A stretch of DNA of 64,000 nucleotides from Anaeramoeba ignava BMAN (Eukaryota; Protista; Anaeramoebae): positions 1 to 64,000 of the forward strand of contig JAPDFW010000102.1 of assembly GCA_028826165.1 (NCBI GenBank), given 5' to 3'. A model generated the notes under the pieces. That model was given only the letters and a program-made list of their open reading frames with translations, ran no database searches and was not told the origin of the DNA. The position numbers and the translations under genes are program-made. Positions 1-64,000 of the stretch are shown here, one piece after another (within the stretch, counting starts at the first letter, position 1; every line of letters starts with the position of its first letter).

Positions 1-3000
1 AAAATATCAGTATTCAATGTTCTTTCATGTGCTTCATCAAGAATAATTACTGAATATTTTTGTAAAAGAAAAATCACTTTTCAATTTCTTTAAGTAATAT
101 TCCGTCTGTCATAAATTTACCAACTTTGTTTTATCATTAATTTTTATCATATCTAATTTGATAATCCAACTTCTTCTCAAGTTTAAAATTTCAATTCTTC
201 TGAAACTCTTTTCGCCATACTAACTGCAGCTACTCCTTCTTGGTTTGTTATTCCAATTTTACCTGGATTTGCTTTTTGTATTTAAATATTTTAAATATTT
301 TAAATATTGAACAAAAATTATTTACTTCACAACTTTTAATTGATCCATAAACCAGATTCATATAAAATTGAGAACTTGAGTTGTATTATGAGTTATTATG
401 AAATTGTTTGTGAGATAAAGATGATCAGAATCTTGAATTAAAATACAAGAACATTCTTCTTCTTGATTTTTCAATTTTAGTAATAAATCTTTTTAAATGA
501 ACATTTTTGTTGATTGATTAAATTAAATTTGTTTAAATTTCTATATTTAAATGGATTTGAATAGATAATTTCACATTGAAATTCTCCATTTTTGAGGTTA
601 TTTATAGTGCATAAACCTCCAAGAGATTGAAATTAATTGAATATTTTGGTTAATTTTTGGAATTTTGTTTGATAAATTAAATTGTTTGATTTTGTAATTT
701 TGCTATTTAAATCAAGAAAAGAATGAATAATTTCTTCATCGAATAGAAATTGGAATAAAAATGAATTTTTGGGAATTGATTTTTGTTGTGGAGAAGATAT
801 TTTATAAAAGATTGATAGTTTTGAAATTGGTTAATATCATTAAATCTTTTTAGCTAATAAAATAGATGAATAGATAATAATTATTTGATGAAGAAATATC
901 GTTAAATGAAATTGATAATCCAAAAGATAAGGATCAATATCTATTTTTGAGGGAAAAGAATATAGGATCTGGATTTTGAATTGAGAATTTGAATTTTGAA
1001 GAATTTTTGATTAATATATTTTAGCAATTGTTTTGTTTTATAAAAGTTTTTGAGGATTTGGATTATTTAGTTTATATTCATCAACAAGCCAAAGATGATC
1101 AAGACTACAATCAACAAAATCATTATTATCAAAAATATTCTATAAACAGGCAATTTTCCTTGAGGATAAATTTGAATAATTTTAGAAAAATTTTGATTAA
1201 ATGGGTAGAACTAAATCTCCTTTTTAAATTTCCATTTTTGAGGACCATAAGGAGTGTAAACAATAGAACTATTTGGTAAACTTTTTCCTGAACCTGTTTC
1301 ACAAATTATTAATAAGTTTCCATTTCTAATATAGTCTATAATATTATATTCTTACTAATAATAGGAAGTTCTAAACGATGTTTTTGAATTTCTTTTTCTA
1401 TTTACAAGAACAAAGAAAGCTTTATTTTCCTTATTATTTTGAATTTCAATTTCAATTTTCTTTTCATTTTCAATTTGATTTTCCTTTAATTTATTTTGAT
1501 TTTTATTTTGATTTTCATCTATAATTTGAAATGAATTTTTCTTTAATTTATTTTTATTTTCAATTTCATTTTGATTTTGATTTTGATTTTGATTTTGATT
1601 TTGATTTTGATTTTGATTTTGAATTTGATTTTGATTTTGATTTTTATTTTTATTTTGATTTTGATTTTGATTTTGATTTTGATTTTGATTTTGATTTTGA
1701 TTTTGATTTTGATTTTGATTTGAATTTTGATTTTGATTTTGATTTTGATTTTGATTTTGATTTTGATTTTGATTTTCATTTTGATTTTCAATTTGATTTT
1801 GATTTTGATTTTGATTTTTTTCATCTATAATTTGAAATGGATTTTTCTTTAATTTATTTTGATTTTTATTTTGATTTTGATTTTGAATTTGAATTTGATT
1901 TTGATTTTCAATTTGATTTTTCTTTAATTTATTCTTATTTTGATTTTGATTATTTTCATCTACAATTTGAAATGAACTTTTCTTTAATTTATTTTTATTT
2001 TGATTTTGATTATTTTCATCTACAATTTGAAATGGATTTTTCTTTAATTTATTTTTATTTTGATTTTGATTTTGAATTTCATTTTCATTTTCATTTTCAT
2101 TTTCAATTTGATTTTGATTTTGATTTTGATTTTGATTTTGATTTTGATTTTGATTTTGATTTTGATTTTGATTTTGATTTTGATTTTGATTTTGATTTTG
2201 ATTTTCATTTTGATTTTGATTTTCAATTTCATTTTCATTTTCAATTTCAATTTGATTTTGATTTTCAATTTGATTTTCCTTTAATTTATTTTGATTTTTA
2301 TTTTGATTTTCATCTATAATTTGAAATGAATTTTTCTTTAATTTATTTTTATTTTCAATTTCATTTTTATTTTTATTTGGATTTTGATTTTGATTTTGAT
2401 TTTTCTTTAATTTATTCTTATTTTCAATTTGATTTTGATTTTCATTTTCAATTTGATTTTGATTTTGATTTTGATTTTGATTTTGATTTTGATTTTGATT
2501 TTGATTTTGATTTTGATTTTGATTTTGATTTTGATTTTGATTTTTTTTTGATTTTGATTTTGATTTTGATTTTGATTTTGATTTTGATTTTCAATTTCAT
2601 TTTCATTTTCAATTTCAATTTGATTTTGATTTTCAATTTGATTTTGATTTTGATTTTCAATTTGATTTTGATTTTCATTTTCAATTTCAATTTGATTTTC
2701 TCTTGTTCTTTCTTGTTCAATTTCTATATCTGTTATATTAATTCCAGCTTTTCTTTCTAATAAACCTCTTTTAAGTTTTTCTTTTAAAGTTTCTTTTTTA
2801 CCTAAATTTTTTGAAGATCTAAATAATTTTAATTTATCATCATTAAGATTTCCTTTAGCAACTTGATTAATTAATTTATCTTTTAAAATGAATTTATTTT
2901 GTTTCATTTTTAATTTCCAAAGTTTTTTTTCTTTTCTTTTACTTATTCTTTTCTTTTTTAAAGGTTGATTTTTTTCAATTTTTTTTTGAAGTTTTTTTTG

Positions 3001-3182
3001 ATTTTGTTTTTCAATTTCTTTTTCATTTTTTTTATTAATTATAATTTGATTTGATAAATCATTAGTTTGATAATCATTTGTTATTCCAAGTTGAGCTGAT
3101 AATTCTGGAGATAAAATTGATAAATCTTGTTGATTTTGATTATTATTTTTAATTTTTGTTTTGAAATTCTTTTTCTTCTCAT
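1..3182 (-). CDS. DHX37: DEAH-box RNA helicase DHX37/Dhr1 (3'-partial, intein-containing, indel-disrupted)
   Basis: Manual minus-strand translation from ATG at 3180-3182: [50 protein letters not shown]/[intein]/[67 protein letters not shown] intron 272-325. Continues past the window edge. Confidence 0.88.
385..1282 (-). mobile_element. Class 3 intein with degenerate LAGLIDADG homing endonuclease, inserted in the DHX37 P-loop (GSGK|T)
   Basis: Block [14 protein letters not shown] follows GSGK directly; [17 protein letters not shown]; block [10 protein letters not shown] (~1080-1115); IDPYL and QSLGGLC endonuclease remnants; block [16 protein letters not shown]; block G NNFIITHN followed by extein T+1 (382-384). 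Confidence 0.9.
1440..2700 (-). repeat. Coding low-complexity (AATCAA)n tract, N/Q/E-rich, within the DHX37 N-terminus
   Basis: GATTTT hexamer arrays on + interleaved with a repeated unit that reads roughly [20 protein letters not shown] on -; lies between conserved DHX37 segments. Confidence 0.75.
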
Positions 3183-3235
3183 ATTTTTAAATTAAAAATA
3201 AAAAAATTAAAATTTCATTTTTCATTTTTAAAATA
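3183..3235. promoter_or_regulatory. 53-bp bidirectional promoter region between DHX37 and myotubularin, with tandem TTTCATTT
   Basis: Divergent ATGs at 3182 (-) and 3236 (+); tttcatttttcattttt at ~3213-3229. Confidence 0.6.
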
Positions 3236-6200
3236 ATGATTGTTTATGGTTTATTTGGAAAAAAAAAAGAAAAAGATTCAAACCAAAAACAAATTCCAAG
3301 ACAAATTAATAAAGAAAGAAGAAAAACTGTTGTTTCTCCAAAAGAAAATAAACAAAATGAAAAACCAAAAAAAAGAAGAAGTTCTTTTTCAAATGAATCT
3401 TTAGAAAAAAAAGAAACGTTAAAAAAAAATCAAAAGAAAAAATCTAATTCTAATTCTAATTCTAATTCTAAATCTAATTCTAATTCAGATTCTAATTCAA
3501 ATCAAAATGAAAATTCAAATCAAAATTCAAATCAAAATTCAAATCAAAATTCAAATCAAAATCAAAATCAAATCAAAATTTAAATTCAAATCAAAATTCT
3601 AATTCAAATCAAAATGAAAATTCAAATCAAAATCAAAATGAAAATTCAAATCAAAATCCAAATGAATTAAGCTGTATTTTATTCTTAATAATAAAAATAA
3701 TTTAATCAAAAAAAAATACCTTATTTATAATTCCAAATTTATTTCTTTATTAAATTGGATTGAATTGGATTGTATTTATAAATTTAAATTATTTTTAGAT
3801 GGAGTTATTCAAGTTGCAACAAAAGATTCACATTTTTTAAAATCAGTTCAAAAAAAAGTTATTCATATTGAAAATGAACAATTAATTGAATCAGCAAAAA
3901 ATGTTACAATAATTTATAATAAAAATACAGAATCACAATTAAATATTTTAGGAGAACTTATATTAACAAGTTATAGATTATATTTTATACCTGATGATGA
4001 ATCTATTTATGTATAAAATATTAAAATAAATATAAAATTAAATATTAAAATAAATATTAAATTAAATATTAAAATAAATATTAAATTAAATATTAAATTA
4101 AATATTAAAAATAAAAATAAATAAATTAAAATTAAATATAAAAATAAATATTAAAATAAAATTAAAATTAAATAAAAAAATAAATATAAAATTAAAAATA
4201 AATAAATTAAATATTAAAATTAAATATTAAATTAAATATTAAATTAAATATTAAAAATTAAATATTAAATTAAATATTAAAATAAAAATTAAATAAATAT
4301 TAAAATTAAATATTAAAAATTAAATATTAAAAATTAAATATTAAATTAAATATTAAAATTAAATATTAAAATTAAATATTAAATTAAATATTAAATTAAA
4401 AATAAATATTAAAATTAAAAATATTAAAATTAAATTAAATATTAAAAATTAAAATATTAAATTAAATATTAAAAATAAATATTAAATTAAAATATTAAAA
4501 AAATTAAATATTAAATTAAATATTAAAATTAAATATAAAAAAATTAAAATTAAAATAAATATTAAAATAAAACATAAAATAAAATATTAAATATTAAAAA
4601 TATTAAATTAAAATAAATTAAAATTAAAAATAAAAAATTAAAATTAAATATAAAAATTAAATTAAATTAAAAATTAAAATTAAAATAACATTAAAATAAA
4701 TATTAAATTAAATATTAAAATAAATATTAAAATAAATAATAAAATAAATATTAAATTAAATATTAAAATAAATAAAAATTAAATATTAAATTAAAAATAA
4801 ATATTAAATTAAATATTAAAATTAAATATTAAAATAAATATTAAAATTAAATATTAAATATTAAAATAAATATTAAATTAAATATTAAAAATAAATATTA
4901 AAAAAAAATTAAAATTAAAATTAAATTAAATATTAAAATAAATAAAATAAATATTAAAAATTAAATATTAAAATAAATATTCTTAGAATAATCAATTAAG
5001 TGAAGAACTTCCAGATATTCTCATGGAATTATTGAAAGAGCTGAAAAATAGGAGGACAAAAAGTCGAAAAGAATATTCATATGGAATTAAAGTTGTTTGT
5101 AAAGATTTTAGAACTTATCGTTTTATTTTCTTCAAGAAAATCATAGTAGAAGAGAAATTTTTATTAAAATTTTTCCAAAGAGCATTTATTTCAGATGTTC
5201 GTAAAACATTTTCATTCTTTCATAAAAACTCTGAAATAAAAGATTTAGGTTGGTCAATTTATGATCCAGTTAAAGAATATCAAAGACAAGGTAAATCAAA
5301 ATAATTTTATAATAATTTATTGGTTTTTTCAATTAAAAAAATTTTTTTAATTTAAATTTTTAAAATAGGATTAATTTTTGAATCTGGAGATTGGAGAATA
5401 TATGATATAAATAAAGATTATTCTCTTTGTCCTACTTATCCAAGAATATTTGGTTTTCCAAGTAAAATGGAACAGAAAATAAAAGATTGTTCTAAATTCA
5501 GAACAAAAAATAGATTACCAGTTTTAACTTGGAAAAGTCCAGATAGTGAAGCTGTTCTTTGTAGATCATCACAACCAAAAACAGGTAAAAAGAAAAAAAT
5601 TATTTAAAAATCGGAAAAAATTTTTAAAAATCGGAAAAAAAAAAAAATTTTAAATGAAAAGGATTTGCTGATTCAAGAAATGCAAATGATGAAAAATTAT
5701 TAAAAAATATAAGAAAACTTAATAGTAAAGGATTTAAACTCCAAATATTTGATTGTAGACCAAAAGCAAATGCAGTTACTAATAAAGCTAAAGGAGGAGG
5801 ATTTGAAAATACAGATTTTTATTCCGATTGCAAATTAACATTTTTAGGAATAGATAATATTCATGTTATGAGAGGATCTCTGAAGAAACTAATCAAAATA
5901 TCACAAAATGCAGTTCTTAATGATAAGAAATGGCTTACTAAATTGGAAGAAACAAATTGGTTTTTACATTTACAAAAAATTGTTTATTGGTCAACAGTAA
6001 CAGCTAAATATATTGAAGATAAATATTCTATTCTTGTTCATTGTTCTGATGGTTGGGATAGAACAGCTCAAGTTTGTTCACTTGCTGAATTAATATTGGA
6101 TCCTTATTACAGAACATTTAACGGATTTATTGTTTTAATTGAAAAGGATTGGTTAAGTTTTGGTCATAAATTTTCACAAAGACATGGTCATGCTGATAAA

Positions 6201-6728
6201 AAATCAAAGGATAAACAAAGATCTCCTGTTTTCTTGCAATGGATGGATTGTGTTTATCAATTTTGGAGACAATATCCTAATGCTTTTGAGTTTAATGAGG
6301 ATTTCTTATTGGGAGTTATTGAACATGTTTATTCTTTAAGATTTGGCACTTTTTTGGGAAATTGTGATAAAGAAAGAAATGATTTTGAATTATCTAAATA
6401 TACTTATTCTTTATGGACTTATATGAACCAAAGAAAAGATATTTATCTCAATCAAGTTTATTCACCAATATCTGGATCATTATATCCAAGTTCATTTTTA
6501 AGACATTTTTCTTATTGGGAAAGGTGAAGAATTTTTTATTTAAATTTTAATTTTTATTTTAATAAATTATTTTTTATTTTATTTAGACTTTATATGAAAG
6601 GAATGACTGAAGCTGGTTTACATTCTTCTGATGAAAAAATTCTTAATATTAATCAAACTTGGCAATATCTTATGGAAAATACTCAAAAATTAAAATCTGA
6701 AAATGATAAAATTCATAAAAATTATTAA
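3236..6728 (+). CDS. Myotubularin-family phosphoinositide 3-phosphatase (GRAM + PTP, catalytic motif intact)
   Basis: GELILTSYRLYF (GRAM), YSYGIKVVCKDFR, LCPTYP, RSSQP, IFDCRPKANAVTNKAKGGG, catalytic HCSDGWDRT, IEKDWLSFGHKF, SPVFLQWMDCVYQ. Introns ~3674-3798, 4011-4986, ~5291-5368, 5585-5661, ~6524-6586. 3' end approximate. Confidence 0.93.
4011..4986 (+). repeat. Intron filled with ~11-13 nt AAATTAAATATT-type minisatellite
   Basis: GT at 4011, AG at 4985-4986; nearly pure A/T tandem repeat in between. Confidence 0.85.
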
Positions 6729-6832
6729 AATTCAAAAAGAAATTGATAAAAGAAAAGAAAAGAATTAAAATTTAAAAATCATTTTTCATTTTTCATTTTT
6801 CATTTTAAAAATAAAAATAAATAAAAATAATA

Positions 6833-8429
6833 ATGAATAAGAATAATAATTTAACTTTTCAACAAATTTTTAAGTAAATGTAAAAAATTCCAAAAGCAGA
6901 ACTTCATGCACATCTTAATGGATCAATTAGAGAATCAACAATTAAAGAATTTATAGAAAAATCAAATTTAAAAACAAAATAAATCCAGAAGATACAAAAC
7001 TTCTTGAAAAAGGAAGTGAAAGAACACTTAGTGATTGTTTTAAATTATTTGATTTAATATATTTATTAATTGATGATTTAGAAAAAATAAAAAGAATTAC
7101 AAAAGAAGTAATTGAAGATTTTTATTATGATAATTGTATTTATCTTGAGCTTAGAACAACTCCACGTTTTTTAAAGAAATCATCAGAAAATCAAGAAAAA
7201 GCAACTAAAAAAGAACATATTGAAACAATTATATCAACAATTAAAGAAACAACTAAAAATTTAAATAATGGAATTGTTGTTAAATTAATATTAAGTATAA
7301 ATAGAGCATATTCAAAAGAAATTGCAAATGAAACTATTGAAATTATATCACAAATTAATCAAAAAGATGTTATTATTGGAATTGATTTTGCTGGAAATCC
7401 TTTTAAAAATAAATTTATTGATTTTGTTCCTGTTTTAAAAAGCAAAAGATTTAGGTCTTTTTTTATTACTTTACATTTTGCAGAAAAATTGATTATGAAG
7501 AAAGTATTCAAATGTTAAAATTTAATCCTCAAAGATTAGGTCATGCTAATTATTTAAATGATGAAATTCGTAATTTATTATTTGATTCAAAAATTCCTGT
7601 TGAAATTTGTTTAACTTCAAATGTAAAAACTGAATCTGTTCCAAGTTTTGAAAAACATCATGCAAAAGAATTTTATAAAAGAAATCATCCAATTTCATTT
7701 TGTACAGATGATCAAGGTTTATAAATTTTTTATCCGATTTTTTAATTTTAATTTTTTATCCGATTTTAAATTTTAATTTTAATTTTAATTTTAATTTTAA
7801 TTTTGATTTAAATTTTAATTTTAATTTTAATTTTTAATTATAATTTTTTATCCGATTTTTAATTTTAATTATAAATTTGATTTTAATTTTAATTTTAATT
7901 TTAATTTTAATTTTAATTTTAATTTTAATTTTAATTTTAATTTTAATTTTTAATTTCAAAATTTAATTTTAATTTCAATTTTAATTTTAATTTTAATTTT
8001 AATTTTTATCCGATTTTTAATTTTTAATTTTAATTTTAATTTTATTCAATTTTAATTTTAATTTTAATTTTAATTTTAATTTTAATTTTAATTTTAATTT
8101 TTTAATTTTAATTTTAATTTTAATTTTTAATTTTAATTTTAATTTTTTAATTTTTTTTAATTTGATTTTAATTTTTAATTTAATTTTAATTTTAATTTTA
8201 ATTTTAATTTTTTAAATTTAATTTTAATTTTAATTTTAATTTTTTAATGTTTTAGGTGTTTTTTTAACTTCTTTATCTAAAGAATTTGCAAATGTTAGTT
8301 TTTATTTAAATTTTTCAATAAAAAGAATTAAAAGAAATTTCAAAAAGTTTTAATTATGCTTTTGCTAAAGATGAAGCATTAAAAAATATAAAGAATTTAT
8401 AGAGAAAAAGAAAATAAATTTAAAATAGA
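6833..8429 (+). CDS. ADAL: Adenosine deaminase-like protein (ADAL / N6-methyl-AMP deaminase family)
   Basis: PKAELHAHLNGSI, YLELRTTP, LILSINR, IGIDFAGNP, TLHFAE, RLGHA, PVEICLTSNV, FCTDDQG/VF. Intron 7717-8255; several indels; 3' end approximate. Confidence 0.88.
7717..8255 (+). repeat. Intron filled with (TTTTAA)n, with interspersed TATCCGATTT
   Basis: GT-AG intron splits TDDQG|VF; hexamer array with four TATCCGATTT copies. Confidence 0.8.
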
Positions 8430-8548
8430 AAAATTAATTTAGAAAATTAAAAAAAATTAAATAAAAAAAAAAAAATAAAACAATATAAAAGAATTTTTAA
8501 AATTATTTTTTTTTTCATTTTTTTTTCTTTTTTTTTAAATTTAAAAAA

Positions 8549-11500
8549 ATGTTTGAAGTTGATTTTACAAAAGATGTTAAAAAAAAACATAAATCTTGGA
8601 ATACAGGAATACTTAAAATTAATAATAGAAGAGTAATAATTAATAAATTTAATTAAATCAAATAAATTTACTTATAAATTTAATAGGTAACACTTTTTAA
8701 TGATGAAGATGAAGAATTAGAACGTTCTTGGTTAAAAAAAACTGATGATCTTGAAATTGGAAAGAATATTTATTTATTACATTATTCTGTTATTATAACT
8801 GGAATTAAAGAAAAACTTATTAAAAATACTTCTACTTCTTCTATTACTAAAAAAAATAATTCAAATAATTCAAATCAAAAAATATTTAATTCTTTAAATT
8901 CTTTAAATTTACCTTCTCAAGAAAAAAAAAGACAAAAAAACAAAAGAAAAAAATTTACAGTTCCTTTTAAAAAGAAACCAAATCAAAATGAAAATGAAAA
9001 TGAAAATGAAAATGAAAATGAAAATGAAAATGCAAAATGAAAATCAAAATCAAAATAAAAATCAAAATGAAAATCAAAATCAAAATCAAAATCAAAATCA
9101 AAATCAAAATCAAAATCAAAATCAAAATCAAAATCAAAATCAAAATCAAAATCAAAATCAAAATCAAAATCAAAATCAAAATCAAAATCAAAATCAAAAT
9201 CAAAATCAAAATCAAAATCAAAATGAAATTATATTAAAATCTCCTTTAAAAAATAATATTGAAGAATTATATGAAGGATTTAGGTAAAAAAAAATTATTT
9301 AATTCATTTCAATAATCTTTACTAAATTTATATAAAAATATTTATTTATTTTTAGACCATTATCTAAATTTTTATTCCCAACAAGTTATCAATGCTTTCA
9401 TTTACCAGTTAATTCTAAAATAGAAAGAAAAATTAAAATACCACAAGAATTTGAAAATTTTGAAGAATATAAAAATATTTTCATTTCTTCTTTAATTGAG
9501 GAAATTAATATTAAAGTACTTGAAATTGGAATGTCTTTTTATTCATTAATTCGTAAACTTAAATGGGTTTCAGAAGATGAAAATATTGTTTGTTGTAAAC
9601 ATGGACCTTGTGTTATTAAAATTGTAAAAAAAGAAGGAGAAAATCAAGGAAGATTTTTTTATTCTTGTAGATTACCTCATAAAGATCCAGATTGTTGTGA
9701 TGCTTTTGCTTGGGCTGATCGTGATATTACTTCTAAAAACAAAGGAATTAAAATCAAAAAAAGGAAAGAAATTCCAAATTTAGATAAATCAAATTATTCA
9801 AGTAGTTTTAATCTTCATCTTCCTGAACTTGAAAAATTATTCTTTTCAAATCAAATTTTATTTCATTCAAATTGTGAAATTTTTAAAAAGATTGAAAATG
9901 TACAAGAAAAGAAATCAAAATTATTTACAAAAATGATTAAAAAAAGAAATTTAGCATTTAAAAAAAGACAAAAACAATTTAGAAGAAATCAAAAAAGACG
10001 TAAAAATAATGAAAGTGATGAAAGTGATGAAAGTGATGAAGATGAAGATGAAGAAGAAAGTGATGAAAGTGAAGATGAAAAAAAAGATGTATCTTTTATT
10101 AAACAAACAACAGGAAATCAATTTTTTTTAAAAGTTAAAAAACAAATTAATGGAGCTGAATATACAAAAGATGATTTATGGGTTATTTCTAATGTTCAAA
10201 ATTTTGAACCTAAACAAAAAGATGATTTTATTTTTTTTGCTAAAAGTATATTTTTTGGAGTTGGAACATCAGGTTTAGTAACACTTGAACCAATAGGAGA
10301 TTTTCCAAATTTATTTGAAATTGAACCAAATAAGAAATATAAAGATATTTTTGCAATTAAATGTTTTAATGCATCAACAGAATTTTCAGCAATTAATAAT
10401 ATAGAAATTATAAAAGAAGAAAATATTCCATTACTTGAATTTATATTAAAGAAATATCAAAATCAAGAAAATGAAAATGAAAATGAAAATAATGAAAATG
10501 AAAATGAAAATAATGAAAATGAAAATAATGAAAATAATGAAAATGATGAAAATGAAAATGAAGAAAATGAAAATGATGAAAATGAAAATGATGAAAATGA
10601 AAATGAAAATGAAAATGAAAATGAAAAACCTTTGAAATCTAAAATTAAATTCCCATCAGAAATTGCTTACAAAAAATCACATAAAATAATTTCAAATTTT
10701 AAAACTCAATCTATTCAATACGAAGGGAAAATATTTCCAAATAATCAAAAAAATTATTCATTTCCTTTTGAACAAATTTCAAATGATTTAATTGAAGAAT
10801 CAAAAATAGAAACAATTAAAAAATATAATTTAAATGAAGATCAAATTGAAATATTAGAAAAAATATCAAAATGGTTTATTAAAAAAGAAAGTTATAAAAA
10901 TTCAATAGTATTAGTTCATGGAGTATTTGGCTCAGGAAAAAGTTTTTTATTAACAATATTAATAATTTTTATGATTGAAATTCTTGATAACTTAAAATGA
11001 ATCAGAACATATTAAAATTATGATTAGTGCAATTACTAATATTGCAGTTGATAGAGTATTAGAAGGATTACTTGAACTTGGATTTGAAGAATTTATTAGA
11101 ATAGGAAGTTTAAAGAAAATTTCTAAAAAAATATTACCATATACAATATCAGGAGAGAAAAAAAAAGATATTGAAGAAACAATCAAAGAATTAAAAGAAA
11201 TGATTTCAGAAGAAGATTATCAAGATGAGAATGAATTAGAATCAATTAAAAAAACATTAGATGAATATGAATTTATCAAGAATAATTCACATATTTTATA
11301 CAATCAAAAAATGAAGAAAATAAGAGTTGTTGGAACAACATGTGCTGCTACAAATTTTCCTATTTTATCTGGATGGAAATTTCCAATTATAGTTCTTGAT
11401 GAAGTGAGTCAAATGATTGAACCAATTTCAATGCTTCCAATTTTAAAATTTTCATGTGAAAGATTATGTTTATTTGGAGATCCATTACAATTACCACCAA

Positions 11501-12848
11501 ATTTAGCAGGAAATGAAAATTATCATAAAAACAAATTATTATTTAAAAAGAAAACTCAATTAATCAAAATTCAATTAATCAAGATTCAAATCAAATTGAT
11601 AATTTATATAAAACATTATTTGATAGATTAGCAGCAAATGAATATAAACCAATTATGCTTAGAACTCAATATAGATGTCATCCTTTAATTAGTCAAATAT
11701 GTAATAACTTATTTTATCAAGGAGCTTTATTAGATGGAATTTCCTCAAATCAAAGAAAACCAATTGTGAATAATTTTCCACCACTTTTTTTCTTAGATTC
11801 TGAAAATGGAAAAGAAGAGAAAACTTGGACAGGAAGTTATAGAAATTTTTATGAAGCTAAAATTATTATTGGATTAATTGAAATGCTTTTGAAAGAAAAT
11901 ATTAGTTCAAGTAAAATTGGTGTAATCACTTTATATAAAGAACAAGCAAGATTAATCAATAAACTTTTAACAATATTTCAAAATGGGAAATCAAAATCAA
12001 AATCAGAAAAAGAAAAGAAGAAAAATAAAAAAGAAAAATCAACAGGAATATTAGGATTAAAAAATACATTTACAAAAAGAAAAACAAACAATAATAATAA
12101 TAATAAAAAAAGTGGAAAAAATGAAATGAAACAAATTCAAATATCAACAGTTGATGCTTTTCAAGGAGCTGAAAAAGAAATTTGTATTGTTTCTTGTTGT
12201 AGAACAGAAAATCTTGGTTTTATTGAATCACCAAATAGATTAAATGTTCTTTTAAGTAGAGCTAAAAATCATTTAATTATTGTTGGAAGACAAAAGGTTT
12301 TAAATTCTAGTTCTGTTTGGAATTCTGTTATTAAACATTGTATTTTTTCTATGGGAGGAATTTGTTATGCAAGTGATGTTTGTAAAAATGTTGAAATTTT
12401 GAATTTGAAAAAGGAAAAACATTTTGATTTAGGAAATTTTGATTTAAATTTTTTTGGAATTGATTTAAATTCTTTAATTAATTTTGGGAATGAAAATCAA
12501 AATCAATTAAATGAATTAAATCAAAATCAATTAAATCAATTAAATCAATTAAATCAAAATCAATTAAATCAAAATCAAAATCAAAATCAAAATCAATTAA
12601 ATCAATTGAATCAAAATCAAAATCAATTAAATCAATTAAATCAAAATCAAAATCAAAATCAAAATCAATTAAATCAATTAAATCAAAATCAAAATCAAAA
12701 TAATAAAATGGTTATTGAACAATTAATTAAAGAAAATGATTTAAATGAATTTGAAGATAAAATTATTAAAACAAAAAAAATTGAAGAAAATACAAAAATT
12801 TCAGATAACAAAACAAAAGAATTACTTGAAAAATTTCTTGATTTTTAA
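8549..12848 (+). CDS. ZGRF1: ZGRF1-like protein (DUF2439 + GRF zinc finger + Upf1/DNA2-like SF1 helicase)
   Basis: N-terminal FTKDVKKKHKSWNTGILKI (DUF2439-like); CKHG...KKEGENQGRFFYSC...CDAFAWAD (GRF); VHGVFGSGKS, TNIAVD, LDEVSQ, GDPLQL, QYRCHP, TVDAFQGAEKE, RLNVLLSRAK. Introns ~8633-8686 and ~9284-9355; frameshifts near 11000 and 11540-11630. Confidence 0.85.
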
Positions 12849-12907
12849 ATAATAAATAAAAATTAAATTTCATTTCATTTTTTTCATTTTTTTCATTTTT
12901 TTTTTAA

Positions 12908-15900
12908 ATGAATTCTGAAGAACAAAAAGTTGGAATTGAAACAAAATTATTTTCAGGAATAAAAAAAGGAGATATTAAAGATATTCCAGCTCATTGTGTT
13001 CCAAGAACTTGTATTGCAAAAATAACATTACTTGGTTAATAATAATAATAAATAAAAATAAGAAAAAAATTTTAAATTAAAATTAAATTAAAAAAATAAA
13101 AATAGAAATTTTTTTAAATGAAGAATTTGATTTTCCTTCACCTTTAGAATTATCATTAAGTATTGATTCAGGAAAGAGTAAACTTTCAACTGGAGCAATT
13201 CATATTCCAATTAAACAAGAAGAAGAAAATGAATCAAAAAATCAAAAACAAAATAAAAATACAAAAACAACAATTCAAACAATGAAACAACAAAGAAAAT
13301 CAACTCCAATAACTATAACTCCTTCAAAAAATGATAAGAAAAATATTTCTAATAAATTAGAATCTTCAAATTTAATTTTACCTTTTACAGAAAATGATTC
13401 TCAACTTATTTATCAACTTGCTTATGTTTTTTCTTTTCGTTATTTACACAATTTAAAAGTAAAATTATTTATTAATTAATTTATTAATTTATTAATTAAT
13501 TTAATTTTTTAATATTTTTTAGTATTCAGATAATATATTAAATATTCATCTTCAAAGAACAAAAAAAAGAGGAAAGAAAAAATCAACAATTGGTATTGGT
13601 AAAATAAATCTTGCAGATGTTGTAATTATCAAATTTATTTTAAAATAGAAATTTATCAAATTTATTTTAAAAACAGAAATTTATCAAATTTATTTTAAAA
13701 ACAGAAATTTATCAAAATTATTTTAAAAACAGAAATTTATCAAATTTATTTTAAAAACAAAAATTTATCAAAATTTATTTTAAAAACAGAAATTTATCAA
13801 ATTTATTTTAAAAACAGAAATTTATTAAATTTATTTTAAAAACAGAAATTTATCAAAATTTATTTAAAAACAGAAAATTATCAAAATTTATTTTAAAAAC
13901 AGAAATTTATCAAAATTTATTTTAAAAACAGAAATTTATCAAATTTATTTTAAAAACAGAAATTTATTAAAATTTATTTTAAAAACAGAAATTTATCAAA
14001 ACTATTTTAAAAACAGAAAATTATCAAAATTATTTTAAAAATAGAAATTTATTAAATTTATTTTAAAAACAGAAATTTATCAAATTTATTTTAAAACAAA
14101 AATTTATCAAAATTTATTTTAAAAACAGAAATTTATCAAAACTATTTTAAAAACAGAAAATTATCAAAATTATTTTAAAAATAGAAATTTATTAAATTTA
14201 TTTTAAAAACAGAAATTTATCAAAATTTATTTTAAAACAGAAATTTATCAAAATTATTTAAAAAACAGAAATTTATCAAAATTATTTAAAAACAAAAATT
14301 TATCAAAATTATTTAAAAACAGAAAATTATCAAAATTATTTAAAAACAGAAACTTATCAAAATTATTTAAAAACAGAAACTTATCAAAATTATTTTAAAA
14401 CAGAAATTTATCAAAATTTATTTCAAAAACAGAAATTTATCAAAATTTATTTTAAAAACAGAAAATTTATTAAATTTATTTAAAAACAGAAACTTATCAA
14501 AATTATTTTAAAAACAGAAATTTATCAAATTTATTTTAAAAACAGAAATTTATCAAAATTTATTTTAAAACAAAAATTGATTAAATTTATTTTTTAAAAA
14601 TTTATTAAAATTAGTTACAAATGACTTTCGATTCATCACTAAAATTAATAGAACCAAATACAAATAATTTAAGAGCTAAAATTAATATTCGTGTAGTAAC
14701 AATACCTTTAAAAATTGGAGCATTATTAAATATTCAAAATGAAGAAGTTAATGATATTGATGGAGAAGATTTTGAAGAAAAAGATAAACAGTAAAAAAAA
14801 ATATTTTAAATATTTTAAATATTTTAAAAATTAATAAATTAATAAATTAATAAATTAATAAATTATTATTTAGTTCTTCTGATTCAGATGATTTACAATA
14901 TCTTATTGAAGGTCCAGAATTAACACAAATTGAACCAAAACAAAAAAAGAAAAGATTTGGAAAATTAAGAAATAAACTTAAATTTGGAGCAAGATTTAGA
15001 AAAGGAATTAAAAAGAAAGGAGGAAAACAAGAAAATGAAATTATTTCAATTCAAAATCAAAATCAAAATCAAAATCAATCAAATAATGATTTAAATCAAA
15101 TGATAAAAGAAGAAGATTCAAGTGATAAAGAAATAATAAATTTGACAAAAATCTTGAACAAGAAAAACAAGGAAATGAATCAACTGAAAAAATAGAACAA
15201 GAATCACAATCAGAAACACCTATAAAATTTATGAATGAAGAAAATAAATCACTTAAATCTAGTTTAAAAAAATCAAATTCAGCAAATTCTTATCCTTTAA
15301 GTAAATTGATTTTATTGAATTTTAAATTTGAAATTGAAAACAAGTTGGATTTATTAATTTATTATTTTTGTTGGTTCTTTTTATTTATAAATTAATAATC
15401 AATTTTTAGTTTCTTTTTGAAAGTGTAACAAGAACATTACAAAATTTATTTAATTCATCAAAAACAGTGGAAAATATATTCCTTTTAAAAGCAGGAAAAA
15501 GAAGAACTCAAAAATTATTACCATGGATTAATTTATCATCTCTTCAAGGAAAATTAATTTGGATTCAAAATTTTTTAGATATTCAACAAACATTTTCAAC
15601 AGTTGTAAAATATCAACAAAAAATTAAAACAAATAGAACTCCTTTTAAAATTGTTGTTCTTGGATCTGATGTTTTTATAACAGAAATTTTACGTTCATAT
15701 GTTGATATTTTATCAAAAACTCAAAAACCACTTGAATTAATAAAATTTTATATTTTACCAATAGGTAGATTTAAAATTATTTATAAAATTAAATATATAA
15801 TTATTTATAAAATTAAATATAAAATTATATATAAAATTAAATATAAAATTAAATATAAAATTAAATATAAAATTATTTATAAAATTATTTATAAAATTAT

Positions 15901-18307
15901 TTATAAAATTATTTATAAAATTATTTATAAAATTAAATATAAAATTATTAATAAAATTAAATATAAAATTATTTATAAAATTATTTATAAAATTATTTAT
16001 AAAATTATTTATAAAATTAATTATAAAATTATTTATAAAATTATATATAAAATTATATATAAAATTAAATATAAAATTAAATATAAAATTATTTATAAAA
16101 TTAATTATAAAATTATTAATAAAATTATTTATAAAATTAATTATAAAATTAAATATAAAATTAATTATAAAATTATTTATAAAATTATTTATAAAATTAT
16201 TAATAAAATTATTTATAAAATTAATTATAAAATTATTAATAAAATTATTTATAAAATTATTTATAAAAATTAATTATAAAATTAATTATAAAATTATTAA
16301 TAAAATTATTTATAAAATTATATATAAACTTATTTAATAAAATTATTTTATAAAATTATTTATTAAATTATTTATAAAATTAAATATAAAAATTATTTAT
16401 AAAATTAAATATAAAATTATTTATAAAATTATTTATAAAATTAATTATAAAATTAATTATAAAATTATTTATAAAATTATTTATAAAATTAATTATAAAA
16501 TTATTTATAAAATTAATTATAAAATTAATTATAAAATTATTTATAAAATTAAATATAAAATTAAATATAAAATTATTTATAAAATTAAATATAAAATTAT
16601 TTATAAAATTAAATATAAAATTAAATATAAAATTATTTATTAAATTAAATATAAAATTAATTATAAATTATTTATAAAATTAAATATAAAATTATATATA
16701 AAATTATTTATAAAATTAAATATAAAATTAAATATAAAATTATTTATAAAATTAAATAAAAATTGTTTATAAAATTATTTATAAAATTATTTATAAAATT
16801 ATTTATAAAATTAAATATAAAATTATATATAAAATTATTTAAAAATTATTTATAAAATTAAATATAAAATTATTTATAAAATTATATATAAAATTAAATA
16901 TAAAATTAATTATAAAATTAAATATAAAATTATTTATAAAATTAAATATAAAATTATTTATAAAATTAATTATAAATTATTTATTAAATTATTTATTAAA
17001 TTATTTATAAAATTATTTATAAAATTATTTATAAAATTAAATATAAAATTATTTATAAAATTATTTATAAAATTAATTATAAAATTAAATATAAAAATTA
17101 AATATAAAATTAATTATAAAATTATTTATAAAATTAATTATAAAATTAAATATAAAATTAAATTTAAAATTATTTATAAAATTAAATATAAAATTATTTA
17201 TAAAATTATTTATAAAATTAAATATAAAATTATTTATAAAATTAATTATAAAATTATATATAAAATTAAATATAAAATTATTTATAAAATTATTTATAAA
17301 ATTATTTATAAAATTATTTATAAAATTATTTATAAAATTATTTATAAAATTATTTATAAAATTATTTATAAAATTATTTATAAAATTATTTATAAAATTA
17401 TATATAAAATTATATATAAAATTATTTATAAAATTATTTATAAAATCAAAATTAAAAAAGGCAAGAAAATTGATATTGCACTTCATATTGCATCATTAGA
17501 TTCACAATATAGAACTTTATTTATTCATAGTAATTGGAAAAATTTATTTGATGAACAAGAAAAATTTACAAATCAAGAAATAGAATTTATTGTTTCATCA
17601 ATGGATAAATATATATATGGAGGAAAATATACAACATTATTAAATATTAATGAAGCATTTTTAACAATAAAAGGAGAAGATTCTGATTCATTAATAATTC
17701 AAAAAACAATTCCATTTCTTAAATCAATGAAAATTGGTGAACAAAAAGATTTTGAAAAACAAAATGAACATGTTTCAGAACCTCCTAGAGTTAGTCTTGA
17801 TTATTGGGTTAGACATCAAAAAGATAAAAAAGAAATAAAAGAGAAAGATGAAAAGAAAAAAGAATCCAAAAAAGAAAGAAAAGATAAAAAAGTAAAATTA
17901 AAATAAAAATAAAAAAAGTGGAACAAAATTTATTTTATTTATTAATTCTTAATTTATTTTAGATAACAAAACATGTTACTTTGGAATTTGTTGTTGCTAC
18001 TCCTTTAAGAACTATTGCACTTGCATTAAAATTAGATCAAAATGAATTACCAATTTCAGGAGAAAGTTTTTCTTTATTAACAGTTTATACAGATAAAAAA
18101 AGAAATTTATCAAGTAAAAAAGAAACAAAATATCAAAGAAGAGCTTTACAAATTTCAAAATTATTAGCAAAAACACTTGATAATAAAAAAGGATTTGTTG
18201 TTAATATTGATAGTATTGATTGGACTGGAGTTTCTTTAATAACAATTAGACCTCAATGGAATTCTCAAACTAAATATTTTCCTTTAGCAGTTTTTAATAA
18301 AGTGTAA
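12908..18307 (+). CDS. PACS: Phosphofurin acidic cluster sorting protein (PACS family)
   Basis: CVPR; FSFRYLHNLK/YSDNILNIHLQR..IGIGKINLADV/LQ (furin-binding-region-like); KIVVLGSDVFITEILRSYVDIL..KFYILPIG; IASLDSQY; C-terminal IDSIDW...QW..KYFPLAVF. Seven GT-AG introns. Confidence 0.82.
13622..14614 (+). repeat. Intron composed of a ~27-nt minisatellite (AAATTTATCAAATTTATTTTAAAAACAG), roughly 35 copies
   Basis: Tandem units visible directly; GT at 13622, AG at 14613-14614; splicing restores the PACS frame. Confidence 0.88.
15765..17460 (+). repeat. 1.7-kb intron composed of a 12-nt (ATAAAATTATTT-type) minisatellite
   Basis: GT at 15765, AAG at 17458-17460; splicing joins LPIG to KKIDIALHIASLD. 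Confidence 0.88.
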
Positions 18308-18718
18308 TTTTGAAAAAAAAAGAAAAAAACCGAAAAGAAAATAATTTTTTTTTTTGTTTTTTTTTTTTTTTGAATTGATAAATTTAATTAAAAAAAAGTG
18401 GAACAAAAATGAAAAAATTTTAATTTTTTTTTTCTCTTTTTTTTGAATTTATTTTTAGTTATTTTCCTCAAATTTCTTTTTTTAAATTCAAAAAAAAGAA
18501 AAAACGAAAAGAAAAATCGAAAAGAAAAACAAATCAAATCAAATCAAAATGAAAAAAAAAAATAATTTTGAAGAAGTGGAATAATATAAAAAGCTCTCAA
18601 AAAAAGAAAATCAAAAATCAAAAATGAAAAATGAAAAATGAAAAATGAAAATGAGGAAAATTTGAAATGAAAAATGAAAAAATAGAAAAAGAAATGAAAA
18701 AAAAATTTGATTTGGAAT

Positions 18719-20375
18719 TTAATCCAATTTCATAAAGGACATCATATAGGTAAATAAACTTAAATCCAAAGTAACTTTTCCATCATGATCTAAAACAAAA
18801 CAAAACAAAAAAAAAAAAGGAAATTAATTTTCAAAAAAAAATGCCAGAAAACAAAAACAAACCTTGATCAAACCAAATGAAGATGTTTTTGGATTGTTGT
18901 AATAAAATGCAAAGAGAAATAAAAGCATCATATGCTACGTGTTTTCCATTTTTACCAAATTTACCCATTAAAACTTCAACTGTTTCTTTTGAAAGGTTAT
19001 TATATCCTGCATGTTGTAAAGCTGGAATTAATTCATCCATTTCAAGAGTTCCATTTCCATCTAAATCAATCTTTTCAAAAGCAGTTCTCATCACTTTTTA
19101 TTTTTATTTTTTTAATTTCAAAATTGTTTTTATTTTTAATTTCAATTTCAAAATTGTTTTTATTTTTATTTTTATTTTTATTTTCAAATACTTCTTAAGA
19201 ATTGGAAAAGTTGTTTAAATTCTTGGAAATTGATCTAAATAATAAAAACAAAATTTTTAAAATTTTTAAATTAAATGTTTTGTTTTTTTTTTTTTAAAAT
19301 TGTTTTTTTTACTCCTCCTTTTTTTTGGAAATCAAAAAGTTTAATTAATTTTGAACAAGTCTCATAAGTGAATTTTTCTGAAGATAATTCTAAAGCTTTC
19401 TTTAATTCTTCAGCTTCGATTGTTCCAGATCTTGATAAAAAAAGAAATAAATAAAAAGAAATGAAAAAAGGAAATGAATTAAAAAAAGAAATGAATTAAA
19501 AAAAGAAATGAATAAATAAAAAGAAATTAATTAAAAAAGGGATGAATTAAAAAAGGGGGATTTTTTTGTTTTTGTTTTTGTTTTTGTTTTTGTTTTTGTT
19601 TACTTATCAACATCAACCTAAAAAAGAATAAAAAAATAAATTAATAAATTATTTATTATTATTATTATTTATTATTATATTATTATTTATTATTATTATT
19701 TATTATTATTATTTATTATTATTAAATTAATTTTATATTATTTATTATTATTATTTATTATTATTATTTATTATTTGTTATTTTATTATTATTATTTTAT
19801 TATTTATTATTATTATTTATTATTTATTATTTATTATTATTATTATTTATTATTATTTAATTATTATTATTATTATTATTTATTATTTATTATTTATTAT
19901 TATTTATTATTTATTATTATTAAATTATTTTATTATTTATTATTTATTAATGGTTATTTGTATTGTATTTAATTATTATTATTATTTTCAAATTAAAAAA
20001 AGGAAAAAAAAAGAAAAAAGAAAAAAGAAAAAAGAAAAAAAAACGAACTTGTTGGAACCAAGTCATTAATTGCATATTAAGTTGCATTTGTTGCTGTTGT
20101 TGTTGGAAATAGACTTGTTGTTGTTGCTGTTGTTGTTGTTGCTGTTGTTGTTGGTACTGGAAATATTGTTGGTATTGCTGCTGATTGTAGTTTTGGTGTT
20201 GATATCCATATTGGTTCTGTTGCTGTGGTGAGAACTGCTGTTGCTGATACTGATACTGTTGATACTGTGGTTGATTGAATTGTTGTACCATCCGTGTTTG
20301 TGTTGTGTTCGTTGTTGTGTTCGTTGTTGTGTTAGGTGTTGTCTTTTGAAACATTCTTTGTTGGAATGGATACAT
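18719..20375 (-). CDS. Penta-EF-hand Ca2+-binding protein (ALG-2/peflin family) with Q-rich N-terminus
   Basis: Spliced product: LMTWFQQ/VDVDK/SGTIEAEELKKAL..FTYETCSKLIKLFD..GG/INFQEFKQLFQFL/MMRTAFEKIDLDGNGTLEMDEL..FISLCILLQ..FDQ/DHDGKVTLD. Six exons, including a 14-nt exon at 19604-19617. Confidence 0.9.
19618..20048 (-). repeat. Intron filled with ATT/TTAT microsatellite
   Basis: First intron of the penta-EF-hand gene; (TTA)n-like array at ~19640-19985. Confidence 0.75.
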
Positions 20376-20544
20376 TTTTTTGTTTTCAAAAATCCCAAAA
20401 AAAAAAAAATAAAATAAATTTAAAAAAAATAAAAGAAAAAGAAAAAGAAAAAGAAAAAAATGAAATTAAATTTTTTTTATTTTTTTTAATTATTAAAAGT
20501 GAGAAAAGATGACTAAAAATTATTTTTCCTTTTTTTTTCTTTAA

Positions 20545-21635
20545 TTTTCCCTATTTTATTTAAATCTATTTTTTATAAATAATTTTAATAATAATTAATT
20601 AATTAAAATAATAAAAATCAATTATTCACTTTATTTAATAATTAATTCAAATTTAAATTTAAATAATTTATATTGAAAAAATTTAAAATAAATTAAATTA
20701 ATATTTTATATCTATTTTATATAAATAAATTTAATAACAATTAATAAATAAAATAATAAAAATTAATTATTTACTTTATTTATAATTAATCCAAATTTAA
20801 ATTTAATTAATTTATATTGAAAAATTTAAAATAAATTAAATTAATATTTTAAATCTATTTTTATAAATAATTTTAATAATAATAAATTAATTAAAATAAT
20901 AAAATCAATTATTCACTTTATTTAATAATTAATTCAAATTTTAATTTAAATAATTTATATTGAAAAAATTTAAAATAAATTAAATTAATATTTTAGATCT
21001 ATTTTATATAAATAATTTTAATAACAATAAATAAATAAAAATAATAAAAATCAATTATTTACTTTATTTAATAATTAATTCAAATTTTAATTTAAATAAT
21101 TTATATTGAAAAAATTTAAAATAAATTAAATTAATATTTTAAATCTATTTTTATCAATAAATTTAATAATAATTAATAAATAAAAATAATAAAATCAATT
21201 ATTCACTTTATTTAATAATTAATCTAAATTTAAATTTAATTAATTTATATTGAAAAATTTAAAATAAATTAATCAATATTTTATATCTATTTTTATAAAT
21301 AAATTTAATAATAATTAATAAATTAAAATAATAAAAATCAATTATTTACTTTATTTAATAATTAATCTAAATTTAATTTTAATTAATTTATATTGAAAAA
21401 ATTTAAAATAAATTAAATTAATAATTTAAATCTATTTTTTATAAATAAATTTAATAACAATAAATAAATAAAAATAATAAAAATCAATTATTCACTTTAT
21501 TTAATAATTAATTCAAATTTTAATTTAAATAATTTATATTGAAAAAATTTAAAATAAATTAAATTAATATTTTAAATCTATTTTTTATAAATAATTTTAA
21601 TAATAATTAATTAATTAAAATAATAAAAATAAAAT
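20545..21635. repeat. Satellite array A, ~144-bp AT-rich unit, ~7.5 copies
   Basis: Anchor TCTATTT recurs at ~20566, 20711, 20854, 20998, 21144, 21286, 21431 and 21577. Confidence 0.92.
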
Positions 21636-21657
21636 CATTTCCTAAAAATTTTTTTTC

Positions 21658-21861
21658 ATTTTTATTCCAAATTAAGGTTTCTTTTTTATTTAATTAAATT
21701 GAAAAGTTTGTTTTTTTTTTCTTTTCCAATAAAAACAAGCTTTTCTTTTTAAATTTCCTTTTTTTTTTAAAGAGGAAAATGAAACCAAAAAGAATTTTGT
21801 GTTAAGAGAAGATTTAAAAGAAAAAACTCACTTAAATCTTCATAATTGCACAAAAACATAA
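21658..21861 (+). ncRNA. Candidate stand-alone box H/ACA snoRNA (hairpin-hinge-hairpin-ACA)
   Basis: GGTTTC(21676)/GAAACC(21781) stem encloses GAAAAGTTTGTTTTT/AAAAACAAGCTTTTC; ANANNA at 21788-21793; 3' hairpin TTTTGTG/CACAAAA plus GAAGATTTAA/TTAAATCTTC around an internal loop; ACA at 21856-21858; initiator-like TTTCATTT at ~21654. Confidence 0.62.
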
Positions 21862-21899
21862 ATAAAAACATTTTTAAATAATAATTTACAAAATAATTT

Positions 21900-24200
21900 A
21901 AATTGGAATTTTATATTTATTATGATTAAAAATTTAGTAAAATATTTTAATTAAATTTTATCTTTATTTTTAATTAATATTAAATAATAATTTATAAATA
22001 ATTTAATAGTATTTTATATTTAATAAAATATTTAAAAGGAATTAATTAAATTATTTATATTTATTTTGATTAAAAATTTAATAAAATATTTTAATTAAAT
22101 TTTATCTTAATTTTTAAATAATATTTAATTATAATTTATAAATAATTTAATAGTATTTTATATTTAATAAAATATTTAAAAGGAATTAATTAAATTATTT
22201 ATATTTATTATGATTAAAAATTTAATAAAATATTTTAATTAAATTTTATATTAATTTTTAAATAATATTAAATAATAATTAATAAATAATTTAATATTAT
22301 TTTATATTTAATAAAATATTTAAAAAGGAATTTATTAAATTGTTTATATTTATTATTATTAAAAATTTAATAAAATATTTTAATTAAATTTTATCTTTAT
22401 TTTTAAATAATAATAAATAATAATTAATAAATAATTAAATAGTATTTTATATTTAATAAAATATTTAAAAGGAATTAATTAAATTATTTATATTTATTAT
22501 GATTAAAAATTTAATAAAATATTTTAATTAAATTTTTATATTAATTTTTAAATAATATTTAATAATAATTTATAAATAATTTAATAGTATTTTATATTTA
22601 ATAAAATATTTAAAAGGAATTAATTAAAATATTTATATTTATTATGATTAAAAATTTAATAAAATATTTTAATTTAAATTTTATATTTATTTTTGAATAA
22701 TAATAAATAATAATTTATAAATAATTTAAATATTATTTTATATTTAATAAAATATTTAAAAGGAATTTATTAAAATATTTATATTTATTATGATTAAAAA
22801 TTTAATAAAATATTTTAATTAAATTTTATCTTTATTTTTAAATTAATAATAAATTATAATTTATAAATAATTAAATATTATTTTATATTTAATAAAATAT
22901 TTAAAAAGGAATTAATTAAATTATTTATATTTATTTTGATTAAAAATTTAATAAAATATTTTAATTAAATTTTATCTTAATTTTTAAATAATATTTAATT
23001 ATAATTTATAAATAATTTAATATTATTTTATATTTAATAAAATATTTAAAAGGAATTAATTAAAATATTTATATTTATTATTATTAAAAATTTAATAAAA
23101 TATTTTAATTAAATTTTATATTAATTTTTAAATAATATTTAATAAGAATTTATAAATAATTTAATATTATTTTATATTTAATAAAATATTTAAAAGGAAT
23201 TTATTAAAATATTTATATTTATTATTATTAAAAATTTAATAAAATATTTTAATTAAATTTTATATTAATTTTTAAATAATAATAAATAATAATTTATAAA
23301 TAATTAAATAGTATTTTATATTTAATAAAAATATTTAAAAGGAATTTATTAAATTATTTATATTTATTATTATTAAAAATTTAATAAAATATTTTAATTA
23401 AATTTTATCTTTATTTTTAAATAATATTTAATTATAATTTATAAATAATTTAATATTATTTTATATTTAATAAAAATATTTAAAAGGAATTAATTAAATT
23501 GTTTTATATTTATTATTATTAAAAATTTAATAAAATATTTTAATTAAATTTTATCTTTATTTTTAAATAATATTTAATAATAATTTATAAATAATTTAAT
23601 ATTATTTTATATTTAATAAAATATTTAAAAGGAATTAATTAAATTATTTATATTTATTTTGATTAAAAATTTAATAAAAATATTTTAATTAAATTTTATC
23701 TTAATTTTTAAATAATAATAAATAATAATTTATAAATAATTTAATATTATTTTATATTTAATAAAATATTTAAAAGGAATTAATTAAATTATTTATATTT
23801 ATTATGATTAAAAATTTAATAAAATATTTTAATTAAATTTTATATTAATTTTTTGAATAATAATAAATAATAATTTATAAATAATTTAATAGTATTTTAT
23901 ATTTAATAAAATATTTAAAAGGAATTTATTAAATTATTTATATTTATTATTATTAAAAATTTAATAAAATATTTTAATTAAATTTTATCTTAATTTTTAA
24001 ATAATATTAAATAATAATTAATAAATAATTTAATATTATTTTATATTTAATAAAATATTTAAAAGAAATTAATTAAATTATTTATATTTATTATGATTAA
24101 AAATTTAATAAAATATTTTAATTTAATTTTATCTTAATTTTTGAATAATATTTAATAATAATTTATAAATAATTTAATAGTATTTTGTATTTAATAAAAA
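21900..24200. repeat. Satellite array B, 144-146-bp AT-rich unit, ~16 copies
   Basis: Anchor AAGGAATT with GG at 22038, 22182, 22327, 22471, 22616, 22762, 22908, 23052, 23196, 23341, 23486, 23631, 23776 and 23921. Confidence 0.95.
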
Positions 24201-24220
24201 AAAATTATTTTTTTTTGAAT

Positions 24221-24248
24221 TTTCATTTTTCATTTTTTTCATTTTTTT
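24221..24248 (+). promoter_or_regulatory. Triple TTTCATTT initiator-like element
   Basis: tttcatttttcatttttttcattttttt ends ~14 nt upstream of the ATG at 24262. Confidence 0.6.
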
Positions 24249-24261
24249 CTTTTACCAGAAA

Positions 24262-25329
24262 ATGAATTACACTTGTTTAATTGTCATTTTAACAGGTTTA
24301 ATATCAACAATTTTTGGATGTGGATATTCAACACATTTCTACATCTCACAGCTAGCAATTGGGGAATCTGGACAATTAACACCAGAATTATACAATTTAC
24401 TTTCAACATATTCAGATATAGTACAAGTTGGATCGAGTTCACCAGATTGGGGATGGAATTTCCTTATTAAGAGATACCAAGAACGCTCGTTATTCATGCA
24501 TGAAGAAATTTTTTTAACAACATCATTTGATTATGTGAAAAAAAAGTTCTCAAATTTTAACGATGAAGAAGCAAAAAAATATTTGGCATTTTTCATTGGA
24601 CTTGGCGGACATCAAACAGCAGATCTTTACTGGCATGGATACAACGGGGATCCATTAGCATTTCTTCTTGAGGCAGCGCATAAAGATTTCAACAAAGAAA
24701 ATTTCGAAGGAATAACTGAGCAAATAGTTGAATGGGGAGTGGATCTTTTTATTTGGAGAAATCAGAAACCGACCGTTAATTTCAAATGGTGGATTCCTGC
24801 CCAAGCTGTTTCGGATATATACACACAAGCCGGCGGTCCTGATGTTTCTCCAACAGAATTTGTGCTTGGAATGGATCTTTTAAAAGCGATTATTTTACTT
24901 CTTAAAACCCTTAATTGGTTCGGTGATGAACTCGGCAAAATTATCGAGCCATGGACCCATGATAACTACATGACCTATGCGCCAGGCGGTATAAATCACT
25001 GCGCAGAAATGTCTGTTCCTTATTATTCTGATGCTTGGCTTTATCTTAATGATAAACAATCAGATTTATCTTCTTTTTTTGCCAAGCCAAAAATTGAATC
25101 CGTTTTTGATCAAGATTTCGAATTTTTTGAAAATGTTATTCCTGCTGCTCAAGAATTGATTGATAATGGTATCCTTGTTATAGACCATACTGATCTTGGT
25201 GATGGTGTTGTTGTTACTGAATCCCCTCATATTCCTGATTTGTCAAAATTCCTCGGTTTGTTAACTCGTTATTTCGGAATTGAAATTTTGCAGAAGCTTT
25301 CTTATGAAGCTCTTCGTGATTTTCTTTAA
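24262..25329 (+). CDS. Secreted zinc-dependent phospholipase C / GPI-PLD catalytic-domain-like protein
   Basis: Hydrophobic signal peptide then CGYSTH (compare GPI-PLD CGLSTH), GSSSPDWG, FFIGLGGHQTADLYWH (compare FLFGITSHMAADVSWH). Intronless and visibly more GC-rich than its neighbours. Confidence 0.75.
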   Translation: MNYTCLIVILTGLISTIFGCGYSTHFYISQLAIGESGQLTPELYNLLSTYSDIVQVGSSSPDWGWNFLIKRYQERSLFMHEEIFLTTSFDYVKKKFSNFNDEEAKKYLAFFIGLGGHQTADLYWHGYNGDPLAFLLEAAHKDFNKENFEGITEQIVEWGVDLFIWRNQKPTVNFKWWIPAQAVSDIYTQAGGPDVSPTEFVLGMDLLKAIILLLKTLNWFGDELGKIIEPWTHDNYMTYAPGGINHCAEMSVPYYSDAWLYLNDKQSDLSSFFAKPKIESVFDQDFEFFENVIPAAQELIDNGILVIDHTDLGDGVVVTESPHIPDLSKFLGLLTRYFGIEILQKLSYEALRDFL

Positions 25330-25480
25330 TTTTTCGTTTTGATTTCTTTTCCAATTCAATTTGATTTTTAATTCAAATTTCTTTTTCAATTCAATTTTGA
25401 TTTCCATGTTGAATGGAAATAAAAACAAATGATTCACAAAATTCATTTTAAAATTTTTTTGGTTTAGATTTATTTAAAAT

Positions 25481-28480
25481 TTAATTAATTTGTATTTTTC
25501 TGTTATTTTTCTTTTGTTTCTTTTCGAGAAATGAAATGTAAATTAACTAAAGATTGTTCACCAGAAACTCCATAACGAATTGGAAATCCATAAAAACCTG
25601 TTCCTTTATGAACATAACAAAGATTATGATTTCTAACAAAAACCTATTTTAAAATTGATTTAAAATTGATATAAAATTGATTTAAAATTAATATAAAATT
25701 GATTTAAAATTAATTTAAAATTGATTTAAAATTGATTTAAAATTGATTTAAAATTGATTTAAATTTGATATAAAATTGATATAAAATTGATATAAAATTG
25801 ATTTAAAATTGATTTAAAATAGATATAAAATTGATATAAAATTGATTTAAAATTGATTTAAAATTGATTTAAAATTGATATAAAATTGATTTAAAATTGA
25901 TTTAAAATTAATATAAAATTGATATAAAATTGATTTAAAATTGATATAAAATTGATATAAAATTAATTTAAAATTGATTTAAAATTGATTTAAAATTGAT
26001 ATAAAATTGATATAAAATTGATTTAAAATTGATATAAAATTGATATAAAATTGATATAAAATTGATTTAAAATTGATATAAAATTGATTTAAAATTGATT
26101 TAAAATTGATATAAAATTGATATAAAATTGATATAAAATTGATTTAAAATTAATATAAAATAGATATAAAATAGATATAAAATTGATATAAAATTGATAT
26201 AAAATTGATATAAAATTGATATAAAATTGATATAAAATTGATTTAAAATTAATATAAAATAGATATAAAATAGATATAAAATTGATATAAAATTGATATA
26301 AAATTGATATAAAATTGATATAAAATTGATATAAATTTGTATACTCCTTGATCTAATGTTCCAAGTCCAAGAAGTGTAAAAGGAAGTCCAATAAAATTTA
26401 AACCAATATGACCACCATGTGTATGTCCAGAAAATGTTATTGATTTATCTTCATTTGGAATAAAGGGAAAATCTTGTGGATTATGTAATAAAATTATTCT
26501 AAGATCAACATCTTCTTCACAAACATTTTGTATACAATTTTGTTGGGTTTGTTGTTCTCGATTTCGAAAATAGAAATCTAATCCAACAATTTGAATTTTT
26601 AAAGAACCTAAAAATAAAATACATTTCAAATAAAAAATAGAAGAAAAAATATCCAAAAGAAATATTTTTACTAATTTTAATATTAACAGAAGAATCTTTG
26701 AGAATTTGAGCTCCAATTTCATTCAAAACTGTAATTTAATTTAATTTAATTTAATTTGGTTTGATTTGATTTAATTTAATTTGATTTGATTTAATTTGAT
26801 TTGATTTAATTTAATTGGATTTAATTTTAATTTGATTTGATTTAGTTTGATTTGAATTAATTTGATTTAATTTGGTTTGATTTAATTTAATTTAATTTAA
26901 TTTAATTTAATTGGATTTAATTTTAATTTGATTTAAATTAATTTAATTTGATTTAATTTTAATTTGATTTGATTTAATTTGGTTTAATTTAATTTAATTT
27001 GATTTAATTTAAATTAATTTGATTTAAATTAATTTGATTTAAATTAATTTGATTTAATTTGATTTAATTTAATTTAATTTGATTTAATTGGATTTAATTT
27101 GATTTTATTTGATTTAATTTGATTTAATTTAATTTGATTTAATTTAATTTAATTTGATTTAATTTGATTTAATTTGATTTAATTTTAATTTGATTTGATT
27201 TAGTTTGATTTAATTTAATTTGATTTGATTTAATTTTAATTTAATTTAATTTAATTTGATTTAAATTAATTTGATTTGATTTGATTTGATTTGATTTAAT
27301 TTAATTGGATTTAATTTTAATTTGATTTGATTTGATTTAATTTAAAATTAATTTGATTTAATTTTGTTTGATTTAATTTGATTTGATTTAATTAATTTAA
27401 TTTGATTTAATTTGATTTAAAATTAATTTTGAAAAAAAGAAAATAAAAGAAAAAAAATTTTTTCTTTTAGGGAAAATTTTTTTTTGTTATTTAAAATTAA
27501 AATAAACCTTCAACAGTTTCTTGTATCATTTCGTAATCATGATTTCCAAAACAAGCAAAAACTTTTCCTTTCATTTTTTTGAGAGGAGAAAATGCAGTTT
27601 TCATTCCAATAACTCCTTCTGTACTTTTTGTAACTTTTGTAAATAAATCGCCAGTTATTAGAACTAAATCTGGATTTCTTTCAACTGTTCTTTCACAAAT
27701 TTTCTTTAATCTTGGAACACTCATAAATAATCCTAAATGTGGATCTGTAATTTGAATAATTTTTATATCTTTCCAGTTTTTAAATGCATTTGATTTTTTC
27801 CTCATTTTCTGAATGAAATTTTGTTGAAGGAATTGATTTGCTTTTTTAGTTTTGTTTCCAAAACTTTTTCATTTGAAATTTAAAATCAAAATTAAAATTA
27901 TAATTTAATTTGAATATAAATATAATAATCACAATTGAGTTGGATCAAAAAATAAATCAACAACAGATTCAGAAGTAAATAAACTTTGAAAAGAACCAAT
28001 CAAAGCAGCAATAAAAAAAACAATAGCAATAATAAAAGAGAAGGATTTAGACTGAATAGATTTAATAAACAAAACTCTAAAAACCAAAATAGGAAGAAAA
28101 GAAAGAAGAGAAACTGAAGAAAAAATTCCACTTGGAATTGAAAGAAAAAAAACTGTCATTTTTGAAGGCATTTTCGATTTTGATAAAGAGAAAGATTGAA
28201 AAAAACTGGAAATAAATCCAAATATAAAAAGTGAATGAACCCAAAAAATCCAACGAATTCCTGAACCACAAATATCAAGTTTTGTTAGAAATTTTGTTGG
28301 AATCCATAAACATTTCTGTGATTCAAAAAATGGTTCAAAATAAAAATTATATTCAAATGTTGAAAATAAAAGTGCTAATGTATAATATCCATGTTCATAT
28401 AATCTTAATCTTTTTTTTCTTGCTCTAACAATTGCAAATATACTAATAGGAAGTGCAAGAGTTGAAAAAATTGAAATCAT
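25481..28480 (-). CDS. Membrane-anchored calcineurin-like metallophosphoesterase (YkuE/TMPPE-like)
   Basis: N-terminal transmembrane segments; QITDPHLG, LITGDL, FGNHDY, LLHNP, SGHTHGGH, YVHKGTGFYGFPIRYG. Four introns, including 26729-27507 and 25644-26344. Confidence 0.88.
25644..26344 (-). repeat. Intron composed of a 12-nt (AAAATTGATWTA on +) minisatellite
   Basis: Tandem units between minus-strand GT (26344) and AG (25644). Confidence 0.85.
26729..27507 (-). repeat. Intron composed of 5-nt TTTAA/TTTGA repeats
   Basis: Tandem pentamer array inside a GT-AG intron. Confidence 0.8.
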
Positions 28481-28529
28481 AGAATTAAAAAAAATGAAAA
28501 AAAGGAAATGAAAAAATGAAAAAATATTT

Positions 28530-31430
28530 TTTGTTAAAATTATTTTTAAATTAAATTTTAAATTAAATATTAAATTAAAACTATTAAAAAACTTGAATAA
28601 AAATTATCAAAATAATTTAATTTATAAAATATAAAAATTTAAATCTATTTTTATTTATACTTAATTAATAATTTATTTTAAAATTATTTTTAAATTAAAT
28701 TTCAAATTAAATATTAAATTAAAATTATTAAAAAAATTGAATAAAAATTATCAAAAAAATTTGATTTATAAAATATAAAAATTTAAATATATTTTTATTT
28801 ATAATTAATTAATAATTTATTTATAAATTATTTTTAAATTAAATTTTAAATTAAATATTAAATTAAAATTATTAAAAAGTTGAATAAAAATTATCAAAAT
28901 AATTTGATTTATAAAATATAAAAATTTAAATCTATTTTTATTAATAATTAATTAATATTTTATTTATAAATTATTTTTAAATTAAATTTCAAATTAAATA
29001 TTAAATTAAAATTATTAAAAAGTTGAATAAAAATTATCAAAAATTTAATTTATAAAATATAAAAATTTAAATATATTTTTATTAATAATTAATTAATAAT
29101 TTATTTTAAAATTATTTTTAAATTACATTTTAAATTAAATACTAAATTAAAATTATTAAAAATTGAATAAAAATTATCAAAATAATTTAATTTAAAAATA
29201 TAAAAATTTAAATCTATTTTTATTTATAATTAATTAATAATTTATTTTAAAATTATTTTTAAATTAAATTTTAAATTAAATACTAAATTAAAACTATTAA
29301 AAACTTGAATAAAAATTATCAAAAATTTGATTTAAAAATATAAAAATTTAAATCTATTTTTATTTATACTTAATTAATATTTTTGTTAAAATTATTTTTA
29401 AATTAAATTTCAAATTAAATATTAAATTAAAATTATTAAAAATTGAATAAAAATTATCAAAAATTTGATTTATAAAATATAAAAATTTAAATCTATTTTT
29501 ATTTATAATTAATTAATATTTTATTTTAAAATTATTTTTAAATTAAATTTTAAATTAAATATTAAATTAAAATTATTAAAAAGTTGAATAAAAATTATCA
29601 AAATAATTTAATTTATAAAATATAAAAATTTAAATCTATTTTTATTTATAATTAATTAATATTTTATTTATAAATTATTTTTAAATTAAATTTCAAATTA
29701 AATATTAAATTAAAATTATTAAAAAGTTGAATAAAAATTATCAAAATAATTTGATTTATAAAATATAAAAATTTAAATCTATTTTTATTTATACTTAATT
29801 AATAATTTATTTATAAATTATTTTTAAATTAAATTTCAAATTAAATACTAAATTAAAATTATTAAAAAGTTGAATAAAAATTATCAAAATAATTTAATTT
29901 ATAAAATATAAAAATTTAAATCTATTTTTATTTATACTTAATTAATATTTTTGTTAAAATTATTTTTAAATTACATTTCAAATTAAATATTAAATTAAAA
30001 TTATTAAAAAGTTGAATAAAAATTATCAAAATAATTTGATTTATAAAAATATAAAAATTTAAATCTATTTTTATTTATAATTAATTAATAATTTATTTAT
30101 AAATTATTTTTAAATTAAATTTTAAATTAAATATTAAATTAAAATTATTAAAAACTTGAATAAAAATTATCAAAATAATTTAATTTATAAAATATAAAAA
30201 TTTAAATCTATTTTTATTTATAATTAATTAATAATTTATTTTAAAATTATTTTTAAATTACATTTTAAATTAAATATTAAATTAAAATTATTAAAAATTG
30301 AATAAAAATTATCAAAAATTTAATTTAAAAATATAAAAATTTAAATCTATTTTTATTTATACTTAATAAATAATTTATTTATAAATTATTTTTAAATTAA
30401 ATTTCAAATTAAATATTAAATTAAAATTATTAAAAAGTTGAATAAAAATTATCAAAAATTTAATTTATAAAATATAAAAATTTAAATCTATTTTTATTTA
30501 TAATTAATTAATGTTTTTGTTAAAATTATTTTTAAATTAAATTTCAAATTAAATATTAAATTAAAATTATTAAAAAAATTGAATAAAAATTATCAAAAAA
30601 AATTTAATTTATAAAATATAAAAATTTAAATCTATTTTTATTAATAATTAATTAATAATTTATTTTAAAATTATTTTTAAATTAAATTTTAAATTAAATA
30701 CTAAATTAAAATTATTAAAAAGTTGAATAAAAATTATCAAAATAATTTAATTTATAAAATATAAAAATTTAAATATATTTTTATTTATAATTAATTAATA
30801 TTTTTGTTAAAATTATTTTTAAATTAAATTTCAAATTAAATATTAAATTAAAATTATTAAAAATTGAATAAAAATTATCAAAAAAATTTAATTTATAAAA
30901 ATATAAAAATTTAAATATATTTTTATTTATAATTAATTAATAATTTATTTATAAATTATTTTTAAATTAAATTTCAAATTAAATATTAAATTAAAATTAT
31001 TAAAAAGTTGAATAAAAATTATCAAAATAATTTGATTTATAAAATATAAAAATTTAAATCTATTTTTATTTGTAATTAATTAATAATTTATTTATAAATT
31101 ATTTTTAAATTAAATTTCAAATTAAATACTAAATTAAAATTATTAAAAAGTTGAATAAAAATTATCAAAATAATTTGATTTATAAAATATAAAAATTTAA
31201 ATATATTTTTATTTATAATTAATTAATAATTTATTTATAAATTATTTTTAAATTAAATTTCAAATTAAATATTAAATTAAAATTATTAAAAAACTTGAAT
31301 AAAAATTATCAAAATAATTTGATTTATAAAATATAAAAATTTAAATATATTTTTATTTATAATTAATTAATATTTTATTTATAAATTATTTTTAAATTAC
31401 ATTTCAAATTAAATATTAAATTAAAATTAT
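28530..31430. repeat. Satellite array C, ~138-144-bp AT-rich unit (mode ~143), 20 copies
   Basis: Anchor TTGAATAAAAATTATC occurs 20 times from ~28593 to ~31295; fills the whole divergent intergenic region. Confidence 0.95.
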
Positions 31431-31455
31431 TTTCATTTTTTCATTTTTTCATTTC
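31431..31455 (+). promoter_or_regulatory. Triple TTTCATTT initiator-like element directly after array C
   Basis: tttcattttttcattttttcatttc, ~16 nt before the ATG at 31472. Confidence 0.6.
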
Positions 31456-31471
31456 AAATTATTTTAAAAAA

Positions 31472-33361
31472 ATGTCACAACAAAATAATAATAATAATTC
31501 TAATCAATTAAGAGTATATAAAATAGGAGTTTTAGGAGAAGGTTATACAGGAAAATCAACATTTATAATTCAATATATAGAAAGGAGATTTATAAGAGAA
31601 GAAGAATATCTATTTTTTTATGATCCATTAAGAAAACAAACAGAAATGGATAAAGAAAGAATTATAGTTCAATTATATAAAAATCCACCACAAGAAGAAC
31701 ATGCCATTTTACCAATTAATGCGACAATAAGAGCAAATGATGGATTTATTATTATGTATTCAATAGCAAATAGAAGAAGTTTTGATGAAGTTCCAATTTT
31801 GATTGAAAATGTTTTAAGAGGAAAAGATGTTGATTCTTTTCCAATCTTTGTTGTTGGAAATAAAATTGATTTGGAAAATGAAAGACAAGTTACAAAAGAA
31901 GAAGCTGAAGATTTTTGTATTGACAAAAAAATACCTTTTATGGAATTGGATTGTCATAATTATGAGCAAGTTGAATCAGTTGTTATTCAATTATGTAAAT
32001 TGATGAAAAATTGGGATCATATTATTGAAACGGAAGAAAGAAAAAAGAAAAAGAAATGGTTAAGGAAATTATTAGTTCCCAAAAAGGAATGTGAATTACC
32101 TGATGAATTTACTCTTCCTTCTATTGATATTCAACAAAGCTCTTTCCAATTTGATTATGATAAGATTTTCCAAGATAAAATCAATACTGATGTTAAATTT
32201 AGTTTTGTTGATAATTCAAATAATCAAGGTTATTCATCATTTGATGCTCATCAAGCTATTCTTGCTTCAAGATGTTTTACATTTGGTAAAATTTTCAGAG
32301 GATTAAAAGAAAATAAACTTGAAGAAGTTCAACAAACTTGCAACAGCGTTAATTTGAAATTGATTGAAAATAAAGGAGAAATACTTACTCTTTCAACTGA
32401 ATATTTCTCGATTCAATCTTTTTATTCAATGATAAGATTTTTATATTCAGCAATTATTGATGAAGAAGTGAAAAAAAGTGTTAAATTATCAAATGATTTA
32501 CTTTCAATTTCACAAACTTTCAAAATTGATAGTTTGAAAAATATTATGAATAAGAATATTTCAATTTTGGATTTGCAAGATAAATTGAAAGAAAAAAGAG
32601 AAAATGAGAAAGAAATATTAACACAAATTTCAGATTTGGAAAATCAAATTTCAGAATTACTTTCAAATGAAATTATAACAATGTCAAATCGATTTGCAAT
32701 GCTTCTTAGAAAATCACCATTTAGTGATTTCAGAATTATAATCAAAGAAGATGAAAAAGCAAGAGAAAGAAGATTCTTTGTTCATTCACCAATTCTTTCA
32801 CAAAGATGTGAATATTTTCAATTAGTTCTTCGAAATGAAATGATGGAAAAAAAGAAAGAAGAAATATTACTTTCTGATATTAGTTTTGATTCCTTTTTAC
32901 TTGCTATTGAATATATTTATTCAGATAGATTCTTGCCACCAAATCTCACTTCAGCAAAACAAAGTGGAAATACAAAACAAATTATTCAAGCTAATAAAAT
33001 TATGTTGGAACTTCTTATTATTTGTGATTATTTCCAAATTCCAAGACTTCATCAATTATGTCAAAAGGATTTAATGGAAAATCTTCATGAAGATATGTTT
33101 GTTTTTGCTTTAAATGTTTCAAGTCAATGTAATGCTCAAATTCTTGAAGAATTTTGTACAATTCAAATTGGCAAAAATTTCCAAAAATTCAAAAAAGATC
33201 CTCAATTTAAAAATTATTTAGATCAAGAACAAAAAGATCAAATTAAAAAATATCAATTTCCTCCTGAAAATTATATTAAATATCACAAGAAATTTAAAGT
33301 TAAATTAGCAAAAAAATTTGGACTTATTGAAAAAGAAGATGAAAGATTAAAGAAAAATTAA
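31472..33361 (+). CDS. Ras-like GTPase fused to two BTB/POZ domains (RhoBTB-like architecture)
   Basis: YKIGVLGEGYTGKS (G1), YDP (G2 region), GFIIMYSI, VGNKIDL (G4); BTB1 TDVKF..AHQAILASRC; BTB2 SDFRII..FVHSPILSQRCEYF. Confidence 0.88.
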   Translation: MSQQNNNNNSNQLRVYKIGVLGEGYTGKSTFIIQYIERRFIREEEYLFFYDPLRKQTEMDKERIIVQLYKNPPQEEHAILPINATIRANDGFIIMYSIANRRSFDEVPILIENVLRGKDVDSFPIFVVGNKIDLENERQVTKEEAEDFCIDKKIPFMELDCHNYEQVESVVIQLCKLMKNWDHIIETEERKKKKKWLRKLLVPKKECELPDEFTLPSIDIQQSSFQFDYDKIFQDKINTDVKFSFVDNSNNQGYSSFDAHQAILASRCFTFGKIFRGLKENKLEEVQQTCNSVNLKLIENKGEILTLSTEYFSIQSFYSMIRFLYSAIIDEEVKKSVKLSNDLLSISQTFKIDSLKNIMNKNISILDLQDKLKEKRENEKEILTQISDLENQISELLSNEIITMSNRFAMLLRKSPFSDFRIIIKEDEKARERRFFVHSPILSQRCEYFQLVLRNEMMEKKKEEILLSDISFDSFLLAIEYIYSDRFLPPNLTSAKQSGNTKQIIQANKIMLELLIICDYFQIPRLHQLCQKDLMENLHEDMFVFALNVSSQCNAQILEEFCTIQIGKNFQKFKKDPQFKNYLDQEQKDQIKKYQFPPENYIKYHKKFKVKLAKKFGLIEKEDERLKKN

Positions 33362-33418
33362 TTTTGAAAAAACGAAAAAACAAAAATCATTTTTTTTCTT
33401 TTTTTTTCTTTTTCAAAA

Positions 33419-35161
33419 ATGAATGAAATTTTATTTTTTGGTGAAAATAAATCTCCAAAACTTTTCAAAAATGAACCAGATTCAATAATAAAACCAATTC
33501 AATTTAAATTTGAAAATGAAAATGAAAATAAAAATGAAAAACAAATTAAACAAATTTCATCAGGTTATTCAATAATTTTCCTTTTTAAAAATGGAAAAGC
33601 AATAGAATATTTAAAAGAAGATGAAAATCCTGAAAAAATTCAAATTGAAAATATTCAAAAAGTAACTGTTGGTTATTACAATGAAGCTATTTTAACAATA
33701 GAAGGAAATGTATTTGCCAAAGGATTAAATATTAATTCAATAAAACGAAATGAATTTATCAATATTTCATCATTAATTGAAGATACAAATGATAGAATAA
33801 TTGAAAATGTTGTTTGTTCTGCTCAATCAGTTTACTTATTAACTTTAAATCAAAATGTTTATGGAATTGGTTCAAATGGAAATTATCAACTTGGTTTAGA
33901 CTATAAAAAACTTCAAAGAACAGAAAAACCAATTTTAATGATGAAAAATGTTTCTAAAATATTTTCAGGAGTTATCTCTTATCATCTTTTTCTTTTAAAT
34001 TCAAATCAAGAATTATTTTGTTGCGGTTGGAATAATCATGGTCAACTTGGATTAGGTGAATCAAGAAAAGAAGATAAAATAAATAAAGTAACCCAAATCC
34101 AAAATATTCCAAAAGGCAAAATAATTGATATTCAATGTGGGAATTCCCATTCAATAATGTTGATTGAATTTCAAGGAAAAAGAAAATTTTATTCAACCGG
34201 AAATTATCAAACTAATGGACTTGGCAAAGATGAAGATAAAGATACTTATGAATTTACTGAAATTAAATCAACTTTATTTGAAAATGATGATAATATTATT
34301 CATTTTTCTGTTGGATATGAGCATACTTTGATTCTAACATCCAAATCAAAATTGATAGGTTTTGGAAGTAATGGTGTTGGTCAATTAGGAACTGAAGATC
34401 GAAATAAACAAAGAATTCCAATTAAAATTGAACTTCCTAAATTAAGATTTAATGAAAATATTTCCAATTATCATGTTTATTGTGGAGATGAAAACTCATT
34501 TCTTTATTATTCTCCTTTTCTTTCTTTTTCCAATCTTGAAGAAGATTTGATAAAATTATTTGAAAGAAAAGAATTTTGCAATATTTCATTTAAAACAGAA
34601 AATGGAGAAATAATTGAAGCTCATAAATTAATATTGAAATATAGATTAAATCAAAATCAAAATGAAATTGAAAAACTTCAAGAAATTATTTCAAAAAAAT
34701 CAATTCAAGAATCAAATCAAATATTTGAAATGATTTATTCAAACAGAATAATAAATCCAATATTATATTCCGAAATTAAAGGAATTATAAATTCAAATGA
34801 AAAAATTGAAGAAACAATGAAAAGAATTTATTTAAATGAAAATGAAAAAGATTTTATTATTGAAAGAAAAGAAAAACAATATAAATTTCCTAAATTAATA
34901 TTAATAATGAGAAGTGAATTATATCGAGGAATGTTTTTATCTGTAACTGAAGACAAATCTAATAAAGTTACAGATTATAGTGAATTAAGTAATAAATCAT
35001 TTCAATTATTAGAATATTGGATTTATTCAAATCAAATTAAAGATGGAATTAAAATTACAGAGCAAACCATTGATGAACTTGAAAGAGGAATTGATTATTT
35101 TCAATTAAATCAAACATATCCAAATTTATTTGATTTATTAATTAACAAATTTAATAATTAA
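33419..35161 (+). CDS. RCC1-repeat + C-terminal BTB-like protein (paralog 1)
   Basis: GxNxxxQLG and G-x-x-H(S/T) RCC1 blades; AHKLILKYR and KLILIMRSELYRGMF BTB-like segments. Confidence 0.88.
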   Translation: MNEILFFGENKSPKLFKNEPDSIIKPIQFKFENENENKNEKQIKQISSGYSIIFLFKNGKAIEYLKEDENPEKIQIENIQKVTVGYYNEAILTIEGNVFAKGLNINSIKRNEFINISSLIEDTNDRIIENVVCSAQSVYLLTLNQNVYGIGSNGNYQLGLDYKKLQRTEKPILMMKNVSKIFSGVISYHLFLLNSNQELFCCGWNNHGQLGLGESRKEDKINKVTQIQNIPKGKIIDIQCGNSHSIMLIEFQGKRKFYSTGNYQTNGLGKDEDKDTYEFTEIKSTLFENDDNIIHFSVGYEHTLILTSKSKLIGFGSNGVGQLGTEDRNKQRIPIKIELPKLRFNENISNYHVYCGDENSFLYYSPFLSFSNLEEDLIKLFERKEFCNISFKTENGEIIEAHKLILKYRLNQNQNEIEKLQEIISKKSIQESNQIFEMIYSNRIINPILYSEIKGIINSNEKIEETMKRIYLNENEKDFIIERKEKQYKFPKLILIMRSELYRGMFLSVTEDKSNKVTDYSELSNKSFQLLEYWIYSNQIKDGIKITEQTIDELERGIDYFQLNQTYPNLFDLLINKFNN

Positions 35162-35600
35162 AATTAAAATTAAAATTAAAATTAAAATTAAAATTAAAAT
35201 TAAAATTAAAATCTAAATTAAAATCAAAATTAAAATTTTGAGAATTTTCTTTTAAAAAAAAGAGATCAAAAGAAAATAAAAAGAAATTTATAAAGAATTC
35301 TAAATTAAAATTAATTTAAATTTTTGAAATAAAATTGATTTAAAAAGAAAAAAGAGAAAAAGAGAAAAAAACTCAAAAAAAAAAGAAATTATTCATAAAT
35401 TAATCATAAATTAATAAAAAAAAGAAAATAAAAGCAAAAAAAATTAATTTGATTAAATTCATTCTTTTTCTTTTTTTTTTTTTTTTATTTTTGATTTTCA
35501 ATTCTTTTTAAAAAATTTTGTAAGAAGAAAGAAAAAAATTCCAATTTATCCAAAAAATAAAAAATTTTAATCTTTTTATTTCTTTTTAAATTCTTTTTAG

Positions 35601-36744
<1,144 letters not shown>

Positions 36745-36884
36745 ATCTCAATCTAAATCAAAAATCAATTTCCAAAATCAATTTCAAAAACAATTTTCAA
36801 AATCAAATCCAAATCAAATTCTTTTTTCTTTTTTCTTTTTTTTTTAAAAAAATTGAAAAAGTAAAATTCCAATTCAAAATCAAA

Positions 36885-37425
36885 TTTTTAAATATTTAGA
36901 ATTAAGTTTAAAAATATTTAATTAATTTTATTATTAAATTATTATTTTTAAAAATAAAGTTTTGATTTATTATTTAATTTAGAATTAAGTTTTAAATTAT
37001 TAAAATATTTTGATTTAATTTATATCAAATTTTTAAATAGTTTTGATTTAATATTTAATTTAGAATTAAGTTTAAAAATATAATTTTATTATTAATTTTA
37101 TTATTAATTTATTATTTTGTAATTTAAATTTAATTATATTTTGTTATTAAATATTTTGATTTAATTTATATCAAATTTTTAAATAGTTTTGATTTATTTA
37201 ATTTAGAATTAAGTTTAAAAATATAATTTATTATTAATTTTATTATTAATTTAATATTTTTAATTTAAAATTAATTATATTTTGTTAATAAATATTTTGA
37301 TTTAATTTATATCTAATTTTTTAAATAGTTTTGATTTAATATTTAATTTAGAATTAAGTTTAAAAATATAATTTATTTTTAATTTTATTATTAATTTAAT
37401 ATTTTTTAATTTAAATTTAAATTAA
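36885..37425. repeat. Satellite array D, ~144-bp unit, ~3 full copies plus partial copies
   Basis: TAGAATTAAG at 37061, 37204 and 37349; partial copies at ~36897 and ~36980. Confidence 0.82.
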
Positions 37426-37604
37426 AATTTGTTTTTTTCATTTTTTCATTTTTTTCTTTTTTTAAAAAGTAAAAATAATTAATTTTATTTTAATAAATTT
37501 ATTCGGAATATAAAATAGAAATTAAAATAATGTAAAATAATAATTTAAAACTAATTTTAATCCTTTTATTTTTTTTGTTATTTTTTAAAAAAAAAAAAGC
37601 AAAA

Positions 37605-40600
37605 ATGAATCAAAATCAAAAAGAGTTAAAATTAAAGAAATTCAATAAATTCTTAATAAAACAAGCTAATAAACAATTTGGTTTAATTTTTGAAAATGAA
37701 GAAAGTTCAGATTTTAAAATTTATTGTGGAAAAGATAAAATTTCAATTCCTTGTCATAAATTTATTTTAGAATCTCGTTCAAAATATTTTATGATAAAAA
37801 CAAAAGAAAATCAAATAAATTCAATTCATTTTAATAATTTTAGTTCAGAAATTGTTAAACCAATTATTAAATTTTTTTATAATGGAAAATTTAAATTTGA
37901 TAAACAAAAATTTGAAGAATATTTTAATTTTGCAAATGAAATCAAATCAAAAGAAATTAAAACAAAAATTGAACTTGAAATTGAATTGATTTTAAATGTT
38001 GAAAATATTTTGGAAATTTATTCCAAAACCCAAAAAATCAAATCAAAAAATCTTTTACAAATTTGTCAACAATTCATTTCTCAAAATGTTCAATTTATCA
38101 TTTCAAATCCAGAATTTGAAAAAAATTTAAATCAAAATGAAATTGAATATCAAAATGAAATTGGATATCAAAATCAAAAAGAATTTTTTACAAGTTTTCC
38201 AAATGGAAGTGAATTGTTTAAAATTTGGAAAGAAATTATATCAAAGAATTATACTGAAGTAAAGAAAAAATAATTTAATTTAAAATAGTCAAACAAAAAA
38301 AAATTAATTTAATTTTCTTTTAGATTAATGAAAAAATTATTGAATTTGGTTTATTATTTCAAACTTCATTTCAAAAATGGAATCCAATTCAAACAAAATC
38401 AAATCAAAATCAAAATGAAAAATATTTTGAAAATGAAGCAATTAATGAAGCAATTTCACAAAAAGAAGCTCATCCAATAAAATTTATTCATTTCATTATA
38501 AATTTATTAATTTATTCAAAAGATTTTATTAAAGGTTTTTATTGTTATTTTTATTATAATTCTTTTTTTTTTTTTTTGAAAAAATGAAAATATTAAAAAA
38601 AATTTTTTAAAACACAAAAAAGGAAATCAAAAGGAAAACATTCAAGCTCATAAAAATTTGATTTCTTTATCAATCATTTCAATCATTTCAAAATCAAAAT
38701 TTAATCGTCAAATTTTATTTGAAAATGAAATTTTTCAAATTATTCAAGATTTATTGGAATTTACAAAAAATCTTTTTAAATTAATGGAAAACTTATTTTT
38801 TCAAAAAAAACAAAACGAATCAAATTCTTCACTTTCAATTTATTATTTAATTGAAATCCAATTTATTCTTTCAGAAATTATGACAATTTTATCTCAATTT
38901 TTAAGAGAAAGACAAGTTCTTCCAAATGAAAAAATTTTAGAATCATTTAAAGAAACAAAAATAATTTCATTATTAATTGGTAAATTTAAATTTAAATATT
39001 AAATATTAAATTATTTAAAATTAATTTAAAAAAAAATAATAGAATGTTTTGAAATTATTTTAAATCTCAGAAAGTCATTCATTTTCACAACAAAACAATT
39101 TACAATTCTATCACAAATTCTTCAAATTTTTAAAGTTATCTATGAATTAAGTTTATTATCAGAAAAAGAAAAAATTGATTTAATTTTACTTTTTTTAACA
39201 TCTTTTAAACCTCCAAATTTATCATCATCTCTTCCAAATATTGGATTTTCAAATGAAAATCAAAATCAAAATCAAGAAAAAATAGTAGAATATGAAATGA
39301 ATGAAATTGAAGATTTTTTCCAAACAAATTATTTTGTATTTGATCCAAAAATCAAAAAAGAAGAAAATCATTTCATTTTACAAAATTTCAAATCTTTAAA
39401 AGGAAATTTAATTCATTTGGAATTTCATTTTCGTTTAGATATTTTTAAATTACTTGCTAAAATTATTGAAGAAGAAAATATAATTGAACAAATTATAAAC
39501 AATAATAATATTTCATATATTGGGGATTTTATTCTTTGGGTTTCTTATTATTTTAAAGAAAAATTAACAACAAATGAAAATCAAAATGAAAATCAAAATA
39601 TTAAACCAAAAAAAGTATCAGAAATCAATCTACATCACCCCTATTTTGATTCTCTTTTTAACAATCTTAGAGATTTCCAAAAGATTGAAAAATCAAATGA
39701 AAATGATTTATCAAAAAAAAATATAAGAAAAGAATTAGATAAATTTGCAAATGAAACAAAAAGAAAAGTTAATAATTTCAAAGAAAGATTAATTTTAACT
39801 TATATTGATTTATTCAAAAATCCAAATGAAAATTCATCTTTAATTCATATTCTATCAAATCAAAAAATTATCAAAATTCAAAAATTTATCAAAAATATTT
39901 ATCCTCAAGTTCAAATGTATGTTTTATTTGAATTAAAGAGAATGATTATTAATGATGTAGATAAAGAAATTCTTAACTTTTTTCAAAAAAATGGAGGTTG
40001 GGAAATTTGTTTTTCTGATTATTTTATCAGAAATAATTCCAATAATTCGAATGTAAAGAAAAAAAAAATCTAAAATTTAAATTTAAATTTAATTTTAATT
40101 TAATTTAATTTTAATTTTAATTAGATTAAATTAAATGAAATGAATTCAGATTTACAAACATTATTAATTGATCTCATGCTTAATGTTCTTTTAACATTTC
40201 AAGATTATTTTGATTATAAATTCTTATTTAATCAAATTTCCAAAAATCAAAATATCAAATCAAATTTATCGTTATTAAATCGATTTTTAGAAATGATAAT
40301 TGAACTTATCAATAAAAATCCTCAAATTTCATCAAATAAGATTATTGAAATTAAAGCATTTGAAGGAATTGAAGAAATTTTGTTTCATTCAATCCAAGAA
40401 AAACAAAATAAATCAATTGAATTATGTTTAAAAATTCTAGATTTGTTATTTCAAAAAGCAGATATTGAAATTATTTTGCAAAATCAAGAACTTACCAATA
40501 GTTTAATTAAATTATTTAAAAACAAAATTACTCAAAAAATTTCTTTAACTCATATTCCAAAAATTCTTGAAAAAACAAAAAATTCAAATGGAGAAAAGGA

Positions 40601-43600
40601 GAATCAATTCATCTATTTTTTATTTCAAAAAATTTTATTTTTAATTCAAGAAATCAATTCAAAACAAAATCAAAACCAAGAATCAAATGAAATTGAATTT
40701 AATGATATTGAAGAACTTTTTTCAAAATGTTCAGAATCAATTTCAAAAAACCGAGAAGTTATTCAACAAATATTTTTAAATTCAAAACTATTATACATTT
40801 TCAGAGCATTGTTAGATGAAAAAGAACAAAAATCAACTCATCTTATTTTAATATTTTTGAATGAACTTATCAGAAACAATGAAACAATTATTTACGAATT
40901 TCATCAAGTAATTCCAAAATCTGAATTTATTAAATTACTTTATGAAACAGAAAAAGAAAAGCCAACAGAAAAATTATTACAAATTCTTTTTGATTTAATG
41001 ATTAGTAATGGCAAATTTTCATTAGAGAATAATTTTATTATCAGAAACAAAAATATGATAAATATTATTTTGGAACTTTATTGCCAAAATCAAAAGGAAA
41101 ATGAAAAAGAATTTGATAAAGTTTTGGAAACTTTTATCGAACTTTGTGAGAAATCAATTCATAATATTTATTGTTTTTGTGAAAAAGAAATTATTTCCTT
41201 TTTACTTGAATTAATCCCCAATATTCAAAATTTAAATTTATTCAAAAAAATTATTCAATTTATTGGAAAACTTGGAACACATAAATTTCTTGTTTCTGAA
41301 ATGAAGAAATATTTTTCCATTTTGAAGGATCAATTAAGAAAAAGAAAAAGAAAAGCAAATCAATTTGCAAATTTAATGTTAATTGAATTAAGAAAAATGA
41401 TAAATCAAAATCAAGATCAAGATCCAATAAATTTTTTTGATTTTTATGAAGAAAATTCAAATATAAAACTTCCAACTTTCAAAAATGATTTAATTTCGAA
41501 AAATTTCAGTTTTTTTACTTGGATAAGAATTGAAGATTTTCAAATGAGCAATATTCCTTTATCAAAAGAAAATGAAAATGAAAATGAAAATGAAAATGAA
41601 AATGAAAATGAAATTTGTTTAAAAAACAAAATATTTAGTTTTTTAACAGAAAATTCAAAAGGAATTGAATTACTTTTGGAATTTAACAAAGAAAACAAAA
41701 AACCAAAATCGTTTATTTATCAAATCTATTCAAATCAAGAAAATCAAATTATTGAATCAAGATTTCCATTTGAAATTGAAATGAAAAAATGGTATTTTTT
41801 CTTTTTCACACAAAAATACAAAAAATCAAATTCAGAACTTGAAATAACAATTTATATTGATGTAAATCAACAGAAAACAATAAAAATTAATTTAAAAAAC
41901 AAAATTGGAAATGGAAAAAATTTTATCAAAAATGAAATTGGTTCAAATTTTACATTTTCAATTCAACAAAAAGAAATTCAAAATCAAATTCAAATTCAAC
42001 AAAAATCATTTTATGGACAAATGGGAACAATTTATATTTTCAAAGAATCTCTTAATGAAAATCAAGTTAAAGCAATTCAATTTCTTGGAGCAAATTATAA
42101 TTTATTTTTTTATCAAAATGAAATTTTCAAATATTCAAGTTCAGAATTTGAAAAAGAATTAAAAGAAATTTTAAATGGGAAATTAACTCAAAAAATAATA
42201 ATTTATCATAATCCAAAAACAATAAAAGAAAATTTCTGTTTGAATGAATCTTCAACAAATATTATCAAAAAACATTCAAAAATAAATAATATTTATTCAT
42301 TTACAACAACTAAAATACAAGATATTATTCACTGTTTAGGAGGATTTGAAATATTTTTTTATTTAATTCTTGAAATTGATGAATTATTCCAAGAAGGAAA
42401 TGAAAAAAATGAAAATCAAAATCGAAAATCAAAATGAAAATCAAAATGAAAATCAAAATGAAAATAATGAAAATAATCAAAATAATGAAAATAATCAAAA
42501 TGAAAATAATGAAAATAATGAAAATAATGAAAATAATGAAAATCAAAATGATGAAAATAATGAAAATAATGAAAATAATGAAAATAATGAAAATGAAAAT
42601 AATGAAAATAATGAAAATAATCAAAATAATGAAAATAATGAAAATAATCAAAATAATGAAAATCATGAAAATAATGAAAATAATCAAAAAAATGAAAATA
42701 ATGAAAATCAAAATGAAAATCAAAATGAAAATAATGAAAATAATCAAAAAAATGAAAATCAAAATGAAAATAATGAAAATAATGAAAATAATGAAAATAA
42801 TGAAAATAATGAAAATAATGAAAATAATGAAAATCAAAATGAAAATAATCAAAATAATCAAAAAAATGAAAATAATGAAAATAATGAAAATCAAAATAAA
42901 TTGATTTTTGAAGAAATATTAAAAATAATTCAAGATAGTTTACTAAAAGATCAATTTTTTCAAGAAGAAATTATCCAAAAACAAAAATTCCTAATATTCA
43001 GTCTAATACTTAAATCAATTCATTCAAAATATTTTTCAAACCAAATTTATCATCTTATCAAAACATTGAAAGAAAAAATTCAAAATGAAAAATTCCAAAT
43101 ACAACTTAAAGATCATTTAATTTTTGATTTTGAAATTTGGAAAAATTTCAGTTTTGAAATTCAGAAAGAAATTATCTCTCAAAATAAAAATCAAAATATT
43201 ACAATATTTGATTTATTAATTATATTGAATTATTATGATGAATCTTTAAACAAAATGCAAAAATCAAATTCGTCTCTTCAATATTCCAATTTCCAAAATC
43301 AATTTGATGAATTATCTCAAAATTTATTTTCAATTATTGAAATTCTTTCTGATCAAATTGAAAATGATATCTCAAAATTAGAATATATAAAATCTTTGGT
43401 TTCATCATGTTTACTTTTCAAAACACAATATTTTATGGAAAAAACACTTGAATTTATTTACAAAATTATGAAGGAAAATATAAAACAAAATTGGAAAGAA
43501 TTATTTACAGATGAATTATTTGAACCGTTCATTCAATTAATGAAAGAAAATAAAAACAATATAAAAATAATTGAAATATGTCTTGAAATTATTTATTTTA

Positions 43601-46600
43601 TTGATATTTCTCTTAATGAAAATCAGGAAAGTAATCAAAATTTGGAAAAGAAAAAAGAATTAGATAAATTGGAAGATTTTTATCCTTTAATTCACAATAT
43701 ATTGATTAATAATATAAATCAAATTTCAAAAGAAATTGTGGATATTCTTTTCAAAATGATGATTTATGAAAAAATAACTGAGAAATCTAAAATTTTATTT
43801 ATTCAAAACGCATTTATTTTAGAAACAATTTGTGAAATTTTTAATCGTTCTCCAAATTTATTTAATATCATGAATTTCAATAATCTATTCGTTTTAATAG
43901 CAGAAAATAATTTCAACAAAGAGAAAATTCTCTCACAATTTGGATGGCAAAAATGGTTAAGTTCTTTAATAAATTTCAATTATTTTCATGAAAACGAAAA
44001 TAATCAAAATCAAATTGAAATTGAAAATCAAAATGAAAATCAAAAAGATATTAATGAAATTATTTTCAAATTTTTCAATTTAATGTTTATTTATTGTTTC
44101 CATAATCAATCTTACAATTTCCCAGAAATATTTGAAAATTTTCTTTCATCTGTTTACTTAGTCCATTCTACATCAACAGATAAAGAAACAATTCCTAAAA
44201 TAATTAAAAGAATAATAAATGATATTTTTGAGGATCTTAATCAAAATTCAAAACAAGAAATTGATAAGAAAAACACTAATCGATATTTATTTATATCAAT
44301 TTTAACAAATTCAAATATATCAAAAGAAGATTTTTTCAAGAATTTATTTTATTTAGTCAAAGTATTAAATGGAATTGTTTTCAAATTATCAAAAAATAAA
44401 TTTCAATTCCCAATTTCAGAAAAAAAAATACCAGATTCATTGATTCAAACAACAATTTCAAAACATTTTACAAAAATTCTCAAAACTCCAAAATCAAATG
44501 AAAAAATCAATTTAAAAAATGAAATGGATTTAAATAACATTTTACAAATTAAATTTCATTTATTTGAAAAAACAGAACTTTTGAAAAATTTAATTCTTAT
44601 TTTGGAAAATTTTGAATTTTTCAAAGAAAAAGAAATTCAAATCAAAAGAAGAGAAGAAACAAGAATAATTCACAAAATTATCATTTTCTTAATTTTTGTA
44701 ACAATTCCAAAATCAGACCTTAAATTAACTAATTTTCTTCTTTCCAAATTAAATGAAATGATAAACCAATTAATAAATTTTAAATCATCTCCAATTCAAA
44801 ATCCACAAGAATTAATTACAATTTGTTTCTCTTTCTTATTTTCTTATATTCAAAATGAAAATGAAAATGAAAACGAAAATGAAAATGAAATTCAAATTCA
44901 AAATCAAAATCAAAATCAAATTCAAAATCAAGCAAAAAAGAAAATTTTATTAACCTATTTTCAAATGATTATGCAAGAAAATTACAATTTCTTATTTGGA
45001 TTATTTTCAAGTCAAAACAAAAAACATTCTTTACTTCCTCGAAATTCAAATAATTCAATAATATTTTCAAGTAAAGATATTGAAGAATTTGAAGAAGAAA
45101 TAATGAAAGAAAAATGGAAAAAGGCAGTAAAGATTGTTTTCTTTCCAATAAATGAAAAAATTTGCAAAGATATTGAAGAAAATGAAAAAGAATTTGTTAG
45201 AATTCAATCAAACAATATATCTTATTTGAAAAAAATATTTAATCAAGAATATATTATTAAACAAAAAGAAATTTCAATCATTTCAAACAAACTTGAAAAA
45301 CAAAAGCAAAATATCATTTCAAAAGAAAAAGAACGAAAATTGAAAATGGAAAATAATCAAGAAGAAAATAAAATCAATTATTTAAAGGAATTTAAGGAAA
45401 TAATTAAAAATTCAATTTTAGAAAAATATCCTTGGAGTTCAAATTCAATAAGTATTTTGGATAAAGAATTTAAAAATGAACAAGAAAATTATTATATTAA
45501 AATTTCAGAAATTGAAGATGAAATGAGAAGACAAAAGAAACTAAAATTTTATTCTCAAAAAAATGAAAATGAAAATGAGCAGAATTTGATAAAATTAAAT
45601 CAAAAAATCAAAACTAAAATAAATGAAATTGAAGAAGAATTATCACAAATACAAAATGATGATAATAATTCATTTACAACAAAATGTGAAATAATTTCCA
45701 AAACCAAAATAACAAAAGGAACATTTGAAATTACAGAAAACTCAATTAATTTTTTTAATTTTGATTTAACAAAAGAAAAAGAAAAAGAAAAGAGTTATTT
45801 ATGGAAAATTGAAATGGTTGAATCAATACATAAAAGAAGATATCATTTCAATCATTCAGCATTAGAAATATTTTTTTCGAATAATAGGAAATTTATATTT
45901 TTCAATTTTGAAACAATGGAAAAAAGAAATGAAATTTATGATAAAATTCAAAATCATAAATTAACAAGTATTTATCAATCAAAATATAATTATTCAGGAA
46001 ATGAATCAACAAAATGGATTGAAAAAACACAAATAACAAACCAATGGAAAGAAAGAAAAATATCTAATTTTGAATATATTATGTATTTAAACACAATATC
46101 AGGAAGATCATATCAAGATATATCACAATATCCAATTTTCCCATGGATTATTTCTGATTATGAATCTGAAAAACTAGATCTTAATAATCCAGAAATATTT
46201 AGAGACTTATCAAAACCTATTGGAATATTAAATAATAAAATACAAATTATTAAAGAGAAATATCAAATAAAAGGAAAAGAACAAGAATTTGATTTCAATT
46301 ATCAAACACTTTATTCAAATCCAGAAATTGTTTCATCTTATTTGATTAGATTAGAACCATTTACTTCAATTTGTTTAAAAGAAAAATATTCAATATTCAA
46401 ATCAATTCCGGAAACATGGAAAAAAATCAAAGAAGAAAATAACCAATTTATTGGAGAACTTATTCCAGAATTTTTCCATTTACCAGATTTTTTAAGAAAA
46501 AGAAAAATATTTTCAAATCAAAATCAAAATCAAAATCAAAATCAAAATCGAAAATCAAAATCAAAATCAAAATCTAAAAACAAAATCAAAATCAAAATCA

Positions 46601-48103
46601 AAATCAAAATCAAAATCAAAATCAAAATCAAAATCAAAATCAAAATCAAAATCAAAATCAAAATCAAAATCAAAATCAAAATCAAAATCAAAATCAAAAT
46701 CAAATTGAAAATGAAATTGAAAATGAAATTGAAAATGTTGAACTTCCAAAATGGGCTAAAACACCAGAAGAATTTATTCAAATAAATAAAGAAGCACTTG
46801 AATCAGAACATGTTTCAGAAAATATTAATGAATGGATTGATTTAATATTTGGATATAAACAAAAAGGAAAACAAGCCAAAAAATCAATTAATTTATTTCA
46901 TCCAAATTTATATGAAGAAAATATTGATTTTTCAAAATTTGAGAAAGAAAAAATCAAAAAAGAAATTCAAAGAAATGGACAAATTCCAATACAATTATTT
47001 ACAAAAAAGCATCCAAAAAGATTTACAAAAAAAGAAATGGAACAACAATATTTTTCATCTCGTTTTTCATCATTTGAATGGAAAAATATCTTGTTATCAA
47101 ATATAACTCTCAATTTTGTCAGAAAAAGATTTACAATGAGTTCAAATGCAATTATATTTATCAATTATATAGAAATGATTGAATCTATAAAGATACTTGG
47201 TGGATTTGATAAAATTATCACATTTGATAAAGAAATAAATATTGGAAAACTTGAATTTTCTTTAGTTTATCCAAATTCAAATCAACCAAATTTTGATTTC
47301 AAAATTGAAGGAAAAGAAGAAGAAAAAATTGGAGTTTCATTTGCAAAAGATTTTAATAATTTCCAAGAATGTTTAGCAATGAATAAAGATTCAAAATATA
47401 TTGTTTGTTGTGGATTTTATGACAATACTTTCAAAATAATTGATATTGAAAATTTCAAAATTATTCAAAGTATTTCAAAACATATAGATATTGTGAATTG
47501 TTTGAAAATGAATTGGAAATATATTGTTACAGGATCACAAGATACAACAGTAATTGTTTGGGAAATTGATTTGAAAGAAGGGAAAGTGAAAGAAATTCCA
47601 AAACATATTTTTTTTGAACATGAAAAAGAAGTGAAAAGTGTTGCAATTTCAGTTGAATATGATATTGTTTTAAGTGGATCTATTGATGGAAAATTAATAT
47701 TTCATTCGTTAAACAAAGGAAAACTTATTCAATCAATAATTTTATCAGATCAAAAACCAATTTCAATTATTAAAATAATTAAAGAAGGAAATATTATTAC
47801 ATTTTCAGAAAATTCTAATAAATTAAGATTATTTACAATTAATGGATATTTACTAAAAGAAGTTAAATGTTTGCAAAATATTTATTCAATTTCAATTACA
47901 GAAGATTCAAATTTTATATTTTTAGGAGGAGAAAAAGGAATTCTTGAAATTAGGAAATTATTTAATTTAGAACCAATTCAAAAATTGATTTAAAAGAAAA
48001 AATTTATTCAATTTCTATTATTGAAAAAGGATTTTCAATTATTATTGGATTTGGAAATGGAGAATTAAGTATTGGGAATTTTATTGAAAGAAAAGAAAAC
48101 TAA
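37605..48103 (+). CDS. Large BEACH-domain protein (BTB - helical region - ConA-like - PH - BEACH - WD40), neurobeachin/LvsA-like
   Basis: N-terminal BTB (SDFKIYC..CHKFILESRSKYF); FSFFTWIRIE..FYGQMG (ConA-like); IHKRRYHFNHSALEIF (PH); ISNFEYIMYLNTISGRSYQDISQYPIFPW, ELIPEFF, ELPKWA, WIDLIFGYKQ, GQIP (BEACH); WD40 IVTGSQD, LSGSIDG. Four short coding introns; indels in N/Q tracts. Confidence 0.88.
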
Positions 48104-48193
48104 AAATTTAAAATTTAAAATTTAAAAAAAAAAAAGCAAAAAAAATATTTTTTATTTTTCATTTTTTTTTTCTCTCTTTAAAAAAGCAAAAAA

Positions 48194-51100
48194 ATGAATC
48201 AAAACGAAAAAAACAAAAAATTATTTTCAGTTTGTCAAAATGGTTCAGTAAAAGAAATTAAATTCCTAATAGAAAACGGAGCAGATATTACAATTAAAAA
48301 TTCAATTTACCAAACACCTTTACATTTAATTTGTAAATTTCAAAAACCAGAAGATTCAAGTTTATTTGAAATTATTAAATATCTAATTGAAAAAGGAATT
48401 GATATTAATTCTAAAAGTTATGGAAATGAAACACCTTTACATTTAATTTGTCAAAATCAAAACCAAAATCAATTTGAAATTATTAAGTACTTAATTGAAA
48501 AAGGTTCTGATATTAACTCTAAAAGTTATGGAAATGGAACAGCTTTACATTATATTTGTAAATTTTCAAATCAAAATCCGAATTTATTTGAAATTATCAA
48601 ATATCTAATTGAAAAAGGTTCTGATATTAATGCAAAAACTACTTCTAATGAAACACCTTTACATTATATTTGCAAAAATCAAAATCAAAATCAATTTGAA
48701 ATTATTAAGTACTTAATTGAAAAAGGTTCTGATATTAATTTAAAAAATGAAAAGAATGAAACACCTTTACATTTAATTTGCCAAAATCAAAATCCAAATT
48801 CATTCGAAATTATTAAATATCTAATTGAAAAAGGTTCTGATATTAATTTAAAAAATGAAAAGAATGAAACACTTTTACATTTAATTTGCCAAAATCAAAA
48901 TCCAAATTCTTTTGAAATTATTAAATATCTAATTGAAAAAGGTTCTGATATTAACTTAAAAAATGAAAAGGATGAAACACTTTTACATTTAATTTGCAAA
49001 AATCAAAATCCAAATTCATTCGAAATTATTAAATATCTAATTGAAAAAGGTGTTGATATTAACTTAAAAAACAAATTGGGTGAAACACCTTTGCATTATA
49101 TTTGCAAAAATCAAAATCTAGATGCACTTGAAATTATTAAGTATCTAATCGAAAAAGAAGCAGATATTAATACAGAAAATGAAAAGAATGAAACACCTTT
49201 ACATTTAATTTGCCAAAATTCAAATCCAAATTCATTTGAGATTATCAAGTTTCTAATTGAAAAAAAGGCAAATATGAACATAAAAAACCATTTGGGTGAA
49301 ACACCTTTGCATTGTGCTTGTAAATTCACGAATCCAAATTCATTTGAAATTATTAAATATTTAATTAAAAACGGAGCTTATATTGATCAAAAAGATTATT
49401 CAAGTGAAACACTATTACACTTAGCTTGCAAAAATCAAAATCCAAATTTACTTGAAATTATTAAATATCTAATCAAAAAAGGTTCTTATATTCACACAAA
49501 TACAAATCACAACGAAACAGCTTTACATTTAGTTTGTCAATTTCAAACTAAAAACCCGAATTTATTTGAAATTATCAAATTTCTAATTGAAAAAAAGGCT
49601 AATATTAATGCAAAAACAAATCAAAATGAAACACCTCTACATTTACTTTGTAAATTTCAAAATCCAAATTCATTTGAAATTATCAAATATTTAATTGAAA
49701 AAAAAGCGGATCTTAATGCCAAAACTTATCAAAATGAAACACCATTATTTTACTCTTTCAAATATTATTTGCAAAATCCAATTCCAATTCCAAATCAAAA
49801 TCCAAATTCATTTGAAATTATCAAATATTTAATTGAAAAAGGATCAGATGTTAACGTACAAAATTCTCAAATTGAATCACTTTTGCATCTTGTTTGCCAA
49901 AATCCAAATCCAAATCTAAATTTATTTGAAATTATCAAATTTCTAATTGAAAAAGGAGGATATATTAATTCAAAAAATAACTTAAATGAGACACCGTTAC
50001 TTTTACTTTGCAAATTCCAAAATAAAAATCCAAATTCATTTGAGATTATCAAATATCTAATTGAAAAAGGTGCTGATGTCAATATCAAAAATTCACAAAA
50101 CGAAACACCATTATTTTATTCTTTTCAAAATCATTTCCAAAATCCAAATCCAAATCCAAAATCATTTGAAATTATCAAATACTTAATTGAAAAAAGATCA
50201 GATGTGAATGTAAAAAACAGATATATTAACGAAACACCTTTACATTATGCTTGCATTAATCAAAATCCAAATCCAAATCTAAATTTATTTGAAATTATCA
50301 AAATTCTAATTGAAAAAAGAGCTGATGTTAATGCAAAAACCGATAGAAATGAAACACCTTTACATTTAATCTTGCATTAATCAAAATCCAAATCCAAATC
50401 TAAATTTATTTGAAATTATCAAAATTCTAATTGAAAAAAGAGCTGATGTTAATGCAAAAACCGATAGAAATGAAACACCTTTACATTTAATTTGTCAAAA
50501 TCGGAATCCAAATCTAAATTTATTTGAAATTATCAAATTTATAATTGAAAAAAGAGCTGATGTTAATGCAAAAACCGATAAAAATGAAACACCTTTACAT
50601 TTAATTTGTCAAAATCGGAATCCAAATCTAAATTTATTTGAGATTATCAAATTTATAATTGAAAAAAGAGTTAATATAAATGCAATCAACAAACAAAATG
50701 AAACACCATTACATTTAGTTTGTCAATTTCAAGCTCCAAATCCAAATTTATTTGAGATTATCAAATATTTAATTGAAAAAAAAGCAAATATAAATGCAAT
50801 CAACAAACAAAATGAAACACCATTACATTTAGTTTGTCAATATAAAAATCCAAATTTATTTGAGATTATCAAATATCTAATTGAAAAAAAAGCAGATATA
50901 AATGCAATCAACAATCAAAATGAAACACCATTACATTATTCTTGCAGATATACAAGTATGAATTCATTTGAGATTATCAAATATCTAATTGAAAAAAAAG
51001 CAGATATTCATGCAAAAAACAAACAAAATGAAACACCATTGCTTTTTCTTTTCAGATATCAAAACGTGAATCCAAATTCACTCGAAATTATGAAATATCT

Positions 51101-52568
51101 AATTGAAAAAGGAGCTGATATTCATTCCAAAAACAGTTCAGATGAAACAGCTTTACATTTAGTTTGTCAATTTCAAGATAAAAATCTAAATTTATTTGAG
51201 ATTATCAAATTTCTAATTGAAAAAAAAGTTGGAATTAATGCAAAAAACAATTCAAATCAAACACCTTTACATTTACTTTGCGAAAACCAATATCAAAACC
51301 CCAAATTATTGGAAATTATTCAATATCTAGTTGAAAATGGAGCTGATATTAATTCAAAAAACAACTCAAATGAAACACCTTTACATTTAGTTTGCAAAGT
51401 CCAAAATCAAAACCCAAATATATTCAAGATTATCAAATATCTAGTTGAAATAGGAGCTGATATTAATTCAAAAAACAACCAAAATGAAACAATACTACAT
51501 TATTTTTTTCAAAACTATTATCAAATTCAAAAGGAAGATAAATTACTTGAAATTAGCAAATATTTAATTGAAAATGGAGTTGATGTCAATGTAAAGAACA
51601 AACAAGACGAAACATTTTTAATTTTAGCTGTCAGATTCCAATATTTGAAACTGATGAAATTTCTGATTATGAATGATGCGAATATATTTGATTTCGCACT
51701 AAATGAAATGAATTCCAAAATTTATGAATTGTTTCCGAAAATTTATTCAATTAATGAAGATATGGAAAAATTATTGAAATCAAATGATAATTTATCAGAT
51801 TATCAAATTGAATCAAATGAGTTTTTCAAATTTAAAGTTCATAAGCTTATGCTTTTAACAAGGTTCAATAACGATGAAATAATTTTACAAAAATTTGTTG
51901 ATATTTGCCAAAGAAAAACAAAAGAGCAAGTTCAATTTGCTTTAAATTTTCTTTATACAGGTTTTCCTAATTTTGAACATTTAATGGAAAAATTTGAGCT
52001 TTCCAAAGATTACAATAATCAATATAAGAAAACTCAAAGTGATTATTATTCATCCAAAATTGATTGGAGTAATTTTATGCAAAAAGAAAATGAAATTAAA
52101 GAAATGAGAACAAATCTAACCAAAGATGATAAAAAGGAAGAAGAAATTATTGAAGATTTTTTCAAAGAAATTGGATTTGATTCAAAATGGATTGAAGCAA
52201 AAAAAGGAAGAAAAGGAATATTAAAAGATTTACAAAAATTATATGAAGAAGATCAAACAAAAAAAGATTTTACAATAATTAGTGAAGAAAAGGAAATTAA
52301 AGCTCACAAATTAATATTAATGATAAGAAGTGATTTATTTCGAGGAATGTTTTTAAATGTTCAAGATTCTTCTAACCAAGTTCATGATTATTCAGGAAAA
52401 TCATTTGAAACAATTCAACATTTAATTTATTTTCTTTATCATGATGAATTTGAAAAAGAAACAAAAGAAATTAAAACAGAAATTATTGAAGAATTTGAAG
52501 ATTTAAAAGATTATTATCAATTAAATCAAAATTCAATAATTGATTTAATTTTAAACAATCAAAATTAA
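48194..52568 (+). CDS. Long ankyrin-repeat protein with C-terminal BTB-like module (frameshift at ~50370)
   Basis: About 30 ETPLHxxC..FEIIKYLIEKG repeats continue through 50380-50958 in a shifted frame; C-terminal KVHKLMLLTR and KAHKLILMIRSDLFRGMF. Confidence 0.88.
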
Positions 52569-52860
52569 AATTCATTTATAAAATTAAAATTAAAATTCAT
52601 TTATAAAATTAAAATTAAAATTAAAATTAAAATCAAAATCAAAATTAAAATCAAAATCAAAATCAAAATCAAAATCAAAATTAAAATTAAAATCAAAATC
52701 AAAATCAAAATCAAAATTAAAATTAAAATTAAAATTCATTTATAAAATTAAAATCAAAATCAAAATCAAAATCAAAATCAAAATTAAAATTAAAATTAAA
52801 ATCAAAATCAAAATTAAAATCAAAATTAAAATCAAAATTAAAATCAAAATTAAAAATTAA
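52569..52860. repeat. (AAAATY)n intergenic hexamer repeat
   Basis: Tandem AAAATT/AAAATC directly after the stop codon. Confidence 0.8.
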
Positions 52861-52899
52861 AAATCCAAAAATATTTTTTTCATTTTTTTCTTTTTAAAA

Positions 52900-54780
52900 A
52901 TGAATGAAATTATATTTTTTGGTCAAAATGAATTACCAATTCTTATCAAAAATGAACCAAATAAAATAACAAAACCAATTCAATTTAAATTTGAAAATGA
53001 AAATGAAAATGAAAATGAAAATGAAAATGAAAATGAAAATGAAAATGAAAATGAAAATGAAAAACAAATTAAACAAATTTCATCATCAAGTTTATCAACA
53101 ATTTTCCTTTTTGAAAATGGAAAAGCAATAGAATATTTAAATGAAAATGATTCAAATCAAAATCCTGAAAAAATCCAAATTGAAAATATTCAAAAAGTAA
53201 CTGTTGGTTATCAAAATGAAGCTATTTTAACAATAGAAGGAAATGTATTTGCTAAAGGAAGAGATATTAATCCAAATAATCCAAATAAATTTATCAATAT
53301 TTCATCATTAATTGAAGATAAAAATGATAGAATAATTGGAGATATTTCTTCTGGATATCAATCAATTTATTTATTAACTTCAAATCAAAATATTTATGGA
53401 ATTGGTTCAAATCAATATGGTCAACTTGGTTTTGATTCTAAAACACTTGAAAAAACAGAAAACCCAATTTTAATGATGAAAAATGTTTCTAAAATATTTT
53501 CAGGAAATTCTTCAAAATATATTTTTCTTTTAAATTCAAATCAAGAATTATTTGGTTGCGGATATAACTATTTTGGTCAACTTGGATTAGGTGAATCAAT
53601 AAAAAAAAGAAAAATCCAAAAATTAACCAAAATCCAAAATATTCCAAAAGGCAAAATAATTGATATTCAATCTGGATTTTTTCATTCAATAATGTTGATT
53701 GAAAATGAAAATGAAAATCCAAAAAGAAAACTTTATTCATGTGGAAATCGGTATTATAATGGACTTGGAAATGATAAAAACAATTATGAATTTACTGAAA
53801 TCAAATCATCTTTATTTGAAGAAAATGATAATATTCTTGATTTTTCTGTTGGAAATCAACACACTTTGATTTTAACTTCTAAATCAAAATTAATAGGATT
53901 TGGAAGAAATGGTGTTGGTCAATTAGGAACTGGAGATATAAAATATCAATTAATTCCAATTCAAATTGAACTTCCTAAATTAAGATTTAATGAAAATATT
54001 TACAATTATCATATTTCTTGTGGATATGATAATTCATTTCTTTATTATTCTCCTCCTTCTTTTTCCAATCTTGAAGAAGATTTGATAAAACTATTTGAAA
54101 GAAAAGAATTTTGTAATATTTCATTTAAAACAGAAAGTGGAGAAATAATTGAAGCTCATAAATTAATATTGAAATATAGATTAAATCAAAATCAAAATGA
54201 AAATCAAATTGAAAATCAAATTGAAAAACTTAAAGAAATTATTTCAAATAAATCAATTAAAGAATCAAATCAAATATTTGAAATGATTTATTCAAATAAT
54301 TCCAAAATAAATCCAAAATTATATTCAGAAATTAAAGAAATTATAAATTCAAATGAAAGAATTGAAGAAACAATGAAAAGAATTTATTTAAATGAAAATG
54401 AAAATGAAAAAGATTTTATAATTGAAAGAAAAGAAAAACAATATAAATTTCCCAAATTAATATTAATAATGAGAAGTGAATTATATCGAGGAATGTTTTT
54501 ATCTGTAACAGAAGATACTTCTAATAAAGTTACAGATTATAGTGAATTAAGTAATGAAGCTTTTGAAATATTAGAATATTGGATTTATTCAAATCAAATC
54601 AAAGATGAAATTCAAATTACACAAGAAATTCTTAATGAAATTCAAATTGGAATTGATTATTTTCAATTAAATCAAACAAATCCAAATTTATTTGATTTAT
54701 TAATTAAAAAATTTAATAATCAACAAGAATTGAAAGAAAAAACAAAACAAACAAAACAAGAAAAATGTTTAATTTTTTAA
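52900..54780 (+). CDS. RCC1-repeat + BTB-like protein (paralog 2), C-terminal CaaX (CLIF)
   Basis: Same scaffold as paralog 1; ends KTKQTKQEKCLIF*. Confidence 0.88.
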   Translation: MNEIIFFGQNELPILIKNEPNKITKPIQFKFENENENENENENENENENENENEKQIKQISSSSLSTIFLFENGKAIEYLNENDSNQNPEKIQIENIQKVTVGYQNEAILTIEGNVFAKGRDINPNNPNKFINISSLIEDKNDRIIGDISSGYQSIYLLTSNQNIYGIGSNQYGQLGFDSKTLEKTENPILMMKNVSKIFSGNSSKYIFLLNSNQELFGCGYNYFGQLGLGESIKKRKIQKLTKIQNIPKGKIIDIQSGFFHSIMLIENENENPKRKLYSCGNRYYNGLGNDKNNYEFTEIKSSLFEENDNILDFSVGNQHTLILTSKSKLIGFGRNGVGQLGTGDIKYQLIPIQIELPKLRFNENIYNYHISCGYDNSFLYYSPPSFSNLEEDLIKLFERKEFCNISFKTESGEIIEAHKLILKYRLNQNQNENQIENQIEKLKEIISNKSIKESNQIFEMIYSNNSKINPKLYSEIKEIINSNERIEETMKRIYLNENENEKDFIIERKEKQYKFPKLILIMRSELYRGMFLSVTEDTSNKVTDYSELSNEAFEILEYWIYSNQIKDEIQITQEILNEIQIGIDYFQLNQTNPNLFDLLIKKFNNQQELKEKTKQTKQEKCLIF

Positions 54781-54898
54781 AAAGAAATAAAATTAAAATT
54801 CAAAATTCAAAATTAAAATTAAAATCAAAATTAAAATTAAAATCAAAATTAAAAATTAAAAATCCAAAAATATTTTTTTCATTTTTTTCTTTTTAAAA

Positions 54899-56677
54899 AT
54901 GAATGAAATTATATTTTTTGGTCAAAATGAATTACCAATTCTTATCAAAAATGAACCAAATAAAATAACAAAACCAATTCAATTTAAATTTGAAAATGAA
55001 AATGAAAATGAAAATGAAAAACAAATTAAACAAATTTCATCATCAAGTTTATCAACAATTTTCCTTTTTAAAAATGGAAAAGCAATAGAATATTTAAAAG
55101 AAAACGATTCAAATCAAAAACCTTCAAAAATCCAAATTGAAGAAAATATTCAAAAAGTAACTGTTGGTTATCAAAATGAAGCTATTTTAACAATAGAAGG
55201 AAATGCATTTGCCAAAGGAAAACAAATTAATCCAGAAAATCCAAATAAATTTATCAATATTTCATCATTAATTGAAGATAAAAATGATAGAATAATTGAA
55301 GATATTGTTTCTGGAGCTAATTCAATTTACTTATTAACTTCAAATCAAAATATTTATGGAATTGGTTCAAATCGATCTTCTCAACTTGGTTTTGATTCTG
55401 AAACACTTCCAAAAACAGAAAAACCAATTTTAATGATGAAAAATGTTTTTAAAATATTTTCAGGAAATACTTCCACTTCTGTTTTTCTTTTAAATTCAAA
55501 TCAAGAATTATTTGGATGCGGAAATAATAATGGAGGTCAACTTGGATTAGGCGAATCAAAAGTAAAAATGAAAATTGAAAAGTTAACCAAAATCCAAAAT
55601 ATTCCAAAAGGCAAAATAATTGATATTCAATGTGGAGATGCTCATTCAATAATGTTGATTGAAGATGAAAATCAAAATGAAAATCCAAAAAGAAAACTTT
55701 ATTCATGTGGTTATCCTGGATTTAATGGACTTGGAAATGATAAAAACAATTATGAATTTACTGAAATCGAATCATCTTTATTTGAAAATGATGATTATAT
55801 TCTTGAAATTTCTGTTGGTCAATTCCATACTTTGATTTTAACTTCCAAACGTAACTTGATCCGATTTGGAGATAATTTTTATGGTCAATTAGGAACTGAA
55901 AATACAAAATTTCATCGAGCCCCAATTCAAATTGAACTTCCTAAATTAAGATTTAATGAAAATATTTCTAATTATCATATTTCTTGTGGAAATTACAGAT
56001 CATTTCTTTATTATTCTCTTCCTTCTTTTTCCAATCTTGAAGAAGATTTGATAAAATTATTTGAAAGAAAAGAATTTTGTAATATTTCATTTAAAACAGA
56101 AAATGGAGAAATAATTGAAGCTCATAAATTAATATTGAAATATAGATTAAATCAAAATCAAAATGAAAATCAAATTGAAAAACTTAAAGAAATTATTTCA
56201 AATAAATCAATTCAAGAATCAAATCAAATATTTGAAATGATTTATTCAAACAATTCCAAAATAAATCCAATATTATATTATGAAATTAAAGAAATTATAA
56301 ATTCAAATGAAAAAATTGAAGAAACAATGAAAAGAATTTATTTAAATGAAAATGAAAAAGATTTTATAATTGAAAGAAAAGAAAAACAATATAAATTTCC
56401 AAAATTAATATTAATAATGAGAAGTGAATTATATCGAGGAATGTTTTTATCTGTAACTGAAGATAAATCAAATAAAGTTACAGATTATAGTGAATTAAGT
56501 AATAAATCATTTCAAATATTTGAATATTGGATTTATTCAAATCAAATTAAAGATGAAATTCAAATTACAAAAGAAATTATTGATGAATTAGAAACTGGAA
56601 TTGATTATTTTCAATTAAATCAAACAAATCCAAATTTATTTGATTTATTAATTAAAAAATTTAATAATCAAAATTAA
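54899..56677 (+). CDS. RCC1-repeat + BTB-like protein (paralog 3)
   Basis: Tandem paralog; upstream region and first ~30 codons nearly identical to paralog 2. Confidence 0.88.
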   Translation: MNEIIFFGQNELPILIKNEPNKITKPIQFKFENENENENEKQIKQISSSSLSTIFLFKNGKAIEYLKENDSNQKPSKIQIEENIQKVTVGYQNEAILTIEGNAFAKGKQINPENPNKFINISSLIEDKNDRIIEDIVSGANSIYLLTSNQNIYGIGSNRSSQLGFDSETLPKTEKPILMMKNVFKIFSGNTSTSVFLLNSNQELFGCGNNNGGQLGLGESKVKMKIEKLTKIQNIPKGKIIDIQCGDAHSIMLIEDENQNENPKRKLYSCGYPGFNGLGNDKNNYEFTEIESSLFENDDYILEISVGQFHTLILTSKRNLIRFGDNFYGQLGTENTKFHRAPIQIELPKLRFNENISNYHISCGNYRSFLYYSLPSFSNLEEDLIKLFERKEFCNISFKTENGEIIEAHKLILKYRLNQNQNENQIEKLKEIISNKSIQESNQIFEMIYSNNSKINPILYYEIKEIINSNEKIEETMKRIYLNENEKDFIIERKEKQYKFPKLILIMRSELYRGMFLSVTEDKSNKVTDYSELSNKSFQIFEYWIYSNQIKDEIQITKEIIDELETGIDYFQLNQTNPNLFDLLIKKFNNQN

Positions 56678-57040
56678 AATTAAAATTAAAATTTAAATCT
56701 AAATTAAAATTAAAATTAAAATAAAAATAAAAATTAAAATTAAAATTTAAATCTAAATTAAATTTAAATTAAAATTAAAATTAAAATTAAAATTAAAATT
56801 AAAATTAAAATTAAAATTAAAATTTAATTTAAAATTAAAATCAAAATCAAAATTAAATTTAAAATTAAAATCAAAATTAAAATTAAAATTAAAATCAAAA
56901 TCAAAATTAAAATTAAATTTAAAAATTAAAATTAAAATCAAAATTAAAATTAAATTTAAAATCAAAATTAAAAATTAAAATTAAAAATCAAAATTAAAAT
57001 TAAAATTAAAATTAAAATTAAAATTAAAATTAAAATTAAA
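56678..57040. repeat. (AAAATT)n intergenic repeat
   Basis: Tandem hexamers. Confidence 0.8.
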
Positions 57041-57076
57041 TTCAAAAATATTTTTTTCATTTTTTTCTTTTTAAAA

Positions 57077-58837
57077 ATGAATGAAATTTTATTTTTTGGT
57101 GAAAATAAATATCCAAAACTTATCAAAAATGAATCAAATTCAATAAAAAAACCAATTCAATTTAAATTTGAAAATGAAAATGAAAATGAAAAACAAATTA
57201 AACAAATTTCATCAGGTTATTTTGGAACAATTTTCCTTTTTAAAAATGGAAAAGCAATAAAATATTTAAATGAAAATGATTCAAAACAAAATCCTGAAAA
57301 AATCCAAATTGAAAATATTCAAAAAGTAACTGTTGGTGCTGATAATGAAGCTATTTTAACAAAAGAAGGAAATGTATTTGCCAATGGAATATATATTAAT
57401 CCAAATAATACAAATAAATTTATCAATATTTCATCATTAATTAAAGATAAAAATGATAGAATAATTCAAGATATTGTTTCTGGAGATAATTCAATTTACT
57501 TATTAACTTCAAATCAAAATGCTTATGGAATTGGTTCAAATAATTATGGTCAACTTGGTTTTGATTCTGAAACATTTTATGAAAGAGAAAAACCAATTTT
57601 AATGATGAAAAATGTTTCTAAAATATTTTCAGGAAATACTTCATATTCTGTTTTTCTTTTAAATTCAAATCAAGAATTATTTGGATGCGGAAATAATTAT
57701 TCTGGTCAACTTGGATTAGGTGAATCAAAAAGAAAAGAAACAAAAATCCATAAATTAACCAAAATTCAAAATATTCCAAAAGGCAAAATAATTGATATTC
57801 AATCTGGAAAAACTCATTCAATAATGCTGATTGAAAATGAAGATCAAAATCCAAAAAGAAAACTTTATTCATGTGGAAATCGGTATTATAATGGACTTGG
57901 CAAATATCAAAATACTTATGAATTTACTGAAATTAAATCATCTTTATTTGAAAATGATAATATTCTTGAAATTTCTGTTGGATTTACTCATAATTTGATT
58001 TTAACATCCAATTTAAAATTAATTGGATTTGGAGATAATGAATATGGCCAATTAGGAACTGGAGATACAAAAGATCAATTAATTACAATTCAAATTGAAC
58101 TTCCTAAATTAAGATTTAATGAAAATATTTCTAATTATCATATTTCTTGTGGTGCTTACAGATCATTTCTTTATTATTCTTTTTCTTCTTTTTCCAATCT
58201 TGAAGAAGATTTGATAAAATTATTTGAAAGAAAAGAATTTTGTAATATTTCATTTAAAACAGAAAATGGAGAAATAATTGAAGCTCATAAATTAATATTG
58301 AAATATAGATTAAATCAAAATGAAAATCAAATTGAAAAACTTAAAGAAATTATTTCAAATAAATCAATTAAAGAATCAAATCAAATATTTGAAATGATTT
58401 ATTCAAACAGAATAATAAATCCAAAATTATATTATGAAATTAAAGAAATTATAAATTTAAATGAAAAAATTGAAGAAACAATGAAAAGAATTTATTTAAA
58501 TGAAAATGAAAATGAAAATGATTTTATAATTGAAAGAAAAGAAAAACAATATAAATTTCCTAAATTAATATTAATAATGAGAAGTGAATTATATCGAGGA
58601 ATGTTTTTATCTGTAACAAATGATACTTCTAATAAAGTTACAGATTATAGTGAATTAAGTAATGAATCATTTCAAATATTTGAATATTGGATTTATTCAA
58701 ATCAAATTAAAGATGAAATTCAAATTACAAAAGAAATTATTGATGAATTAGAAACTGGAATTGATTATTTTCAATTAAATCAAACAAATCCAAATTTATT
58801 TGATTTATTAATTAAAAAATTTAATAATCAAAATTAA
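57077..58837 (+). CDS. RCC1-repeat + BTB-like protein (paralog 4)
   Basis: Tandem paralog; last ~45 residues identical to paralog 3. Confidence 0.88.
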   Translation: MNEILFFGENKYPKLIKNESNSIKKPIQFKFENENENEKQIKQISSGYFGTIFLFKNGKAIKYLNENDSKQNPEKIQIENIQKVTVGADNEAILTKEGNVFANGIYINPNNTNKFINISSLIKDKNDRIIQDIVSGDNSIYLLTSNQNAYGIGSNNYGQLGFDSETFYEREKPILMMKNVSKIFSGNTSYSVFLLNSNQELFGCGNNYSGQLGLGESKRKETKIHKLTKIQNIPKGKIIDIQSGKTHSIMLIENEDQNPKRKLYSCGNRYYNGLGKYQNTYEFTEIKSSLFENDNILEISVGFTHNLILTSNLKLIGFGDNEYGQLGTGDTKDQLITIQIELPKLRFNENISNYHISCGAYRSFLYYSFSSFSNLEEDLIKLFERKEFCNISFKTENGEIIEAHKLILKYRLNQNENQIEKLKEIISNKSIKESNQIFEMIYSNRIINPKLYYEIKEIINLNEKIEETMKRIYLNENENENDFIIERKEKQYKFPKLILIMRSELYRGMFLSVTNDTSNKVTDYSELSNESFQIFEYWIYSNQIKDEIQITKEIIDELETGIDYFQLNQTNPNLFDLLIKKFNNQN

Positions 58838-59510
58838 AATTAAAATTAAAATTCATTTTTAAAATTAAAATTAAAATTAAAATTCATTTTTAAAATTAAA
58901 ATTAAAATTAAAATTAACATTTTTAAAATTAAAATTAAAATTAAAATTAAAATTCAAAATTAAAATTAAAATTAAAATTAAAATCAAAATCAAAATTAAA
59001 ATTAAAATTAAAATTAAAATTAAAATTAAAATTAAAATTAAAATCAAAATTAAAATTAAAATTAAAATTAAAATCAAAATTTAAAATTAAAATTAAAATT
59101 AAAATTCAAATTAAAATTAAAATTAAAATTCAAATTAAAATTTAAAATTAAAATTAAAATTAAAATTAAAATCAAAATTAAAATTAAAATTAAAATTAAA
59201 ATTTAAAATTAAAATTAAAATCAAAATTAAAATTAAAATTAAAATTAAAATCAAAATCAAAATTAAAATTAAAATTAAAAATTAAAATTAAAATTAAAAT
59301 TAAAATTAAAATTAAAATTAAAATTAAAATTAAAATTAAAATTAAAATTAAAATTAAAATTAAAATTAAAATTAAAATTAAAATCAAAATTTAAAATTAA
59401 AATCAAAATTAAAAAATCAAAATTAAAATTAAAATTAAAAAATAAAAATTCAAAATCAAAATTAAAATTAAAATTAAAAAATAAAAATTCAAAATCAAAA
59501 TTAAAATTTT
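58838..59510. repeat. (AAAATT)n repeat between convergent genes
   Basis: Tandem hexamers. Confidence 0.8.
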
Positions 59511-59527
59511 TTATTGAATCAAAATAT

Positions 59528-62451
59528 TTATTTCTCTGTTGAGAAATCAATATGAAAAGATGGAAATTCTTTCAATTCAAACACTTCATTATATTTCTGT
59601 TTTTTAATAACATCACAAAAATATAAAAGAATTTTTTTATCAAAAATTGAAACATCAGCAAAATTGAATTTTTTAGCAAATTTTTTTTGATTTCGAGTTT
59701 CCTGAGTCTGATAATATAAGAAAGCTTTGATAGAAAACTCGAACAAAATTTGGTGCATGTAAGAAACACGGAAGACATTTGAAAAATAATTTTTGTGAGG
59801 AGATAAAAGCCTTGAAATTAAATTTGAATTTTCAAATGGATAATTTGGACCCAAAAAGTTTTTATTCAGTAAATCCATAACAGAAACAAATGGAAGAATT
59901 TGGGGTGAAATTTCGGTGTCTAAGGAAAGTCCGCAAATCTTTAGTGTTTTCAGATCTGCTGGTTTAATAGGATTTTCCTTCCAATATACAACAGATTTTT
60001 GAGGAATTAAATTTCCCGGAATAAAAGAAGTTAAAAAAATAATCAGTTTTCTTGCGAGTTTGGCTTGGGTTTTTTTGCGTGAATAACAAGAATTCTTCCT
60101 GTTAAGACAGAATAAAGAAGATTATGCATTTGGAATTTTGTTTCCCAATTTTTATAATGAGGGAAGTTGTTGGGATTTTTCCAGATTGTGTCAATTTTGC
60201 TTGTTAAATTTTCTTGATTTAGAGATTGTATTAAGTGCTTTTTCAAATCTTCATTGGATAAAGATTCAAAGGGATTTCTTGAGAACACATTTGTGTAATC
60301 CTTTTCGAGTTCTTCATATTCTGTTCTGTCTCTGTAAAAGCTGCCATATAAATTATGCTCATCATTTACTTTTGCAAGATCGATTTCTTGGTTTTCAATT
60401 TTACTGTTTGAATCTTCTTTTGAGAGATTTTCTGAATCTGAAAACTTGACGCTATCTTCATTAGAGTTATTGTTGTTATTCTTATTTGATGATTGATTTT
60501 TTTCGAATAAAATTTTTTGATGAATAGGATTAAATTGATTTTTTTGAGTGTTTTCATTGCGATCTTCACTGTTGCCGTTAAGAACAGGACTCTTTTGATC
60601 GCTGTAAATATCTGTTACCAATTCAAATTGATTTGGATAGTCTTTGATGTTGAGATTTTCTGATGAAAAATCTGTTAAATCAAAATCAAGTTGATTTGAC
60701 AGGTTACTTTCGTCCACTATATCATCTTCAAAAGAGTTTGAAGGCATTTCTTGCTGGGGATAAAGACCCAATAAAGAAGTGCGACAAATCCCTGTCTTTT
60801 TTTCATTAAACAGAAAAATATTTTCTGGGGTCATTTTGGGGAAGTTTTTAATTGCAGAATTATCAATTTCAAATAAATTTGAATGAAAATTATTGATTTC
60901 AAGATCGCCAATTTTAAGAACAAAACATTTGGGAGATTTTGGGATTGCCAGTTCCATATCTGAGCGGATTTGGAAGAGTTTTTTTGAATAATTATTATGG
61001 ATTTCTTTGATTTTGACATTAATAACTTCTTCAAATATTTCTGGATAACAAATTGAATCAATTGGTTGAAGAACCGAATCGAGTCTTGAAAGTTGAAATA
61101 ATTTTGGAGTGTAATTTCGAATGTTTTCCTCTTCAATTATTTTTTTCAACATTTTTGATACGTGAATACTTGATAATATTTGATCAGTTTTTTCTTTGTC
61201 TTGAAGTAGTTGATTCATTTCTGCTGAGTAACTCATGATTTTCACTATTTCTCGTGCTTGTTCGTTGTTTAATGATTTATAAATGCGTTTTTTGATTTGG
61301 CTTGAATCTCGTAAATAGTCTTGAATCAGAGAAATTGGGATTTTTGGATATTTACTTTGTGTATTCTTTTTAAATTTTATAAATGAATTTTAATTTTATT
61401 TTTAATTTTAAATTAATTTTAATTTTAATTTTGATTTTGAATTTTAATTTTAATTTTGAATTTATAAATTAATTTTAATTTTAATTTTAATTTTAATTTT
61501 GAATTGATTTTAATTTTATAAATTAATTTTGAATTTAATTTTAATTTTGAATTTATAAATTAATTTTGAATTTATTTTAATTTTAATTTTAATTTTGGTT
61601 TTGAATTCATTTTGAATTTATTTTGAATTTATTTTGAATTTATAAATTAATTTTAATTTTAAATTTTGAATTTTGATTTTTTTTAATTTTTGATTTTGAT
61701 TTTTGATTTTTAATTTTTAATTTTAATTTTAAATTAATTTTAATTTTGAATTTTAAATTAATTTTGAATTGATTTTGATTTTGAATTTATAAATTAATTT
61801 TGAATTGATTTTGAATTTATAAATTAATTTTCATTTTATAAATAAATTTACAGATTGTAACATTTGTTTCCTCATTTCAAGAGTTGACCGAATATCAGCA
61901 ATTCTATTTTCCAAATTTTTTAAAAAAACAACAAGATTATATAACTTTATAATTTTTGTCATTTCTGAAAATTCTCTTAAAAAATCAAGAATGCATCGCA
62001 TAATTTTATCATGACTCCTTGTGGCATAACTAAAACACAATCTTCTAAGAAAAGCCCTTGCATTAATATCATATAATGTAAAATGATAAGCCTGTATTTT
62101 TTGATCAAAACCAAAAAATCAACAAAAAAAAGTTGAAAAAAATTTTTTTTCAATTAAATCAAGTTGGAAAGTATGATTTACAACAAATAAAAAAATCATT
62201 GGTTATTGGTTTTTTCATTGACATACATATACATAATAGACTCTATGTTCTATTCTGGATTTTATTACAAAGGAGGCATCTTTTGTAGGCTCTCCTAAAC
62301 GTGTTTGTTGATGTTCTGTTGACATGACTTGAATAACTAATTCTTCAAGTTGTGAATTATTTTTTTTTGGATAAGTAAATATAACTGAAGGACCTTTTTT
62401 TTGACAAAATTCTGAAAATATAATAAAATCTCCTGTTATTGGATTTGCCAT
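59528..62451 (-). CDS. SMCR8: SMCR8-like longin/DENN protein (folliculin/SMCR8 family)
   Basis: DFIIFSEFCQKKGP, QVMSTEH, AYHFTLYDINARAFLRRLCFSYAT..KIM, LLYSVLTGRILVI, RKLIIFLTSFIP, KICGL. Introns ~62092-62226 and 61366-61851; indel near 60070. Confidence 0.78.
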
Positions 62452-62476
62452 TATTGAATTATTTTTAATAAATTAA

Positions 62477-62555
62477 ATGAAAAAATGAAAAAATGAAAAA
62501 ATGAAAAAATGAAAAATGAAAAATGAAAAAATGAAAAAATGAAAAAATGAAAAAT
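62477..62555 (-). promoter_or_regulatory. Ten tandem TTTTCAT initiator-like copies upstream of SMCR8
   Basis: ATGAAAA(A) x10 on +, ending ~25 nt before the minus-strand ATG at 62451. Confidence 0.6.
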
Positions 62556-62609
62556 ATATTTTTGGATCGTTTCTTGTGTTTATTTCTTTTGTTTATAACT
62601 TAAATTTAT

Positions 62610-64000
62610 TCATTTCTTTCTTTTAATTTCTTCTAAATTTTCATTTTCTTCGTTTTCTTTTTCAATTAAATTTTCAATTATTTTTTCTTGTTCAACAACA
62701 TTCCCATCATTTTGATCAACATCAACCTTTCTCTTCCTATTATCTGCAATAGCGACCTCTTCAGGAAGCCTAAAACTAATACAGAGCATATCTTTTTTAG
62801 TTGAAACAGAACGAATATTTCGACAAGAAAAATTGCGAATTTGAAAATCCAAAATTTGGTTAATTCTTTGGATTGCATCTTTTTCCTTATCAACCTCCTT
62901 CGAAAAACAATAGCAATGAATCATCGGCATCTGAACTTGATGGTACACTGGGGTTGAAGGTAAAAAGCTTAATATACCACGGAAAACATCAAGGAAAAAA
63001 ATGGACAACTTGGGGAGGTTCATTATAAAATGAGAGCAAAACTGAGTCGGATCACAATTATGGTTTGTTTGCCAATCGCTCACATACTTCTTGACAAACT
63101 CTCTGGCGTCGAGATTGAAAGGGATTATATTGCTCTCAACTTGATTTATTTTTGCATTTAATTTTAAATAAAAAAAAGAATCCGGATTCAAATCATTAGC
63201 GTACACTAACGCTCCCCTTTTTGCTGCACGAACCGCAAATGGTCCGATTCCACAAAACATATCGCAGATTATTAATGGAGAATTTTTGGGTGTTTTTGTG
63301 GAGAAATCTGCGAAAAGACTTGTTGTCAACCGTTCATGTTCTGTTTGCAATCTTGAATTCCAATAAACTTTTGAATAATTTAAACGGAATCGAATTGAAT
63401 CACATTTTACTTCCGTTTCGAAATTTTCTTCCCCTGCAAGAATCTCCATTGGAAATACCCGATATTGATTTGAAATCATGTTTGTTTTGTTGACAACAGT
63501 TTTTATTTTTGGATTTTTGTCAAGAATTACTTCCCCAATTATTTTTTTGTATTTAAGTAGGTTTTCTTTTAGATTTAAGTGTGCAATGTGTCCTATTGTT
63601 TCGAAAGATGTTGGTAATTCGAGTTCTTTTGGTAATATTTTTTCGAGAACTTGTTCTTTAAGAAATGAATATAAAAATCAAAAAGAAATTCAAATTCAAA
63701 TTCAAATTCAAATTTTAAAATTAAAATTAAAATTAAAAAGAAAATCAATATCAATTTTTAAAATTCAAACTTGAAGTCAAAGAATCATATCCAATTTTAA
63801 CAGAATATTCAAACGGTTTGATTGATTTTTCTTCAAGTATTTTCTTTTTTTCTTCTTTTAATCCATTCAATTTAATTGGATCTGTTATATTTTCACAAAA
63901 TACAAGTATTCTAACATTTGGATTTTCTGGATTTTTATATAAAAATTTAACTTTTGGAATATCTAAAAAATATTCTTTAAATTCTTTTATATAAAATTTG
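62610..64000 (-). CDS. TRM5: tRNA (guanine-N1)-methyltransferase Trm5 (5'-partial)
   Basis: TSFETIGHIAHLNL, TVVNK, YRVFPMEILAGE, SKVYWNSRLQTEHERL, DMFCGIGPFAV, ANDLNP, IMNLP, IHCYCF. Intron ~63657-63770. Confidence 0.92.

Follow-up and report, generated by a model that had tools for sequence, protein, structure and literature searches.

A DEAH helicase gene at the very start of contig JAPDFW010000102.1 of Anaeramoeba ignava BMAN raises the question of how a protein can work whose ATP-binding loop is interrupted by some 300 foreign codons. The window, which means here the whole stretch of 64,000 nucleotides analysed, carries this interruption on its minus strand, close to base 1. A sequence-only reading had described it as a class 3 intein in the Walker A motif of DHX37, acquired from a virus or prokaryote or moved from another helicase gene, and had proposed that the helicase now depends on protein splicing. 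Positions 385 to 1282 are, in our view very probably, a broken second copy of the DHX37 P-loop intein found on another contig of the assembly (C75), belonging to the class 3 lineage and having a dead endonuclease.

The insert, its host gene and its second copy

The insert separates ETGSGK from TTQV, and its coordinates, as given by the sequence-only reading, proved exact; the Ser1, DHLW, C-x-C-I and THN/T motifs could all be placed at codon level on the minus strand. The features are as follows.

1 to 18426, no strand assigned: duplicated block, with its second copy at G000:C75:363181-380443 (88-96% identity, gap-rich differences)
1 to 261, minus strand: start of the next DHX37 exon, frameshifted and truncated at base 1, where the contig ends
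262 to 337 (approximate), minus strand: short, AT-rich spliceosomal intron after ...YESGYGSIKS (GTAAGT...AG in the intact copy)
373 to 384, minus strand: start of the C-extein, T-T-Q-V (Thr+1 codon 384-382)
385 to 1282, minus strand: intein coding stretch, window copy, 898 nt (Ser1 codon 1282-1280, Asn codon 387-385)
385 to 453, minus strand: blocks F and G (Cys F:4 at 447-445, the second Cys of ECSCI; Thr G:5 at 393-391; His G:6; Asn G:7)
490 to 970 (approximate because of indels), minus strand: LAGLIDADG-fold homing-endonuclease domain (motif 1 near 935-900, motif 2 at 737-702)
1089 to 1109, minus strand: block B core C-S-L-D-H-L-W (Ser B:7; His B:10 at 1097-1095; Trp B:12 at 1091-1089)
1223 to 1282, minus strand: block A, with the Ser1-Leu2 start
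1283 to 1300, minus strand: N-extein Walker A residues E-T-G-S-G-K
1301 to 3186, minus strand: N-terminal part of DHX37, with a long low-complexity region of GATTTT-type hexamer repeats (NQ/KI/SK runs) and a drifting frame

As in other inteins, the C terminus is His-Asn followed by Thr+1 (T-H-N/T) and block B has its His at B:10 (D-H-L-W). Thr+1, which is the Walker A Thr, would also serve as the nucleophile in splicing. GC content is 17.6%. The insert is absent from the open reading frame track because 898 nt is not a multiple of three and its reading crosses all three frames, with many stops, which agrees with the earlier remark that indels hide it.

The host was searched exon by exon, and the best matches were Dhr1 (7mqj, E 3.9e-137; 6h57, 7.4e-135) and DHX37 (6o16, 4.9e-134), well ahead of DHX8 (7e-84). 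Within the genome, the next best loci are at most 49% identical, and this on parts of the protein, so that the host groups with DHX37/Dhr1 among the DEAH helicases and its earlier naming as DHX37 stands, here as a DHX37/Dhr1 orthologue. Besides the broken window copy, the assembly holds one DHX37/Dhr1 locus, on C75. There the intein is intact, as a 305-codon reading frame of 915 nt (G000:C75:379142-380056), and a 492-aa open reading frame spans it without interruption and in frame with both exteins. Excising the insert from this frame restores the canonical DEAH motif I, GETGSGK/TTQVPQFLYESG; in the N-extein of the window copy, the three bases of one Gly codon are missing in comparison with the intact GETGSGK.

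Relative to the C75 intein, the window intein has 17 indel events of one or two bases, all of which shift the frame, besides 22 substitutions. As assembled, the window copy cannot encode anything, and the functional allele is, as far as the reading frames can tell, the one on C75. The sequence-only reading was thus right about the insert itself, but missed the truncation at the contig start, the status of the gene as a degraded duplicate and the readable allele elsewhere in the genome. Frameshifts occur in either copy of the duplicated block relative to the other. No C75 counterpart was found for window positions 24000-30000, so the duplication is confined to about 18.4 kb.

The window copy could be a true decayed paralogue, a pseudogene within a real 18-kb segmental duplication, or an unpolished Nanopore redundancy of the C75 locus. 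The genome of A. ignava, with 80.65% A+T, was assembled from Nanopore reads with Pilon polishing (PMC11550330), and the differences seen are of the kind usual as errors in a Nanopore consensus, given that A/T homopolymers account for 13 of the 17 indels and that in 13 of the 17 it is the window copy that has lost bases. Moreover, one coding stretch of 867 nt within the block shows 100% identity in the two copies, with 5-10% divergence in the stretches next to it, a pattern resembling patchy polishing; the minimum depth for Pilon was 5 (PMC11550330), and the window copy abuts a contig end. A genuine pseudogene is nonetheless favoured by the 2-4% of substitutions that accompany the indels, by the other genes of the block, in which both copies are frameshifted relative to each other, and by a second duplicated and frameshifted intein-bearing gene pair that lies inside a single contig (C68). 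Pseudogenised inteins are also mentioned in PMC10710043. On balance, we put the probability of a real pseudogene somewhat below even.

Splicing domain and endonuclease remnant

A Hint-domain search had been proposed by the sequence-only reading, and it gave a match in the intact C75 copy by three approaches, though Pfam was silent. With phmmer, the intact copy reaches the gp41-1 intein at E 5e-9, and its W67, C285 and T303 line up with W65, C107 and T123 of 6riz, a gp41-1 variant engineered by F65W/D107C. A profile of the family scores gp41-1 at 8e-14 and the class 3 inteins Msm DnaBi1 (6bs8) and MchDnaB1 (6rix) at 2.3e-6 and 5e-6, respectively, and no other solved intein came below E 0.8 with this profile. 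The AlphaFold2 model of the intein has a pLDDT of 85.5 and a pTM of 0.85; among its Foldseek matches are PI-SceI (9e-12), TliVMA, PI-PfuI and I-DmoI, as well as the mini-inteins gp41-1, Prp8, MchDnaB1 and Msm DnaB. In Pfam, the intact intein alone had no match and stretches of the window copy free of stops yielded noise, while two of the nine paralogous inteins of the genome reach Intein_splicing or LAGLIDADG_3. By alignment and predicted model, then, the insert is an intein with a Hint domain (blocks A, B, F and G) interrupted by a domain of LAGLIDADG fold. At a mean identity of 40%, the nine paralogues all have H65, W67, C285, T303, H304 and N305 in common, and this invariance, together with the gp41-1 match of the intact copy, argues that the motifs are not there by chance.

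The endonuclease domain shows the two-fold LAGLIDADG fold, as judged from the Foldseek matches to PI-SceI, PI-PfuI and I-DmoI and from the model helices at 121-132 and 182-196. In the intein of DHX37, the positions of the catalytic Asp pair are taken by Phe and Asn. These positions hold Asp in 81% and 88% of the relatives outside Anaeramoeba (consensus ...LLLGDG and ...LMDTDG), and both are replaced in all nine Anaeramoeba members. Pfam LAGLIDADG_3 is likewise present in the outside relatives, weakly present in two of the nine Anaeramoeba members and without a match in the DHX37 intein. With both catalytic Asp lost, the nuclease of the intein can most likely no longer mobilise it, and self-driven homing of the Anaeramoeba members would at present be unlikely. 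The architecture, with the LAGLIDADG fold between Hint blocks B and F, is the same as in inteins of the PI-SceI/VMA type (TM ~0.7 on the query), although sequence identity to PI-SceI is ~12% and PI-SceI is a class 1 intein (Cys1) with an active endonuclease that has both catalytic Asp, where the DHX37 intein has Phe and Asn.

Could the P-loop be restored by something other than protein splicing, or not at all? Removal from the RNA, with the insert acting as an exceptionally long intron, is extremely improbable; nothing in its favour was found, and we rejected this identity on the boundary sequence and the conserved reading frame: the boundaries are AAA/AGT and AAT/ACA instead of GT...AG, the nearest GT/AG pair would remove TTQV and so destroy the motif, the introns seen here measure 66-75 nt, and the 305-codon frame is continuous with both exteins and has its catalytic residues conserved in nine diverged paralogues. 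An inactive intein, which would leave the C75 DHX37 as a dead gene or as a helicase with an interrupted P-loop, is very improbable as well. The frame drift in the repeats that the C75 gene has in its N-terminal part would fit such decay, but the splicing residues are all intact, the remaining gene keeps long reading frames and conservation at the Dhr1 level, and this is the sole DHX37/Dhr1 locus of a gene that is essential for small-subunit ribosome biogenesis. In addition, splicing has been shown for other Anaeramoeba inteins (PMC10710043). The dependence of the helicase on splicing, proposed earlier from the window, has to be moved to C75: it is in line with the finding that no intein-free DHX37 locus was found in the assembly, but the window copy itself encodes nothing.

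Paralogues, lineage and published relatives

Nine paralogous inteins were found in the genome, and the one of DHX37 is 35-44% identical to those in the P-loops of dynein, kinesin, Prp16-like, Rad51-like and Brr2-like proteins. Eight of them start with Ser1-Leu2, a pair conserved in every member of this clade, and all eight are inserted in P-loops of unrelated ATPases; the hosts are dynein AAA1, dynein AAA3, two kinesins, a Rad51-like protein and three helicases, which are Brr2/ASCC3-like, Prp16/22-like and DHX37. Ala1, together with an intact triad of Trp B:12, Cys F:4 and Thr G:5, occurs in the intein of a CHD gene in this genome.

The profile of the nine paralogues retrieved 19,198 library proteins, the best 150 of which are all Trp-Cys-Thr inteins, mostly with Ala1 and mostly in GK/T or GK/S P-loops. 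Residues were counted over 205 inteins, taken from the best 150 of these 19,198 library relatives plus the nine paralogues: His B:10 and Cys F:4 are present in all 205, Trp in 199 and Thr in 202, and residue 1 is Ala in 124, Pro in 29, Ser in 18 and Cys in 6. A tree with class 3 inteins, which the sequence-only reading had suggested, was built by FastTree (all rows) and by IQ-TREE under LG+G4 (60 rows), in both cases without a class 1 outgroup. The DHX37 intein falls in a clade made up of the eight Ser1 inteins (FastTree 95, IQ-TREE SH-aLRT 99), surrounded by Ala1/Gly1 inteins of the Trp-Cys-Thr (WCT) type. These neighbours have PhoH, AAA_5 and AAA hosts of bacterial or phage type, and the contig of one of them, from a metagenome, is phage-like; the 60-row IQ-TREE does not resolve the sister of the Ser1 clade.

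Sequence and tree thus place the DHX37 intein in the Trp(B:12)-Cys(F:4)-Thr(G:5) lineage of phage and bacterial P-loop inteins, in agreement with the viral or prokaryotic origin proposed before. The other origin considered, a direct move from the Prp16/22-like DEAH helicase, left no sign, and such a transfer was rejected since neither tree joins the two inteins as sisters.

The members known from bacteria and phages, such as MP-Be DnaB, Msm DnaBi1 (6bs8), MchDnaB1 (6rix) and Dra Snf2, have in common with the DHX37 intein the W-C-T triad, His B:10, the His-Asn end and Thr or Ser at +1, and bacterial and phage class 3 inteins are inserted at the same point, after the Lys of an ATPase P-loop. They differ in starting with Ala, Pro or some other non-nucleophilic residue and in having a block A of the type AQPLD..., where the DHX37 intein has Ser1 and SLPNS. 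Also, the solved class 3 inteins are mini-inteins, whereas the one of DHX37 keeps a degenerate endonuclease domain, and its host is a nuclear eukaryotic gene with spliceosomal introns. The cyanophage-like gp41-1 (6qaz) is the best match among the solved structures by sequence and has Thr G:5 in common with the DHX37 intein; in its natural form, however, it belongs to class 1 and is a split mini-intein that has Cys1, Phe B:12 and Asp F:4.

This kind of intein is already known from Anaeramoeba. The 'cluster 1' inteins of Gallot-Lavallée et al. (PNAS 2023, PMC10710043) were described as class 3 inteins that all lie in P-loops, and both their non-allelic spread and their link to phages were reported there. 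The novelty seen in the DHX37 insert by the sequence-only reading was therefore overrated. With 35-44% identity and the site GSGK/T, the DHX37 intein has the identity (~30% or more) and the P-loop position that mark cluster 1, and the published setting is alike, with ~82% A+T, dozens of nuclear inteins, three of them in a dynein and three in ASCC3. DHX37 is not named in the main text of that study. The 'atypical N-terminal residues' noted for cluster 1 correspond here to a Ser start in eight of nine inteins; the monophyly of the Ser1 inteins and the loss of both LAGLIDADG Asp (nine of nine), as seen here, may already be part of its supplement.

Class 3 by descent and the splicing route

The claim that the intein is of class 3 holds for one part of what the name implies. 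The triad of Trp B:12, Cys F:4 and Thr G:5 is present, the +1 residue is Thr and not Cys, and the lineage, as seen in trees without a class 1 outgroup, is that of class 3, with a P-loop in a helicase as the site. In its strict definition, however, class 3 has a non-nucleophilic first residue (Tori et al. 2010; PMC2807308; PMC7664689), and this is violated by Ser1, here and in eight of the nine paralogues. For the DHX37 intein, 'class 3' is therefore a label of lineage and signature and not of mechanism. Exceptions of this type have been met before, as three of 37 WCT inteins started with Ser or Cys and their class was left open (PMC2807308). Likewise, the signature is no proof of mechanism, given that the WCT graft on gp41-1 (6riz) mostly underwent C-terminal cleavage instead of splicing, so that the triad alone did not bring about productive class 3 splicing (PMC7664689).

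Following the class 3 route, the precursor would be translated through the insert, and Cys285 (F:4), placed by His65 and Trp67, would attack the peptide bond between Lys and Ser1. The N-extein would then be transferred to Thr+1, after which Asn305 would cyclise and free the intein, and an O-N shift would restore GSGK-TTQV. The conserved Ser1 probably contributes to splicing, with a putative role as nucleophile. WCT inteins with Ser1 or Cys1 reportedly splice by the class 3 route, an observation attributed to Tori and Perler in 2011.

A different course, possible but doubtful in our judgment, is that an intein of class 3 ancestry now splices as class 1, with Ser1 undergoing the N-O acyl shift and the triad kept in a structural or accessory role. 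The intein has Ser1, Ser B:7 and His B:10, a combination that would allow the first step of class 1 as well; the Ser1-Leu2 pair is kept in eight of eight clade members despite ~40% overall identity, and Ser1 or Cys1 arose repeatedly within the WCT family (three state changes in the 60-row tree; 24 of 205 inteins). This has to be set against the invariance of Cys F:4, Trp B:12 and Thr G:5 in the nine paralogues, which is nearly complete among the 205 relatives, and against the Asp that class 1 inteins normally have at F:4. The CHD-gene intein also speaks against the class 1 course, as its Ala1 next to an intact triad indicates that the lineage is able to do without a nucleophile at residue 1.

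A bolder idea, which we consider unlikely, joins both routes: the Ser1-Leu2 inteins could be a eukaryote-specific offshoot of class 3 that secondarily regained a nucleophile at the N terminus and kept Cys F:4, which would make them natural 'dual-nucleophile' inteins. If so, they would have a hybrid or switchable class 1/class 3 splicing route, in which, for example, a redox-insensitive Ser1 path backs up an oxidation-sensitive Cys path in an anaerobe, and they would stay on in essential P-loops as passengers without mobility or a working endonuclease.

The dependence of host proteins on this intein family was pointed out for Anaeramoeba in 2023. What the DHX37 locus adds beyond the published work is modest, namely a broken duplicate beside the intact C75 locus, a Ser1 clade nested among Ala1/Gly1 inteins, the loss of the endonuclease residues and a first residue that departs from the strict class 3 definition. 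Among eukaryotes, nuclear inteins are rare, and bacteria and phages were, to our knowledge, long regarded as the only hosts of class 3 inteins; for these reasons, an essential helicase of ribosome biogenesis, whose ATP-binding loop would be formed only after protein splicing, represents a striking dependency.

Two copies of the DHX37 insert

The window (GC content 17.6%, 82% A+T; A. ignava genome, 80.65% A+T, PMC11550330) covers the first 64 kb of contig C103 in an assembly of 42.8 Mb and 147 contigs, and the DHX37 gene is truncated by the contig end at base 1, within motif II. The minus-strand translated readings gave the following positions:

Base 1282 (-): insert start
1109-1089 (-): CSLDHLW
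453-439 (-): ECSCI
Base 385 (-): insert end, just before TTQV

The coordinates and motifs in the sequence-only reading, which had placed a class 3 intein here, were thus exact. The insert measures 898 nt, which is not divisible by three, its reading drifts across all three frames, the flanking helicase exons are likewise frameshifted, and the window copy of the intein is non-functional as assembled. Upstream in the gene, long GATTTT-type hexamer arrays (window 1400-2700, plus strand) encode NQ, KI and SK runs of the DHX37 N-terminal region on the minus strand, and the reading frame drifts inside them in both this copy and the one described below.

Within the same genome, a sequence search found the insert again, at 96% identity, on contig C75 (379070-380078), where one 492-codon frame spans it: ...IICGETGSGK, then 305 residues from SLPNSS to IITHN, then TTQVPQFLYESGYGSIK. 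Downstream of the intein lies a short GTAAGT...AG intron, and the next exon has 500 codons. Compared with C75, the window intein has 22 substitutions and 17 indel events, each of one or two bases and all frameshifting; 13 of the 17 fall within A/T homopolymers, and 13 are deletions in the window. The surrounding sequence is duplicated as well, and so is a second helicase gene elsewhere in the assembly:

Window 1-18426 and C75:363181-380443: duplicated 18.4-kb block, 88-96% identity, gap-rich differences
C68:461933-465158 (locus L009) and C68:372955-376180 (locus L010): Prp16/22-like DEAH helicase gene, present twice in inverted orientation

Window 24-30 kb lies outside the C75 duplication. Within the block, the copies share one 867-nt coding stretch (289-codon ORF, window 5658-6524) at 100% identity, and other genes are frameshifted in either one or the other; for example, C75 has window ORF 11547-12845 in split form, and a 504-codon ORF of C75 is interrupted in the window. 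The pattern could be accounted for by uneven polishing of duplicated sequence, the published A. ignava assembly being based on Nanopore reads with Pilon polishing (minimum depth 5; PMC11550330), or the window block may be a real segmental duplicate in decay. The two Prp16/22-like copies, about 90 kb apart on contig C68, both bear an intein of the DHX37-intein family at the same GSGK/TTQ site, and one is intact and the other frameshifted, the same pattern as for DHX37 on C75 and C103. The window further contains a gene for a myotubularin-like phosphoinositide phosphatase, present as several ORF pieces (3765-6527, +; active-site motif HCSDGWDRTAQ in ORF 5868-6527, +) and a non-coding repeat of about 700 bp (25650-26344); over 140 copies of the repeat (89-94% identity), often overlapping or in tandem, are spread over many contigs.

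Fold of the insert and its host gene

Against PDB sequences, phmmer matched the DHX37 intein to the gp41-1 intein (E 5e-9) over its N-terminal half and last 42 residues; as only the ends align, the middle is an insertion. With a profile from an alignment of nine paralogous P-loop inteins of this genome (A1; residues numbered on the intact C75 intein), the gp41-1 match improved to E 8e-14, and the class 3 DnaB inteins of M. smegmatis (6bs8, E 2.3e-6) and M. chimaera (6rix, E 5e-6; 6riy, E 4e-5) were also matched, with no other solved intein at E <0.8. AlphaFold2 on A1 gave a model (pLDDT 85.5, pTM 0.85) for which Foldseek retrieved PI-SceI (9e-12), TliVMA, PhoVMA and PI-PfuI with the whole chain, I-DmoI with the middle domain, and the gp41-1, Prp8, MchDnaB1 and Msm DnaB inteins with the splicing domain. 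By these sequence and structural matches, the DHX37 intein consists of a Hint domain that is interrupted, between blocks B and F, by a domain of LAGLIDADG fold.

The identification of the insert as an intein is thus borne out by Hint matches with phmmer, the A1 profile and Foldseek. Its removal as an intron at the RNA level is very unlikely, since the junctions read AAA/AGT and AAT/ACA, unlike GT...AG, the introns seen in these genes have 66-75 nt, against 305 codons for the insert, and the latter forms an ORF in frame with the gene, its catalytic residues being conserved. Regarding the host, the exon downstream of the intein matches yeast Dhr1 (7mqj) at E 3.9e-137, mouse and human DHX37 at E about 1e-134 to 1e-130, and DHX8 and Prp43 at E about 1e-84 to 1e-81. 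DHX37-level matches in the whole assembly are confined to two places, the locus on C75 and the broken copy in the window, the next-best loci being other DEAH paralogues (at most 49% identity on parts). The absence of an intein-free DHX37 gene from this whole-assembly search makes it reasonable to suppose, as had been proposed, that the cell would depend on removal of the insert.

Related P-loop inteins and their endonuclease domain

Searching the genome at both the protein and the DNA level located related inteins; those in the hosts listed here are 35-44% identical to the DHX37 intein.

Hosts and junctions of related inteins (slashes mark intein ends)
Dynein heavy chain AAA1, three paralogous dyneins: GPAGTGK/SLRNST...VTHN/TETV
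Dynein heavy chain AAA3, same three dyneins: GPPGSGK/SLRNSA...VTHN/TMTL
Two kinesins: GATGAGK/SL...THN/TYTM
Rad51-like protein: GLSGTGK/SLPIDS...THN/TQLA
Brr2/ASCC3-like helicase: ...GK/SLPNNA...THN/TNIA
Prp16/22-like DEAH helicase: GQTGSGK/SLRNSA...THN/TTQL

In the Brr2/ASCC3-like gene (L025:889-1500, contig C18), the exon terminates in ...APTGAG, and about 500-600 nt of low-complexity sequence separate it from the Lys that precedes intein Ser1, which suggests a putative intron within the P-loop, immediately upstream of the intein. More distant (21% identity) is a member in a CHD/SNF2-type gene:

L031:1843-1908 (contig C71), -: GT...AG intron of 66 nt between the Walker A Lys (GLGK) and intein Ala1

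With this intron removed, the gene reads GLGK/AQPLDAM..., so residue 1 of the intein is Ala and a spliceosomal intron sits exactly at the extein/intein boundary. Among the nine, only the CHD intein has a non-nucleophilic first residue; in its block F C-x-C, the first Cys is missing. H65, W67, C285, T303, H304, N305 and a few structural residues are invariant across all nine.

Outside relatives carry LAGLIDADG motifs of the form ...PYLLGLLLGDG (Asp in 81%) and ...LLQGLMDTDG (second Asp in 88%). Both catalytic Asp positions are substituted in all nine Anaeramoeba inteins, by Phe and Asn in DHX37. Pfam LAGLIDADG_3 is detected in the outside relatives and weakly matched in two of the nine; the DHX37 intein gave no Pfam match. 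Given the loss of both Asp, these inteins are probably no longer mobile via their own nuclease, and their spread between P-loops would be either old or driven in trans. The endonuclease domain fold persists in all nine, as does a conserved SLGG(I/L)C strand; the domain may be kept for a non-catalytic role, e.g., folding or DNA binding.

Splicing class and place among known inteins

Searching a library of 1.84 billion proteins with the A1 profile returned 19,198 matches, 6,606 of them at E <=1e-30. Among 205 inteins (196 full-length ones from the best 150 of the 19,198 proteins, plus the nine paralogues), Cys F:4 and His B:10 are present in all, Thr G:5 in 202 and Trp B:12 in 199; residue 1 is Ala in 124, Pro in 29, Ser in 18 (11 of these from Anaeramoeba), Cys in 6 and others in the remainder. 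Insertion sites in this set are mostly G-x-x-G-x-G-K/T or S, and class 3 inteins are known mostly from ATPase P-loops of helicase-type proteins (Tori et al., PMC2807308). Judged by sequence, the family corresponds to the class 3 inteins of the same authors.

Eight inteins beginning with Ser-Leu form one clade (FastTree local support 95, IQ-TREE SH-aLRT 99), placed among Ala1/Gly1 inteins of PhoH-like, AAA_5 and AAA ATPases, one of which lies on a metagenome contig with dense same-strand small genes and a phage-type Holliday-junction endonuclease. The trees do not resolve the exact sister group, branching inside the clade is weakly supported, and the Prp16/22-like intein is not sister to that of DHX37. 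The CHD intein falls outside the clade, adjoining the intein of an SNF2-domain protein in a join of two long branches. By parsimony, Ser1 would be derived from a non-nucleophilic residue.

Class 3 inteins are recognized by a non-nucleophilic residue 1, the Trp-Cys-Thr (WCT) triad and Ser/Thr at +1, and mechanistically by an obligate Cys F:4 nucleophile leading to a block F branched intermediate (PMC2807308, PMC5222942, PMC7664689). The DHX37 intein has the triad, Thr+1 and membership in the class 3 lineage, and begins with Ser; its assignment to class 3 therefore holds for lineage (triad, Thr+1, tree) but not in the strict sense. Tori et al. found Ser1 or Cys1 in 3 of 37 WCT inteins and left their class open (PMC2807308). 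Class 3 splicing was not achieved merely by grafting WCT onto gp41-1 (PMC7664689), so that the signature by itself is no proof. We lean slightly toward the class 3 route, for which the invariant triad, Cys at the F:4 position occupied by Asp in class 1 inteins, and the retention of the triad in the Ala1 relative of the CHD gene argue. The class 1 route appears less likely. Ser B:7 and His B:10 are present and Ser1-Leu2 is strictly kept in a clade otherwise diverged to about 40% identity, both of which point to a role for Ser1; the small remaining share falls to a dual or other route.

Gallot-Lavallée et al. (PMC10710043) reported 103 inteins in A. ignava BMAN, including three in one dynein and three in ASCC3; their hosts also include Prp16, kinesin and a SNF2 protein with a chromodomain. 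The present assembly agrees with A. ignava in base composition, Nanopore style and intein content. Their cluster 1, with every member P-loop-inserted, has atypical N-terminal residues common to phages; its members "appear to be Class 3 inteins", and it suggests transfer among P-loops of unrelated proteins. The kind of intein, the organism and the interpretation are thus already published; the Ser1 clade, the degenerate endonuclease and the broken window duplicate are modest additions.
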